From: Bispira polyomma
Lineage: Eukaryota
Direction of reading: 5' to 3'
DNA length: 64,000 bases
Assembly: GCA_965649765.1 (NCBI GenBank)
Contig: OZ287759.1
Span: 1,550,001-1,614,000 of the forward strand
Made by a program: the position numbers and the translations under genes. The notes beneath the pieces were generated by a model. The model had not been told where the DNA came from. It worked only from the letters and a program-made list of their open reading frames with translations, and ran no database searches. Of the stretch, positions 1-64,000 are shown piece by piece (positions within the stretch are counted from its first letter, which is position 1; every line of letters starts with the position of its first letter).

Positions 1-192
1 CTGCATACCATGCTTAGAAAATACAGCACCAAAAAATTGCACTTTGTCACACTTAAATAACACTTGGGTAAATTTACAGTAACACCACTTTCTAACAACT
101 TTGTTAAGACCTTGCAAACTCTCTCTTCATGGGCATCCTCATTACCACTAATGATATTGTTATCAGATATGTTAATACACTGATTAACATCC

Positions 193-1221
193 CTAATGAT
201 TTCTTCTATAATTCTGAAATATTTCAGAGGCTGATGTTATACCAAAACTGAGACGTTTTGACCAAAACAGACCAATGTGGGCAATAAAGGTTGTGATTTT
301 GCGAGAATATTTATCAAGCTCTAATTGATAGTAACCTTGTCGTAAATCTATCTTGCTAAACACAGTTGAACCCAGAAGTTTATCTTGAAAATCCTCAATG
401 GTGGGCATGGGATGATGTTCTCTAGTAATCACCTCATTTGGAATTTTTGATGTCAACACATAATCTAATGTTCTCAGGTCCTTCGGTTTTGGAACGACTT
501 CTATAGGGGATACCCATAGAGTTGGGCCCTCTACTTTCTCAATAAGATCTTGTTCTAATAACGCTATCTCCCTCTCCACTTTGGGATGATGTTCTCTAGT
601 AATCACCTCATTTGGAATTTTTGATGTCAACACATAATCTAATGTTCTCAGGACCTTCGGTTTTGGAACGACTTCTATAGGGGATACCCACAGAGTTGGG
701 CCCTCTACTTTCTCAATAAGATCTTGTTCTAATAACGCGATCTCCCTCTCCACTTTGGGCCTAGTGTGAAAGGGAATGGGCCTACATTTTGTGCCTGGCA
801 ATTTTTTATCATAGTGAATCACATACTGTTTACCTTTAATCTTACCCACACCTTTTTGCCATTCAGGGTGAGCATCCAAAAATCTTTGGATCGGGTTGTT
901 TTGAACAGAATGTACACACTGATCCCTGGCTACCTGAACCAAATTAAGCGTTTTGCAAGCGTCAAAACTCAATAAACACCCAGAGTTACCTGGAGGAACA
1001 TACACAACGTCATCATATTTTGTAACACCATTGTAACTAACATTGTATTGAAACTTTCCAACATGATTTACCACACTGCCTGCATAAGCATTCAACTTGA
1101 CATTTGTGTCAGATAATGCAGCCTTGTCTTTCAACAATTTATCAAAAGTACATATATCAATAACAGTACATGTGATTGCAGTATCTGCAACCATGAGCAA
1201 TGCAACATTGTTCATTTTCAC
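193..1221 (-). pseudogene. Gypsy pol fragment (aspartic protease + RT N-half), with frameshifts and an internal duplication
   Basis: RT motifs are visible in the ORF track. The expected RLCVD motif is out of frame and a 58-aa block is duplicated. Confidence 0.8.
408..759. repeat. 174-bp tandem duplication inside the Gypsy RT
   Basis: 408-585 and 582-759 are near-identical (offset 174), with TGGG microhomology at the junction. It appears as a repeated 58-aa peptide. Confidence 0.95.
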
Positions 1222-2035
1222 ACAAAAATGTGGGTGGTTTACTTCTAAAGTTGTCCTAACTAAACAAATACTGGTCAGGAGTCTCTGTATAACCCATGAC
1301 AGAGCCCTTGCACTTCATTCACAGCCATTCCACAACCTCGGCCACGACCTCTTAACGAGTACTGTTCACAACCTCTGTGATAACCTTGTTGGTTTTGCGG
1401 TTGGTCCGGTCTGCTTTCGGGTGGCTGACCTCTTCTGTGTTATGTCGAAGTGGTTTATCATTTCACATTGTAAGCAGGGCATGCCTGAAATCCTCCTGGG
1501 TGAGGTCCAACTGGGTGATGTCCACCACAGTTTCTGCATTTAACCTTCTTCTGTTGGGACTTTGAAAGTTGGTTGAAAAAAGTGGGTTGACCACTTGGAT
1601 TCACTGCTGTCATACAGTTTTCTGCACGCAGAACCAATTTTGTCCATAGAGCACCGGCCTTTGATTTTTCTGTTCTTGAATCAAATTACAACTCACCACC
1701 TTTGGGTTGTACTGTAGACGGCACTGTACTATATATTACTCTCCTGCAATATCTCAGTTTTCTGGTGTTTGATGTATTCCAGTATACATACACTGTTAAC
1801 TTAATAGGACTGGTTGTCTAGCCAGGATATGTCCACAAACCACGATGCTATGGTCTTCTGTGCAATCTGGTTATTGTTACTTGACCAGTGCTGCACTGTG
1901 AAAATTCGTTTTTGTGCCGATTTCAACGATTCTGGCTCTGTACATCTAGTATCTGGTGCACTAATGAATTTACAATGTCTTTCCACCCAAATGACTATTT
2001 TCTGATTCATTTAAAGGTAATACACGTTTTTTTTA

Positions 2036-2048
2036 ATCCTCGTTGCCA
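2036..2048 (-). promoter_or_regulatory. Primer binding site, probably tRNA-Ser
   Basis: The minus strand reads TGGCAACGAGGAT, 4 nt after the LTR-terminal CA. This is one mismatch from the TGGCGACGAGGAT tRNA-Ser(GCU)-type PBS. Confidence 0.6.
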
Positions 2049-2580
2049 AATATGTAATATCTAAACAAGATGGTAACCGCTAAAATCTATTTATTTTTGT
2101 AAGAGTAGTACCAATTTGGATCTAGCGATCCCACATCTTGTATGTTTACTCAACATCAAATTGTGACATTTAGTCATAGACATTGCAAATATTTAGTAGA
2201 GCGAATGTAGTAACTTCAGTGGTTTTATATTGTCATTAAGTGGGTCTATGTAATATTATATGTGTTTGCTTTTGTCTATATTACTTGAAACCATAACCTA
2301 TTGGTTCAATAGTGTGTAGTACTACAGTCGAATACTATAGCACAGGTGAACCACAGTTTTTCTGTGGTTTATAACATAATATAAAAACATATTCTACATA
2401 CAAAAAATAAACTGTATAAGGGAAATAATCACTGCCAATTGATTTTGAAAATCAAAATTTGCGATGAAAAAGTCTAAATCTATATGAATCAAGGAAGGGA
2501 GAAAAATTTGGAAAAAAAATAAAGTCTAGTACATGGCAATACAGTGCAAAGTCTCTTCAAAGAGCATTTCCACTGATACA

Positions 2581-2582
<2 letters not shown>

Positions 2583-2620
<38 letters not shown>
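2583..2620. repeat. (AT)n microsatellite
   Basis: Perfect AT run. A second run lies at 38926-38959. Confidence 0.95.
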
Positions 2621-2626
<6 letters not shown>

Positions 2627-2642
2627 TTCATAGATTTAAGCA

Positions 2643-2893
2643 GGGGGCTGGTAGTGGTTAGCAAGCATTGCACTTCACAATCACTAGTCTCTCACCTCTG
2701 GGCGGCGTGAGTTCGAATCCCGTCGATGCCTATGTGGGAAAGGTGGTAGTTCCTTCCTGTGGGCCGCTAGTTTCAGTGCAGAACCTTAACTGACTGTATA
2801 CAGTGTTTCCTCCAGCGTTTCCAACTACACATCCCAATATAACCTACTAAAAGGTACTAGAGTGGATGTTAAATATCCAAATTCAAATTCAAA
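2643..2893 (+). mobile_element. tRNA-derived SINE
   Basis: A-box-like head (GGTAGTGGTTAG), B box GTTCGAATCC and an (AAATTC)n tail. A reverse-complement copy lies at ~56745-57002. Confidence 0.8.
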
Positions 2894-3499
2894 ACGTTCT
2901 AAACATTATCAAGGCTAGGTATTTTGGAAGATTTAAAAATAAGCCCTAGAAGAACACCCCATTCTTAGACATCCTAGTCACATCCACTCAGTCTCTCCCC
3001 TAGGTTTATGTCCTGATAAGGTACAATTTGTATGGACCTTGTGTCTCCCCTGCTGTTCTCTGTTTACGTCTGTGTGAGTGCCGGGGATGTTAGATGTAAT
3101 GATCCTGAACAAGTAATGGTGTCATAAAAATATGCACGGTTTGTATCTCACTGGAAATCTTATCAAGCTTTGTCTTTCCTAGGATGCTTACTAGGGGATA
3201 TTCTTTTTTGTTCTATGATTTAACTCAATACACTTCTTTTAGACAAAGCTAAACCTGAAGTGGCATAAATTTATATTTATACATTTTATTTGCATTTTAT
3301 TGATATGAAAATCCCAGTGTCAGTGATCTTAAAATAGCAAGAAATGGAATTTTGTTTCAAAAGATATGTTTAAAATAGTCTTAATAATCTTACAGGGATA
3401 TCTTTAATAATATATTGAAATTCAAAAATGCAAACATAACTGTTAAAATGACACAACTAAGTTATTCATCAAAATTAATATGAATTTGCAGCTCCTAAA

Positions 3500-4275
3500 G
3501 AGAAAACCACAAACTAACCAAGTATAGATTTGTTATATTATCGCCAAGAAAGAACACTTCGACTCCATCATCAGAGATAACTCCCAAACTACTAAAAACT
3601 ATAGAACTCTAATAATAAAATACTCCACCTTATATTAGACATTCAGCCCTCCAATACTGTCAAGCACCTTAGTGTCATCATTGACTCAGCTTTCTCATTT
3701 GATACACACATTAGCAATATCTGTCTTTTCAGTAACTATCATATTTGTGACATCAAAAGAATCCATTTGTCACTAGATACCTCACTGTGGCTGTCTCCCT
3801 TAGTAGTAGTCGTTTGAACTACTGCATTTACTTTTTGCTTGGATCAAAAACATCTCACATATACAAGTTGCAGTCTATACAAAATTGTTTGTGTCAAGTT
3901 ATCTTTTGTCTGAGTATCCGTACTGATGTCTCTCCATACCTCAAAAAATTACATTGGCTTCCGATTTACTATCTAATTATGTTTAAAGTGCAAGTCACAA
4001 CTTTCAAAGCCGTCATTTCTCAATAGCCCTCTTACCTTACTGCTTCCCTTTCCTTCAGCAACATTGAGGGGAAATAGACTTTTTGTTTCCTCTGTTAGAC
4101 CCACCTGGAGGGTTGCTGGTCTCCCAGTTGAGCTAATATAGCTTGAAACATGATCTGGATTTAGGAAAAAAGCCTAAGCTTTGTTTTTGGACTTTTCTAT
4201 TGGTTTACTGATTCTGTTGTTGCGCTTTAGGAGATGCCTAGCATCAATAAGGCACGTTCCAAATACAATACAATA
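3500..4275 (+). mobile_element. 5'-truncated L2-clade LINE
   Basis: SRLNYC...KLQSIQN...VSPYLKKLHWLPI (ORF 3787-4026). The 3' end reads GCCTAGCATCAATAAGGCAC followed by a (CAATA)n tail. Confidence 0.8.
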
Positions 4276-7200
4276 TTTCTGCACCACAAATCACAAAAGT
4301 CAACACATCTCTAGACTTCGTCAGGAAAACTTAGAACATCCATTAACCGGACTGTGCCACAACACTTGTCTTTAAATGAAGACTAAATCAAAGCCTTTTA
4401 TGTGAACTTCCTCCCTGGCTCAGTGTGAGCAGCACGTACTAATCCAATTTGTCATAATACAACTCCATTAAATGTCACCCATACCTGACATAGATCGAGA
4501 AATCAGAAGCAAATTGGAATGAAGGTCTTCTAAGATGAGCTTCTTTTGTTAAGTATGGCAATATTAGGGGTTGTATTCACCAAAACAGGCATTATGATAG
4601 CCTTAAGTAGTTTGATGCAGACTAGTGGGATGCATATACTGTAGTGAGTGGTGTACCAGTGAGGGGAATGGTTACCTAAGGCCTATTGGACGGCCTTTTG
4701 TCAATATATTTTGTTAAATCATATAAATAGAGAAATAATTATTGATAACAAAATGATAATTAACATAAATGACAATTGAATAATTTTTTTAAATTTAATC
4801 AATATATATATATCTTATTTTGTAGGTGGTACTGTTTACATTAATACCAATTTATTTTCACTAACTTTTGAAATGTGAAAAATATGGTATTGGGTGCTGC
4901 CAATCGAATGGGGCTAGGTCTTTCACACACAGGCGACAACTCCCACTTGTATTACACTTTGCACAGGGATGTATATGGGTTGCTATGTTGATGTTCTCTG
5001 TTACTATATTTAGGGCAACCTACATGTGAACCAAGGAAAACTAGGAAATTTTTCTATTGCGAACAACTCGCATAGCAATTTAACTTGTTTTACTATTATA
5101 TGAATAATTTTATTTTCAGGACGATGGATACACACACCTGGAAGTTGGGCAAACATGATAAATTAATAATCTGGTTATGTTTGGTTTATATTTACCAGTA
5201 CCAAAAATTGTTTGAAACGTTTGTCAAAAATACCACATATTCTATAAACTTGCAAGGTAGAATAACCTATAAACAGCAAGCACAGATACTAGTCCCCATA
5301 AAACATGGCTTTAGATGCCACTGTCATTATTTTATATTGCCATCCAAAGAAGGTCGTGTAAAAAATCATGTACAATAGAAACAGAAAACATAATTCTGAT
5401 AACAATATTTCCTTAATTTATTTTGTGTGTGAGCTTTTATGAGTTGAAGATGCATGCATCCAACTTTAATTTATTTAATATACTAAATATAGTGCATTAT
5501 TAATTAATAAATTTTCAATATTTGCCATTGTGTAGATAAAATATCAATACAAGTTGAAATTTCCATTGAGAGTTACGATGAAATTTACTGGCTAAAATAG
5601 CTAAAAAATATTGCTTAAAATGTTCACTTATACAGTGCTCTACCACTTGAGTTCTGCCTAATATTTATAGAAAAACAGTTCTGTAAAAGAGGCTCATCAT
5701 TTGTAAATATTGGTAATCGGTGCTTTTCATTTTTTGTTCATAACAAAACCGGAACCAATTAAGCTGGAGCACTCAGTCAGGGTATGGATTTCTGGATATT
5801 AATTTAAAAAAAAACATGACAAATCGGGAAGCCCTTCAGTTTTAATTGAATCTGACAAATCCTGTGATCTATTGATAATTTTTGTCTGTGCGTTGTGAAA
5901 AAAGCAAGATAAATTATCTATCGTTTGTGTTGTATAAATGTAAAATTATAGCAAATAGCATATGGAGAATGCAGCTAGGTTACGGTGTTTGTACAAAATG
6001 GTGCTAAAAATAACATTGTAACTTATTGGTTTTACTGACAGTCATATTAGTAGTCGAGAGATTTTTTTCTCACACATTTTCTTACACATTTTTCTCACAC
6101 ATTTTCTGGTTCATATTAAACAAAGCTAATATTACTATATATTTGTTTATTATATAAAAGGCGAAAATGTCCGTATATACACAAACCAGGGTCAGGATTT
6201 TTCAAAACAAACCCTTAAACTGAACTCTGGTAAAGGCTATGTGGAAGTTTCTAATTAAACCAGGTCATTGGTAATCTCACTAGCTTTGCTGTATATTTTA
6301 TCCCACCCCCCCAGCCCCCATAAACCTCCAAAACTTAATTCACAAAAAAATATGGCATTGTCATTTTAAACTGTAAAGACGCTCTTTTGGTACATGCCTG
6401 ACTCTAGCAAGATCATTTTGTGGGCCTCCAATTAAAAAAAATATGCCTCTTTGCCAGTTCTAATTGAGCACTTATGGGAGGTGCTCTTTGCAATAATAGC
6501 TATTTTTTGTACCTCATTTGGAAAGACTAACAAGCTTTTGTAAGTGACTATTTGTCCCATAATTGAATACATTATTTTATCCTATGTTTGGCATATGGTT
6601 CAAAAGGTTATGCAAGATTCTATCATCGTATTTTATAGCTGATACATGCATAAACTAAACAAAGTTAGATAAGGTAGATAAGGTAGATAAGGTGTGGCAT
6701 GGCCTGATGGTTAAGCAGTTGGTCTGGTGATCAGAAGGTCCCTGATTTAACAAAAAGTTTTGGAAAGTTGGTTTAGGGATTGTAAAGTCTGTGATTCAAC
6801 TGCCACTAATGTCGCTTAGTTCATTAGTTGGGTAACATCCTTGGGCAAAATGTCAATATGCCTTTTTCTGCTGATAATAATCCAGACTATGTTGTAGGAC
6901 TATCTTTTTTGGAGACCAGGTTTCTCAGAGGATGGTATATTTAAAAAATAATCAGAATTTTTAGAACGGTAACAACTGTGGCTGGATTGAGGTGAGGGGT
7001 GACACAAAGTTTTATCTTATCTTAAAAGGAAAATTGTTTCTGAAACTTGAGCACGTTAAAGTTAAACGTCACCACTTTAAGACCTTTAAAGTTCTATTTA
7101 GGTTTAAACACAGACTACTTCTCACCATTTGCAAAACTTAACAACAATTATAGATTCAGATGTTTAAAAGTTATTTTACACTGTAAATTATCCCATTTTA

Positions 7201-7789
7201 ACTTGTTAACAGTTTTCGTCTGCCATTTATGTATACTACTGATACAATTATTACTAATAGTTATAATATAATAAATTGTAAATAAATTATTCAATAATAA
7301 TAATTATTTACTTTAAGAACATTTTAATACTTTAAGTATTTTCTAATCTTAAACATTTACTTCACTTTTTTTACAAATTGTAAAAGAGATTAAGTATATT
7401 CTTAGTTAGGTAATTGTTGTACATGACTCTGTACTTACATTTAGAACTCGCTTAATATTCTAAAGTGGAGGCTCATGCTGCACTGAAACCATCTCATTAG
7501 AAGTGTCAGCAGCCACTGAAATTCTTTGTTCCCGAATCCTCCATATAGATTGATGCTACTATTTTCTTATTTGTGGGGCTCTTCCTCTCTAAAAAGCCTC
7601 TCTAATTGGAAGTTCTAAGAGTGGATTTCAAGGAGGACCCTTTGTATCCTATTTGGAAAGGCTTTTTGTGGGTCCCCAATTGTTCTGTTATTCCGAGATT
7701 ACGCCTTCAAATTAATAAATTGGTGAGGTGAAGTTGGGAACTACGGTGGGTAAGCAAGGCTAAAAGAATATTTTTTTTCCAAAAAAAAC

Positions 7790-8950
7790 AATAAGTGTTT
7801 CAAGTGATCTCAGGTCAAACTACAAGACTGTTCTATAACAAGGGGGCTGTGATAAGAAAAGCTCTAGATCCAGCCCTCAAAATAGGTTTTACAGAAGAAA
7901 CAGCAAGTCTGTTACTTCTCTTCAGGTTTCTGCAAAGTAGGAGGGCTGTTGATTGACTTTAACCTCGAATGTGGTGACATGCATTTTTAACAAAATTATG
8001 TAGTCATTGTAGTTTTTTGAGGCATAGAATGACAAATTACCCTGCATAGACAGTTTTGAATGGCTGCAGCTTTTTAATCTGTGACTTGTTTACTTCAAAT
8101 AAAAGGGAGTTGCACACACAAAAGGAACAATAATTTTAATAGCTCGCTGTGTTTATCATGTACAATAAGATTGAATTCAGTTTTATCAGGATTTAATTTC
8201 AATTTTGAGTAGTTCATCCACGCCTGGAAGGAGAACAGACAGTTGGCAAGTAGAGTAATATTTTTTTGCTGTTGAGAGAGTGATAGACTTGAGTATCATT
8301 GGCATACATGTGATGTATTATTGTCATTAATGACAGTGCTGTGGGGATGTGTAGAGGGTAAAAAGTAGAGACCCAAGGACAGACCCATTGGGTAATTTTT
8401 TGTGCTGTAAGAGTAAGGTAAGATCTGATCCAGTCAAGCTTAAAACCTATCTCTTCAGGCTCGCCTATCCCCTGTAGTTCTCTCCCTGGACGCATCCATC
8501 CTTACGACCTGGCTATGTTTTTCGATTTTTCTATTAGCCGATTGATTTTGATGTTGCGCCTTAGGACATGCCTAACATCAATAATGTGCGTTAAAAAAGT
8601 ACAATACAATACAAGGACATTGGCATTTAGTCCGCACTATTGTTTAAGGCTTTCGCAAAGTAATACATGGTTGATAGTATGAAAGGCTGCTGAGAGATCT
8701 AAAAGGGTAAGGGCCACGGTTTTGTTGTGGTCCAAGGCAAAGTTAATATCATTAAGAGATCAGGCTAAGATTTGACACGAGGCTGTAGTTTTTGAGTTGG
8801 TTTTTGTCAAGCCCTTTTTTTTAGCAAAGGTGTAACATTAGCGTTTTTAAAGCAAGTGGGGAAAATACCATCACCGAGAGAAAAAAAATCATTATGTTGT
8901 TTATACTATGTGTGGCGAGAATTTGGTATTCGGAGAAACCTCAGCTGAAG
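7790..8950 (-). mobile_element. Decayed L2-clade LINE with a nested plus-strand L2 3' end (~8438-8614)
   Basis: HHMYANDTQVY RT motif (ORF 8214-8495). The nested piece ends in (CAATA)n. The paralog at ~42130-42150 reads CCAGTCAAGGACATTGG without interruption. Confidence 0.75.
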
Positions 8951-9360
8951 CAATATATTGTTTGTTTTTAAACAGGTATTAGCAATTTTTGTGTAGCTCA
9001 CATTTTCTCCATAAATATTCACACCCATGCTCTTTTTATGATGTGCATTAGTTGATAAATACAATTGACTTTGTCATCCATACCCCTAGGACAAGTAATC
9101 AAAGTGATATGTATGAATATGATTAAAAGTGTGTTCTATCACTAGAACTAAAAAAAAAAAAAAAAATCAGGAATTTAAATTCTACTTACTGGGCTTTTTG
9201 TCTCTCTTCACCAAACAGTAATTAGTAGTATTCCTTTAGAAGATACAATATTTTTTACTTTAATACATAGAGTTATAAAATAAGCTTTTGGTGCCCAAAC
9301 AATAGCCACAGATGGTAGTAAATGTCGTTTGGTCATACTGCCATATCATACCGCCATACT

Positions 9361-12300
9361 GGAGAAAGTATTCATCTAATTTATTATGCTCTTCACAGAA
9401 ACTTCATAGCTACCAGGCATGTTAGTATTAATTGACTTTGAGAAGGCATTCGATTCCATATCATGGTCTTTCAAGTTTAATTTTGATTGACAAATTTGTA
9501 AAATGGATCAAATTTTTTAATACTGACATCAAAGCAACTGTAATTCAATGTAGAGTCTTATCTGATTTTATGAACATCGGAGGAGAATGTAGACAAGGAA
9601 ATCCTATCTCTCCATACCTTTCTATCATAGCAGCTCAAATTTTAACAATTTTGATCACTAACAATTGTGATATATTGTGGAGACAATAATTTTAAGCTTA
9701 CAAAGTTTGCTGACGGTTTTTCACAAAACCTTAAGAAATTAAAGATATTGTAAATATGTGGAATAAAAGAACAGTTCCCAATAATATGAAGTTTGCAGAA
9801 CATGACTAGAAGTGAGTGACCTTGTAAGGTCAAAATGTATGACCTTGCCAGCCGATGTATTTTAATTTGAAGGTGAGTTTTGTGGACGTTCAAGTGTGTT
9901 GTTTAAAGTCAGTAAAAGATGGTTGAAGAATTTTATTCTATATACAAGTTAGTAATGATATCTACAGGTATAAGCTTTTAATAGAGGTAGAATTTAAAAT
10001 TTTAAAAAAGAACCCAAGCCAAACTAGGAAGATTTAGGGATAACAGAGGCAAAAGTAAGGGGTACTACGGAAACAGCCTTGTATGTTGAGTTGGGATAAG
10101 TCCACACAGCTTAGACCTCCATAAACCATGTGGCATAATGTTCTGAAGAGATACATTGTTGTTAAAGGCAAATGTTGCACCAGATCTTCTAAATGTATGG
10201 AAGCTGTGAGTTTGAGCAGGTATACCAATGTCTAATACTACTAAGGTATAATGCTAGTGTGTTATGTGAGAAGATTGACAAATCCCACTGAAATTTTAGC
10301 CATAAATTTTATGCCTGCAAGGTAATTGTTGATAACCTTGGGTGATAAATAATTTGGCAATAGGTATTCCAAGAAAGCTATGGTTTAATGAGTGGTAAAT
10401 TCAGAAACCCCTGTGAAGTAATAAAAACCTATATAGGTTATAAAGTGGTTGCTGTAAGGTGTTGCAGTAGATGGTCTCATTGCTGAGTTGATCCTATGGC
10501 AGGCTAAATTAATCAGTTGATGGGTGTAGTGGGTGGCACCTACAATCATATATGTAAATTTATATTTAAATGTTATATTGGTATTTGATGCCAGATACAT
10601 GTATTCTCAATTCCCCTAATTATTGTATCACTGGGTGGATTATCCAAATACAGTCTGGCTGTTGTGTTTACCTTGCCCTGTGTGTGTTGGATAGAAAGTG
10701 AAATGTCAAAAGCAGCAGTGATAAGTCAAATTGCCCTTAAGCAGTCCGCCAATAATGAATCCTTAGTCTTATTAGACCCGACAACCAATACAACGGCCAT
10801 GTTTTCACAGTTAACGAAAATCTGTTCATGAGCCCACTGTTTACACGAAGAGTTACAACGACATTAACCATTTCCAAGTGCACTATGGAAATATCTTAAC
10901 CGTATACATTATGACATGGGGTGGCATAAACTTGACTACCCCATATTGCCCCATTCCCGTCAAGAAGGCGTCAATGTTAACGGAGTGCTCTTGACTAGAA
11001 GCAATGGGATTCATAAATACAATGGCATTGAATTTTGGAAGGAAATTTAGAAACCATTCAATGTCACTATAAATGTTATTGTTAATCCTGAATCGACGCT
11101 CTCTGGGATTGTTCCTGAATTCCATAATGAACCTATTTATAAATGCCCTAGCAGAACGCACACACTTGTGACCCTACTGTCGGGTCTAGAAAGTTTGTCC
11201 TTGTTGATAGGTAAACCTAGCTCAGTCATTAAGTTAAATATCTCATCAAAAGCCCTGTCTGCTTCCCCCTGGGGAAAGACACATATGTAGTCATTGATAT
11301 AACAATAGACTGTATTTCCCTTCTCCCGCATGACGTCAGCTATTATATCTGAACAGCGCTGAAAAGCTGCACTGCCATGGACCCAGCCAAACGTGACGGC
11401 AGCATCAACACAGTATTTCCAATGTATACCAAATTTGATGGTATCAACTGGGTCCACCCTTAGGTTTCAAAATGCGCGTGCTACATCCAGTTTAAAGATC
11501 TGGGGGTTATCAGTTTTGTTAACAGTGTCAACTATGTTGTGAATCGTAGGGAATTTAAATGCAAAATAAACTCCATCAAAGATTTCCCTTTAGGGTAGGA
11601 TAAGTTAAGAATAACCCATCTTTTAGTAACGTCTTTAGGGCGAATTAGGATGGGTAAACAGTGGTAGTGCTTGTTTTTAATTTCTTTTACTGGGCCCAAC
11701 ATGACACCTAAATTCTTTTCATTAATTAGATATTTCCAAACTGCAGTTTCAAATTGCAGAACAGTGATGATTTCTAATTATGCTCTCATTCAGGGCGTCA
11801 GGATTTACTTGGGACATATGAAACCCGAATTTCAAGTACTGTAAATGCAGTTGATCAGGGTGGTCTTTGAGAACCTCCTCCCATTTGTCAATGTTCAAAT
11901 CTGACTTAATTGGGATACAAGCCCCTTTGTAGTTGGCTGTACTCGTTTCCTTAATTGATTTAGCTATGCTGATCATTTAATTAACTGTTGTAATTTGTAT
12001 GACGTCCTTGTCAGGACCATGAAATTGGAAGCTTGTGTCAGAAAGTGCCAAGAAACCATACTTCTTGTCAGGGTTCTTGATGTCAATAGCCCTACCCTTA
12101 CTTAATCCAGTTTCGCTGCTGTCAGCATTTCGAAGAGGAGTTCGGAGCACACATGCTCAAATGTGGGCTCACCTGCAGCAGATGTACTGCCCAAAACAAC
12201 CTGTGAATTATTAGAACATGCAATTGTGTTAGTTATAATCATTTTATCAGTAGATTTAATTAAACTGTCAATAATGTCCACAATTTGGTCACTATAAGAC

Positions 12301-15300
12301 TGGCCATACAGTTGTTGACAGGTTTTGTCTTTCTGGAACATATAGAACTGCCTAGCATGCTGGATTTCCTTATCTGTGTGGTTATTGACTCTGATGTCAT
12401 TATCCTTGGTTGTATTATAATAATGGACATTTTTCTCACAATAGCTAGTAGGAAGGTCAACTATGTCAGTGTGGACAGTTTCCATAATTGTAAGTGGTTG
12501 ATGGGAAATATCCCTTTATGGGACCAAAATATAACCATTTTGGCTATGATCAAATTTCTGGTAATAAAATGCACCAGTTTCCTTATACTTATGCAGAAAA
12601 ATGATAGGGGGAACAATCCAGCATACTCACAGAATGTGTACCAATTGGTTAACACAATTGGTTTGTCTCAATAACCTTTGTATTGGTGTAATTCGATATT
12701 TTATTATATTAGTTGACAGACATTTGTAACTCATGATTACTGGTTTTGTCTAAACATGTAGGTTGATAACCTGTGTTATTTAGACACGTTTTGCCAACAC
12801 TTTCCCCGACTAAGTAACGTCAATTTGGTGCATATTTTTGCCCCCTTGTTGGTTTGGTTAATAGAGTTACAAATACCAGTGTCATATATATTCTTCACAT
12901 TTCTGTCAACTGTACCATTCAACACATGCAAATTACTACAGTTATAACATCTATTAGTATCAATAAATTTGTCTTGATTAATTGCCAGTTTATTTTCACA
13001 ATGTTTTCCAATAACATAGCCAGATGAGTTCTGACCAGATTCATTATCAATATTATTATTATCAAACACTATGTCGTTGCTCTCTTAATTGTTCGTCCTT
13101 TTGGTTGTCGGTCTACTGCCTACACGTTAACTTTGTTTCCCTGAACTTGCTTATTCGGGTTAGCTTTGTAGCATTTTAATTTGGGGTGTGTCATTCTGTA
13201 AATTCTGGAAGCAGAGCCAGCAATTGTGCTTATACTGACCATGGTCAGCCTTGTAAGAACATCTGCCCGGATCGAACAATTTACACATAATTTCGTAATC
13301 TAGATTATTGAAAGTGCCCTTGTGTGCCCTCGTGCTTGAACTGTGAGGGTTTGACCCCTGTGAGTTAGCCATGGCTGATTGGGACACGCTTAAGCTATTC
13401 AATGCCCATTGGGTACTGTCCTTCCATGTGAGACAACCCTCCTCTAGCTCATGCATGTTCACGGCCCATTCATTCTTTACAACGGGCCATAGAAAGGATG
13501 CCGCATCCTTAAGGGTGGATATAAGCTGACGAAGCATCTGGTCTTTAGTGACTGGATCTGCTACTTGTATTACGTTACTGAGTTGGCCGCTGCCCACTGA
13601 GGAATTGAAAGCTTGTCAAAGCCGGGTTGTTTCTTTTGCGACACCATCCCAGTCCAACGTTCGTTGGCCCACCTACGTGTGGGTCCAGATGGGGCAACGT
13701 CTGTACAGTTAAACCTGCCCGACTTTTTTCGAGCTGGGGGCTTTCCTTGCAAAAGGTCGACCCTCCCGAGGATTTCGTATTCTACACATCTGGTAACTTT
13801 TTGCTGCACATCTGGCAAGGCCTTAAGAACATCTAGCGTTGGGACAATCCCATTACATGCGAATTCCTGCTGAGTTGGCCTGGTGTGAAACGTAGACGCG
13901 ACTGTGGTAGCATGCGGTTGTTGCTGGGTGTAACCAATCCTGGCCGAGGGTGAGGCTGCGAACGCACTTTGGCCACCATTGTTGAATAGAACCCTGTCTG
14001 CTGTGGAGCAGGAGATCCTAACGGAGTCGAGTTTGTTGAACCCTGCGCTTCCCTGTTAGCCTCTTCAAGCCGGAGGAGTACAGCCATCATGGAATCAGAA
14101 CCCAGCTGCACCGTGTTGTGGGTGATAACGTGGAAAGCAGATGAACTGTCATTATAGTGTGTAGTTTTACTAGGGCTATCGCTGATTGCGTTTAATAAGG
14201 TGTCACGCAAGTCACAGACTACATTATCAGTTACCTGTCCCCGTTTTGTAGATCTTTTAGATGATTTCAATTTACTTTTGCCGCACTAGTCACAGGAGTC
14301 TTTTTGGTTCTATCCATGGTGTATAGACGTCTGCATAATAATTAAAACAAATAATTCAAATCAAAACTAAAACCACTTGTAAATGTTTTTCTTTTCCTTT
14401 TTGAATCATGTAGGTGTGTAACCTTCAGTGTTGGATTTCAATATGGAGGACTCTGAACAATAGCTAGTTAGGGGTAGCATTGGTGTCGACAGGGGTGGAG
14501 AGATAGACAGAAGAATAAAGTTAAGGGTACCTAAAAGTTTAAGGTAGAATGTGTTATTATTGTGAACTGATATTACAGGCCCCTACGTTAGCGTGCTATT
14601 CAAACTAACTCCAATGAAAGAAATTACAATTGTAAAAACCATTTTGCTATCAAAACCGAATAATTTTTTATTAAGTTTACCAAACGCTGATGAAAAATTC
14701 TCAAAATGAATGCCATTATGTTCAACTTTATATAATCAAATAAGCCAGATAAAATAAATAGAAAAAATTTGACTTTAGATACTAAAAATGGTAGATTGAA
14801 TATGTTAAACCTCAAAAACTTTATATTTGGTCTAAAAGCTATATTGCTTTAAGGATGATTAAAAGAGACAGATTTCCCTGGATACAGCTATTTCAAAATT
14901 TAATATGCAAGAATTTAAACAGGCTCCTAGTATTAGGCCCACAGTATTTAGAAGATCTTTCAAACAATTTGAAAGAAAACGTCAGACAGAGTGTAACTAA
15001 ATTATTTCACTTATCAAAAAAGAACGACTACTCAAATTTAGTAAGACCATTTATTCCATATTATTTGAAATATATATTTAGGTCAACAAAGGGAGCAAGA
15101 GATTTTTACCAATTAATGAATCATATACAAATGACCATGCAATAAAACAAAAATGGTACAGTGAAATCTCAATGCATATAGATGAACAAACATAAAATTA
15201 TATATTCAATACTTTTCGTAATACCATTGCCAATAATAACTTGATATGGTTTCAATTAACGATAATTCATATAATTTTGGTAACAAGGAGTTACTTATTT

Positions 15301-15860
15301 AAAATTGGTGTAAGTAAAATCACTGGAACATCTCCATAAGGACATGAAGAACAAAATAAAGGTACATATAAACTTTGATCAATTCACAATAATACTTGGC
15401 TATCTTTTAAGCGACCAAAATCAAAAAACTTTAAATACGATAATTCTTGTAGCAAAGAAGCTTATATTCGACAGTTCTAAAAATAACCAGAAGCCAATTT
15501 TATATATATTAAGACATAGATTGAAATCCGTTTTTACACATGAAGAATACTTGGCTCAATTATCCAATAAAGATTTCAAGTTTATCAGAGATGGACTAAA
15601 TAGAAAGCAATGTTCATTCAGAGTTTTTTTGTGTTTTTTTAAAAAAATTTTTGAGGGGTGGATAGGCTGACTATTGAAGGTGTTGTTTCACTGCAATTGT
15701 AGTATGTAAGCTTGCAAGTATATATATACCGATATGTTTATATGAATATGTATATTGAAAATGTATGAAACATTTATTGTTTTGGTTGTAATGTAATATT
15801 GTATGTATTGTGGAAAAAAAATCATAAAAAAATAAATAAGAAAACTTTGAATAAAATTTC
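9361..15860 (+). mobile_element. Decayed L1/Tx1-like LINE, split by Ngaro copy N1
   Basis: LIDFEKAFDSISW, RQGNPISPY and KFAD motifs at 9420-9715. ORF2 C-terminal remnants (WFQLTI.H.IL, LNTIILVAKKLIF) at 14600-15600, and an A-rich tail at ~15815-15855. The element is absent from the paralog at ~43460. Confidence 0.75.
9720..14600 (-). mobile_element. N1: heavily decayed Ngaro-type YR retrotransposon
   Basis: Order gag (CKLFDPGRCSYKADHGQYKHNCWLC zinc finger, 13160-14330), RT (FGWVHGSAAFQR, YIND, 11137-12060), RNase H (DIEWFLNFLPKFN, 10600-11160), then YR N-part (10030-10540). Ends are approximate. Confidence 0.85.
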
Positions 15861-16759
15861 CATGGGCTTTACAGATGTCCATACAGATTGTACTCATTTC
15901 CCTCCAATTTCCAATTTTTGTATCTCAGCTGGGTCTCACTTAAATTAACCTTATTGTTTGATGTTCATTGATGCCCAAAGTGAGCACTAACATTTATCAT
16001 CTTTCAAGGAAACAGATAATATCTGACTGCAGGATTTGCTAAAGAAAACTAATTAAATTTCTACCTTTCTAACTTCTCTACAACTGTCCTTGGACGAAAT
16101 CAATGATTGTGATCAAAGACAAAGTGCATGTGGTGCATTTAACACCAATGGCTAAGTGTTAAGCATCTACCTTATGGATCAATGGCATGGGTGGATCCAG
16201 GAATTTGTAAAAGGGATAGCCCCGATAACATAGGATCTGATCTATGAAGGGGTTGTAAGTGTAGATAAGTAAGACCACTATTTTCTTGCATGTTTACACA
16301 TTTCTACCTGATTTATTGAAATTGAAATAAATACTATTTTATTCCATTTAGTGCATTTTTATGGTATATACTGTTTTCCGTTCAATTTTCATGTAAACAG
16401 AACAATGGTTGTTTATTGCAAATTTCTACTGAAGTCTAATTATTCTTGGCAAAATCAGGCCATAGTACACAATTTGTGCTGAACTAGCAGAATTGTTCCA
16501 TGCAATGTGAATTTGTACATTTCAATACCACAACTCAGCCTTGCAATGTAATCTATGTAATGACATATACAACATAGGCAAGCACCACTCTAATTGGTAG
16601 CTGAGCCTGCGTTTCAGTCCACATCTATTTGTATTACTTAAAGAGCTCTACCCCAAAAACATTAATGCTCCTAAACCTTAAGTTGCACTCAAGTTGCTAA
16701 CAGTGTGAATGCTAGATTCGATTTGACTTTCAATTAAGTTATTTTCCTGTTTATATTTT

Positions 16760-17930
16760 GCATGTTGTGCTATTGGTGTTTTTGATTTTTTAAAAATATT
16801 TTTATTGGTTTTTTGATGGCCCTTTTAACAATAATTCTGCAGACACAATGTAGGAAAGGGGATTAAAGGCTACACTGACCTGTTACAATCAACTTAATTC
16901 ACATAACTTACTATCACAAATATATTTAGTGATACTCATAAAACAAAAAATAGCTCCATATTGACAATTTTATTGTTCCATTAATATTTTCAATCTATTT
17001 CCATATTTTACTGAAATTATCAAAATTTGATTGTATCTTGGCCAGCATTTCCTGCTCTTTGTATATTTGTTTAATTACAATTTGTATAACAAGAAAATGC
17101 ATTTTTTTATTCAATTGAGCAAATTGGAAAAGGTAATATTTTGTCACTAATATTATTGTGTTAATTGGTGTAAAGTTTTGATCGAAATAAGGATAGCCAA
17201 TTATAATAAAGTAGTCAGTAAAAGAAATTTTTTATATTCAAAGCATGTAACATCCAGCTTGTTATCTGTTTTCATATTCCATTTGACATATTACATCTCA
17301 CAAACAAGTGGATAATTGATTCTTCTTCTAAGTTACATAGTCTACACTTTGCACTTGCTGAGATATTGATTTGTTTCAGAAAACTTCAAACTCCAAGACG
17401 GTGTGTTAGGTATTGAATCCAAGTTATACGATTATCTATCACAGTTCTAAAACAAGTTCTATATGCAAACTTTCAACTATCTATATCAATATTAAGATTT
17501 AAATCTCTATTTCATTCGTTATTACCGAACACTTTTTTTGAACAATTAAAAACATTATATGGAACTCTACTATCCTAATTATTTTTGGAAAAAATTCCTT
17601 TATGAGACGGATGAACTGGCCTTAGAAAGGGACTCTACGAGTCATTCTTTTTCAATGTAGTTAAATACCTATTTTGCAAGGATATAATTCTATAACACTC
17701 CAGGTAGTTCGCTTTGCTCAAGCCAAATTTGGATTTTATGTCTTCAAACTTGAGTACCTAAATCAAAAATTGTTCTGCTATTGGTGTTTTATTGCTAACT
17801 AAATATTATGCTCAAACCAATAAAATTGGATCTTACGTCCCCAAAGTTACTTTATACTATGTGTTAAAAGTAATGAGTTAACATTTCTGCACCAAAGTTA
17901 TATATGTTTGTGGGGGAACATTAGTCTGTC
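16760..17930 (-). mobile_element. Decayed L1/Tx1-like LINE 3' portion
   Basis: The minus strand around 17300-17430 reads WIQY...CRLCNLEEESIIHLFVRC, the ORF2 C-terminal zinc knuckle. A T-rich (minus-strand A-rich) tail lies near 16780-16815. Confidence 0.7.
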
Positions 17931-18161
17931 TTGTCAAAAGTAAAAGAAAAAAATATGTTAGTCATTGCTACTTGATTAAGAAAAAAGCCTATATACCAGG
18001 ATCTTGAATATCAGCCAAGGACACATTTAATAGATGTCAATGATTGTTGTATCAGACAGAGTAGATTGCCCAATCATCCCTCTAAGCCAATAAACTGGAT
18101 CCCAGGTACTCAGACGTGTGTTATTGCTCCTTGTATAAGGTCACACTTATATATTGTTAAT

Positions 18162-18342
18162 GAATCACGTCACACAGAGATATTGGAACACTTTACTGAA
18201 AACTGAAGCAGGACAACTTCTTCAGTGCCTATGTTACCACTACACCATAAAGGCCCCGTCTATTTGGTACATAACATCCCAGCACTGAAGAAGTTGTTCT
18301 GCTTTCAGTAAAGAGTTGCAATAACTCTGTGTGATGTGATTC
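18162..18342. repeat. Fold-back inverted duplication (~60-65 bp arms)
   Basis: 18162-18228 is the approximate reverse complement of 18282-18342. An unrearranged paralog lies at ~57450-57740. Confidence 0.8.
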
Positions 18343-19149
18343 TCAACCAAGATGCATATGTGAGAAAGTTGCAATTTGACTTGCTGAAAGCCATTGATTT
18401 GCAAAGTAGAACACCTTGTTAAGACTAAAAACTATTACTTCTTAATAAAGAAAGTCAAACTATTTTCTACAAACTATTTCTAGAAAGTTTCTTTGGGATA
18501 TAATATTACCTGAAAGAACCATTCATTCCTTGAATCAAGGAATGAAAAAACAAGGGACAACTTGAGTGTGGTAAGAATTATCTAGCCTCCCACCTCTAAC
18601 CTGCAGAAATCGATGAACAAGTACCCGGTTCTGATGTCTTCCACCAATAAAGAGCCTGTCATGACATATGAAACAAAATGGTGTTGGAATTGATATCCAA
18701 CCAAAACTAAACCCCTAGAAAAGATAATATCATCCCAAAAGGAATCTTTTTTGGTCCAGCTGTCTTTATCTAATCAAGGGACAAGTTAACTTTTGCCTTC
18801 TAATCAATTATGAGATAAATTTGGTCCTTAAATTTTGAATGATGTTATCTAAATGTCGAGGAAGTTCATCTTTTTTTCAAACAAAAGAATAAAGAATAAT
18901 ACATGTTTACTGGTAGCTTTAATATACTCATTTTGATATCCACATTTCTTACTCAACATTCAGAAACTCACCAGCATTTAACATGTCATGAAGTTGCTAT
19001 TTCTCTATTTTATTGACCAGCATTACTAGTCATGCAGCGACAAGAAGCATTGTCTATCTTTCAAAGATACAAAGAGCTGATTAGCAAAAAAGTAGTCTAT
19101 TATTAGCTTTAAGCTATTTTTCAAATAATTTGTTCATTATTACTTCTGT

Positions 19150-22100
19150 CCATCTTACCAAGAGACGAACTAATTGTATTACAGTTTACATTTTTAACAT
19201 GCCTTATTGATGCCAGGCATCTTCTAAAGGGCAACAACAGAATAAAATAAACCAACCGTGAAGAGGTTAAGCAAGTTCGAGTTTCAAGCTTTCTCCTAAG
19301 TCTAAAAAGTGCTTCTAGTGATCTAAGCTTGAATGCCCATAATGTAGGTGATTTTAAACAAAATTCGACTGTCTACAAGAGTTCAATACAATTGATCTTT
19401 AAAGTAATCTCAATTCCAGTATATGTTTGCAACCTTGAAGGTGATACTTTCATGTTCATGGTAGCTTACATGATAAAGACAACAATGAATTAAACACATT
19501 GGGGTATTTTATTAGTTCTATACATCAAAGTAAGCTAGGCAGTGCAATAAAAAGGGGACAGATCAACACATTTAGGTTTTTATAGATGGATATTTTAAAA
19601 TTTATATTAAAACGTATCCAATAATATCAAAGAAATAGTATTAATAATGGGGTGTCATTACTGTACCAAAAACAACCAAACTTATTGCTCCCCTGAATAG
19701 GAGGTATTAATCAATGTTGTAGAAAGACAAAAAAAATGTTAGTCAATCCATTTTGATAAAGGCAACACCTTCTTTCCAGGATCTTTGGCAGTTTTGATAG
19801 ACGTCAATCGTTGTTGTACCAGGCTGAGTCAAATTGCCCAATGACCCTTCTGAGCTGTTCAAATAGGCCCAGGACTCGTATTATCTAAAAAAACTCATGC
19901 TCAAAGTGATACTCAGCTAAAATGAAGGCTATGTGAATGTCATTGTGCATGGAATAAACTGATACTTGTTACCATTCATTTCACTTTAGGTTTCAGCGCT
20001 GAATGTAAATATGTAGTCAGATTTTCAATATCTTCACTCCAGCCAAAGATATGGGGGCTTTGCATCTGCACACTACTCAAAGTATAAGATCATTCAGGAA
20101 TATGGCCATATGCTATTTGACATTTCTTTTTGCTTTCTGTATAATGTAAACCTTTTTTTCTGTAAATGGTCTTTATATTGCTGAGCATACCAAACAGAGA
20201 ACTTGGAATAGTTTCTAACGTGGTGTTAAGGCATTACGGGAGTCAGTCCTGTACACCCCTAGCAATTTATTGAACAGTAAAAATATTATGAGGTCACAGA
20301 ATTCCCTCTGGTTACTATCCCTAGAAATTGTTTACAACCAACCTGATTGGGTTAAGTCTCACAGAAGCCAAACATTCCTGTCACCGGTGTTACTTTAAAT
20401 CTTACCTCCAAACTGTGAACATTAAAATTTTAAAGGAGGAAAACAAGTTATTTTAAAACATTTTAATGGATTTTAAGTTGAAGGACAGTTCTTATAATAT
20501 ACAGTGAATATAAGTGAACTGTTATACGGACATCGTTGACTTGGAATTCCTGGACAGCACTGTTTTGGCAACCTCATGCTTGATTTGGCCTGTTACGGGC
20601 ATCTAAAAGGGATGGCCTAACCTATAATTTTGGTTTATTTTGGCAAAACATACCACATCAAGCTTGATGTTCAACAAACAGTGCTACAAACAGATATTTG
20701 TGTACTCATTTCAGAAACAAAAACTTAAAAATAATTATGCTTAAAATGACTACGGCTTGGAGCAAAAATAGTTGAAAGATACATCTCCCACCCATGGGTA
20801 AAAAATGTCAGTTTGTAAACGATGACCAGAACCAAACGAGAGTTTTTATGGATGGTATGTGAAATTCTAACATGACACGGCTGTGTCCATGATTCTGATT
20901 GGCTGAACTCTATGTTAAAAATAACCGTATATGCACAAACCGAAGTTGTCTAATTTTGTGTGTGGTGTAGTTGATGCCCAAACAGATATAGTTCCTTTTA
21001 TTTACATCTTTTTGATTTTCGCCTTTGTGTTACTACACCTCCAATCGTGCTAAAAATTACCGTATAGCATGCTTTGTCTTGCATTATCCCTTAAATAAAA
21101 ATAAAAACATTGGTCAATATAATTGTCCTTTTGAAATAAACGAAATTATCAAAAACACTGAAAACCCAATTACATGAGAGCTAGGTTGCCCATGGCTTCC
21201 CAATTGAATGTGTAAGTATGGAAAATTGACTATTGGGATCAGCAGGTACTTGAACTGAGACAGTTTGGTTTCTTGTTAGGTTTTAACAGAGATTATGAGC
21301 TACTGTTGGAAGGGGAAAATCACAAATCTGCCACACAATTTTCTGAAAATGTGTATTTGGCTAAAGAAAAGCAATTTGTTACAATATTTTGCCCCTTCAA
21401 AAACATCCAATCAAAAAGGGTCATTTTTCACCTTTTATGACCACAGAAAAATCTAAAAAAAATAAAAGAGTGATAATTCGGGAAATGCTGGGATTGACAA
21501 AAACAAATACCTGGGTTCACATTTCTCTTTAGCTTTTCCTATAGTAGATCATATCACCAATAAATTGAAGAAAATTGGGCATGGTGCTCACACACAAATT
21601 TGACGTAAGTAGAGTGTTCTGTAATGTGAAGTTAGATCCCAGAGATTATGACCTGTTAGGTCTATACTGGCAAAATGCTTATGTTGATATGTGCTTCTCA
21701 TTTGAAAGTTGGCACGGCAGTCACATTTTGCAGCTCATCAGCGACAGTGTTAAGTATGCATTGCGACGTTGTGGTTATGACGTCATCAACTACATAGACA
21801 AATTCATAGGTTTTGGAACTCCCACAGTGATGATAAGTCGTTCAAGCAACTCTATGCATTGTTTCAAAATCTAGTTTTGACAATTAATTTGTGAAAAGAA
21901 ATTAATTTTCCTAAGTATGCAGGCATTTTGCCTGGGAATAATAATTTACACGGAAAAAGGTACTGTTTCTATATCGGCTGATAAATACTTAAAATGGTTC
22001 AGGAATGGAAAAGTAAAAAACAGTGCACAAAACGTCAGTTACAGTCGTTACTGGGTATCTTTCTATATGTTCTTCCATTACTGGGTTTGCTTAGAGGCTC

Positions 22101-25100
22101 TCACAATGGTACAAAAATCAAACTAAGGGATGACTTTAACAGAGATTTGGCCTGGTTTGATAAATATTTGGCAGTGTACAATGGAATATCAATGTTTGAT
22201 CACCAACATGCTCACTATATACTTGAACTAGATGCCTGTTTGACAGGTTTAGAGGGTCGACAATTTGGCATACCAGTTAGGCATTCCTATATGTTACAAA
22301 GGACGAGGAATTGTACATCTAGAAATGGTGAAGATTTTGTTAGGTGCAAGGCTCTTCTAAGGTCACTTGAAACAAAAACAGGTGCTGGGTAAATGTAATA
22401 ATAATGCGATAGGTAAGGTAATAATCGCCAGGAAAGCAAAGTCATTTTCTAGCTGTGTGTGCTCGAAATATCTGGTACATAGCTGCCGCAGCAGCCCACA
22501 ATGACTTTCAGTATGGGAAAAAATAAATAAGGGTAGCAGATCTGTTGTCTAGATGGCAGGGTAGTCATGCCAATTGGGTTGAGTTGGCTCAAAAAGTATC
22601 AAATCCTTTGAGGTGTATAGTGTCAAGTTACATGCTAGAGCTACATAATAAAATGTAATAATACATTGCAACCAGAAGCTATGCTTTGTTCTTCAGTTCT
22701 CAAATCACTGCAGAGGCTGCACACTCAAGCCTGCGACAGGATACAAAGTGCTTTCAGACCCAAAACACAGCAAAGTTACACAGCAATGTTCAAAGTGTTT
22801 GTAGCATTTTGTGTTTATGTAAATGTAGCTTTAAAAGCTCTACAAGTTGCAAGTTTATTTACATTTTTAGAATGCTTGAAAGGAAATGATGTTTCAGTGC
22901 AAATGATGGCTAATTATTTGTCGGCTATTTAAGCAAATTTTATTATGTTGGGTATAACTACAACTGCATTGGACCATCCAAAGATTAAAACTTATCTAAA
23001 AGCTGTGAAACTGCAAAGACCAACAAGATCAAAAAATACAATATTATAGATATCCTGATCTTAAAACAAATAGTTCACCAAATTTCCAACCACCCACCCC
23101 TGACTACAGGTCTGTATGTAAGATGTGTGTTAAACAGTAAAGTCTTTTTAAATGTAACTTTTAGCTTATATTTTAACTTTATATCTTAAATGTATGACGG
23201 TGTTGTATATGTCAGTATTATTTTACATGAGGGTCTTGTATAATAGGAAAACTACCCGAATAGTCTATATTAAAAAAATATATGACGAAAGAAGATAAAC
23301 AGTGCAATATAGTTTAATATACTATTTTGTACTTCCAGGTTTGTATTTTATGTTAACTACACTTTTTGACACTAAATGTCAGTATTATTTTACATTATGT
23401 ACTCATATACTTAAATTCTATGTGTAGACTCTAGGAACCCTGGTCCAAGAGGGTTGGACGCCTCAGACTTAAAGTGGGTAGTAGGTTAAGGCCACTATCG
23501 GCCAAATGTTAACCTGAGAGTATTAATTAAAGTATAATATTATGACAAGTTAAGGTAGACATAAAAGTTCGGCCAACTTAGGCCCCAGATTAAGGTTTAC
23601 TTAAAGTGTATGTATACATTAACTTGCTGTTAAGGTCACCTTAAATGTGTAACTAACACAATATATAAACTCTAACTGACCTGTAAGAAAGGTCAACTTA
23701 ATGTTAAAGTAAATATACTCTTGTATACCTGACTGTATATATATATTATAGTAGTGGATTTGATTATATAATAAACACATTTTCCGCATGCAGACGTTTC
23801 TGTCTTTGGATTGGGTGTAAGGGGAATGAATTTTAGGTTTATTTCTGTTGACTTGGCCAGCATGTACAAAATGGAACTCAGACATGTTTTGTGAACGTTT
23901 TATTCATGTAACTCGCAAAGACGTGTAATTAAAGTAGTATAAGTTTTGTGTAGTATTGCATGTGTAGTATTCTATTGTGTAGTAAAAAGGTAACTTACCT
24001 TGTTTAAACATTTACACTCTAAAGGCCATTACCTTAACTAGGCCCTTGTTGAAAAATTTCATGCAAATTGAAATACTCTTAGGCGCCTTCCACAGTGATG
24101 TGTGATTGAGCAACATGAACATTACCTGAAGGAATCCATTAACACTGAAGTACCATATCCCATAACCAAGGGACAAATTGGGTTTGGTATCCATACAATT
24201 ACCTAATGGATAGAAGTGTAACAAAAACCTCTCCTGGCCATGACCTTGGTCTGGAAAAGTCCAGAATATAGGCAGAAAAACTAAGCACAAAAGTTACATT
24301 GTTTATAAAGAATTAAGTCACTATCTGTAAATTCAACAGTAGTCAATTAAGTATGTTCCAAAGACCTATCGAATTAGATATGGTCAGACATCTCCAAGAT
24401 TATTGATTTTAAATAGATATATTTGCCAATAAATGACATTCATACTTTAAGATATATGGTGAACTAAAAGTGAAAAATCAAGCCTGTTATGAGTGTATTT
24501 ATTGTAACAGCAAGTCAACGTGTCTCCTGTAATAGTTTATACTTAGCCTAAGCATCTTTATGAATACCATGGGATTTAGGTGGTGTGTTTAGTGGTAACA
24601 CACTCACCTCCTACTCTGTGGTTAATGTTTCGATGTGGGAAAGTTGGTAGCAGACTTGCTGAATGCCAGTGATTTGCAGAACAAACAACCTCCATCAACA
24701 TATGTGATGTTAAGGCTAAAATATAATCGGTTGTAGCAAAAATAGTTTAATATCTTTCTTTGTAAGTAATCCATTTCACTCCAAATAATGATCCACATCT
24801 TACTTAACCTTCAACAAATACCCCTTCGTCTGCAATAAGTAATTTTGAATTAGTTGAATCAACTTTAATCAACCTCGTGGCAAGGCACCTACTGAAGGGA
24901 TCTTGTTTCCAGGCAATCCAGGCAATATTTATGAAAAACCATTTAGCTTACACTAAATCCAACCCCTAAATTAAGAAAAACACTATACACTTTTAATTTT
25001 ATCATGATAAGCTGATATACAAATAATTCCTAGATTTTCCAAATGAAATGTGTCTTTCCCACATTACCCATAAATTATCCTCGGAAGGAAATAATTAATT

Positions 25101-26450
25101 ATTAACATTTTTAACCCCTTTGTTGTTTATTGGTAGCCGATGGCATCTGTTACTCTCAGAACCAATGTCTGCCAGCAAGCAATCAACATCCTTGAAATAT
25201 AAATTTGTTGGTACAGAATTCATTAATATATAACATTAATGGCTAAGTATTAAGAAACCTCTCCTACAACTGCCTTGGATGATCAAATGTCTAGTAATTT
25301 CCCAAAGAAGCAAGGCTATTTTACAACTCAAATAATGTTGGTAAATATCTCCAAAAGTCAGCTGACCTATCCTTTCTAAGAATTGAGAAAAAATAACTCC
25401 ATTCTGAATTTTATTATAGCAGGATGGAGAGAAATCAGAATGACAAATGACTCCTAGGATTTTTGCACTGACAGTAGAAAAGTTCTAGCGTTTAGAAAAA
25501 CCTTCTCCTTTTATGCTGTTAAGGCCACTTGCATGACTTGCTGATGCAAATTCAACCATTTTCTATTTCTACTAAGTATTCTTGCAATTTTAATACTACC
25601 TTTGAAGAAACCCTTCATTACTTCATTTTCTACACAAGTATTGAAAAAGCAAGAAGTGAATTGATTGTGGAATGGAGTGTATTCTAACAATTAGCTAGCC
25701 TCCCACCTCTGCACCCCTGTCATGTTTGTGGTAAACTTGTCAGTAGACCAAACCCTCTGTTTTCCTCTACCAGTGGACTGCCGGTTGTGATTATAACACA
25801 AGAAATGATGAAAGCCAAGGTAAAAATTAAACTCAAGCTAACAATTATCTTATGCACGAATATAAAAGGTAATCTTCCCTTACAGTGACTGATCTGAAAG
25901 ATAGATGGTATTATACATAGAACGATGTGTATAAAAGTTCTACTTTTATTGTGTCAGCATCCAAAGAGGTAATGAAGATTTGAGATGTTTTGGAGCTTCC
26001 TTTAGCTGCAAAACAAATAAGAATTGTTACTACAGGTGATTAGCCATTCAACGTTTCTTGTCTGAAGCAGGTTAATTGCAGTCCTGTCTCATTTTGTGGA
26101 TGGTGGTATTCCTTACCACTATAAGTACAATAATATCTCTTGAAACCATGTAATCATTCACACTGGCAGAACCAAATTTGCATGTCAAAACCATAAGTTA
26201 ATGCTTTTCTTCAAGAGGTTAGTGCAATTGTCATTAGTTTTAACACAGTGACATTTAACTTGGTAAAGGAAGTTCCTCTAAAAAGCAAGTAATAAGTAAT
26301 AGGATGTTTAAATCAACATTGTCAAAAGAAGAGATGCCCTACTTGATTCAGTATAATTCCTATATTTAAAGTATTGTGTTGATCAGTAAAGAATAAAGTT
26401 TCAAGAGGTTATTTAAACTAGGAAGTAAATTAAAGCTACAGTTTGTATTT
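19150..26450 (+). repeat. Arm 1 of a large inverted segmental duplication (partner 45850-57330)
   Basis: Reverse-complement colinearity: 19700-20213 with 55830-56340; 23830-24510 with 55130-55830; 24730-25650 with 46620-47717; 26060-26420 with 45880-46200. Confidence 0.85.
20214..23828 (+). mobile_element. N2: heavily decayed, internally deleted Ngaro-type YR retrotransposon
   Basis: RT remnants (FDVSRVF..VKLDPRDYDLLGL, NYIDK), RNase H (LELDACLTGL, ADLLSRW) and a YR N-terminus (AFRPKTQQSYTAMF). The boundaries are set by the empty site in the inverted paralog at ~55825-55835. Confidence 0.8.
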
Positions 26451-27019
26451 TGCATACTATAAATGTTAATAGGTGTGCTCAGTTTTGATATTTTAAAGAT
26501 TATTTAATACTAATCCCACACAACATCATTTAAATTATCACTATTTTTACTACAAAAGCATATATTTTATTTTTTTTATACTATTTAATGTACTAAGTAC
26601 ATTGATGTTTAACAAAAAAAAAAAAAAAAGAGTTGAACCACTATATATATACAGAATAAAGTAAAGCAGGTACAAAAAAAGAAAAACGTTAATTATTACA
26701 AACATACTTAATCATACAATTAATTTCTGACAGGGGAAAAATACCCCAATTTACACATATGTAACAAATCCTAAATGTTGTTTGCATATACAATGTCCTA
26801 ATTACCATAAAGTTTGTTTCTATTACAATCAAGTACATTCTCACAAAAGACACTTTTGGGGAATTTTTTAAACTTTTACACGTATTAGTGTCACTGCCTA
26901 TTTCTAACAATTCAGTGCACAATGTCACACAGACAATTTGGGTGTTACTTTTGACTTCCCTTTTTGTTCGATGATCATATTTCTAATATATTTCCTGCTA
27001 CATTTATATTTACGATCTC

Positions 27020-27420
27020 AAGATAATTAGAAACCACTGATCCAATTAAACTGCTATCGTCATAGTAAAGGCACTTGTCAGCAGTCGATTGGACTAGTGC
27101 AATACTCTACTTCTTGCACTAAAAATTACCAGCTGCAAAGGTTACAGTCCAACAGGCAACATAATTTCAGTCTCTGATACCAGAACCAGAAAACGGATTG
27201 GATCCTATGCCTTCCCAGGAAACCTTCTCTGTTTTCAGATGCAACCTTAAAGACATCTCTTCAACCTCTCTTACCCTCCATGGGCATCTTTATCTTTCAC
27301 ATTACCCCCTGATCACAAATTTGCATTGGAAACGGATTATGATTAACTACTTTTTACATTCTGATGTACTTATGAATTAGCCCCTGTATCCTGTGAGATG
27401 TCTGGAATATGATATTGACA
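27020..27420 (+). mobile_element. L2-clade LINE remnant
   Basis: V KALVSSRLD*CNTLL...KNYQLQRLQ at ~27060-27150. Confidence 0.55.
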
Positions 27421-27464
27421 GTGTTTGATTTACAACGTGTAGCATACAGACAGTTAGCGATAAG

Positions 27465-27620
27465 CCTCAACAGCTTGGAACAAGTAGCCTACCCGCAGTC
27501 AGTGATCAGCAACATCAGCTTAGAACCCGTAGCATAAGACAGTCAGCCATCAGCAACAACAGCTTGGAACAAGTAGCCTACCCACAGTCAGTGATAAGCA
27601 ACAGCAGCTTGGAACACACA
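27465..27620. repeat. Short imperfect tandem repeat, followed by a (CAC/CAT)n tract at ~27660-27690
   Basis: CAGCTTGGAACAAGTAGCCTACCCRCAGTCAGTGAT recurs at ~27471 and ~27559, with partial copies between and after. Confidence 0.7.
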
Positions 27621-30600
27621 GCCTACAACCACCCAAAATCACCTCCGCATCACAGTCGCAGCCTCCTCCACCACCATCACCATCACCGCAGTAAGCTACT
27701 ACAGAGCTACCTGGATGTTTTAAGAACATTATTTGAGCTTGAATGCTGAAAATCCTAAACAAACAGATTACACTGTCCCCTCAAAAACAATTCACACATA
27801 CACATAGAAATTATAAATCACTGGCCCAGAGTTCAAACCCCAAAGTAAAAATTAAATGACAGCGAATCTCAGAGTAGTAGTGTTTGTTCCTACAAATTAA
27901 AAAAGCCCAAATGATTACCAAATTGAAAGAAAAACTCCTTATTTTGTTTGTAACTTTAAAAAAGAAAAAGAAAAGAAATAATTTAGTAAAAAAGGAGAAA
28001 CTCTTCGTAACCCAATATGTTGACAGTTGTACAATGCAAAGAGTTCCTCATAGACCAAAAAAAAACAATGCCTAAAATTCCCCTCTCCGAAACAAGTGGT
28101 CACACCAATGACAGGGTTTGAACCCATGATCTCTGACACTCAATGGCACATAACCTATCTATTGCTCGGGAATCTTTAGATTATATATTAAGGGCGGAGG
28201 AATTTTAAAAGTCAGTGAAAGGCCTTGGGTTGAAATCTATTTTAATAAGAGGTTTCTTTCTTCAGTGTGTGTGTTGGAATCTAAAATATTTCATGTTAGG
28301 TTGGAATTTACAATGTTTCTATGGTGGGGCCTAAAATATTACATCCATTGGTGTGGGATTCGAACCTTATGAAGTGTGAATTGTGAGATCTGATTGGGTT
28401 AGAGGGTGAGGGGTAACAACAAACAGCTTTGTAATTGTTGTTAGAATATTTGGGTGGTCTTGAAAATTACCTTTTTTGGTCACAGCTACTATGATATCTC
28501 AGGCTCAGGGTGGCTTCTCATCAGGCTCAGGAGGTTAGGCTCAGGTCAAACTTCATACTCTGTCATTCTATCGTGGGATTGCCCCCTCATTCATGAAGTA
28601 GTCCATCAAAGTGTTCCTTTGGTCTTTTGCCCCGTCTAGATGGGTTTCTGTTTTCATTTCCTGCTTGGTCCCCCACCAGCTGCTCCTCAGGCTCGAGTGG
28701 ATCATCTTGTGCATTGGGTGCTCCAGTGCTGGGTTACCACAGCCGCTAAACTCCTTGAAAAAGACAATATTACACCAATAGAATGCTTTGTTGGTTTAGT
28801 TTCCCGTATCCGCTAATCAAGAGACAAATTAACTTTTGATAAATTACGAGATAAATTTGGGCCTTGAATTGTAAACTCAAATGATTTTCTGGAGGCAGTT
28901 TGACTTTTTTTTAAAAAAAAAGAATGAATGAATAATAGTAAATGGTCACTGGTAGTTCCATTATATTTCATTTAAAAGTTGCATCATTACGAAGGATTAA
29001 GGCATTTTTTATAGTAGTCTATGGTTAACTTGGAACTATTCCATAACATAGGGGCAGCAATTGACATCCATGTTTGTAAAGAATTTCCACATTCAAAACT
29101 ATAATCGAGCATAAAGATTAAAAACTGCTGAATTATTTTCCCCAAAGAAAAATATGTTTGATGGGACTGAGAAATTATTTTCCTGAAATTTCATCCGGGT
29201 ATATACTGAATTGTACCATCTATATGGGGATTTTTAATTATTTGCAATTTACGTCACTTTATCAGCTTAGGTCATATCATAATGGCCATATTTAATGGTG
29301 TAAGAAACCGGTACTGAAGCCACTGTAAACCACCAGCCTATGGCAAGTACCTAACAAACTTTCTCATGCAAAGGAACAAAAATGCTTCAAACCCACAATG
29401 GTGAGAGGCCAGTGATTGTGAGATGACCTTTTCTAACCACCAGGCTAACATGGTGCCTGTCCATATGAAGAGTTGTACGAGGATGCCATTATGACATAGC
29501 ACTACTTAAATGAGACCACAACACCCTCAACAATTGTCTGTGGATACAATATTAGCCATCATATTGAGGAAGTATTCAATAAAAAATTTTTAGGCTTAAC
29601 TGAAGTTTTATTGCGTTTACAGTGCTTTAGAAATATAACAGCAGTATATAAGTTCACAGGAAATAGAGCTCTCTATTAATTAATATAACTTTTTTCTGTT
29701 CCTACATTAATTGCTGATGTGTAATTACATAGTTGGTTAGGTCACCCAATTTTCGAACAAATGATTATTGTTACAAAAGTAATTCTCTTTTGGGACACGT
29801 CCATTGGTTGTGCAGATTGTTTAGTTGTTTAGTTAACCAGGATTACATAAAAATTGTCAAGTAAATTTTCATGATAATTGGTGGATTCATTATCCAAGCT
29901 CATTCAAGAAAAAATTGCTAACATCAATTCCTGCTGAAAAGTCCAGTTATATATAATATGAAAAGCAATCTTACTTTGTATTGTAAACATTCATGGCGGT
30001 AAATATCAGAACAAATGAAGTTATTCGTAGTGTGTCAATGACTTGATAAACATCTTACTTAAGATTTTTAACTTCCGCAATTCTATTTTAGTTTAACAGC
30101 CGATTTATGATTCAACAGGAAGTAGGGATTGATTGTAAACAAATGTTAACATGCTGTGACAAAAAATCAAGAAAGTAAGTGAAATATTTTTGGGGATGTC
30201 TATTTTTTAGTCCAAAGTATACGTTTTTCTATTTTGTAAAGGGCAAAACTAGAGGCACACTCTGTAAAGAAATTCCTGGTTCTGCCATTTTACTAGCATT
30301 CACTCCAAACTTAAATGAATTCCAATGTCATTTATTTTTAGTTCAGTAGCTTTTGTGTAATCATGGTGATCAGAAATGAAATGAGACGATAACAATAAAT
30401 TATTTTTTGGAGGTAATTAAATGATTCATTATCTGTCTTAAAGCCATGGTATCTCTTGTTTCCCGTATTCCCCAGTAACCTGATGCATACCATTTACCTA
30501 AATTGGTTTACTTTAGATTTGGATTAATGTTGCCTTTAACATGTCCGGTGTCAAAGTTACAATGGGCACTTGGTGGAGGAAATCAGAGTGATCAAAGCTT

Positions 30601-31585
30601 TTCTGCTCTGCAAACCGACATCCTTTCCGCCTGTTTACTTTCCTGCATGGCTAAGATTTCAAACCCACAACTGTAGAATTGCGAGAAGTATGTAGTCAAT
30701 CCAGTAGTTGTTGTGTAATCTTGAAAATCACAAATAGAATGGGGTGAATGGATAGCATTTCCTGTATGAGATTCACCTAGAGTGGTGCTGTCATGTCTAA
30801 AATACAAAGGCTTCTCTCTCGCTAGAAAATATCGTATAGCCCTGACTTCATCCATATCCACCAAAAAAAAAAAGATCTAGCAATGACTCAAAAAAGTTTC
30901 GTCCACTCCTAGTTATTTTAGCCTGTTTAATGTAAGGCTAAGAACTCTTTTGTAGCTATCTATTTGGCTCGTCATGTTGTGATTTTGACTTCTAATCTGT
31001 CCAAGGGAGGCTTCCGGCAAAGTTCTTTTTATGGAACGCATTCAGTTGGTCTATGATAAGTTGAGCTTCAATTTGTGGAAATTTATCAAGTATGCAAAAA
31101 ATGCAGAAACTATCAAACCTACTTGGTTTTTATATTCCCACCCTTCCCTTTTTGTATTATATTGTATTGTACATTTTTAACATGCCTTATTGATGCTAGG
31201 GATCTTCTCAGTGCCTCCCCAAAGTGTGGATTTATGAATTAATATATAAATAAAACACCATTCTTTGGGCATATTAGTTTAATTCACTAAAGTTAGATCT
31301 ACAGATTATGTACAAATTGCAATATCATTAACTAAAAGATTAAGACCACCTTAAATTAATGTTGAAGTTAAGAGCATGAGTTTAAGTCCATGCCTGAGTT
31401 GAAGATGTTGACTTAACTTCATTTAAGATTACATTAAATTTAAGTTACGTATAGTTACTAATCTTATTACTTCATTTAAGATTACATTACAGTTTAAGTT
31501 ATGTAAAGTTAAGGTGGCCTTAAGTATTGACTAATATATAGTGTATATAATGCCATTTAAGTTTATTTAAAACACCAAACCCCAA

Positions 31586-32511
31586 CTAGTAGGTAGAAGA
31601 GGAAGGTTGATGTAGTGAATTTTGAAAGGCCAACGCCACCTGGTCAGAGGAGTCATGGTCTTGTGTAATGTAGCACCAGACGTATTCTGAGGTCCAAGTG
31701 CCATGACTTTGAATATTTTGAATGGAAACATTGTTGTTAAAGGCCCACGTGGCTCCAGAACGTCCAAAAGAATGAAAAGTGATGTTAGAATTTTGTAAAC
31801 CAAGATCTTTCAGAATGATAGCGAAGTTACGCCTGACTTTAGTGTCAGTCATAGGGAGCCACGTGGCCAAGCGTTTACATTGAAACAGAGGCGAATTTTT
31901 TTGACCAGTGATGGCAAGCATATTGGAAATGGCAGCCACTGGACACAGTGGGGAACCCCCAAGTGAGGGTATTTTTAAAAGTCTAACTGTATCCCTGCTC
32001 TGTAATGTCTTACTCCATTTAATCAATACTTGAAGACCAGGAGGTGCAAATATGATGTCACCTCTGGCTAGGTGTTGTAGGGGTGAGTAAGTAGAGTTAG
32101 AGTGGGGAACCAAATTTGATATTCTCAAGAATGAGAAAAATGCAAAGAGGTAGATGGCCTTGTAGACCTGACCCATGTACATAAAGTCACATATATTGAT
32201 GATTTGGATCAGCAGAGGAATGTCAATGATGGATTTAAGTTGTACTTTAAAGGGTTTATGCAATACAATTGCCTTTTGGAAATACTTTATTCTAGGGTCC
32301 ATGAAGGCTGAGGTGTCAAGGCCATATAGGGCCAACCTTGCCTTGATTGCAGCCAAGTAATTTGCTATACCAGAGTGAGAGGTGTTGTTTTCAGCCAAAA
32401 CCTCGAGGAAAGCTAAGAGAATAGTAGCTGTGATTGGTTGTATTGCAATATTTGCAAACACACAGTAAGCTAGGAAGTTTCTGAACATACCAGCCAGCCA
32501 GGAGTTTGTAC
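31586..32511 (-). pseudogene. N3 tyrosine recombinase (HxxR arginine mutated, N-terminal deletion)
   Basis: FLRISNL, WSKT, HSFGRSGAT (HTFRRSGAT in N4 and N5), HGTW and VWCYI. Confidence 0.9.
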
Positions 32512-32524
32512 CTAAAGAATACAA

Positions 32525-35434
32525 TCAAATATTCCAGTCAAGATGGGTGGCTTCCACCCCTACAGGTAACCACATTGGTTCTACTATAGATTTCCTTAAT
32601 CTGTTTGAAGGTTCGCTAGTTATTGCCCATCTAGATAGCAAGTCTGCTACCTCATTATTTTTACCTAAGACATGTACCACTCGTAGGTCAATATCTGCCC
32701 TGGCAGTTTCCATCTGGATGTTTCGAGCCATGGCTGCCAGAGTAAGATCCCTAGTTTTGCCATTGGTAAGTACCGAGACTACTGCCTGATTGTCGCACAA
32801 TACCACAATTTTATTTCCTGCCCAATGGCAACCCCATAAACGGATAGCCACGAGAATATTGATCATCTCCAAGTGAACAATAGATTAATTTTGAAAGCGT
32901 AGAGGAAGTTGAAGTGTGTACACCTGATTACCCCATCGCCCACCCAGACCTTGCAAGCATGCATCTAGCTCTATACCCATTTTGGGGATTCTATGGTCGC
33001 AGAAAGCAACACCATTGAATTGTGAAATGAATTTACTGAACCATGCAAGGTCTTGTTTGAATTCAGTTGTTAATTGTATGGACCTGTCATCATGTGCCGA
33101 GCGAAGTACATCAAGCATTCTGTTTAGAAAAATGCGTGAAACTTTAACACACTTGGATACATATAATAGGCTGCCTAGTAACGATTGGAGATCTCGTTTT
33201 GAACAGTGTGTTTTTTATGCCACTTTAGGCATACATTCTTGACATCATTGAGTTTTTCCGGTGGAATTGAGACAGTGAAATTTTCTGTGTTTATTAGTAC
33301 ACCCAGACATGTAACACTAGTAGCTGGGCTAATGAGTTTTTTCTGGCTAATTGCAAAACCCAAATCTACTAAAAGTTTATGGAGCATTTTAAAAGACTTT
33401 TCTGCCATACTGGGCGTACTGTACCCTATGACATCATCAATGTAATTCGTGACTTTAAAGCCCTTTTTAGACATAATGAAGCGGACAGCGTCACTTAGGC
33501 GTTGGAATATTGCACTTCCGTGCCTGAACCCAAAGGGCAGGCACGTGTCCACATAATAGTCGTCGAGTTTTAAACCTAAAAGGTCATAGTCTTTAGGGTC
33601 CATTTTGACGTGCCGGAATGCCCGGCTGACATCAATTTTGTACAAAAGAGAGCCTTTGCCTAAGCATCTAACTTTATTTGTGACATCATCTATAGTAGGT
33701 AAGGTAAGCATGAAGGGGGTGCCTAGGTAGCTATTTCTTAGAACCCCTGCATTGACAGATTCACCTAAAGGAAAGCTGAGATCAATTATTACTCTTCTAT
33801 GTGCATCCCCAGGCTTCTCCCTGGTCATGAAGGGTGATATATGTAAGTTTTTTATTGGAGGTTTCTTAAATGGACCTAGTATAGCTTTGAACTGCTTTTC
33901 TTCTTCTAAATATGCTTCAACATCTTTAGTGTAAAATTTTGCAGAATTGTGATTTGTATCTTTATGAGATAGCATATTTGATCTATCAAAGTCAACTGGA
34001 AAGCCATAGCGTATTAGGGAGGGGAGTTGTTTATCCCAATAGTCACCTAGCAATTCTGCCCATTTGTCTGGTTTTAATTCAGATTCTATTTGTATCTGAG
34101 AGCCACAAAAGTTATGCTGTTTATCAGCTGTTATGATCTCATGCAGTTTGCACATAGATGCACTACTTTTATTTTTCCTGTCTCGTGTTGGTATTTTTAA
34201 ATCCCCTATGGGAACAAACCCAAATTTGTCAGTGCTTTGGTCATACCATTCCCTGAAGGTGGCATTATCTACTGCTGTACACATAAGATCCTTGTGCTTT
34301 GGCTTCACCTGTAATTGAAACTCATATTTATCCTCAGTGTTTATATTACTGTTGCTATCCACTTTTAAGTTAAGTTCACCTCGTCCCATGAGTTTAACTT
34401 TGGTTTTAGCAGTGTAAATAACCTGATTTTTTGAGTCACCCATTTGTTTTGTATTAGTCATGTTATGACCCCTATGGGGTTCCGCAGTGGGATCATTTAC
34501 TATTTCCCCTTGGTTATCTATCATTATGGTTTCTTCACATTGAAATTGTTTTAGGGGGGGGGAAACCTGTTGTGTTGGTTCTTTGAGTTACCCGTTTGTT
34601 TTGTATTAGTCATGTTGTGACCCTTATGGGGTTCCGCAGTGGGATCATCTAATGTTTCCCCTTGGTTACCCGTCACTATGGTTTCTTTACACTGAAATTG
34701 TTCTTGGGGCACAAACCTGTTATGTTGGTTCTTTGAGTTATCTGTTCGTTTTGGATTAGTCATGTTGTGACCCTTATGGGGTTCCACAGTGGGATCATTT
34801 ACTATTTCCCCTTGGTTACCCATCACTATGGTTTCTTCACACTGAAATTGTTCTAGGGGGGAAAATCTGTTGTGTGTGCCACTTAAAGTGTCATTATTAA
34901 TTTGTTCACCCCGAGCTGATTGTTTTTTGACACCACCTTTCTGGGGAGGGGGGGGGGGGAAATAACCACCTTATTGTTGCCTTTTACCCATTTGGGAACA
35001 ATTGGGCCAGCATTCACCCTTGTTGGTGGGTGACATTTCCTGACATTCCCTGTAAACGTACATTGGTTAGTGTTTTTATACAATTTCTGTTTTACATTTC
35101 CTGTAAACATGCATTTGTTAGTGTTTTCGGACCATTTGCTTTTTACATGAACATTATTTGACATTTTGTGAAAGCACGAGCTGATTTTGGGGACTGTTTC
35201 CACTTTTTCGTTTTTGTTACTGATTTCCTTTTTATTCCCTTCCTGTACCACTTGTGCATAAGACATTTGATTTACTTTCTTCCAGTCGTGTCTCCAATTC
35301 ATGCTCGCCCTTTCACACATTTCACTATTTACACATATTCTAGTATTAAATTTGTTTACCTGCAACACTTCATCATATTTGATTTTTTCTGATCTTTTGT
35401 GCACTGCCCCTTGGCAGTGCCCTAATCGTTTTTT
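32525..35434 (-). pseudogene. N3 pol (linker-RT-RNase H), frameshifted
   Basis: ORF pieces 34883-35404, 34551-34826, 33175-34524, 32885-33118 and 32525-32872 tile the N4 pol. Confidence 0.9.
34425..34875. repeat. Three ~150-bp tandem repeats (50 codons) in the N3 pol linker
   Basis: GTCATGTT anchors at 34457, 34609 and 34759 (offsets 152 and 150). The peptide GNQGEIVNDPT.EPH.GHNMTN is repeated. Confidence 0.92.
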
Positions 35435-36379
35435 GAATTTGAGTTTTGGTTTGAAGTTTTCTTACAGTCTTTTGCCGGATGTGTGTGCTGTTTGCCATAA
35501 CCAGCACATGTCGCACACATGTCTGACTTGTGAGAGCATGAACCTTTTTGATAAAATCTACACGGGATTGCCGTAGTTTTGTCTCTGCCAAATTTTTTAA
35601 TTGAACTACCCCCCACATTTTGATAAGATACCTTTTGAGCATGTGCCCTTCTTATTCTTTCAATTTGGTTTGTGTCGCCCCATGTTACTTTGCCATCTTC
35701 CATTCTACACAAGAGGACAGCATGAGCTCCCTTGACGGCAGACCTCTCTTGGCTGTCCTCCATTATATCATTCAGGTAATCTAACATGTGATTTTTGATA
35801 GCCACATCAGATTCTTCTCGTATTATAGCACTAAATCCAGCTATCCACTGTGCCATTGAAAGCTGATCATAACTGACCCTACCTTTATTGCTTCCCCCAA
35901 CACATAACTTTGAGGCCATGGAACCTGCCTCTTAACATAAACAGTTTCTGACCCCCCTCTTTGGGATTTGAACCTACCCGACTCGTTAGGAGGGCCAGCT
36001 CCTTTAGTCTGTCATCTACCTGGTACTGGACTGTTTGTGAGCGTCTCAATACTGTCAGGGAAGGGATCACTAGGTCGTCCTCCGCAGTCGACTTTGATGT
36101 GGAAGCGGGTTTAGTAGTATCATACTGAGAGGCCGAAGCCCCTAACGTGTCACCATAGTTCACTTTTTGCTCTATTTTTGACATACGTCCTCCCAATTCC
36201 TTCAATTCTTCTAAGATTTTCATATTCACTGATTTCACTGACGAGTGTTCACTTTCACTATAACAATTATTCATTTCATCCCCGGAATTGTCTAGAACAT
36301 TGTCTACAAATTGACAGTTTTTCCCCACTGGTCTCTTGTGGTTTCCGGCACACTTAGAACATTTATATGTTTTAGGCAT
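35422..36379 (-). pseudogene. N3 gag-like ORF1, one frameshift near 35990
   Basis: N-terminal CSKCAGNHKRPVGKNC and C-terminal CRFYQKGSC...HPAKDC. Homologous to N4 gag. Confidence 0.88.
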
Positions 36380-38920
36380 AGTGATTTATTACTTCTGTAT
36401 TGTTTGTATAGTCTATACTGAAAATAGAATAACCCGGTTTTGATACATGCATGCACGCTAGAGGTTTTCTATATATTATTTTGACTGGTTGTAAAATTTG
36501 ATGTATAAAGGTATAGGTGTATAAATTAGATATATGTAAAATCATAAAACAAAAAAATAAGAAGATAAAAGCACTTTCCTCTAACAAAGCTCTATGAGCA
36601 GTACGAGCATGACTCAAAACATTGAGTATTTTTTAAGTCTCCTTAAGTACAGGAACCAGCACACCAGTCACCTCAAGATGATCCACGTTTACACTAAAAT
36701 ATCCAGTAAATGTAACTGACTCTAACATATGAAGACAGTCCAACACTGTAAATTCCTAATATAAAACTTTTATATTTAAAAATGGCGTCTTGCCTTCTTG
36801 GTAAACAAATTTATAATGAGGATTATGTGAAAAGAGCGGGAATAGCTGGGGTTATGACCCCATAGCTGGGGTCATGACCCTAGTGTAGCCAATTAGAGAC
36901 TGAACAAGAATAGTTTTAGCAATATTTTGGCAGCACTGACCCTGCTGAGTCCCCGGCCTCACCATACAAAGGCGCAAAATCAGAATCAATCAGCCAATAG
37001 AAAAATGAAGAAAACATAGCCAGGTCATAAGAATGGATACGTCAGCGCTCAGGAAGATGACTACGGCAGATAGGCGAGCCTGAAGAGATAGGTTTCAAGC
37101 CTTTTCCTAAAACCAGAAAATGTATCAAGCAGTCTAAGTTCAACTAGAAGACTGTTCTATAACATAGGGGCGGCTCGCGAGAAGGCTCTAGATCCAACCC
37201 TCTTCGTATTTTTTTAGAGGAAACAGAGAGTCTTTTTCCACTCTTAAGGCTGCTGAAGAAGAGCTTAGTAGCGAGGTAGTGAGGCTGTTGAGAGACAACA
37301 GCTTTAAAAATGGTTATGTGCATTTTGAACATGATTCTATAGTCAATAGGAAGCCAGTGAAGATTCTTGAGGAAGGAGTGACATCAGTACGGATTCCCAA
37401 GGGAAAGATGACTCTACATAGATAGTTTTGAATGGACTGCAACTTGTTTATGTGGTACTTATTGGCTCCATACAGCAGAGAATTACAGTAGTCCAGGCGG
37501 CTACTTACAAGAGGGTTAGCCACAGTGATAGCAGTATCTAGTGACAGATAATTTCTGATTCTTTTGAGGTCCCGAATGTGATAGTAACAGGAGCGGCGAA
37601 TGCTGTTAATGTGAGGAAGAAATGAAGAAGCAGGGTCGATAGTGACACCTAAGTTTTTGTTTTGGTCTGAAGGTTGAATCTCATTGCCTTGCAGTGTGAT
37701 TGGGAAAAGTGATCTGAAGTATTCACTGTGTTTCTTATTTCCAATTAGGATGAATTCAGTTTTGTCAGGGTTTAGTTTCAGTTTGGAGTAGTTTATCCAT
37801 GCCTGAACTGAGGAGAGACAGTCGGCAAGTAAATCCAGGTTGTATCCGGCATTCTGAGTGTTAAGAGAGAGATATATTTGAGTGTTATCAGCATACATGT
37901 GATGTTTAACATTGTGATTATTAATGACTGCACTGAGAGGATCGGTGTAGAGGGTAAACAATAAAGGGTCGAGAACAGACCCCTGGGGTACTCCAAATGG
38001 TAGGTTAAAAGCGGATGAAAAGTGGTCGCACAATTTGATTTTTTGGGTTATAAGAGCAAGGTACGATTTGATCCAATCAAAGACAGTACCATTAAGACCA
38101 AACCACTGTTTTAGGGTGTCAAAAAAGAGTAAGCCATGGTCGATGGTATCTAAAGCTGCGGAGAGATAGAGTAGGGTGAGGGCTACAGTTTCATCACAAT
38201 CCAAAACAAGGTTAATGTCATCACTGATTGACAGGAGAGCACTCTCCGTGGAGTGAAATTTTCTGCAGGCAGATTGGTGGCAGTTAGCTAGAGTTTGTTT
38301 ATTAAGGTGGTTATGAATTTTTTTAGCAACAGCTTTCTTAATAAGTTTACATACAAAGCTGAGATTAGAGACTGGTCTATAGTTTTCTAGCCCAGTTTTG
38401 TCAAGGCCTGTTTTTTCAGCAAGGGGGCAACATATGCATGTCCTTTGGCAATCTTGATTTATTAAGAAATTACTCTTAAGTAATCTTAAAATGTATTTGC
38501 AAGAAGGGCGACTTTGTAAAACAAATCCTTTAAAACAGTTTTGTTTGGTTCCACAAAACTAATTTTGTTTACTAGTATGATCTTACAGGCACAGTGTTAA
38601 TATTAAAACTACAAAGATTTGGACATAACTATTAAAATTACACAAGTCAATTATCCATAAATATCAATAAGAGAAAGAGTTTTCAGCTCACAAAGAGAAA
38701 ACAAAAACTGTATATTCATTATAATTTCATTCTGCACCACAAATCACAAAGTCTGAGTAATTTCTATTTGCAACATGTCACCTGACTCAGTCAGAAACAC
38801 ATAAAAGATCCATTAACCGGGCTCTGCCTCAACACTTCACAGCAAATGGAGACTAAATCAAGCCTTTTATATGGACTTCCCCTCTAGCCTAGTGTAAGCA
38901 GCACATACTGCTCTAATTCG

Positions 38921-38961
<41 letters not shown>

Positions 38962-40905
38962 TAATTTGTAGGTTTGTAGGTTTGTAGGTGGTACTGTTAA
39001 CTTTAATTTTTACCAGTTTTTTTTTCAATGATTACACTGTGTACATGGATGTGTATGGGTTTGAATTTTTTCTCTGTTACTATATTTAAGTCATGCAAGT
39101 TTTCTAATACAAACAACTTGTATTGCAATTTAATTTATTTTACTAATAAATAAATCATTTTATTTTAAGAACCATGGATACACACATAAATTGATAATCT
39201 GATTGGGCCTGGTTCATATTTACCAGTACTAAATAGTTGTTTAAACGTTTGTTAAAAATACCAGATAGTTTATGAACTTGCAAGTCAGAATAACCTATAA
39301 ATAGCAAGCACAGACACTGGTGACCATAAAATCCAACTTTAGGTGTCACTGCCATTTTTTTTGTCATTCTATCCATTGAATTTACATCCACCCCATCCTG
39401 TTCCTGATGATTTCGGACAGAGGCTTTTCTCTGTGTAGCGGAAAAAATGGTATATCACTCTGTACAATTTATAGTTCATGGTCTGAAAGAAAGTTATCTT
39501 TAACTGTTCCACACAAAGTCAACATGACTTGAATAAAGTTGATTCATATTTCTTTTCCTACTGCACAAAGATTGGAGTTGTGGAGTAATGTGGATTTGTG
39601 TAGGAACATATTTTTTTTTGTCTTTTCTTGGTCGTATTTGGATATAGGATATAATGTGGATATTTCTTTAATATATTTTGTGCCTGAGATTTTATGCGTT
39701 AAAGATGAATCCGACCTGAATTTACTTAATATACTAAATATAGTGCATCTTTATTAAATAAATTTTCATGTAGATGTAGATAAAATATCAATATAAGTTG
39801 AAATTTTCATTGAGAATTAAGTTGAAACTTAAAACCTCAAAACTAGTTGAATAGCTAAATTTTTTTGGGTTAAAGTGTTCACTTATACAGTACTTTACCA
39901 CTTGAGTTCTGCCTATAGAAAAAAAGTTCTGAAATAGAGACTCATCATTTGTAAATATTGGGTTCTTTTCTTATTTGTTAATAAGAAACGGGAACCGATC
40001 AAGCTGGAGCACTTTATCAATCATGCTTTGGATTTTCTAGATATTTATTTATAAAAAATATGACAATTGGGAAGCCCTTCAGTTTTAATTGAATCTGACA
40101 AATGGGGTTTGATAATTTTTATCTTTCTGTGGTTAAAAAAGTAACATAAATTTCGTATTGTTTGTGGTGCATGAATGTGGAATTATTGTAAAAATGTCCC
40201 TTTTCCAAATTACTTATTAATTGTCATTTTTCTAAATATATAGCACATGGAGAGTGTAGCTAGGTCACAATGAATGTACAAAATGGTGCTAAAAATATAA
40301 ATATACTTATTGTAGAATGGGGTATTTTAAAACCATTATTATATTGACGCATTTGACAGAAACAAAATATATTTCAATTTTTTTTCATGTTGATTTTACA
40401 TACAACCATATGAGAGGAGGACAGCTGTCAAAACTCAGACTGTACTCTAGTAAAGGCTATGTAAAAGTTTCTACATTAAACCATCTCATTGACAATCTCA
40501 ACGGCTTTGCTATATATTTCATCCCACTTCCCCCATAAACCCCTACATCTCCTTCACAAAAATAATATCCCAGTGGCTGTTAAGACCCTCTTTTGGTACA
40601 TGCCTCATTCTAACAAGATCATTAGTAAACCTCCATTTCTCCCAAAATACCTCTTTACCAGTTCTGATTGAGCACTTATAGGAGGCGCTCTTTGCAATAA
40701 TGGCTATTTTAGTGCCCCATTTTGTAAGACTAACCAAGTTGGGAAAGTTGGTTTACTGATTGTAAAGTCTGTGGTTCAACTCCCACTAACGTCGCTAATT
40801 CTCGCCATTTTCCAAACGTAACAACAATTTTAGATTCAGATGTTTAAAGGGTCTCGTCAGAGATCCTATTTTTGTACTTCAGGGCATCAGTAACACTTTT
40901 TCTCA

Positions 40906-40971
40906 GCCTCTGATGAGACCCATTCACAATTTAGGGTTGAAATATTATTGAACATATTAATGATGTTAGGC
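40906..40971 (+). ncRNA. Type I hammerhead ribozyme fold, partly degenerate (possible Penelope-like pLTR or retrozyme remnant)
   Basis: GCCT-CTGATGA-GACCC(12-nt loop)GGGTT-GAAA-TATTATTGA(ACATA)TTAATGATG-TT-AGGC. Stems I, II and III and both core boxes are present; the cleavage triplet is GUU at 40965-40967. Confidence 0.75.
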
Positions 40972-41859
40972 ACCTGGTACTGACTACATTCAGACAATTT
41001 AGTCTTCTATATTACTACTAATTATAGTATGGTATATAGTAAATAAATCATTCACAAATTTATTATTTTACCTAAAGAAAATTTTATTAGTTTAATATTT
41101 GCTAATCTTGAACATTTATTCACTTATGCAACAAATTGTAAAAGAGATAAAGTAGTTAGGTAATTGTTGCACATGTCTCTGTACTTACATTTAGGTTACA
41201 ACTCAACTCGGCTAATATTCTAAAGTGGAGGCTCAGACTACACTAAAATCACCTCATTAGCAGTGCCAGCAGCCACTGAAACTCTTTGTTCCTGTATCCT
41301 CCACAGTAGCCTTTTCTAACTCATTCACACAGTTGATGCTACTACTTGTTCTCATTTGTGGGTCTCCTTTCCTCTTCCTCTCCAAAAAGTCTCTCCTGAA
41401 TCTAATTGGACGTTTTAAGAGTGGCTTTCAGAAAAGACCCTTTATGTCCCATTTGGAAAGCCTAACAAAGCTTTTGTGGGTTCCCAATTGTGTTTTTAGG
41501 CAGAGATTATGCCTTCAAATGAATAAATTGGTGAAGTGTCTAAAGTTAAGGATTTTAAATCTGTTTCTCTGTATTGTTCTCTGCTGTTTTCTCTGCATTT
41601 GTCTCTTAATAGTATGCTAATATTCCACATCTATTATAACATTGATCTCTTACATTATACATATTTTTGGACTTTGGTATTAAAAATGAAGGTGAAGAGA
41701 GCTGAATTATTTTACCCAAGAAAAATATGCAGATGGAACTGAAACTTTTTTTCCTAAAATTTCATCTGGGTATATACTGAATCCTACGTCATTACGATTT
41801 ATGTCACTTACAGCAGCTTAAGTCATATCAAAATGGCCACACCAAATATTATCATACAT

Positions 41860-42610
41860 TTTTAACGTGCTTTATTAATCTATTCTATTAAATAGCACCA
41901 AGAAGATCAATGTTTTTGTGTGGTTGAGAGAGAGTGATAGACTTGATTATCATTAACATACGTGTGGTGTTTGATATTATGTTAATGATGACAGTGCTGA
42001 GGAGATGTGTATAGAGGGTGAAAATAGGGACCTAAGGACAGACCCCTGGGATACTGTGCATAGTAGTTTAATAGAGGATGATAAGTGATAATCTAATTAT
42101 TTTTTGGTGCTCTAAGGGTAAGACAAGATCTGATCCAGTCAAGGACATTGGCATTTACTCCAAACTGTTGTTTAAGGCTATTGCAAATAAGCCACGGTCA
42201 AGTGTATCAAAGACTGCTTAGAGATATAAACGGGTGTGGACCATGGTTTTGTTGTGGCCCAAGGCAAGGTTAATATCATTTTCGAAAGAAAAAAGGGCAC
42301 TTTCTGTAGCATGAAAATTTCTGTAGGTATATTGGTGACAGTTTTCAATGTTATGTGTGTTGAAGTGGTCAGAGATTTGTTGTACCACTGGTTGTTCGAC
42401 GAGTAAAGAGATCAAGCTGAGATTTGACACAGGACTGTAGTTTTTAAGTAGGTTTTTGTCAAGCCCTGGTTTTTTTTAGCGAGGGAGTAATATTAGCAGC
42501 TATAATTCAAGTGGGGAAAATATCATTACAAAGAGAAAAAATCATTATGTTGGTTACAGGTGTGACGAGAATACCGTCAGAAAGAGACAAACTTAGGTGT
42601 GGTGAGGATT
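41860..42610 (-). mobile_element. Decayed L2-clade LINE (paralog of 7790-8950)
   Basis: SNLSLIS...QYTYRNFHATESAL (ORF 42218-42430) and a PQGSVL motif at ~42030-42050. Confidence 0.75.
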
Positions 42611-43929
42611 TAGTAGTTGAAGAACCGCGGCTGAATCAATATATTGTTTGCTTTGAAACAGGTATTATCAATTTTTGTGGTCCCCACATTTGCTCCATAA
42701 ACATTCACATCCAATCTCCTTTAATGATGTGCATTAGTTGATAAATACAATTGACTTTGTCATCCATAGCTCCAGAACTGGTAATCAAAGTGCGATGTAT
42801 GAATATGATTAAAAGTCTCCTCTATTACTAGAAATGCAAAAAAATCCTGAATTCAAATTTTACTTACTCGTCTCTTTGTCTCTCTTCAAAAAACAATAAT
42901 AAATAGTACTTCTCTAGAAGAAACATTATTCTCACAGAAAAATCATTAGAGGGTAATGTTTGGAACAATTTGATGAAAATTTGATGAAAATTGGTAGTTT
43001 TGAGCACTGCATTTTTAACTTTTCGTACCAACCGCTTTTTTTCTAGTAATGGGCACTAGGCTTTAGATGGGAAGTAATCGCCAATAGGTCTTTTCTAAAA
43101 GTTCTAATATGCCTATTTTTATTTAGGACACCTTCTATTTTTATTGTTATTTTGTTTTTGCAATCTAATGGAGGGGAGGAAGTGGTGTTGTTGTGGTAAA
43201 TCACATGTCTCCGACCTCCGCAGTCATGGGTTCAAATCTTGGTCAAAAGCATCTATGTGGAAGAGTTGGCAGCAAAGTTTGGTAAAGGCTAACAAGCCTG
43301 TCAATATATGATACAAGACATCAGAAAGTTTTGTTTTAACCAAATCGTCTTTATTTTATGTTTATTAATATAGAATAAGCTTTTGGTGACCACAAAATAA
43401 CCACATATGGAGAAATGGCCAAAAATGTAATTTGTTAATCGAGCCAATAGATGCCGCCATGTTGTCAATTATTGTATCTCAGATGGGTCTGACTTAAATG
43501 AAGCTTAGAGCTTAATGCTCCTTGATGCCCAAATAGAGCATTATCATTGATCAACTTTCAATGGAACAACTGATATCTGATTACAGGATTTACTGAAGGA
43601 AATAAGTGAATCTATACTGATCTATGTATCCTTGGACAAAATCATTGATTGTGATCAGAGACAAAGTGCATGTTGTAAATTTAATATCAGTATCTCAGTA
43701 TTAGGTATCCTTTACCTTATGGATCAAGGGTGTGGGCGGATTCAGCATTTTTGTAAAGGGGGTTAACTCCTAGAACACACTTTATCCAACTATAAAGACA
43801 TTGTTGGTGTAGATAAATAAGACCAACTATTCTTAAAAGCAAAGATATTTTGCATGTTTACACTTGTCAAACTGATTCATTTTTTGAGCTTGAAATAAAT
43901 ACTATTTTATTGCGATAAACAATGTGTAT

Positions 43930-45850
43930 TGCGCACACATGGAAGTCCACCTACTTCCTCTGACAGCGTTGCAAGCTCATTCTTGTTTTGTTTATTTTAT
44001 TTCAGCCTTTCTGTGCCTAGTACTATCTACATTGGTTTAGGAGATTCATTACCGTCCATGCCGGATTTTGAACAGTTTTAGTACAGCACAACTGTTTGTT
44101 TGACCACCAACTTGGTCCTCTTGAGCAGTCTCTTACAACAGAAGACCAGCCATCAACTGCCATATACCCTATATAACTCAGCCCTATGACATTCTTATAG
44201 TTTGCAAGTGGTTCAGATATAAGTCCTAATATAGCATCAGATCAGAAGTTTTAAAGATGGGGTATAGACATTTGTGTAGAATTCTGAAGACAACCGCTAT
44301 TTTTGTCTCCCCTGTAAAGAAGACTTCCAGTAAGATGAATCTCAAGAAATAAGAGCGAATTAGCAGTGTTTGGTCCTCTTCAACAGTCTCTCACTAAAGT
44401 AGAAGACCAAACTCCAACTGTCATTGACCCTCTGCAGTCTGTTTAAATTAGTGCTCCTTCTGGTCCTGCCAAGCTCCACTTTTTGTGAAGAAGGGAAAGT
44501 TCATGACAAGCTCAGTCTTCAAGTAGATGTCAGAGCTGTCTTATCGTTGGACTTACACAGAGCTGAATAATTTAAGATGTTCCTGAGTAGGCATTTCCTT
44601 CAGATGGTGAGTTTTCATCCCATGATCAAGAAGGTCTAGATCTGTGTCTCATTCCTAGGTTTTGCTACAATTTTTCACAGTTTCCTATCTGAATTGTAGA
44701 TCTTGAGACGATACCAGCCCTGATTTCGTCCTTTTCTTACAATGCAGTACAAAGACAGCACCCCAGGTTAGCAGAGTAAACAAAAGTTCAGAATATCAGG
44801 TTGAGTCTTTTTTTCCAGTTTTAACTACATCTGACCCTTTGCAGACTCATCTACAGCGAATGAAACTTCTTGGTGACAGAAGATAGGATAACCCGAAATT
44901 TGCAAAAGTTCGATTGGATCAAGTTTCACAGAGATTTGCTTATCTCAGGCACAGTACCATGTATGCTTCAACCTCCAGGATAGATACAGTTTTGAAAGCT
45001 GTAGATCACCTTATTTTCACTGCGTTATATCCAGTATAGTAAGTGACAGTTCAAACCCCAGATATGTGAAAGATGTAGCCATGCTTTGACAGCAGCACAG
45101 CTTCTCACAGTCTTCTCAACAGGAATATCTACCAAGACAGTCGCGAAAAAGCAAATGGCTTTTAGAAGTTGTTAAATTGCTGATGTGTCCATGTTTTGTT
45201 TACAGTAGAACAGCTTGCATACATTATTCTGCCTTCTTACAGTCTTCTAAGCGGAGATCTCTAACAAAGACTGTGGCCATTTCACAAAGGACTTTCGACT
45301 AGCTGTGACTTTTAGAAGATGGGAGCCATTTTACAGTATGCTGAAATGGGATTTCTCAGCGTAGGCAAACAACATGGAGGTTGCCCGAAATAAAATGAAT
45401 TTCTCAAATATTGTGTACAAGGAATACTACTAGAAATGACACAACCCTAGTGCAGATGTGGTAAACCTTGGGTTTTCTTTCTCTACTTAATGGTAATGGT
45501 GTTGTTTTGACAGAACGTCTTGTCCAAATTTCAACACATGGAGATCTCTGGATTTTGTAGTGTTTTTAGCTAAGATAGGTATATTTGGGTGGCATTAGAC
45601 ATCTACTCTCGTTTTCTATTTAATTCAAAGATTCGTCAGATTCACAGAGATTCATCGGATTCATAGTGAGGAATTATCCATATGGGTGATAATGTCTGGC
45701 GCTAGGACCGACTTTTATATCCTTATTCCAACTCAGATACCGATTTTCTTGTACTAATTCCTCCAGCTTCTATGCAGTTTCATACCCTAATAAATTTTGG
45801 ATTCGCACAGATTCACTGTGGGGTAGGCGTTTTCTTGGAATTTCGACTGT
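43930..45850 (+). mobile_element. Possible very old DIRS1-type retrotransposon remnant
   Basis: Hand translation of ~45375-45690 gives GGCP..EFLKYCVQGILLEM and FQHME...WVALDI...HQRFIGF...YPYG, resembling the DIRS1 RT N-half. Heavily disrupted. Confidence 0.35.
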
Positions 45851-47716
45851 AGCTTTGATTTATTTCCTAATTCTATTAACCGCTAAAAACTATCCATTAT
45901 TGATCAACACAATCCTTCAAATTAAGTGATTATCCTTAATCAAGTAGGGTATTTCCTCTTTTGACAATGTTAATTAAACATCTTATTACTTCTGATAGCC
46001 TTTTAGAGGAATTCCAACTGTCACTGTGGAAAAGTAATGTCAATTTTACAAACCTCTTGAAGGAAATAACTAATTTATTGTTGGTTGGTTTTGTCAGTGT
46101 GCTGGATTACATGGCTTCAAGGGATATTATTGTACTTATAGCTGTAATTAATACAATTACTAACAAAATGAGACTGGACTGCAATTAATCTGCTTCAAAA
46201 AAAATAGTTGAACGGCCAATCAGCCATAGCAACAAAACTACTTGTTTAGCAGCTCAATAAAGCTCCAAGACACTTTAACTCTTCAATTATACTTTGGATG
46301 CTGACAAAATAAAAGTAGAAATAGTATAATTTTTTTCTATACATATTACTGTTTTTTTTTCAGACTAGTCATTGCAGGGGAACATTTACTTTTACATTTG
46401 TCCATTAGATAATTGTTAGCTTTAGTTTAGTTAGTTTTTTATAACCTAGTTTTTATCATACCTTGTGTTATAATCGGGATTGGCAGTTCACTGGAAATTA
46501 GTTTACCACATAAAGTTTACCACATTAAGTTTACCACATAAATGAAGGGCTAAGATTTGAACCTACAATTGCAGAGTTGGGAGGCCAGATAATGGTCTGA
46601 GTTCCACACTTAATTTGTTCCTGGTTTTTTCATTACTTGTGTATTCAAGTGATAAAGGCTTTCTTCAGAGGTAGCATTTATGTCATAAGGACACTACGTA
46701 TCAATACAAAATGTTTGATTTATATAAACAAGTCATGTATGTAGCCATTAACAAGACAAAGGTAGAAGGTTTTTAGCACATTTCTACTGTTAGTGCAAAA
46801 ATCCTAGGAGTCACTTTTGCTTCTGATTTCTCTCCATAATAAAATTCAGAATGGAGTTATTTGCAAGCATTATTTAAGTTGAAAATTGTCTCTTGATTCT
46901 CAATAAAGATTGGTCTGCTAGGCTTTTAAAGTACTGTACCAACCTTATTTGTGTTGTAAATTTATCCTTGATTCTTAGGGAAATTACTAATCTAGACATC
47001 TGTCACGGGAATTTAAGGAAAATGTTTTGATAATAGGTTACAGATAGCTGTAGTCACGAAAACACACACCACATAATACTTCCGGCATTCAATAACAACC
47101 TCACATATAATTTTTTCAAATGTAGAATTCTGTACCAACAAATTTATAGTTCGAATAACTGAAGGCAAATAAAATGTTTTTGGACTGTCGATTGCTTGCT
47201 GACCGAAACTTGTTCTAGGAGTAATAAATGCTGTCGGCTACTAACCAATAACATAGCGATGGAAGGGTTTATAAATAATGATTCACTTTTAAGGAGAGTT
47301 TATGCATAATGTGAGAGAGATTCATTTCAGCTTGGCAAAGCTAGGAATCATTTGGATATCAGCTTCTGTTTCATTTAAATTATGCTAATATTAGTCTTCT
47401 CTGTATCTCAAATCATGTACTTTTAAATGGAACATTTAATACCAGTACCAATTTAGCATGATGAAACTGTACAGTGTTTTGTTAATTTTTGGGTTTGATT
47501 TAGTGTAATTATTTTTCATACATATTGACTGGATTCTTTACACAAGAACCCTTCAGTAGGTGTCAAGAAATGAGGCTGATTAAAGTTGATCTAACTGATA
47601 TAAAATTTCTCATTGGAGATGAAGGGAGGTGTTTGTTGAAGTTTATTGAGTGAGATGTGGATCATTATGGGAGTGAATTTGGTTACTTACAAAAATTATA
47701 CCAAAGTATCTTTGGT

Positions 47717-48270
47717 ACAGTGCCCTACCCTAGTAAACTTGTAGATGTGGTGTAACACAGGAAAATAACAAGAAAGGTAGGTTTTGGGGATATTAGCTTT
47801 AATTTGACTATGTTATCACTAATAATTATTTACATACTGTGTAGTAAGGGGCCACCTTAGCCCCAAGAGTTTAGGAGAAGTTAAGAGTTTAAGGTGACCT
47901 TAACCTGAGGACAACAGGCCAAAGTGACCAAAGGGATTTTTAAAATTTAAGGGGTAGCCCTAGCTTGAAAGTTAGGGCTACCTAAGATTGAGTTTAAGGT
48001 TAAGGGTAGCCCTAACTTGGAAGTTAGGGTTACCAAAGATTGAAATTTTAAGGTTGAATTTAGGGGTAACCCTAACTTGAAGTTAGGGTAACCTTAGAAT
48101 GAGTTTAAGTTTAAGAAAAATGGTAACCTTAGATTTTATTTGAGGTTGCCAAAAGAGATTTAGTAAAGATGTAAAATGATTAAATTAGTATAAGGTAAGG
48201 TGGCCCCAAAATATTTATATTTAAGCATTATTATATTTTATTTGTATATAATGTATGTAAATAAAGCCCC
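47717..48270 (-). repeat. N4 repeat B2 (554 bp, 3' terminus)
   Basis: Matches 49371-49924 at a constant offset of 1654. Confidence 0.95.
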
Positions 48271-49179
48271 CAAAAAGGGTAAAATCGAAATTAAAAAACC
48301 ATGGTACTAGCTAAGAAACTAAAACCTGTGCTGCTCACTAATAAAGTCCATAAGAGTAGCAAAAACTCACTAAACCTTAAACCCCTAGCATATACAATTA
48401 CCATGGCTTACAGAGAACATGCATACAGACATGAGCAAAATATAAATCGAGTAGCTCTTGTCTTCCAGGAGGGCAGTGCTTGCTTGTATAGAGTTCATTC
48501 CTGACTGAGCCACAAGAGATCCATGAATCCAGTGTGCCTGAAACTACATGCTTACAGTTGAACATGTGATCACAAAGTTACCAAATGCACTTGCACACAA
48601 CATGATGTGCAATGCATTATAACGTTATACTAGCGACAACACGAGGTTGCGAAATACAAACATTTTACAAATCCAGTCCTCGTTGTGACGAGGAACAACA
48701 TTAATAGTTATACTTTACATGCTACTATGACAACAAAAAGGATGCGACTTCACATACTGTACACATATAAAATCGTGCTGCCTGACGCAGGACATTTGGC
48801 AACATTATCAATTTGATATACAACAAAGGGAAGACCCTGAAAACAATAAAGTAACATACATTGATAACTACAAAAGGAGACGCAACCTCAGCAGCAAGCA
48901 GCTACCTAAAATTAAGTGTTGGCCCCTAAGGGCCCTGGTGTTACCCAGAAAAGTATGGGAGATAAGTCACCTGAGGCCCCAGAAGGCCCCCAAGGGCGGG
49001 GAACTGTGAAGGCCAGCAGTAATGCATAACTCGTGGGCCCACAGCCCCGAGCCCCCACCCCCCTGCGCCAAGGTGTAAAGTGAGACTTCAGGAACCCCAG
49101 GGACTGCATGCCGCACTCCAGGGACGGACGCATAGCTGAAAACTACAGAGGAAGTAGTAGGGGCAAGTGGGTGGGTAAT

Positions 49180-49373
49180 GTAAAATATTAAAGATGGCGT
49201 TGTTGCCCAAATGACTTCAATAGTATAAGTGAGGATTCTAGCTAAAAAGCGGGAAAACAGAGGTTAATTAGTACACAAGTGACCAATTAGGAAGGGGTTC
49301 ATAGGGCATGAACCCAGGGTAGAAAATACTAGTAGCACTGAACTTGCTATCCCCTACGGCGCTACCCCGCACA
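49180..49373 (-). repeat. N4 repeat A2 (194 bp, internal)
   Basis: Matches 54714-54907 at a constant offset of 5534. Confidence 0.95.
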
Positions 49374-49924
49374 GTGCCCTACCCTAGTAAACTTGTAGAT
49401 GTGGTGTAACACAGGAAAATAACAAGAAAGGTAGGTTTTGGGGATATTAGCTTTAATTTGACTATGTTATCACTAATAATTATTTACATACTGTGTAGTA
49501 AGGGGCCACCTTAGCCCCAAGAGTTTAGGAGAAGTTAAGAGTTTAAGGTGACCTTAACCTGAGGACAACAGGCCAAAGTGACCAAAGGGATTTTTAAAAT
49601 TTAAGGGGTAGCCCTAGCTTGAAAGTTAGGGCTACCTAAGATTGAGTTTAAGGTTAAGGGTAGCCCTAACTTGGAAGTTAGGGTTACCAAAGATTGAAAT
49701 TTTAAGGTTGAATTTAGGGGTAACCCTAACTTGAAGTTAGGGTAACCTTAGAATGAGTTTAAGTTTAAGAAAAATGGTAACCTTAGATTTTATTTGAGGT
49801 TGCCAAAAGAGATTTAGTAAAGATGTAAAATGATTAAATTAGTATAAGGTAAGGTGGCCCCAAAATATTTATATTTAAGCATTATTATATTTTATTTGTA
49901 TATAATGTATGTAAATAAAGCCCC
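49371..49924 (-). repeat. N4 repeat B1 (554 bp, internal, overlaps A2 by 3 bp)
   Basis: Starts 9 bp after the YR stop and matches B2. Confidence 0.95.
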
Positions 49925-49933
49925 AAAGCCCAA

Positions 49934-50925
49934 CTAGGAAGTAGTGGAAGGGGAAAGGAGGGCCTTGAAGGTGAGGGTGACTTGGTCAGATGCATTGTGA
50001 TCCTGTACAATATATTTCCACACACAATCAGACGTCCAAGTGCCATGGCTCTGGATATCTTGAATTGGGACATTATTGTTGAAGGCCAAGGTGGCACCTG
50101 AACGCCTGAAGGTGTGGAAAGAAATGTTTGATTGCTGGAGGCCAAGATGCCTCAAAATTTGAGTGAGATTTTGTCTAGCTTGGGTGTCAATCATTGGGGA
50201 CCATTTATGGTCTTTTTTAAACTGAAAGAGAGGAGAATTTTTGTGTCCAGGAGTAATAGCTAGTAAGGCCCTTGTGGCAGCCACCGGACAAAGACTAGAG
50301 CCACTTAGGCTCGGTATTTTAATAACTTTTGCTACATTTTTTGACTGCATTGTTTTAGACCACTGTATTATGAGGTGGAGGCCAGGGGAGGCAAAAAGTA
50401 CGTCCCCCCGGGACAGTTGGACTAGTGGAGAGAATTGAGAGACAGCATGTGGAAGTAAGTTCGATATTCTAAGAAAAGAAAAGAAAGCAATGAGGTACAG
50501 AGCCTTGAAGACCTGCCCCATGTACATGCTGTCACAAATTTGAGTAATTTGGAGTAACAGGGGAATGTCAATAATAGCGTTAATTTTAGCCCTGAAGGGG
50601 CTATTGAGTGTGAGGGCTTTTTGGTAATACTTAATTCTAGGATCTGCAAATGCAGAGACGTCAAGGGCATAGAGGGCCAATTTAGCCTTAACCGCCGAGA
50701 GGTAGTTTGCAATGGAGGAGGAAGAGACATGATTAACCACTAATACTTCTAAGAAAGCCAATACAATGAGGGGGGAGATATTTTGAGGCCTGACCTGAGC
50801 AAAACTACAATAGGCCAAGAATATCCTAAACATATTTGTATAGGCCCTTTCAGTGGCTGGTCTAAAGGCCTGATGGGCTCTGTATGAGGCTTGTGTAGCA
50901 ATCTTTCTTAGCTTGGAAGGTACAT
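49934..50925 (-). CDS. N4 tyrosine recombinase (predicted exon 2 of a Gag-YR fusion; the open frame extends to 50980)
   Basis: Complete catalytic set: R (FLRISNL), K (WSKT), HxxR (HTFR), H/W (HGTW) and Y (VWKYI). Confidence 0.93.
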
Positions 50926-50940
50926 CTGCAATTAGATAGA

Positions 50941-53406
50941 TCAATCTATTTCTAACATTGTGTCTTTTACTTTTACCCATTTGGGATTCGATACCAGTTC
51001 TAGTAACTTGTCATTATTGCTGGCCGTGATCTGCCACCTAGAGAGGAGATCAGCCACTGTATTAAGTCTACCTAAAATGTGAATGGTTTTGAGACTGATA
51101 TCATGGGAGGCTACAGTCATGAAGATGTTTCTGGCAATAGCTGCCAAAGTGAGGTCTTTAGTTTTGCCTGAATTGAGGATAGTGACCACGGCAACATTGT
51201 CGCATTGCAATATTAACCTCTTACCTGCCCACGCTGACTTCCATAGCCTAATGGCAACTAAGATGTTTAACATCTCCAGATGAACTATCGTGAAATCTAG
51301 ATAACCTAGAGGAATTTGGAATTGGTATACCTCATCATTACAACGACCTCCCAGACCTTGGAGGCACGCATCCAACTGAATACAATCGGTAGTGGGTTTG
51401 TGTTCAAAGAAGGCTTTTCCATTAAATGTTGGTAAAAATTTTTTAAACCAATTTACATCCTGATGAAACTCAGGTGTAAGTTTTACTTTTTGATCCGGGC
51501 CTACAGATCTTAGGACATCAAGCATTCGGTTTAAGAAAGCACGTGAAACTCGAACACATTTGGATACATATAACAATTTACCTAGCAGTGACTGCAAGTC
51601 CCTCTTACTGCAGTAGTTTCTTAATTGCCAGTCTTGCACAAGTGTGTTTATTTCTAGTAGCTTTTCATCTGGCAATGAGATTGTCAAGTCATTTGTATTA
51701 ACTAACACCCCCAGACACGTTACTGACGTGCTGGGGTGAACAAGTTTTTTGTGACTAATCGCAAAGCCTAGTTCCTGGAGTAAGTTGAGCAATATATCAA
51801 ATGAATGTTTACTTTCTATGACGTCACCATAGCCGATTACGTCGTCGATATAGTTGGTGACGTCATGTCCGTGACGTTTCATGATGTACCTGACGGCGTC
51901 ACTTAATCGCTGAAAAATGGTGCTCCCGTGCCGAAAACCAAATGGGAGGCAAGAGTCGACGTAGTATTTGTCTAATTTTAAGCCTAATAGATTGTAATCG
52001 GCTGGATCCATTTTTACGTGACGAAATGCCCGACTTACGTCAATTTTATATAAGAGCGTTCCACGTCCCATACGACATATTTTGTTTGTGATTGTGTCAA
52101 TTGTAGGAAGGGTTAATGCAAACGCAGTACCGAGATACTTATCCTTGACTACAGCCGAATTCACAGAGTTGCCATGAGGAAAGCTTAAATCTATGATAAC
52201 GCGCCTGTGTGCGGCACCTGGCTTTTCCCTAGTCATAAAGGGAGAAATATGGAGGTTTTGTATGGGGGCCTTATGGAAAGGGCTCAACATGGCGCCTAAC
52301 TCAGTCTCTTCTTTTAAATAAGCATGCACATCATCTGGAAATTGTGTTGCAGATGAATGATTCTGTTCTGTATGAGATAACTTGCTGTCAGGATTAAAAT
52401 CGAGGGGAAACCCATATCTTATCAAAAAGGGAAGTTGTTTATCCCAGTAGTCAGTCAAGTATTTTTCCCATACATCTGGGTTCAACTCAGATTTCAATTG
52501 AACTTGTGCCCCCATATAATTTGGGTAGTTGTCCTGCTTAATCTGAGTGTGTAACTCTAACAGAGACTTATCCGACTTTACTCGTTTATCCGTTTGGGGA
52601 ACTTGGAGGTCATTTAGCGGAATAAACCCATACTTATCTGTAGTTTGAGTATCCCATTGCTGGAACTGAGGCTGGTTGCAAGCACGTTTTATAAGTTCCT
52701 TGTTTTTCGATTTAGTTTGTAGTTCTAGGTCATATTTGTCTGATTTTATTCCCCCAATACCTCGAGAGAGTATTTTAAGACCTTGACCTTGGTTACAAGT
52801 ATCTGGTAAATGTGTGACAGAGTTGTCACTAGTGTCCATATAATGGTCATTGTCACTCAAAGGGGAAAACCTATTGTGAGTGGAAATGGGCCATTTGCCC
52901 TGAATGTCTAATTTTGTGCTTTTCAGCTTTTGGCCAAATTGATCACCTTTTGTTGGAGGGGGTTTACCCATTTCTGACATTACATTATTCCTCTGTGCAC
53001 TTGTAAAAGGGAAAGCTCCTTTTGTGAAAGCTTTAACACTCACTCTGTGCCCCAGTTCATGTTTTGTGGACACTTCTGACATTTGGTTATTATTTAAACA
53101 TGGTGAACATTTAACATGGTGACTTTGACACCTCTGATTCACATTTGCACTTTGTACAGAAACCTTTATGGCAGCAGACCTGGAGGGAGCCTTTCTTTTA
53201 ACCACATCAGCATAAGATCTATTTACAAATTTGGCCCAATCTGCCCTCCAATGTGTACTGCCAGTATTACATTTAAGACTATTAAACATAGTTCTAGTGG
53301 GAAAACCTTTAGAATTATTTACAACTTTTTGTGCAAGTTTTTTACTGACCACCTCTTGTGTGGAAGAAACATAGGCTGGCACTGCATTACTGCAGTGCCT
53401 TACTCG
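50941..53406 (-). CDS. N4 pol: linker + reverse transcriptase + RNase H, in the -1 frame relative to gag
   Basis: KIDVSRAF, LPFGFRHGS, NYIDD, QLDACLQGLGG, HLEMLN, CDNVAVV and NTVADLLSR. It ends at TGA three codons earlier than N3 and N5 (W to stop). Confidence 0.95.
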   Translation of the reverse strand, partial: RVRHCSNAVPAYVSSTQEVVSKKLAQKVVNNSKGFPTRTMFNSLKCNTGSTHWRADWAKFVNRSYADVVKRKAPSRSAAIKVSVQSANVNQRCQSHHVKCSPCLNNNQMSEVSTKHELGHRVSVKAFTKGAFPFTSAQRNNVMSEMGKPPPTKGDQFGQKLKSTKLDIQGKWPISTHNRFSPLSDNDHYMDTSDNSVTHLPDTCNQGQGLKILSRGIGGIKSDKYDLELQTKSKNKELIKRACNQPQFQQWDTQTTDKYGFIPLNDLQVPQTDKRVKSDKSLLELHTQIKQDNYPNYMGAQVQLKSELNPDVWEKYLTDYWDKQLPFLIRYGFPLDFNPDSKLSHTEQNHSSATQFPDDVHAYLKEETELGAMLSPFHKAPIQNLHISPFMTREKPGAAHRRVIIDLSFPHGNSVNSAVVKDKYLGTAFALTLPTIDTITNKICRMGRGTLLYKIDVSRAFRHVKMDPADYNLLGLKLDKYYVDSCLPFGFRHGSTIFQRLSDAVRYIMKRHGHDVTNYIDDVIGYGDVIESKHSFDILLNLLQELGFAISHKKLVHPSTSVTCLGVLVNTNDLTISLPDEKLLEINTLVQDWQLRNYCSKRDLQSLLGKLLYVSKCVRVSRAFLNRMLDVLRSVGPDQKVKLTPEFHQDVNWFKKFLPTFNGKAFFEHKPTTDCIQLDACLQGLGGRCNDEVYQFQIPLGYLDFTIVHLEMLNILVAIRLWKSAWAGKRLILQCDNVAVVTILNSGKTKDLTLAAIARNIFMTVASHDISLKTIHILGRLNTVADLLSRWQITASNNDKLLELVSNPKWVKVKDTMLEID

Positions 53407-53412
53407 TTTTTT
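53378..53412 (-). promoter_or_regulatory. Predicted -1 programmed ribosomal frameshift signal
   Basis: A_AAA_AAC (53412-53406), spacer GAGTAA, then hairpin GGCACTGCA-GTAA-TGCAGTGCC. Also present at 35401-35434 (-) and 60398-60432 (+). Confidence 0.82.
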
Positions 53413-54374
53413 AACGGATATTTTTTACAGTCTTTTGCAGGGTGGGGGTAATACCTCCCATTTTGAAAGCATTGGTTACACACGTGACTATATGACACAC
53501 CTTTGAATTCGTGATCCCCTTTTTGGGGGCAAGTACCCTTTTGGAAGTACCTACATGGGATGGACTTCTCATGACTTTTCCTGGTGTTGGTTTGATGATT
53601 ACTATTTGCAGTCTGGATGACAACCCTTTGGGCATGAGCCCGTCTAATCCTGTCCAACTTGTGGGCATCTCCCCAGGTTACCTTACCCTCTTCCATTTTA
53701 CACAGTACAACGGCATGGCTAGCCTTAGCCGAGGTCCAGGAAAAGTCATGAGCGTCCTCCATGAGGTCAGTGAGATAGTCCAACATTTGGTTCTTAACGT
53801 CTAAACTACTTTCATCTCTAGCTATACTGGCAAAACCAGAGACCCACTGGGCCATTGACAACGCGTCATACGTAACTCGTGTTTTGTTTTGTCCCCCTAG
53901 TATAACGTTCTGAGGCCAAGCCACCTTATTCTTCACCCACAGAGTGTCGGGACCCCCTCTTTGAGATTTTGACGTACCTGATTCATTAATGGCCACCAAT
54001 TCCTTAAGACGTGAATCCACTGCAGTCTGTAGGGAGTCGGATGAACGTAGTGTCTGTAGCGTCGGAACCAGTAGCTCAGAAGTGGTTAGCTCCGCCTGTC
54101 TAGGTTGGGCTGCACTCCCCGGGCTCGACACCGGCAAAGCCTGGGCTCCATGTGAACTGCGATAAACTTGCTGCTCAACTTGGGTCATACGCCCACTTAA
54201 TGCTTTGAGTTCAGTCAAAATTTGTAGGTTAACGTCGGCAGCAGTTACACCATCGCTAGCCACAGAGTTCTGCTTGGAAGTTCCCACACCGGTATATAAT
54301 TTACAGTTTTCATCAATGGGTTTAATATGACTAGTTTCACACTTGTGACAGTAGTATTGTTTCCTTGGGGCCAT
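53400..54374 (-). CDS. N4 gag-like ORF1 (324 aa)
   Basis: ATG-initiated. N-terminal CxxC-x3-H-x7-C motif, a coiled-coil-like segment, and a C-terminal zinc-finger cluster CRYFQKGTC...HVCNQC...HPAKDC typical of Ngaro ORF1. Confidence 0.92.
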   Translation of the reverse strand: MAPRKQYYCHKCETSHIKPIDENCKLYTGVGTSKQNSVASDGVTAADVNLQILTELKALSGRMTQVEQQVYRSSHGAQALPVSSPGSAAQPRQAELTTSELLVPTLQTLRSSDSLQTAVDSRLKELVAINESGTSKSQRGGPDTLWVKNKVAWPQNVILGGQNKTRVTYDALSMAQWVSGFASIARDESSLDVKNQMLDYLTDLMEDAHDFSWTSAKASHAVVLCKMEEGKVTWGDAHKLDRIRRAHAQRVVIQTANSNHQTNTRKSHEKSIPCRYFQKGTCPQKGDHEFKGVSYSHVCNQCFQNGRYYPHPAKDCKKYPLKNE

Positions 54375-54713
54375 AGCCTCTGAATAATATAAGAACTCGT
54401 ATCTTTGATACCTGCAACTATACTAAAGGAACTGTAGCGCGATAATCTGAATTAAATTATATGTAATCATGCAAATAGCCGTGAATTTGATGCAATATAA
54501 TTGATTTGACCACGTTCCTTTACCACCGCTCAAACGAGCATATAATCGCAAGACTCAAAGTAGAGTAAAACACAGGAATCCAGCAAAGACACTGCAGATC
54601 AGTTCCTCCTTAGTGTGTAGCACAACTTAGTGAATCATTTGTTGCATTCTTTGTTTCCATAACACAAATATTAAAATCAGTGAAGTAAAAATAAAACACA
54701 TAAAAATAATAAC

Positions 54714-54907
54714 GTAAAATATTAAAGATGGCGTTGTTGCCCAAATGACTTCAATAGTATAAGTGAGGATTCTAGCTAAAAAGCGGGAAAACAGAGGTTA
54801 ATTAGTACACAAGTGACCAATTAGGAAGGGGTTCATAGGGCATGAACCCAGGGTAGAAAATACTAGTAGCACTGAACTTGCTATCCCCTACGGCGCTACC
54901 CCGCACA
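54714..54907 (-). repeat. N4 repeat A1 (194 bp, 5' terminus, promoter-like)
   Basis: Matches A2. Contains CCAAT, TTTTCCCGC and CGCCATCTT motifs. Confidence 0.95.
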
Positions 54908-56744
54908 TTAAATCCGAAGAGATTGCAGTATATTTTAAGATAGACTCACAAATAGCTCAAAAATAGTAGTTTTATTTTTAGGAGTTTTATGGGCCAGTAA
55001 TTAAATACATCTTGTCATTTTTTTGCAAATCTATTCATTTGAAATCAATAATCTTACAAATATTTGTAACATATCCTAGTTTATTTTATACTTTGTACAT
55101 AAATTTTTACAGGAGAAACATTGACCTTGATATACAATAAATGCATTCATAACAGCCTTTTGATGTCTCAATTTTAGTTCACCATATATCCTAAAGTCTG
55201 AATGTCATTTTTTTGCAAATCTATTCATTTGAAATCAATAATCTTACAAATATTTGTAACATATTCTAGAGTTTTAATAGATTACACTTCTTAACTCCAA
55301 AGGTCTTTGGACGATACTCAATCATCTACTGTCAAACAGAGAGTGGCTTCATTCATTATAAACAATGTTACTTTTGTTAGTTTTTCGGGCTATATTCTGG
55401 ATTTATCCAGACCCAGATCATAGCCAGGGGAGGTTGTTGGTACACTTGTATCCATTAGGTAATTGTAAAGATACCAAACCTAATTTGTCCCTGGGTTATG
55501 TGATGGGGTACTTCAGTGTTGATGGATTTCTTTAGGTAATGTTCATGTTGCTCAATTGCACATCACTGTGGAAGGCGCGTAAGAGGATTTCAATTAGACT
55601 TAAATTTTCAACATGGGGTCTGGTTCGGTTAAATGGTGTTTGACGTGTTAAACTAAACAAAAGAAATACTACACATGTAATAGGTTTGGATGAACGTAAA
55701 AAATGTACACTACTTTAACTACACCAATGTAGACATTATGTCAAGATCCATGAATAAATCCGTTCAGAAAAACCTGTCTAATTTCAATTTGCCATACTGG
55801 CCAAGTCATGACAAATAAGCCTCCAATTAACTATTCCATGTTCTCTGTTTGGTTTGCTCGGCAATATAAAGAACTATTCTGAAGAGTGACCTTATACAGA
55901 AAGCAAGAAGAAATGTCAAATACCTGTGGACATATTCCCGAATGTGTTTAAGCTCATGTCTGACAATAGTTCAGATCTGAAGCCCCCATATCTCTGTCTG
56001 AAGTGACATACTGAAAATCTGACTGTATATTGGAATTCAGCACGTAAAGCTGATGTAAAAGAAATAGTCACAAGTATCAGTTTATTCCATACACAAGGAC
56101 TTCCACAAAAGATTAAGTTGAGTCTTACGTTGAGCTTGAGTTTCTTTTGAGAATACCAGTCCTGGGCCTATTTGAATAGCTCAGTAGGGTCATTGTGAAA
56201 TCTGACTCGGCTTGGTACAAAAACCATTGACGTCTATCAAAACTGCAAATGATTTGGTATTAAAATGCTGAAAAAAGTCTTGCATTAATCAAATAGAATT
56301 AACTAACATTTTTTTGCTTTATACAACATTGATTAATACCCCTAATTCAGGGGAGCAATGGGTTTGGTTGGGTTTGGTTGAGATTGGATTATTAGTACTA
56401 TTTATTTTATATTATTGCATTGTTTTAATATAAATTTATATCATTTATTAAAATATCCATCTAAAGACACCTAAATTTGGCTTGATTCCTGTATTATGGT
56501 TTAGTTTATATACATGTATGTAGAATAAGACTATTACCACCAGGAAAGTTTTGATCTGGCCACTTTTATCGCATTGCCTAGCTTTCTTTGAAAGGATGAA
56601 TAATTACAACTAGAGCTAAATGTTTTAACCTGTTGATGTATAGAACTAAGAAAATGCCCTAATGTGTTTAATTTATTCTTTTTATCGGATAACCTCCCAT
56701 CAACGTAAAAGTATAATCTTGCAAGGTGGCATACATATACTGGA

Positions 56745-57002
56745 TTTGAATGTGAATTTGGATATTTAACGTCCACTCTAGTACCTTTTAGTAGGTTATA
56801 TTGGGACGGGTAGTTGGAAATGCTGGAGGAAACACTGCATACAGTCGGTCAAGGTTCTGCAGAGAAACCATCGGCCCACAGTAAGGAGCTACCCCCTTTC
56901 CCACATAGGCATCAACAGGATTCGAACTCATGCCACCCAGAGGTGAGAGACCAGTGATTGTGAAGCGCAATGCTTGCTAACCACTAGGCCACTGCGGCCC
57001 CC
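56745..57002 (-). mobile_element. tRNA-derived SINE (same family as 2643-2893)
   Basis: Minus-strand A box TGGCCTAGTGG, B box GTTCGAATCC, and the same body and tail. More decayed relatives lie near 24580, 25680, 29300, 43180, 46500 and 57600. Confidence 0.82.
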
Positions 57003-57449
57003 ATACATATATTGGAAATAGTCAGATTCTTTTGGAGGTCAATTGGGTTGAACTCAGGTAAAAGGTTCTGACCTTGAACATTTTAACTTTTGTTCAAAAT
57101 TGCATTTGTTATGGAAAAATCTTTCTAGGTTTAGGAAAAAACTTAAAACCTATCACTTCCAACTCGCTTAACCTCTTTAATTCCTTCTATGTGCAGCCCC
57201 TACATTCTTCCTTGGCACCTTACTATATTTATGGTACAAATTGGTTGGCTACTTTAATTCTGTTGTTTCTCTTTAGAAAATGTCTGGCATCATCAAGACA
57301 ACAATCAAGAAGGGACAAAATGTTGAAATTTGCATTACTATACAACCTCAAGTAAGTCCTAAGAAAATTCCTGCCGTTTGTTTCATTCAACACACGTTTT
57401 AGTGTGAATGCTAGTTTCTATGTGATTTTGAATCGTGTTATTGGGGGCC

Positions 57450-59071
57450 CCGGTACTCAGACGTGTGTTATTGCTCCTTGTATGAGGTCACGCTTATATT
57501 GTTAATGAAGCATGTCACACAGAGATATTGGAGCACTTTATTGAAAGCTGAAGTAGAACGACATCCCCATTGCTTGGATGATATGTATAAAAGAGATGGG
57601 GCCTTTATGGTGTAGTAGTAATATATGTAGCTATCCAACTCTACCATCATGGATTAGAATCTCAGCTCAGACACATATGTGAGAAAGATGGCAGTAGACT
57701 TACTGAAAGCCAGTGATGGGTAGAGTAGAAAAACTTTGTTGGAGGTAATTAAATTAGTCATTATCAGTCTGAAAGCCATGGCATCTCTTGTATCCCCTTT
57801 CCTCAAGTAATCTGATGCATACCATTTACCCAAAGTGGTTCAGTTTAGTTTGAGATTAAATTTGCCTTTAACACGTCTGGTGTCAACAGTTGGTGGAGGA
57901 AATCAGAGTGAAGGCTAAGAAGGGAAGGCTAAGAACGTTTTTGTAACTATCTATTTGCCTCATCATGTTGTGATTTTGACTTCTAATCTGTACAAGGGAT
58001 GCTTCCAGCAAAGTTCTTTTTATGGAACACATTTAAAATGCAGAAACTATCAAACCCACTTGGTTTTCATATCCTCACCCTTCCCTTGGCAATAGTAGTT
58101 TAGTTAAAAAATGACTTAAGTCTTAAACAAAAGCAACGCAGTATCAGTAATCTTAAAATGTATTAAAATGCTTGAAGGGCGATTTTGTAAAACAAATCCT
58201 TTAAATCAGTTTTGTTTGGTTCCACAGAACTAATTTTGTTTAATAGCATGATCTTACAGGCACTGTGTTAATATTGAAACTACAAAGATTTGGACATAAC
58301 TGTTAAAATTACACAAGTCAATCATCCATCAATATCAATGAGAGAAAGAGTTATCAGCTCACAAAGAGAAAACAAAAAACTGTATGTTCATTATATTTTT
58401 ATGTTCTGCCACAAATCACAAAGTCTGAGTAGTTTCTATTTGCAATATGTCACCTGACTCAGTCAGAAACACATGAAAGATCCATTAACCGGGCTTTGCC
58501 TCAACACTTTACATCAAATAGAGACTAAATCAAGCCTTTTATGATGACTTCCCCTCTAGCCTAGAGTGAGCAGCACGTACTACTCAAATTTATTATAATT
58601 ACATAACAATATTAAGTGTCAACCATACCTGACCTAGACAAACAAAATTATAGGCTTGTTGAAATTATGTTCTTCTGAATAGATTTTATTGTATCAAGTA
58701 TGGCAGAATCAGGAATTGTATTTATCAAAACAGACTTGGTGATGCAAGTACTGTGGTGAGTGGTGTACTTTTACTTTGCTTAATTGACATTCTTTTGCCA
58801 ATACCTATTGTTAAATCCCATGAATAGAGAAATATTTGAGAATAAAATGATGAGTAACATAAATAAGAATTTAATACTTTTTTTTGCAATTAATTAATAA
58901 ATATCTTAATGTGTAGGTGGTACTGTTTTCTTTCATTTATGCCAGTTTTTTCAATAATAACACTGTGTACATGGATGTATATAGGTTTGAATTTTCTAAT
59001 ACGACCCACTTGAATTACAATTTGACTTATTTTACTACAATATGAATCATTTTATTTTAAGAACGATAGAT
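57450..59071 (+). repeat. Segmental duplication block, copy C (cut by N5)
   Basis: 57450-57740 matches 18100-18420, 57740-58090 matches 30410-31150, and 58090-59071 matches 38441-39180. Confidence 0.85.
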
Positions 59072-59582
59072 TGCGGGGTAGACCCGCAGGGGCTAGTTAG
59101 TTCAGTGCTAACCGGTATTTTTCTTAACTTACCCTCTGGATTCATGACCTATGAACCCCTCTTCTTATTCGTCAGTGTGTACTAATTGACCCCGGCTTTT
59201 CTCGCTCTTTCTACAGAACCATCACTTTTTACATTGAAGTCAAATAGGCAACAACGCCATCTTGAAAATTTTACTTTTATTTTATTTTTACGTGTTATAC
59301 TTACACTTTAATGTGACTTTTATATGTACATGAACTCTGGAATGTTACCAAAGGATTTACTGTGAGATACTACATACTAAGGAAGTAATCACGGACTTGC
59401 TGCTGTTTTATGTGTCGACTCACACTTTAGAGTATATGCTCGATCGAGCGCTAGTATAGGGACGTATCAATTCAAAATTGGCTTAATTGCTTCTTATTTT
59501 ACTCTTGGAGTTCACTATATCCTCCCTATACATATATCTGCAGGTATCTAAGGTACGAGTTCTTTGTATTTACTTAGATGCC

Positions 59583-60410
59583 ATGGCGCCAAGAAAACAG
59601 TGTGACTGTTCTAAATGTGGCTTTGCCCACGCTAAACCTATAGACGATAACTGTACCGGTAATACTTCGGTGGAAGTAGAAACGCAGAACTCTGTTCCTA
59701 GTGATGGTGTGACCTCAACCGAAATTAACTTGCAAATACTCACCGAACTGAAAGCTTTAAGTAGTCGAATTTCGAAGGTTGAAGAAAAGGTTGATCACAG
59801 GGAACATAGAGCCCAGTTCTCGGGGGCAACTCCGAGTCTGGATAGTCCTGTCCAGAAGTCCCAGGCAGCCCAGCTAGAGGAGTTATTGGTCCAGACCTTG
59901 CAGACCTTGAGAACATCCCAATCCCTGCAGACTGCTGTCGACTCACGCTTAAAGGAGCTAGTCCAGATTAATGAATCAGGTGCAAGTCACAACGTGGAGG
60001 CACGGAGACGGTTTGGGTTAAGAACAAAGCATCCTGGCCGCAAAGTTACATACTAGGGGGACAGAATAAATCTAGAGTCTCTTATGACTCCCTTTCTATG
60101 TCTCAATGGGTGGCTGGTTTTGCCAGCATTGCTAGGGTAGAGTCTGATATTGATACTAAAAATAATATGTTAGAGTACTTAGCTGATCTCATGGAAGACT
60201 CTCATGACTTTTCTTGGGCCTCTGCTAAGGGCAGCCATGCTGTGCTTTTGTGCAAAGCCAATTCCTTGTAGATACTACCAAAAGGGTACTTGCCCTCACA
60301 AAGGTGAGCATGAAACTAGAGGAGTAACATACAGTCATGTCTGTAGTGAATGTCATAAAAACTCTCATCCCAGTAAAGATTGTCGCAAAAGCTCAACAAA
60401 AAACGAGTAA
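59583..60410 (+). pseudogene. N5 gag (frameshift at ~59981, internal deletion at ~60253)
   Basis: MAPRKQ start as in N4. The frame breaks after INESG; ends KNE*. Confidence 0.88.
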
Positions 60411-62959
60411 GGCTCTGCATTATTGCAGTGCCAGCTCACTTATCTTCTGAAGCTGCAACAGACTGGGTTAACAAGGGTTATTCTGGTAATGTGTCTAAAT
60501 TTCATACTAGAACTGTATATAGTAGTAAGGATCAGTATGGCAGCACTTGCTGGGAAACAGATTGGGCTAGGTATCAAAACAAGTCCTATGCTGATATTGT
60601 TAAAACAGGCAAACTTGTAAATAATGATATCCATAGTAAATGTGTGAAACCACTGTATAAACATGAATATATGTCGCATGTGTTGAAAGATGTAACCACT
60701 AACAAAATTTCAGGCGGAGCAAACAATGGCCCTGGGGGAATTTTCCCCCAAAAAACCATTACTCGTGTACAAAGACACAGGCCCAAAACCCTGAAATCAC
60801 AAAGCCATGTAGGCGCTCACAACCTAATTAATATCACTCGCCAGGAACCAGCAAAGGTTTGTGTCAAGGATAAATTTAGTGGCCTGAACAGCCCTGAAGG
60901 AGGGCAAGTAATGACTAATAAGTATCAACCTGTCCACAAAGTCCAAAAATGCCCCTCAACCAGCACACAACAATGGGTCACACCCACAAGTAACAAATTT
61001 GCACTCCTGCAGGACAATGGTTCCTCTAAGAGTAGCCTGGCCAGTGATATTACCGACCTACATACTCCCAGTACTGACAATGGTGGTAGTACACAAGGTG
61101 TACAATTCCAAGCAAATACTAAAGTGGGGAAAAAGTGCAATGTACCCAAATTAGATAAGTATGACTTGGAATTGCAAGTAAAACCTAAAACACGGGATCT
61201 AATTAAACAAGCAAAGGATGAACCTCAGTTCCAGCAGTGGAATGACCAAAACTCGGATAAATATGGTTTTATACCACTTGGTAAGCTTCGACTTCCCATA
61301 GCAGATAAACGAGTTAAATTAAACAACACCTTGCTTGAGCTACATATCGTTATTAAAGACCAAAATTGTCCCAATTTTATGGGCCCTCAGATAGAAATAA
61401 AATCTGAATTAAATCTGGATGTTTGGGAAAAATACCAAGTCCATTATTGGGATAAACAGCTCCCTTTCTTAATTCGCTATGGTTTCCCCCTTGACTTTCA
61501 CAAAGGCAGTAAGCTCTCACACATAGAGAAAAATCACCAATCCACGACCCAGTATCCGGATGACGTCAAGGCGTACCTAAACGAAGAAACAAAATTTGGT
61601 GCCATGCTGGGCCCTTTTGAAAGTGTTCCAATTAAAGACCTCCATATTTCACCCTTTATGACTAGAGAGAAACCGGGTGGGGCTCATCGGCGAGTCATAA
61701 TAGACTTAAGCTTTCCACATGGTGAGTCGGTAAACTCGGCTGTAGCCAAGGACAACTAGTTGGATACTGCTTTTTCCCTCACCCTTCCTACTATTGATAC
61801 TATTACTAGCAAAATTGCCCGTTTAGGCAGAGGAACGTTACTCTATAAAATTTACGTCAGTCGGGCATTCTGTCACGTGAAGATGGACCTGGCTGACTAC
61901 AACTTAGGACTAAAATTAGAAAAATACTATGTAGACTCATGTCTACCCTTTGGATTTCGGCATGGGAGCGCCATTTTCCAACGCCTAAGTGACGCGGTCA
62001 GGTATATTATGAAAAATCATGGCTGTGACATCACCAACTACATCGACGACGTAATCGGTTTTGGTGACGTCACTGAAAGCAAGCGTTCATTTGACCTACT
62101 GTATAACCTATTACAAGAACTAGGTTTTCCTCTCAGTCACAAAAAGCTGGTGCATCCCAGCACTGCAGTCATATGTCTAGGTGTATTAGTCAATACGGTA
62201 GATCTAACAGTCTCCCTTCCGGATGAGAAACTACAGGATATCAATGCCCTAATTCAAGACTGGCAAAACCAAAAAGTATGCACTAAGCGAGAATTACAGT
62301 CCCTCTTGGGCAAACTTCTCTATATTTCAAAATGTGTAAGAGTCTCAAGGTTGTTTTTGAACCGTATGTTAGACGTCCTCAGATCAGTAGGAGCCAGTCA
62401 GAAGATTCAGCTCACACCAGAATTTTTCCAGGACATAAACTGGTTCACAAAATTTCTACCAAAATTTAATGGCAAAGCCTTCTTTGAGCATGAGCCTGCC
62501 ACTGATTGTATTCAGTTAGACGCTTGCCTTCAAGGGTTGGGGGGGCGTTGTAACGACGAAGTATATGAATTTTCGATTCCTCTAGGCTACCAAAATATGA
62601 CTATACTCCACCTTGAAATGCTTAATATCCTGGTGGCTATTAGGCTCTGGAAATCCACCTGGGCAGGCAAAAGACTTATACTTCAATGCGACAACGCTGC
62701 TGTAGTTATAATCTTGAACTCAGGCAAAACAAGAGAAATTACATTAGCAGCTATTGCCAGAAACATATTTATGGAGGTGGCTTCTGCTGACATCAGCCTT
62801 AAGACAATTCATATATTGGGTAGATTAAATACTGTGGCTGATCTGCTATCTAGATGGCACATCACCACAGGCAGTGACCAAAAGTTAGAAGAATTGATTC
62901 CTAACCCCCAATGGCTCAAGGTTCGACCTAGCATGCTAGAAATAGATTGGTCTATTTAA
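60398..62959 (+). pseudogene. N5 pol (in-frame stop at 61757-61759, RT catalytic D changed to Y in KIYVSRAF)
   Basis: ORFs 60380-61759 and 61760-62959 are in one frame and colinear with N4 pol. Confidence 0.92.
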
Positions 62960-62967
62960 TTTTACAG

Positions 62968-63963
62968 ATGTACCCTCAAAGTTAAGATGTATAGCTACTC
63001 AAGCCTCACACAGAACCCACCAAGCTTTTAGACCAGCCACTGAGCGGGCTTACACAAATATGTTTAGGATTTTCTAAGCCTTCTGCAGTTTTGCTCAGGT
63101 CAGGCCTCAGCTTATTTCTCCACTAATCATTCTGGCTTTCTTAGAAGTACTGGTGGTCAATAATGTTTCCTCTCCATCTATAGCCAATTACTTGTCGGCG
63201 ATTAAAACCAAAATGGCTCTATACGGCCTTGATGTGGGGGCTTTTGCAGATCCCAGAATTAAATATTACCAAAAAGCCTTGGTGTTAAACAGTCCCTTTA
63301 GGGCTAAAATTAAAGCCATTATAGACATCCCACTTCTGCAACAAATTGTGCACACCTGTGATAGTATGTACATGGGGTTAGTTTTCAAAGCAGTGTACCT
63401 AATTGAATTTTTCTCCTTTTTAAGAATATCAAATTTGGTTCCTTATGCGGTTGGCCAATTCTCTCTTCTAGTACAACTAGCTCAGGGGGACGTGTTATTT
63501 GCCCCCCCCCCCTGGCCTGCATATCATAATAAAATGGTCTAAAACATTGCAGGCTAAAAATGTCTTAAAAGTCCTAAAAATTCCCACATTGAATGGTTCA
63601 TCCCTCTGCCCAGTGGCAGCCACAAGAAACTTATTAGCAATTACCCCAGGACACAAAAACTCCCCTCTTTTTCAATTCAAAAAAGCCCAAAAATGGTCTC
63701 CAAGGAAAGATTCCCAGATTAGAAAAAACCTCTCTCTCATACTTACCCGACTGGGTTTACAGCAATCGGCTATATCCTTCCACACCTTCCGTCGTTCAGG
63801 TGCCACTTTAGCCTTTAACAGTAATGTACCAATGCAAGATATTCAGAGTCATGGCACTTGGACCTCGGATTGTGTGTGGAAGTATATTGTTCAGGACCAC
63901 AATGCCTCTGAGCAGGTGGCCCTGTCTTTCAAAGCTCTACTCTCAAATCCCACTACCTCCTAA
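62968..63963 (+). pseudogene. N5 tyrosine recombinase (stop near 63076, frameshift in poly-C ~63502-63512)
   Basis: Highly similar to N4 YR; catalytic motifs are retained. Confidence 0.92.
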
Positions 63964-64000
63964 TTGGGCTTTGGGGCTCTACTTACATACCTTTTACAAT

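What the first reader, a model, noticed from the sequence alone, without database searches (positions are those of the whole stretch)
53378..53412. Textbook -1 ribosomal frameshift cassette, with covariation, fuses Gag to RT-RNase H
Seen: three copies end gag with A_AAA_AAC-GAN-stop followed by a hairpin 6-7 nt after the heptamer. N4 GGCACTGCA-GTAA-TGCAGTGCC (9 bp, GNRA loop); N5 GGCTCTGCA-TTAT-TGCAGTGCC (60411-60432, one mismatch); N3 GCACTGCC-AAGG-GGCAGTGC (35401-35420; the loop-closing A-U is replaced by C-G and the loop differs). In all three, the -1 frame is the pol frame, which has no nearby conserved ATG. Established: X_XXY_YYZ plus a downstream structure is the retroviral -1 PRF signal. 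Inference: a ~1144-aa Gag-Pol in N4. Together with the intron, one promoter could yield Gag, Gag-Pol and GagN-YR with no protease, a retrovirus-like strategy in a YR element.
Basis: partly seen in the sequence, partly recalled or inferred. Interest (0 to 1): 0.82.

Follow-up and report, generated by a model that had tools for sequence, protein, structure and literature searches.

The report
Conserved frameshift signal in Ngaro retrotransposons
A large group of jumping genes that insert with a tyrosine recombinase keeps, at the end of its structural gene, the same slippery sequence and RNA hairpin that retroviruses use, so ribosomes likely slip back one base there to make a fused structural-enzyme protein, while the recombinase is predicted to come from a spliced RNA.

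Summary
N4 is a Ngaro-type element (split repeats, gag, RT-RNase H, YR, no methyltransferase found). A_AAA_AAC sits in gag phase, 6 nt before a 9-bp hairpin; pol is in the -1 frame (1,144-aa fusion by arithmetic). Among 109 distinct copies retrieved by Gag protein, 99 carry the heptamer; of 100 ending K-N, codons are AAA 100, AAC 97, preceding base A 99. Genome-wide 1,137 cassettes match; the basal core pair swaps G-C (428) / C-G (670). Distant families keep the heptamer with other hairpins or predicted pseudoknots. No start codon is conserved. Corrections: the cited loop-closing pair is weak covariation, GNRA is not conserved, N5 and N3 are decayed. YR frame varies (0/+1/-1) while splice sites are kept, favouring a spliced GagN-YR over the published YR-frameshift proposal. 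A sister clade has in-frame gag-UAG-pol instead (candidate readthrough). The scan earlier noted the splice and a UAG junction in other genomes. No RNA or ribosome data: frameshifting is inferred (~0.87). Known mechanism, newly defined in YR retrotransposons.

The parts
54710..54907 (-). N4 5' split direct repeat A1 (198 nt)
   Evidence: 99% identical to A2
53400..54374 (-). N4 gag-like ORF1, 324 aa from ATG; N-terminal Cys/His finger, coiled coil, helical domain, C-terminal CCCH and CCHC-type knuckles, ends K-N-E-stop
   Evidence: no Pfam hit
53972..53980 (-). predicted 5' splice site CAG|GTACGT, phase 1, exon ends 53978 (397 nt from ATG)
   Evidence: AG|GTA in phase 1 in 40 of 43 anchored elements
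53406..53412 (-). slippery heptamer A_AAA_AAC in gag phase
   Evidence: only gag-phase X_XXY_YYZ in N4 gag; 99 of 109 copies
53400..53405 (-). 6-nt spacer GAG TAA containing the gag stop
53378..53399 (-). 9-bp hairpin with GUAA loop, predicted frameshift stimulator; invariant core CACUGC/GCAGUG
50941..53424 (-). pol ORF in the -1 frame: ~221-codon non-conserved linker, RT (RVT_1 E 2.7e-11), RNase H-like end; no D[ST]G, no methyltransferase hit
50921..50931 (-). predicted 3' splice site TTGCAG|AT (intron 53977-50926, 3,052 nt), in frame with the donor
49934..50925 (-). tyrosine recombinase exon; predicted GagN-YR product 462 aa
   Evidence: Phage_integrase E 1.9e-5, SAM-like domain
49371..49927 (-). 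repeat B1 (557 nt)
   Evidence: 99.8% to B2
49176..49373 (-). repeat A2
47717..48273 (-). repeat B2, 3' end of N4
60398..60432 (+). N5 cassette (heptamer, GAG TAA, hairpin with one mismatch) in a decayed copy
35401..35434 (-). N3 cassette (heptamer, GAT TAG G, 8-bp hairpin closed by C-G) in a decayed copy; the same loop recurs in other genomic copies

Best explanation
The A_AAA_AAC heptamer and downstream hairpin are conserved across a large clade of Ngaro-type retrotransposons and likely act as a -1 programmed ribosomal frameshift signal that makes a Gag-RT-RNase H fusion at a few percent of Gag. Shown: the sequence, its phase, its codon-level conservation, the fixed 6-9 nt spacing of a stem, the -1 frame of pol, the open linker. 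Inferred: a ribosome with tRNA-Lys and tRNA-Asn on AAA AAC pauses at the stem, both tRNAs re-pair one base back, and translation continues through the linker into RT-RNase H (1,144 aa in N4); the other ribosomes stop two codons later and release Gag (324 aa). By analogy with 9-bp hairpin reporters (about 3-6% in HeLa, 5-8% in lysate, PMC3203594) the yield would be low single digits to ~8%. Also inferred: a spliced RNA that removes the whole pol region joins the first 132 codons of gag to the recombinase (462 aa), so one transcript would give Gag, Gag-Pol and GagN-YR, with no protease to cut them.
For: Protein-retrieved copies anchored on the zinc knuckle and first stop, not on the motif: 99 of 109 have A_AAA_AAY 0 or 3 nt before the stop; of the 100 ending K-N(-x), K = AAA in 100, N = AAC in 97, preceding base A in 99 across seven amino acids, against gag backgrounds of 0.62, 0.38 and 0.24, and none of 48 other invariant Gag columns uses one codon in all 16 families (max 0.88). 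A stem of 7 bp or more starts 5-9 nt downstream in 92 of 99 versus 11% of 2,970 control positions. Spacing follows the heptamer, not the stop. Basal pair G-C 428 / C-G 670, non-Watson-Crick 39, none G-G or C-C, reversed-pattern controls 0; 0 of 500 shuffles reach the covariation score. Distant families keep the heptamer with unrelated hairpins or predicted H-type pseudoknots. Pol core in the -1 frame in 34 of 48 elements, linker of 189-271 codons fully open in 28 although it has 0-2 invariant residues per 50; four such copies have no Met in it; first invariant Met is residue 393. Gag homologs from other genomes end KN/KNx in 72 of 89, and longer ones read KNE-x-GTA, the hairpin arm in frame 0. 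A sister clade has in-frame gag-UAG-pol (29 of 34), the other classic way to the same fusion. A_AAA_AAC is among the shiftiest heptamers and spacers of 5-9 nt are typical (PMC5009743); AAAAAAC plus a plain hairpin gave 23% in lysate (PMC3203594).
Against: No RNA, ribosome or protein data were available. Copies are related, so counts are not independent, and the G-C/C-G swap may be one ancestral event; six of the stem's pairs never vary and so say nothing for structure; pairs with two-sided change (3) did not beat shuffles (277 of 500). The 16 of 16 comes from copies pre-selected for a slippery heptamer. 14 of 48 elements have the pol core in another frame (read as decay). The 7-9 bp stem is shorter than natural stimulatory hairpins (10-12 bp). 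The 3' arm contains GCAG|TG, which would be an in-frame acceptor for the gag donor. In a more distant homolog set 21 of 64 Gags show no terminal KN.
Confidence: 0.87

Rival explanations
1. Pol is made from a spliced RNA: the gag donor joins to GCAG|TG in the hairpin's 3' arm, and the hairpin regulates access to that acceptor.
For: GCAG|TG is invariant in 15 of 16 families and the phase-1 donor would join it in the pol frame; it would explain the sequence invariance of the stem core; splicing is evidently used for YR.
Against: Upstream pyrimidine fraction 0.26-0.41 (30 nt) versus 0.44-0.78 at the YR acceptors; 32 of 42 have two or more AGs in the preceding 20 nt versus 0 of 42 YR acceptors; families with other stems lack it yet keep the heptamer; it leaves the fixed A_AAA_AAC unexplained.
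Confidence: 0.05
2. Pol starts at an internal AUG (reinitiation after the gag stop, leaky scanning or a subgenomic RNA); heptamer and hairpin serve something else.
For: N4 has Met at codon 41 of the -1 frame with A at -3; most copies have some Met in the linker.
Against: First Met ranges from codon 3 to 147 and is absent from the whole 204-271-codon linker in 4 of 28 open copies; the frame stays open upstream of the first Met; no invariant Met before residue 393.
Confidence: 0.03
3. RNA polymerase slips on the A6 run and adds a base, giving some transcripts a fused frame.
For: A run of six A's is conserved; polymerase slippage on A runs is known in viruses (recalled).
Against: Does not explain the fixed C at the seventh position, the gag phase, or a downstream stem at ribosomal spacing.
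Confidence: 0.02
4. The frameshift is real but the hairpin's invariant core has a second or main role as a sequence-specific site (packaging or dimerisation signal, protection from nonsense-mediated decay after the gag stop, or a protein site that tunes frameshifting). Not exclusive of the best explanation.
For: CACUGC/GCAGUG never varies in 15 families at 41-81% Gag identity although wobble-compatible changes are possible; the same letters show through in outside homologs; the stem is short for a purely mechanical stimulator.
Against: At least four families (L131, L136, L167, L178 types) replaced it with other structures; overlapping coding (H-C-x-x-A-V in the -1 frame) and the cost of two-step changes in a short stem can also freeze it.
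Confidence: 0.2

Closest known systems
Retroviral -1 frameshift signals with a plain hairpin (HTLV-2 gag-pro, HIV-1 gag-pol) or pseudoknot (MMTV, SRV-1 gag-pro)
   Same: X_XXY_YYZ heptamer at the end of gag just after the zinc knuckles, 5-9 nt spacer, hairpin or pseudoknot (PMC3203594, PMC5009743 passages). That HTLV and MMTV gag-pro use A_AAA_AAC itself is recalled, not read.
   Different: The shift leads through a long disordered-looking linker straight to RT-RNase H; no protease motif; stem is 7-9 bp with a frozen core; integration enzyme is a tyrosine recombinase predicted to come from a spliced RNA.
Ngaro retrotransposons (DIRS order)
   Same: A1-ORFs-B1-A2-B2 split repeats, gag-like ORF1 with zinc fingers, RT-RNase H, downstream YR, no methyltransferase, no protease or DDE integrase (PMC3783388, PMC4157794, PMC8547959).
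   Different: No gag-pol recoding signal is described in the papers I could read. Poulter and Butler 2015, as quoted in PMC13003380, propose a -1 frameshift from RT/RH into YR; here YR lies in frame -1, +1 or 0 (19, 12, 13 of 44) with conserved splice sites instead. No SGNH hydrolase ORF (longest frame in the 3' region 98 codons).
Ty3/Gypsy LTR retrotransposon gag-pol frameshifting and PEG10
   Same: Pol in the -1 frame with classical heptamers in many animal elements (28 of 51 in the survey cited in PMC5009743).
   Different: Those encode protease and DDE integrase within Pol and have LTRs.
Gammaretroviral gag-UAG-pol readthrough and spumaviral or env-type splicing (recalled)
   Same: The sister clade's in-frame UAG-G junction parallels readthrough; use of a spliced RNA for the 3' gene parallels env.
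   Different: Here the spliced product is the integration enzyme and would keep the N-terminal third of Gag.

Membership tests
-1 programmed ribosomal frameshift signal | X_XXY_YYZ heptamer in the 0-frame phase | tested here: met
-1 programmed ribosomal frameshift signal | stimulatory structure 5-9 nt downstream | tested here: met
   92 of 99 with a stem of 7 bp or more vs 11% of controls; folds; structure predicted, not probed
-1 programmed ribosomal frameshift signal | downstream ORF open in the -1 frame across the site and lacking its own conserved start | tested here: met
   holds for N4 and N5, not for decayed N3
-1 programmed ribosomal frameshift signal | nucleotide-level conservation beyond protein need | tested here: met
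-1 programmed ribosomal frameshift signal | measured trans-frame product dependent on heptamer and structure | not testable with these tools
   needs reporter, ribosome profiling or mass spectrometry
Ngaro retrotransposon | split direct repeats A1-ORFs-B1-A2-B2 | tested here: met
   (about 900 nt lie between A2 and B2 in N4)
Ngaro retrotransposon | gag-like ORF, RT-RNase H, then YR on the same strand | tested here: met
   (RVT_1; RVT_3 weak in N5; Phage_integrase below its curated cut-off, H-x-x-R motif present)
Ngaro retrotransposon | no methyltransferase after RNase H (separates it from DIRS1-like and PAT) | tested here: met
   only RVT_1 on the 827-aa pol at E 0.01; pol ends about 30 residues after the last RNase H-like motif in 10 of 10 fully open copies
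Ngaro retrotransposon | RT clusters with reference Ngaro elements | not tested
   no named reference sequence came from a tool; PMC4157794 warns that a PAT lineage lost its MT, so structure alone can mislead
PAT-like DIRS element | methyltransferase domain | tested here: not met
Retrovirus or LTR retrotransposon Gag-Pol | aspartic protease and DDE integrase in Pol | tested here: not met
   no D[ST]G in 10 of 10 fully open pol frames; no such Pfam hit
Retrovirus or LTR retrotransposon Gag-Pol | Gag with a retroviral capsid fold | tested here: inconclusive
   model pLDDT 76.9, pTM 0.45; best structural scores at chance level

The most novel reading that the evidence does not exclude
Ngaro elements run a protease-free, retrovirus-like three-product programme in which the gag-pol recoding signal is a swappable module (hairpin or pseudoknot frameshift in one clade, UAG readthrough in its sister), and the frozen CACUGC/GCAGUG stem is a sequence-specific binding site, for instance for Gag's own zinc knuckles, making this a protein-regulated frameshift that also sorts genomic from spliced RNA.
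Probability: 0.12. Interest if true: 0.85.

Novelty: new variant of a known kind. Interest (0 to 1): 0.6.

Why it matters
How tyrosine-recombinase retrotransposons express their three overlapping or start-less ORFs is an open point in the papers I could read; the one proposal I found (as a quotation) puts the frameshift between RT/RH and YR. Here more than a thousand copies in one genome put it between gag and pol, define a 35-nt cassette that can go straight into a reporter, and point to splicing for YR. A Gag-Pol fusion at low ratio implies that RT is recruited through Gag, as in particle-forming retroelements, although no protease exists to release it. A GagN-YR fusion offers a mechanism for the observation that ORF1 appears to set Ngaro integration preference (PMC8547959, section 11). 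The family is also a natural mutational series for frameshift stimulators, and annotation of these ORFs from the first ATG would be wrong.

Tried and rejected
No RNA holder listed for the element; laying three contig runs of unknown kind gave no joint across the predicted intron, uninformative. Pattern scans: 0 in viral contigs; 6 in metagenome contigs, none with gag, pol or YR similarity, shaped like opposite-strand bacterial terminators. Rfam: nothing near a gathering score. Gag: no Pfam family, Atlas hits unnamed and weak, no structural match above chance; the Foldseek PDB search could not be queued. Cluster look-up gave no names or accessions, so host range is unknown. A G_GGA_AAC at the gag end of the old N2 copy looked like a heptamer swap but is private; its family has an in-frame UAG junction, and the C_CCA_AAC in one of those families opens only 6 codons in -1. 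A lower stem pairing the spacer (GAGU/ACUC, GAAU/AUUC) forms in some families and N5 but not N4; not general. A palindromic dimer signal (ACTGCAGT) is not kept in all families. A frameshift into YR was rejected: no in-phase heptamer in the N4 pol/YR overlap and frame not conserved. Poulter and Butler 2015 and Goodwin and Poulter 2004 were not held.
Full report
Observation. On the minus strand N4 reads TTA AAA AAC GAG TAA in gag phase, with the heptamer at 53412-53406 and the hairpin GGCACTGCA-GTAA-TGCAGTGCC at 53399-53378. N5 and N3 match their descriptions. Each hairpin region folds better than all 200 shuffles (z -4.2, -4.3, -5.6). In N4 it is the only gag-phase slippery heptamer, and the hairpin is the second most stable 30-nt site in gag-pol. 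The pol ORF (827 codons stop to stop, RVT_1 E 2.7e-11) begins 18 nt before the end of the heptamer in the -1 frame; Gag is 324 aa and the fusion 323 + 821 = 1,144 aa. N3 and N5 are decayed: both have broken gag frames, N5 lacks the splice donor, and in N3 the -1 frame closes after 183 codons with the RT core in another frame.

The element. N4 has A1 (54907-54710), gag, pol, YR, B1 (49927-49371), A2 (49373-49176), about 900 nt, and B2 (48273-47717). Pol shows no methyltransferase hit and no D[ST]G motif in 10 of 10 fully open copies. This is the Ngaro arrangement as described in PMC3783388, PMC4157794 and PMC8547959; a tree with named references was not made, so membership rests on anatomy. The window lies in a 1.035-Gb genome, G000.

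Heptamer. A first pattern found 296 matches against 2 for the reversed control. To avoid selecting on the motif I retrieved copies with three Gag proteins (only the best 104-151 of about 9,000-9,800 candidates were scored each time; two queries include their own terminal KN) and anchored them on the last zinc knuckle and the first stop. Of 130 such loci 124 had the knuckle in frame and 109 were distinct; 99 have A_AAA_AAY 0 or 3 nt before the stop (96 AAC, 3 AAT). The ten misses are premature stops, indels, rearrangements and one G_AAA_AAC. Among the 100 that end K-N(-x), Lys is AAA in 100, Asn AAC in 97 and the preceding base is A in 99, the preceding residue being any of A, S, T, V, P, L, I. 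Backgrounds in gag are 0.62, 0.38 and 0.24, and in 16 families (42-81% identical to N4) none of 48 other invariant columns uses a single codon (max 0.88), whereas these two do (representatives there were drawn from heptamer-bearing copies, so one search is the unbiased count). Copies are related and the counts are not independent events.

Stimulator. A stem of at least 7 bp starts 5-9 nt after the heptamer in 92 of 99 copies and at 11% of 2,970 control positions. The distance is set by the heptamer: the stop can be at +0, +3 or 21 nt further on. In 17 aligned sequences (15 hairpin families plus N3 and N5; the one family with another structure left out) the basal core pair is GC 10 / CG 7, the next GC 8 / CG 3 / unpaired 6, the loop-closing pair AU 12 / CG 1 / UA 1 / unpaired 3, and six pairs (CACUGC/GCAGUG) are invariant but for N5; covariation score and percent paired beat all 500 shuffles and all slid controls, the number of pairs with two-sided change does not (277 of 500). 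Genome-wide the basal pair is C-G in 670 and G-C in 428 of 1,137 matches; the other 39 are C-A 14, C-U 2, G-U 19, G-A 4. That swap may be a single ancestral event. Within the N4 family (29 copies) loop positions vary 9.5% and arms 0.8%, similar to upstream gag (0.8%) and below the downstream linker (4.1%). Four more distant groups keep the heptamer with unrelated structures: a predicted H-type pseudoknot of 6 + 9 bp 8 nt downstream (L170, L171, L139), a GC-rich long-loop stem with a possible second helix (L172 type), and two other hairpins (L167/L179/L180, L178).

Entry into pol. Of 48 longer elements with both heptamer and pol core located, 34 have the core in the -1 frame; in 28 the 189-271-codon linker is fully open while the other two frames hold 306 and 803 stops over the same 6,463 codons; the linker has 0-2 invariant residues per 50 beyond its first 11 codons; first Met ranges from codon 3 to 147 and is missing in four copies; the first invariant Met is residue 393. 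The 14 other elements are read as decayed, because sister copies of most are in the -1 frame.

Outside this genome. Gag homologs at 50% identity or less end KN or KNx in 72 of 89 with both knuckles, and longer ones continue KNE-x-GTA or KNEYSTAAMQC, which is the hairpin read in frame 0; one ends in the -1 frame peptide KKRVRHCSSAV. Many may come from one other assembly (shared contig lengths). In a wider profile search (3,831 hits, best 150 seen; the profile contains the KN columns) 30 of 64 end KN/KNx, 13 have KN nearby and 21 have none, so the signal is a property of a clade, not of all Ngaro-like Gags.

YR. The intron claim holds at sequence level. A phase-1 AG|GTA donor lies 3 codons (once 6) before KSQRG in 40 of 43 anchored elements (8 could not be anchored). 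YR is in frame -1, +1 or 0 relative to pol in 19, 12 and 13 of 44 elements, which excludes a conserved frameshift. The most pyrimidine-rich YAG after the pol stop is in phase 1 in 37 of 43, some phase-1 YAG exists in 42 of 43, and the exon is 325-329 codons in 21 of 24 open copies. In N4 the intron is 53977-50926 and the product 462 aa. A Met near codon 30 of the YR exon in most families is an alternative start on such an RNA.

Sister clade. Following the old copy at 10-14 kb, 29 of 34 distinct copies with an in-frame knuckle end gag at UAG-G, and four have 933-1,015 open codons with RT in the same frame right after it; similar YR acceptors are seen in those four and a similar donor in most longer copies. 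An RT tree separates 15 frameshift-type from 4 readthrough-type rows with 100/100 support (unrooted). This is a candidate for stop-codon readthrough, the other standard route to Gag-Pol, and supports the view that the selected function is a low-level fusion.

Mechanism. Most likely: tandem tRNA slippage on A_AAA_AAC while the ribosome meets the stem, giving Gag-Pol at a few percent; Gag from termination two codons later; GagN-YR from a spliced RNA. Sequence, phase, conservation and open frames are shown; slippage, splicing, ratios and a single promoter are inferred. Basis from print: A_AAA_AAC among the shiftiest heptamers and 5-9 nt spacers (PMC5009743, passages, first 300,000 of 449,034 characters held); 23% with AAAAAAC and a 12-bp hairpin, about 5-8% in lysate and 2.9-6.1% in HeLa for 9-bp hairpins on UUUAAAC, tenfold loss from a mid-stem mismatch (PMC3203594, passages and one part of the main section). 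Main rivals: splicing to GCAG|TG in the 3' arm (in frame, but purine-rich, preceded by AGs, absent from distant families), internal initiation, polymerase slippage. The frozen core remains unexplained and may mark a second, sequence-specific role.

Prior knowledge. Nine literature searches found no description of a gag-pol slippery site or a gag-YR splice in Ngaro or DIRS elements. I saw passages only of PMC3783388, PMC6681497, PMC3266345, PMC9210276, PMC7192593, PMC4157794, PMC9341512, PMC12477816, PMC2632668, PMC13003380 and bioRxiv 2022.06.16.496473, and passages plus section 11 of PMC8547959. PMC13003380 quotes Poulter and Butler 2015 as proposing a -1 frameshift from RT/RH into YR. That review and Goodwin and Poulter 2004 were not held, no supplements were read and Repbase was not searchable; any of these may already note a gag/pol frameshift. 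Earlier notes of this scan (unchecked) report a Gag-YR splice in a diatom-like genome and an in-frame gag-UAG-pol junction in a protist; none report this heptamer cassette.

Verdict. Real, conserved, and most likely a -1 frameshift signal (0.87). The mechanism is textbook; its place in tyrosine-recombinase retrotransposons, paired with a spliced recombinase and with readthrough in the sister clade, is the new part. New variant of a known kind; interest 0.6.

Noticed in passing
window 10113-14285 (-) and loci L182-L230: Sister clade of YR elements with gag ending at UAG-G and pol in the same frame (29 of 34 copies; four with 933-1,015 open codons), often with CAA CTA or CAA CCA three or four codons downstream; candidate stop-codon readthrough.
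   Followed up: partly
L170, L171, L139 (8 nt after the heptamer): Predicted H-type pseudoknot (6-bp and 9-bp stems) replacing the hairpin behind the same A_AAA_AAC.
   Followed up: partly
L167, L179, L180: Family whose gag runs seven codons past the heptamer and stops inside a different hairpin placed 8 nt after it.
   Followed up: partly
window 52749-53406 (-): Linker of about 220 codons between the shift site and the first conserved pol motif: open in all families, almost no conserved residues, length 189-271; in N3 it holds 150-nt tandem repeats (34404-34855).
   Followed up: partly
window 48274-49175 (-): About 900 nt between repeats A2 and B2 of N4 with no frame over 98 codons; the A and B repeats overlap by TGT, which also borders both ends of the element.
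   Followed up: no
window 21165-23052 (+): A further, heavily decayed RT-RNase H-YR element with no gag match.
   Followed up: no
window 37314-38558 (-), with related stretches near 3800, 8100-8800 and 42200-42500: RT-like ORF of 414 codons of a different, non-LTR-looking type (label from recall, not tested).
   Followed up: no
window 193-1314 (-): Open frame of 373 codons over a 174-nt tandem duplication (408-755); not examined.
   Followed up: no
L116, L124, L074, L224: Single copies in which an indel or a changed stop has put gag and pol in one frame; each is a minority in its family.
   Followed up: no
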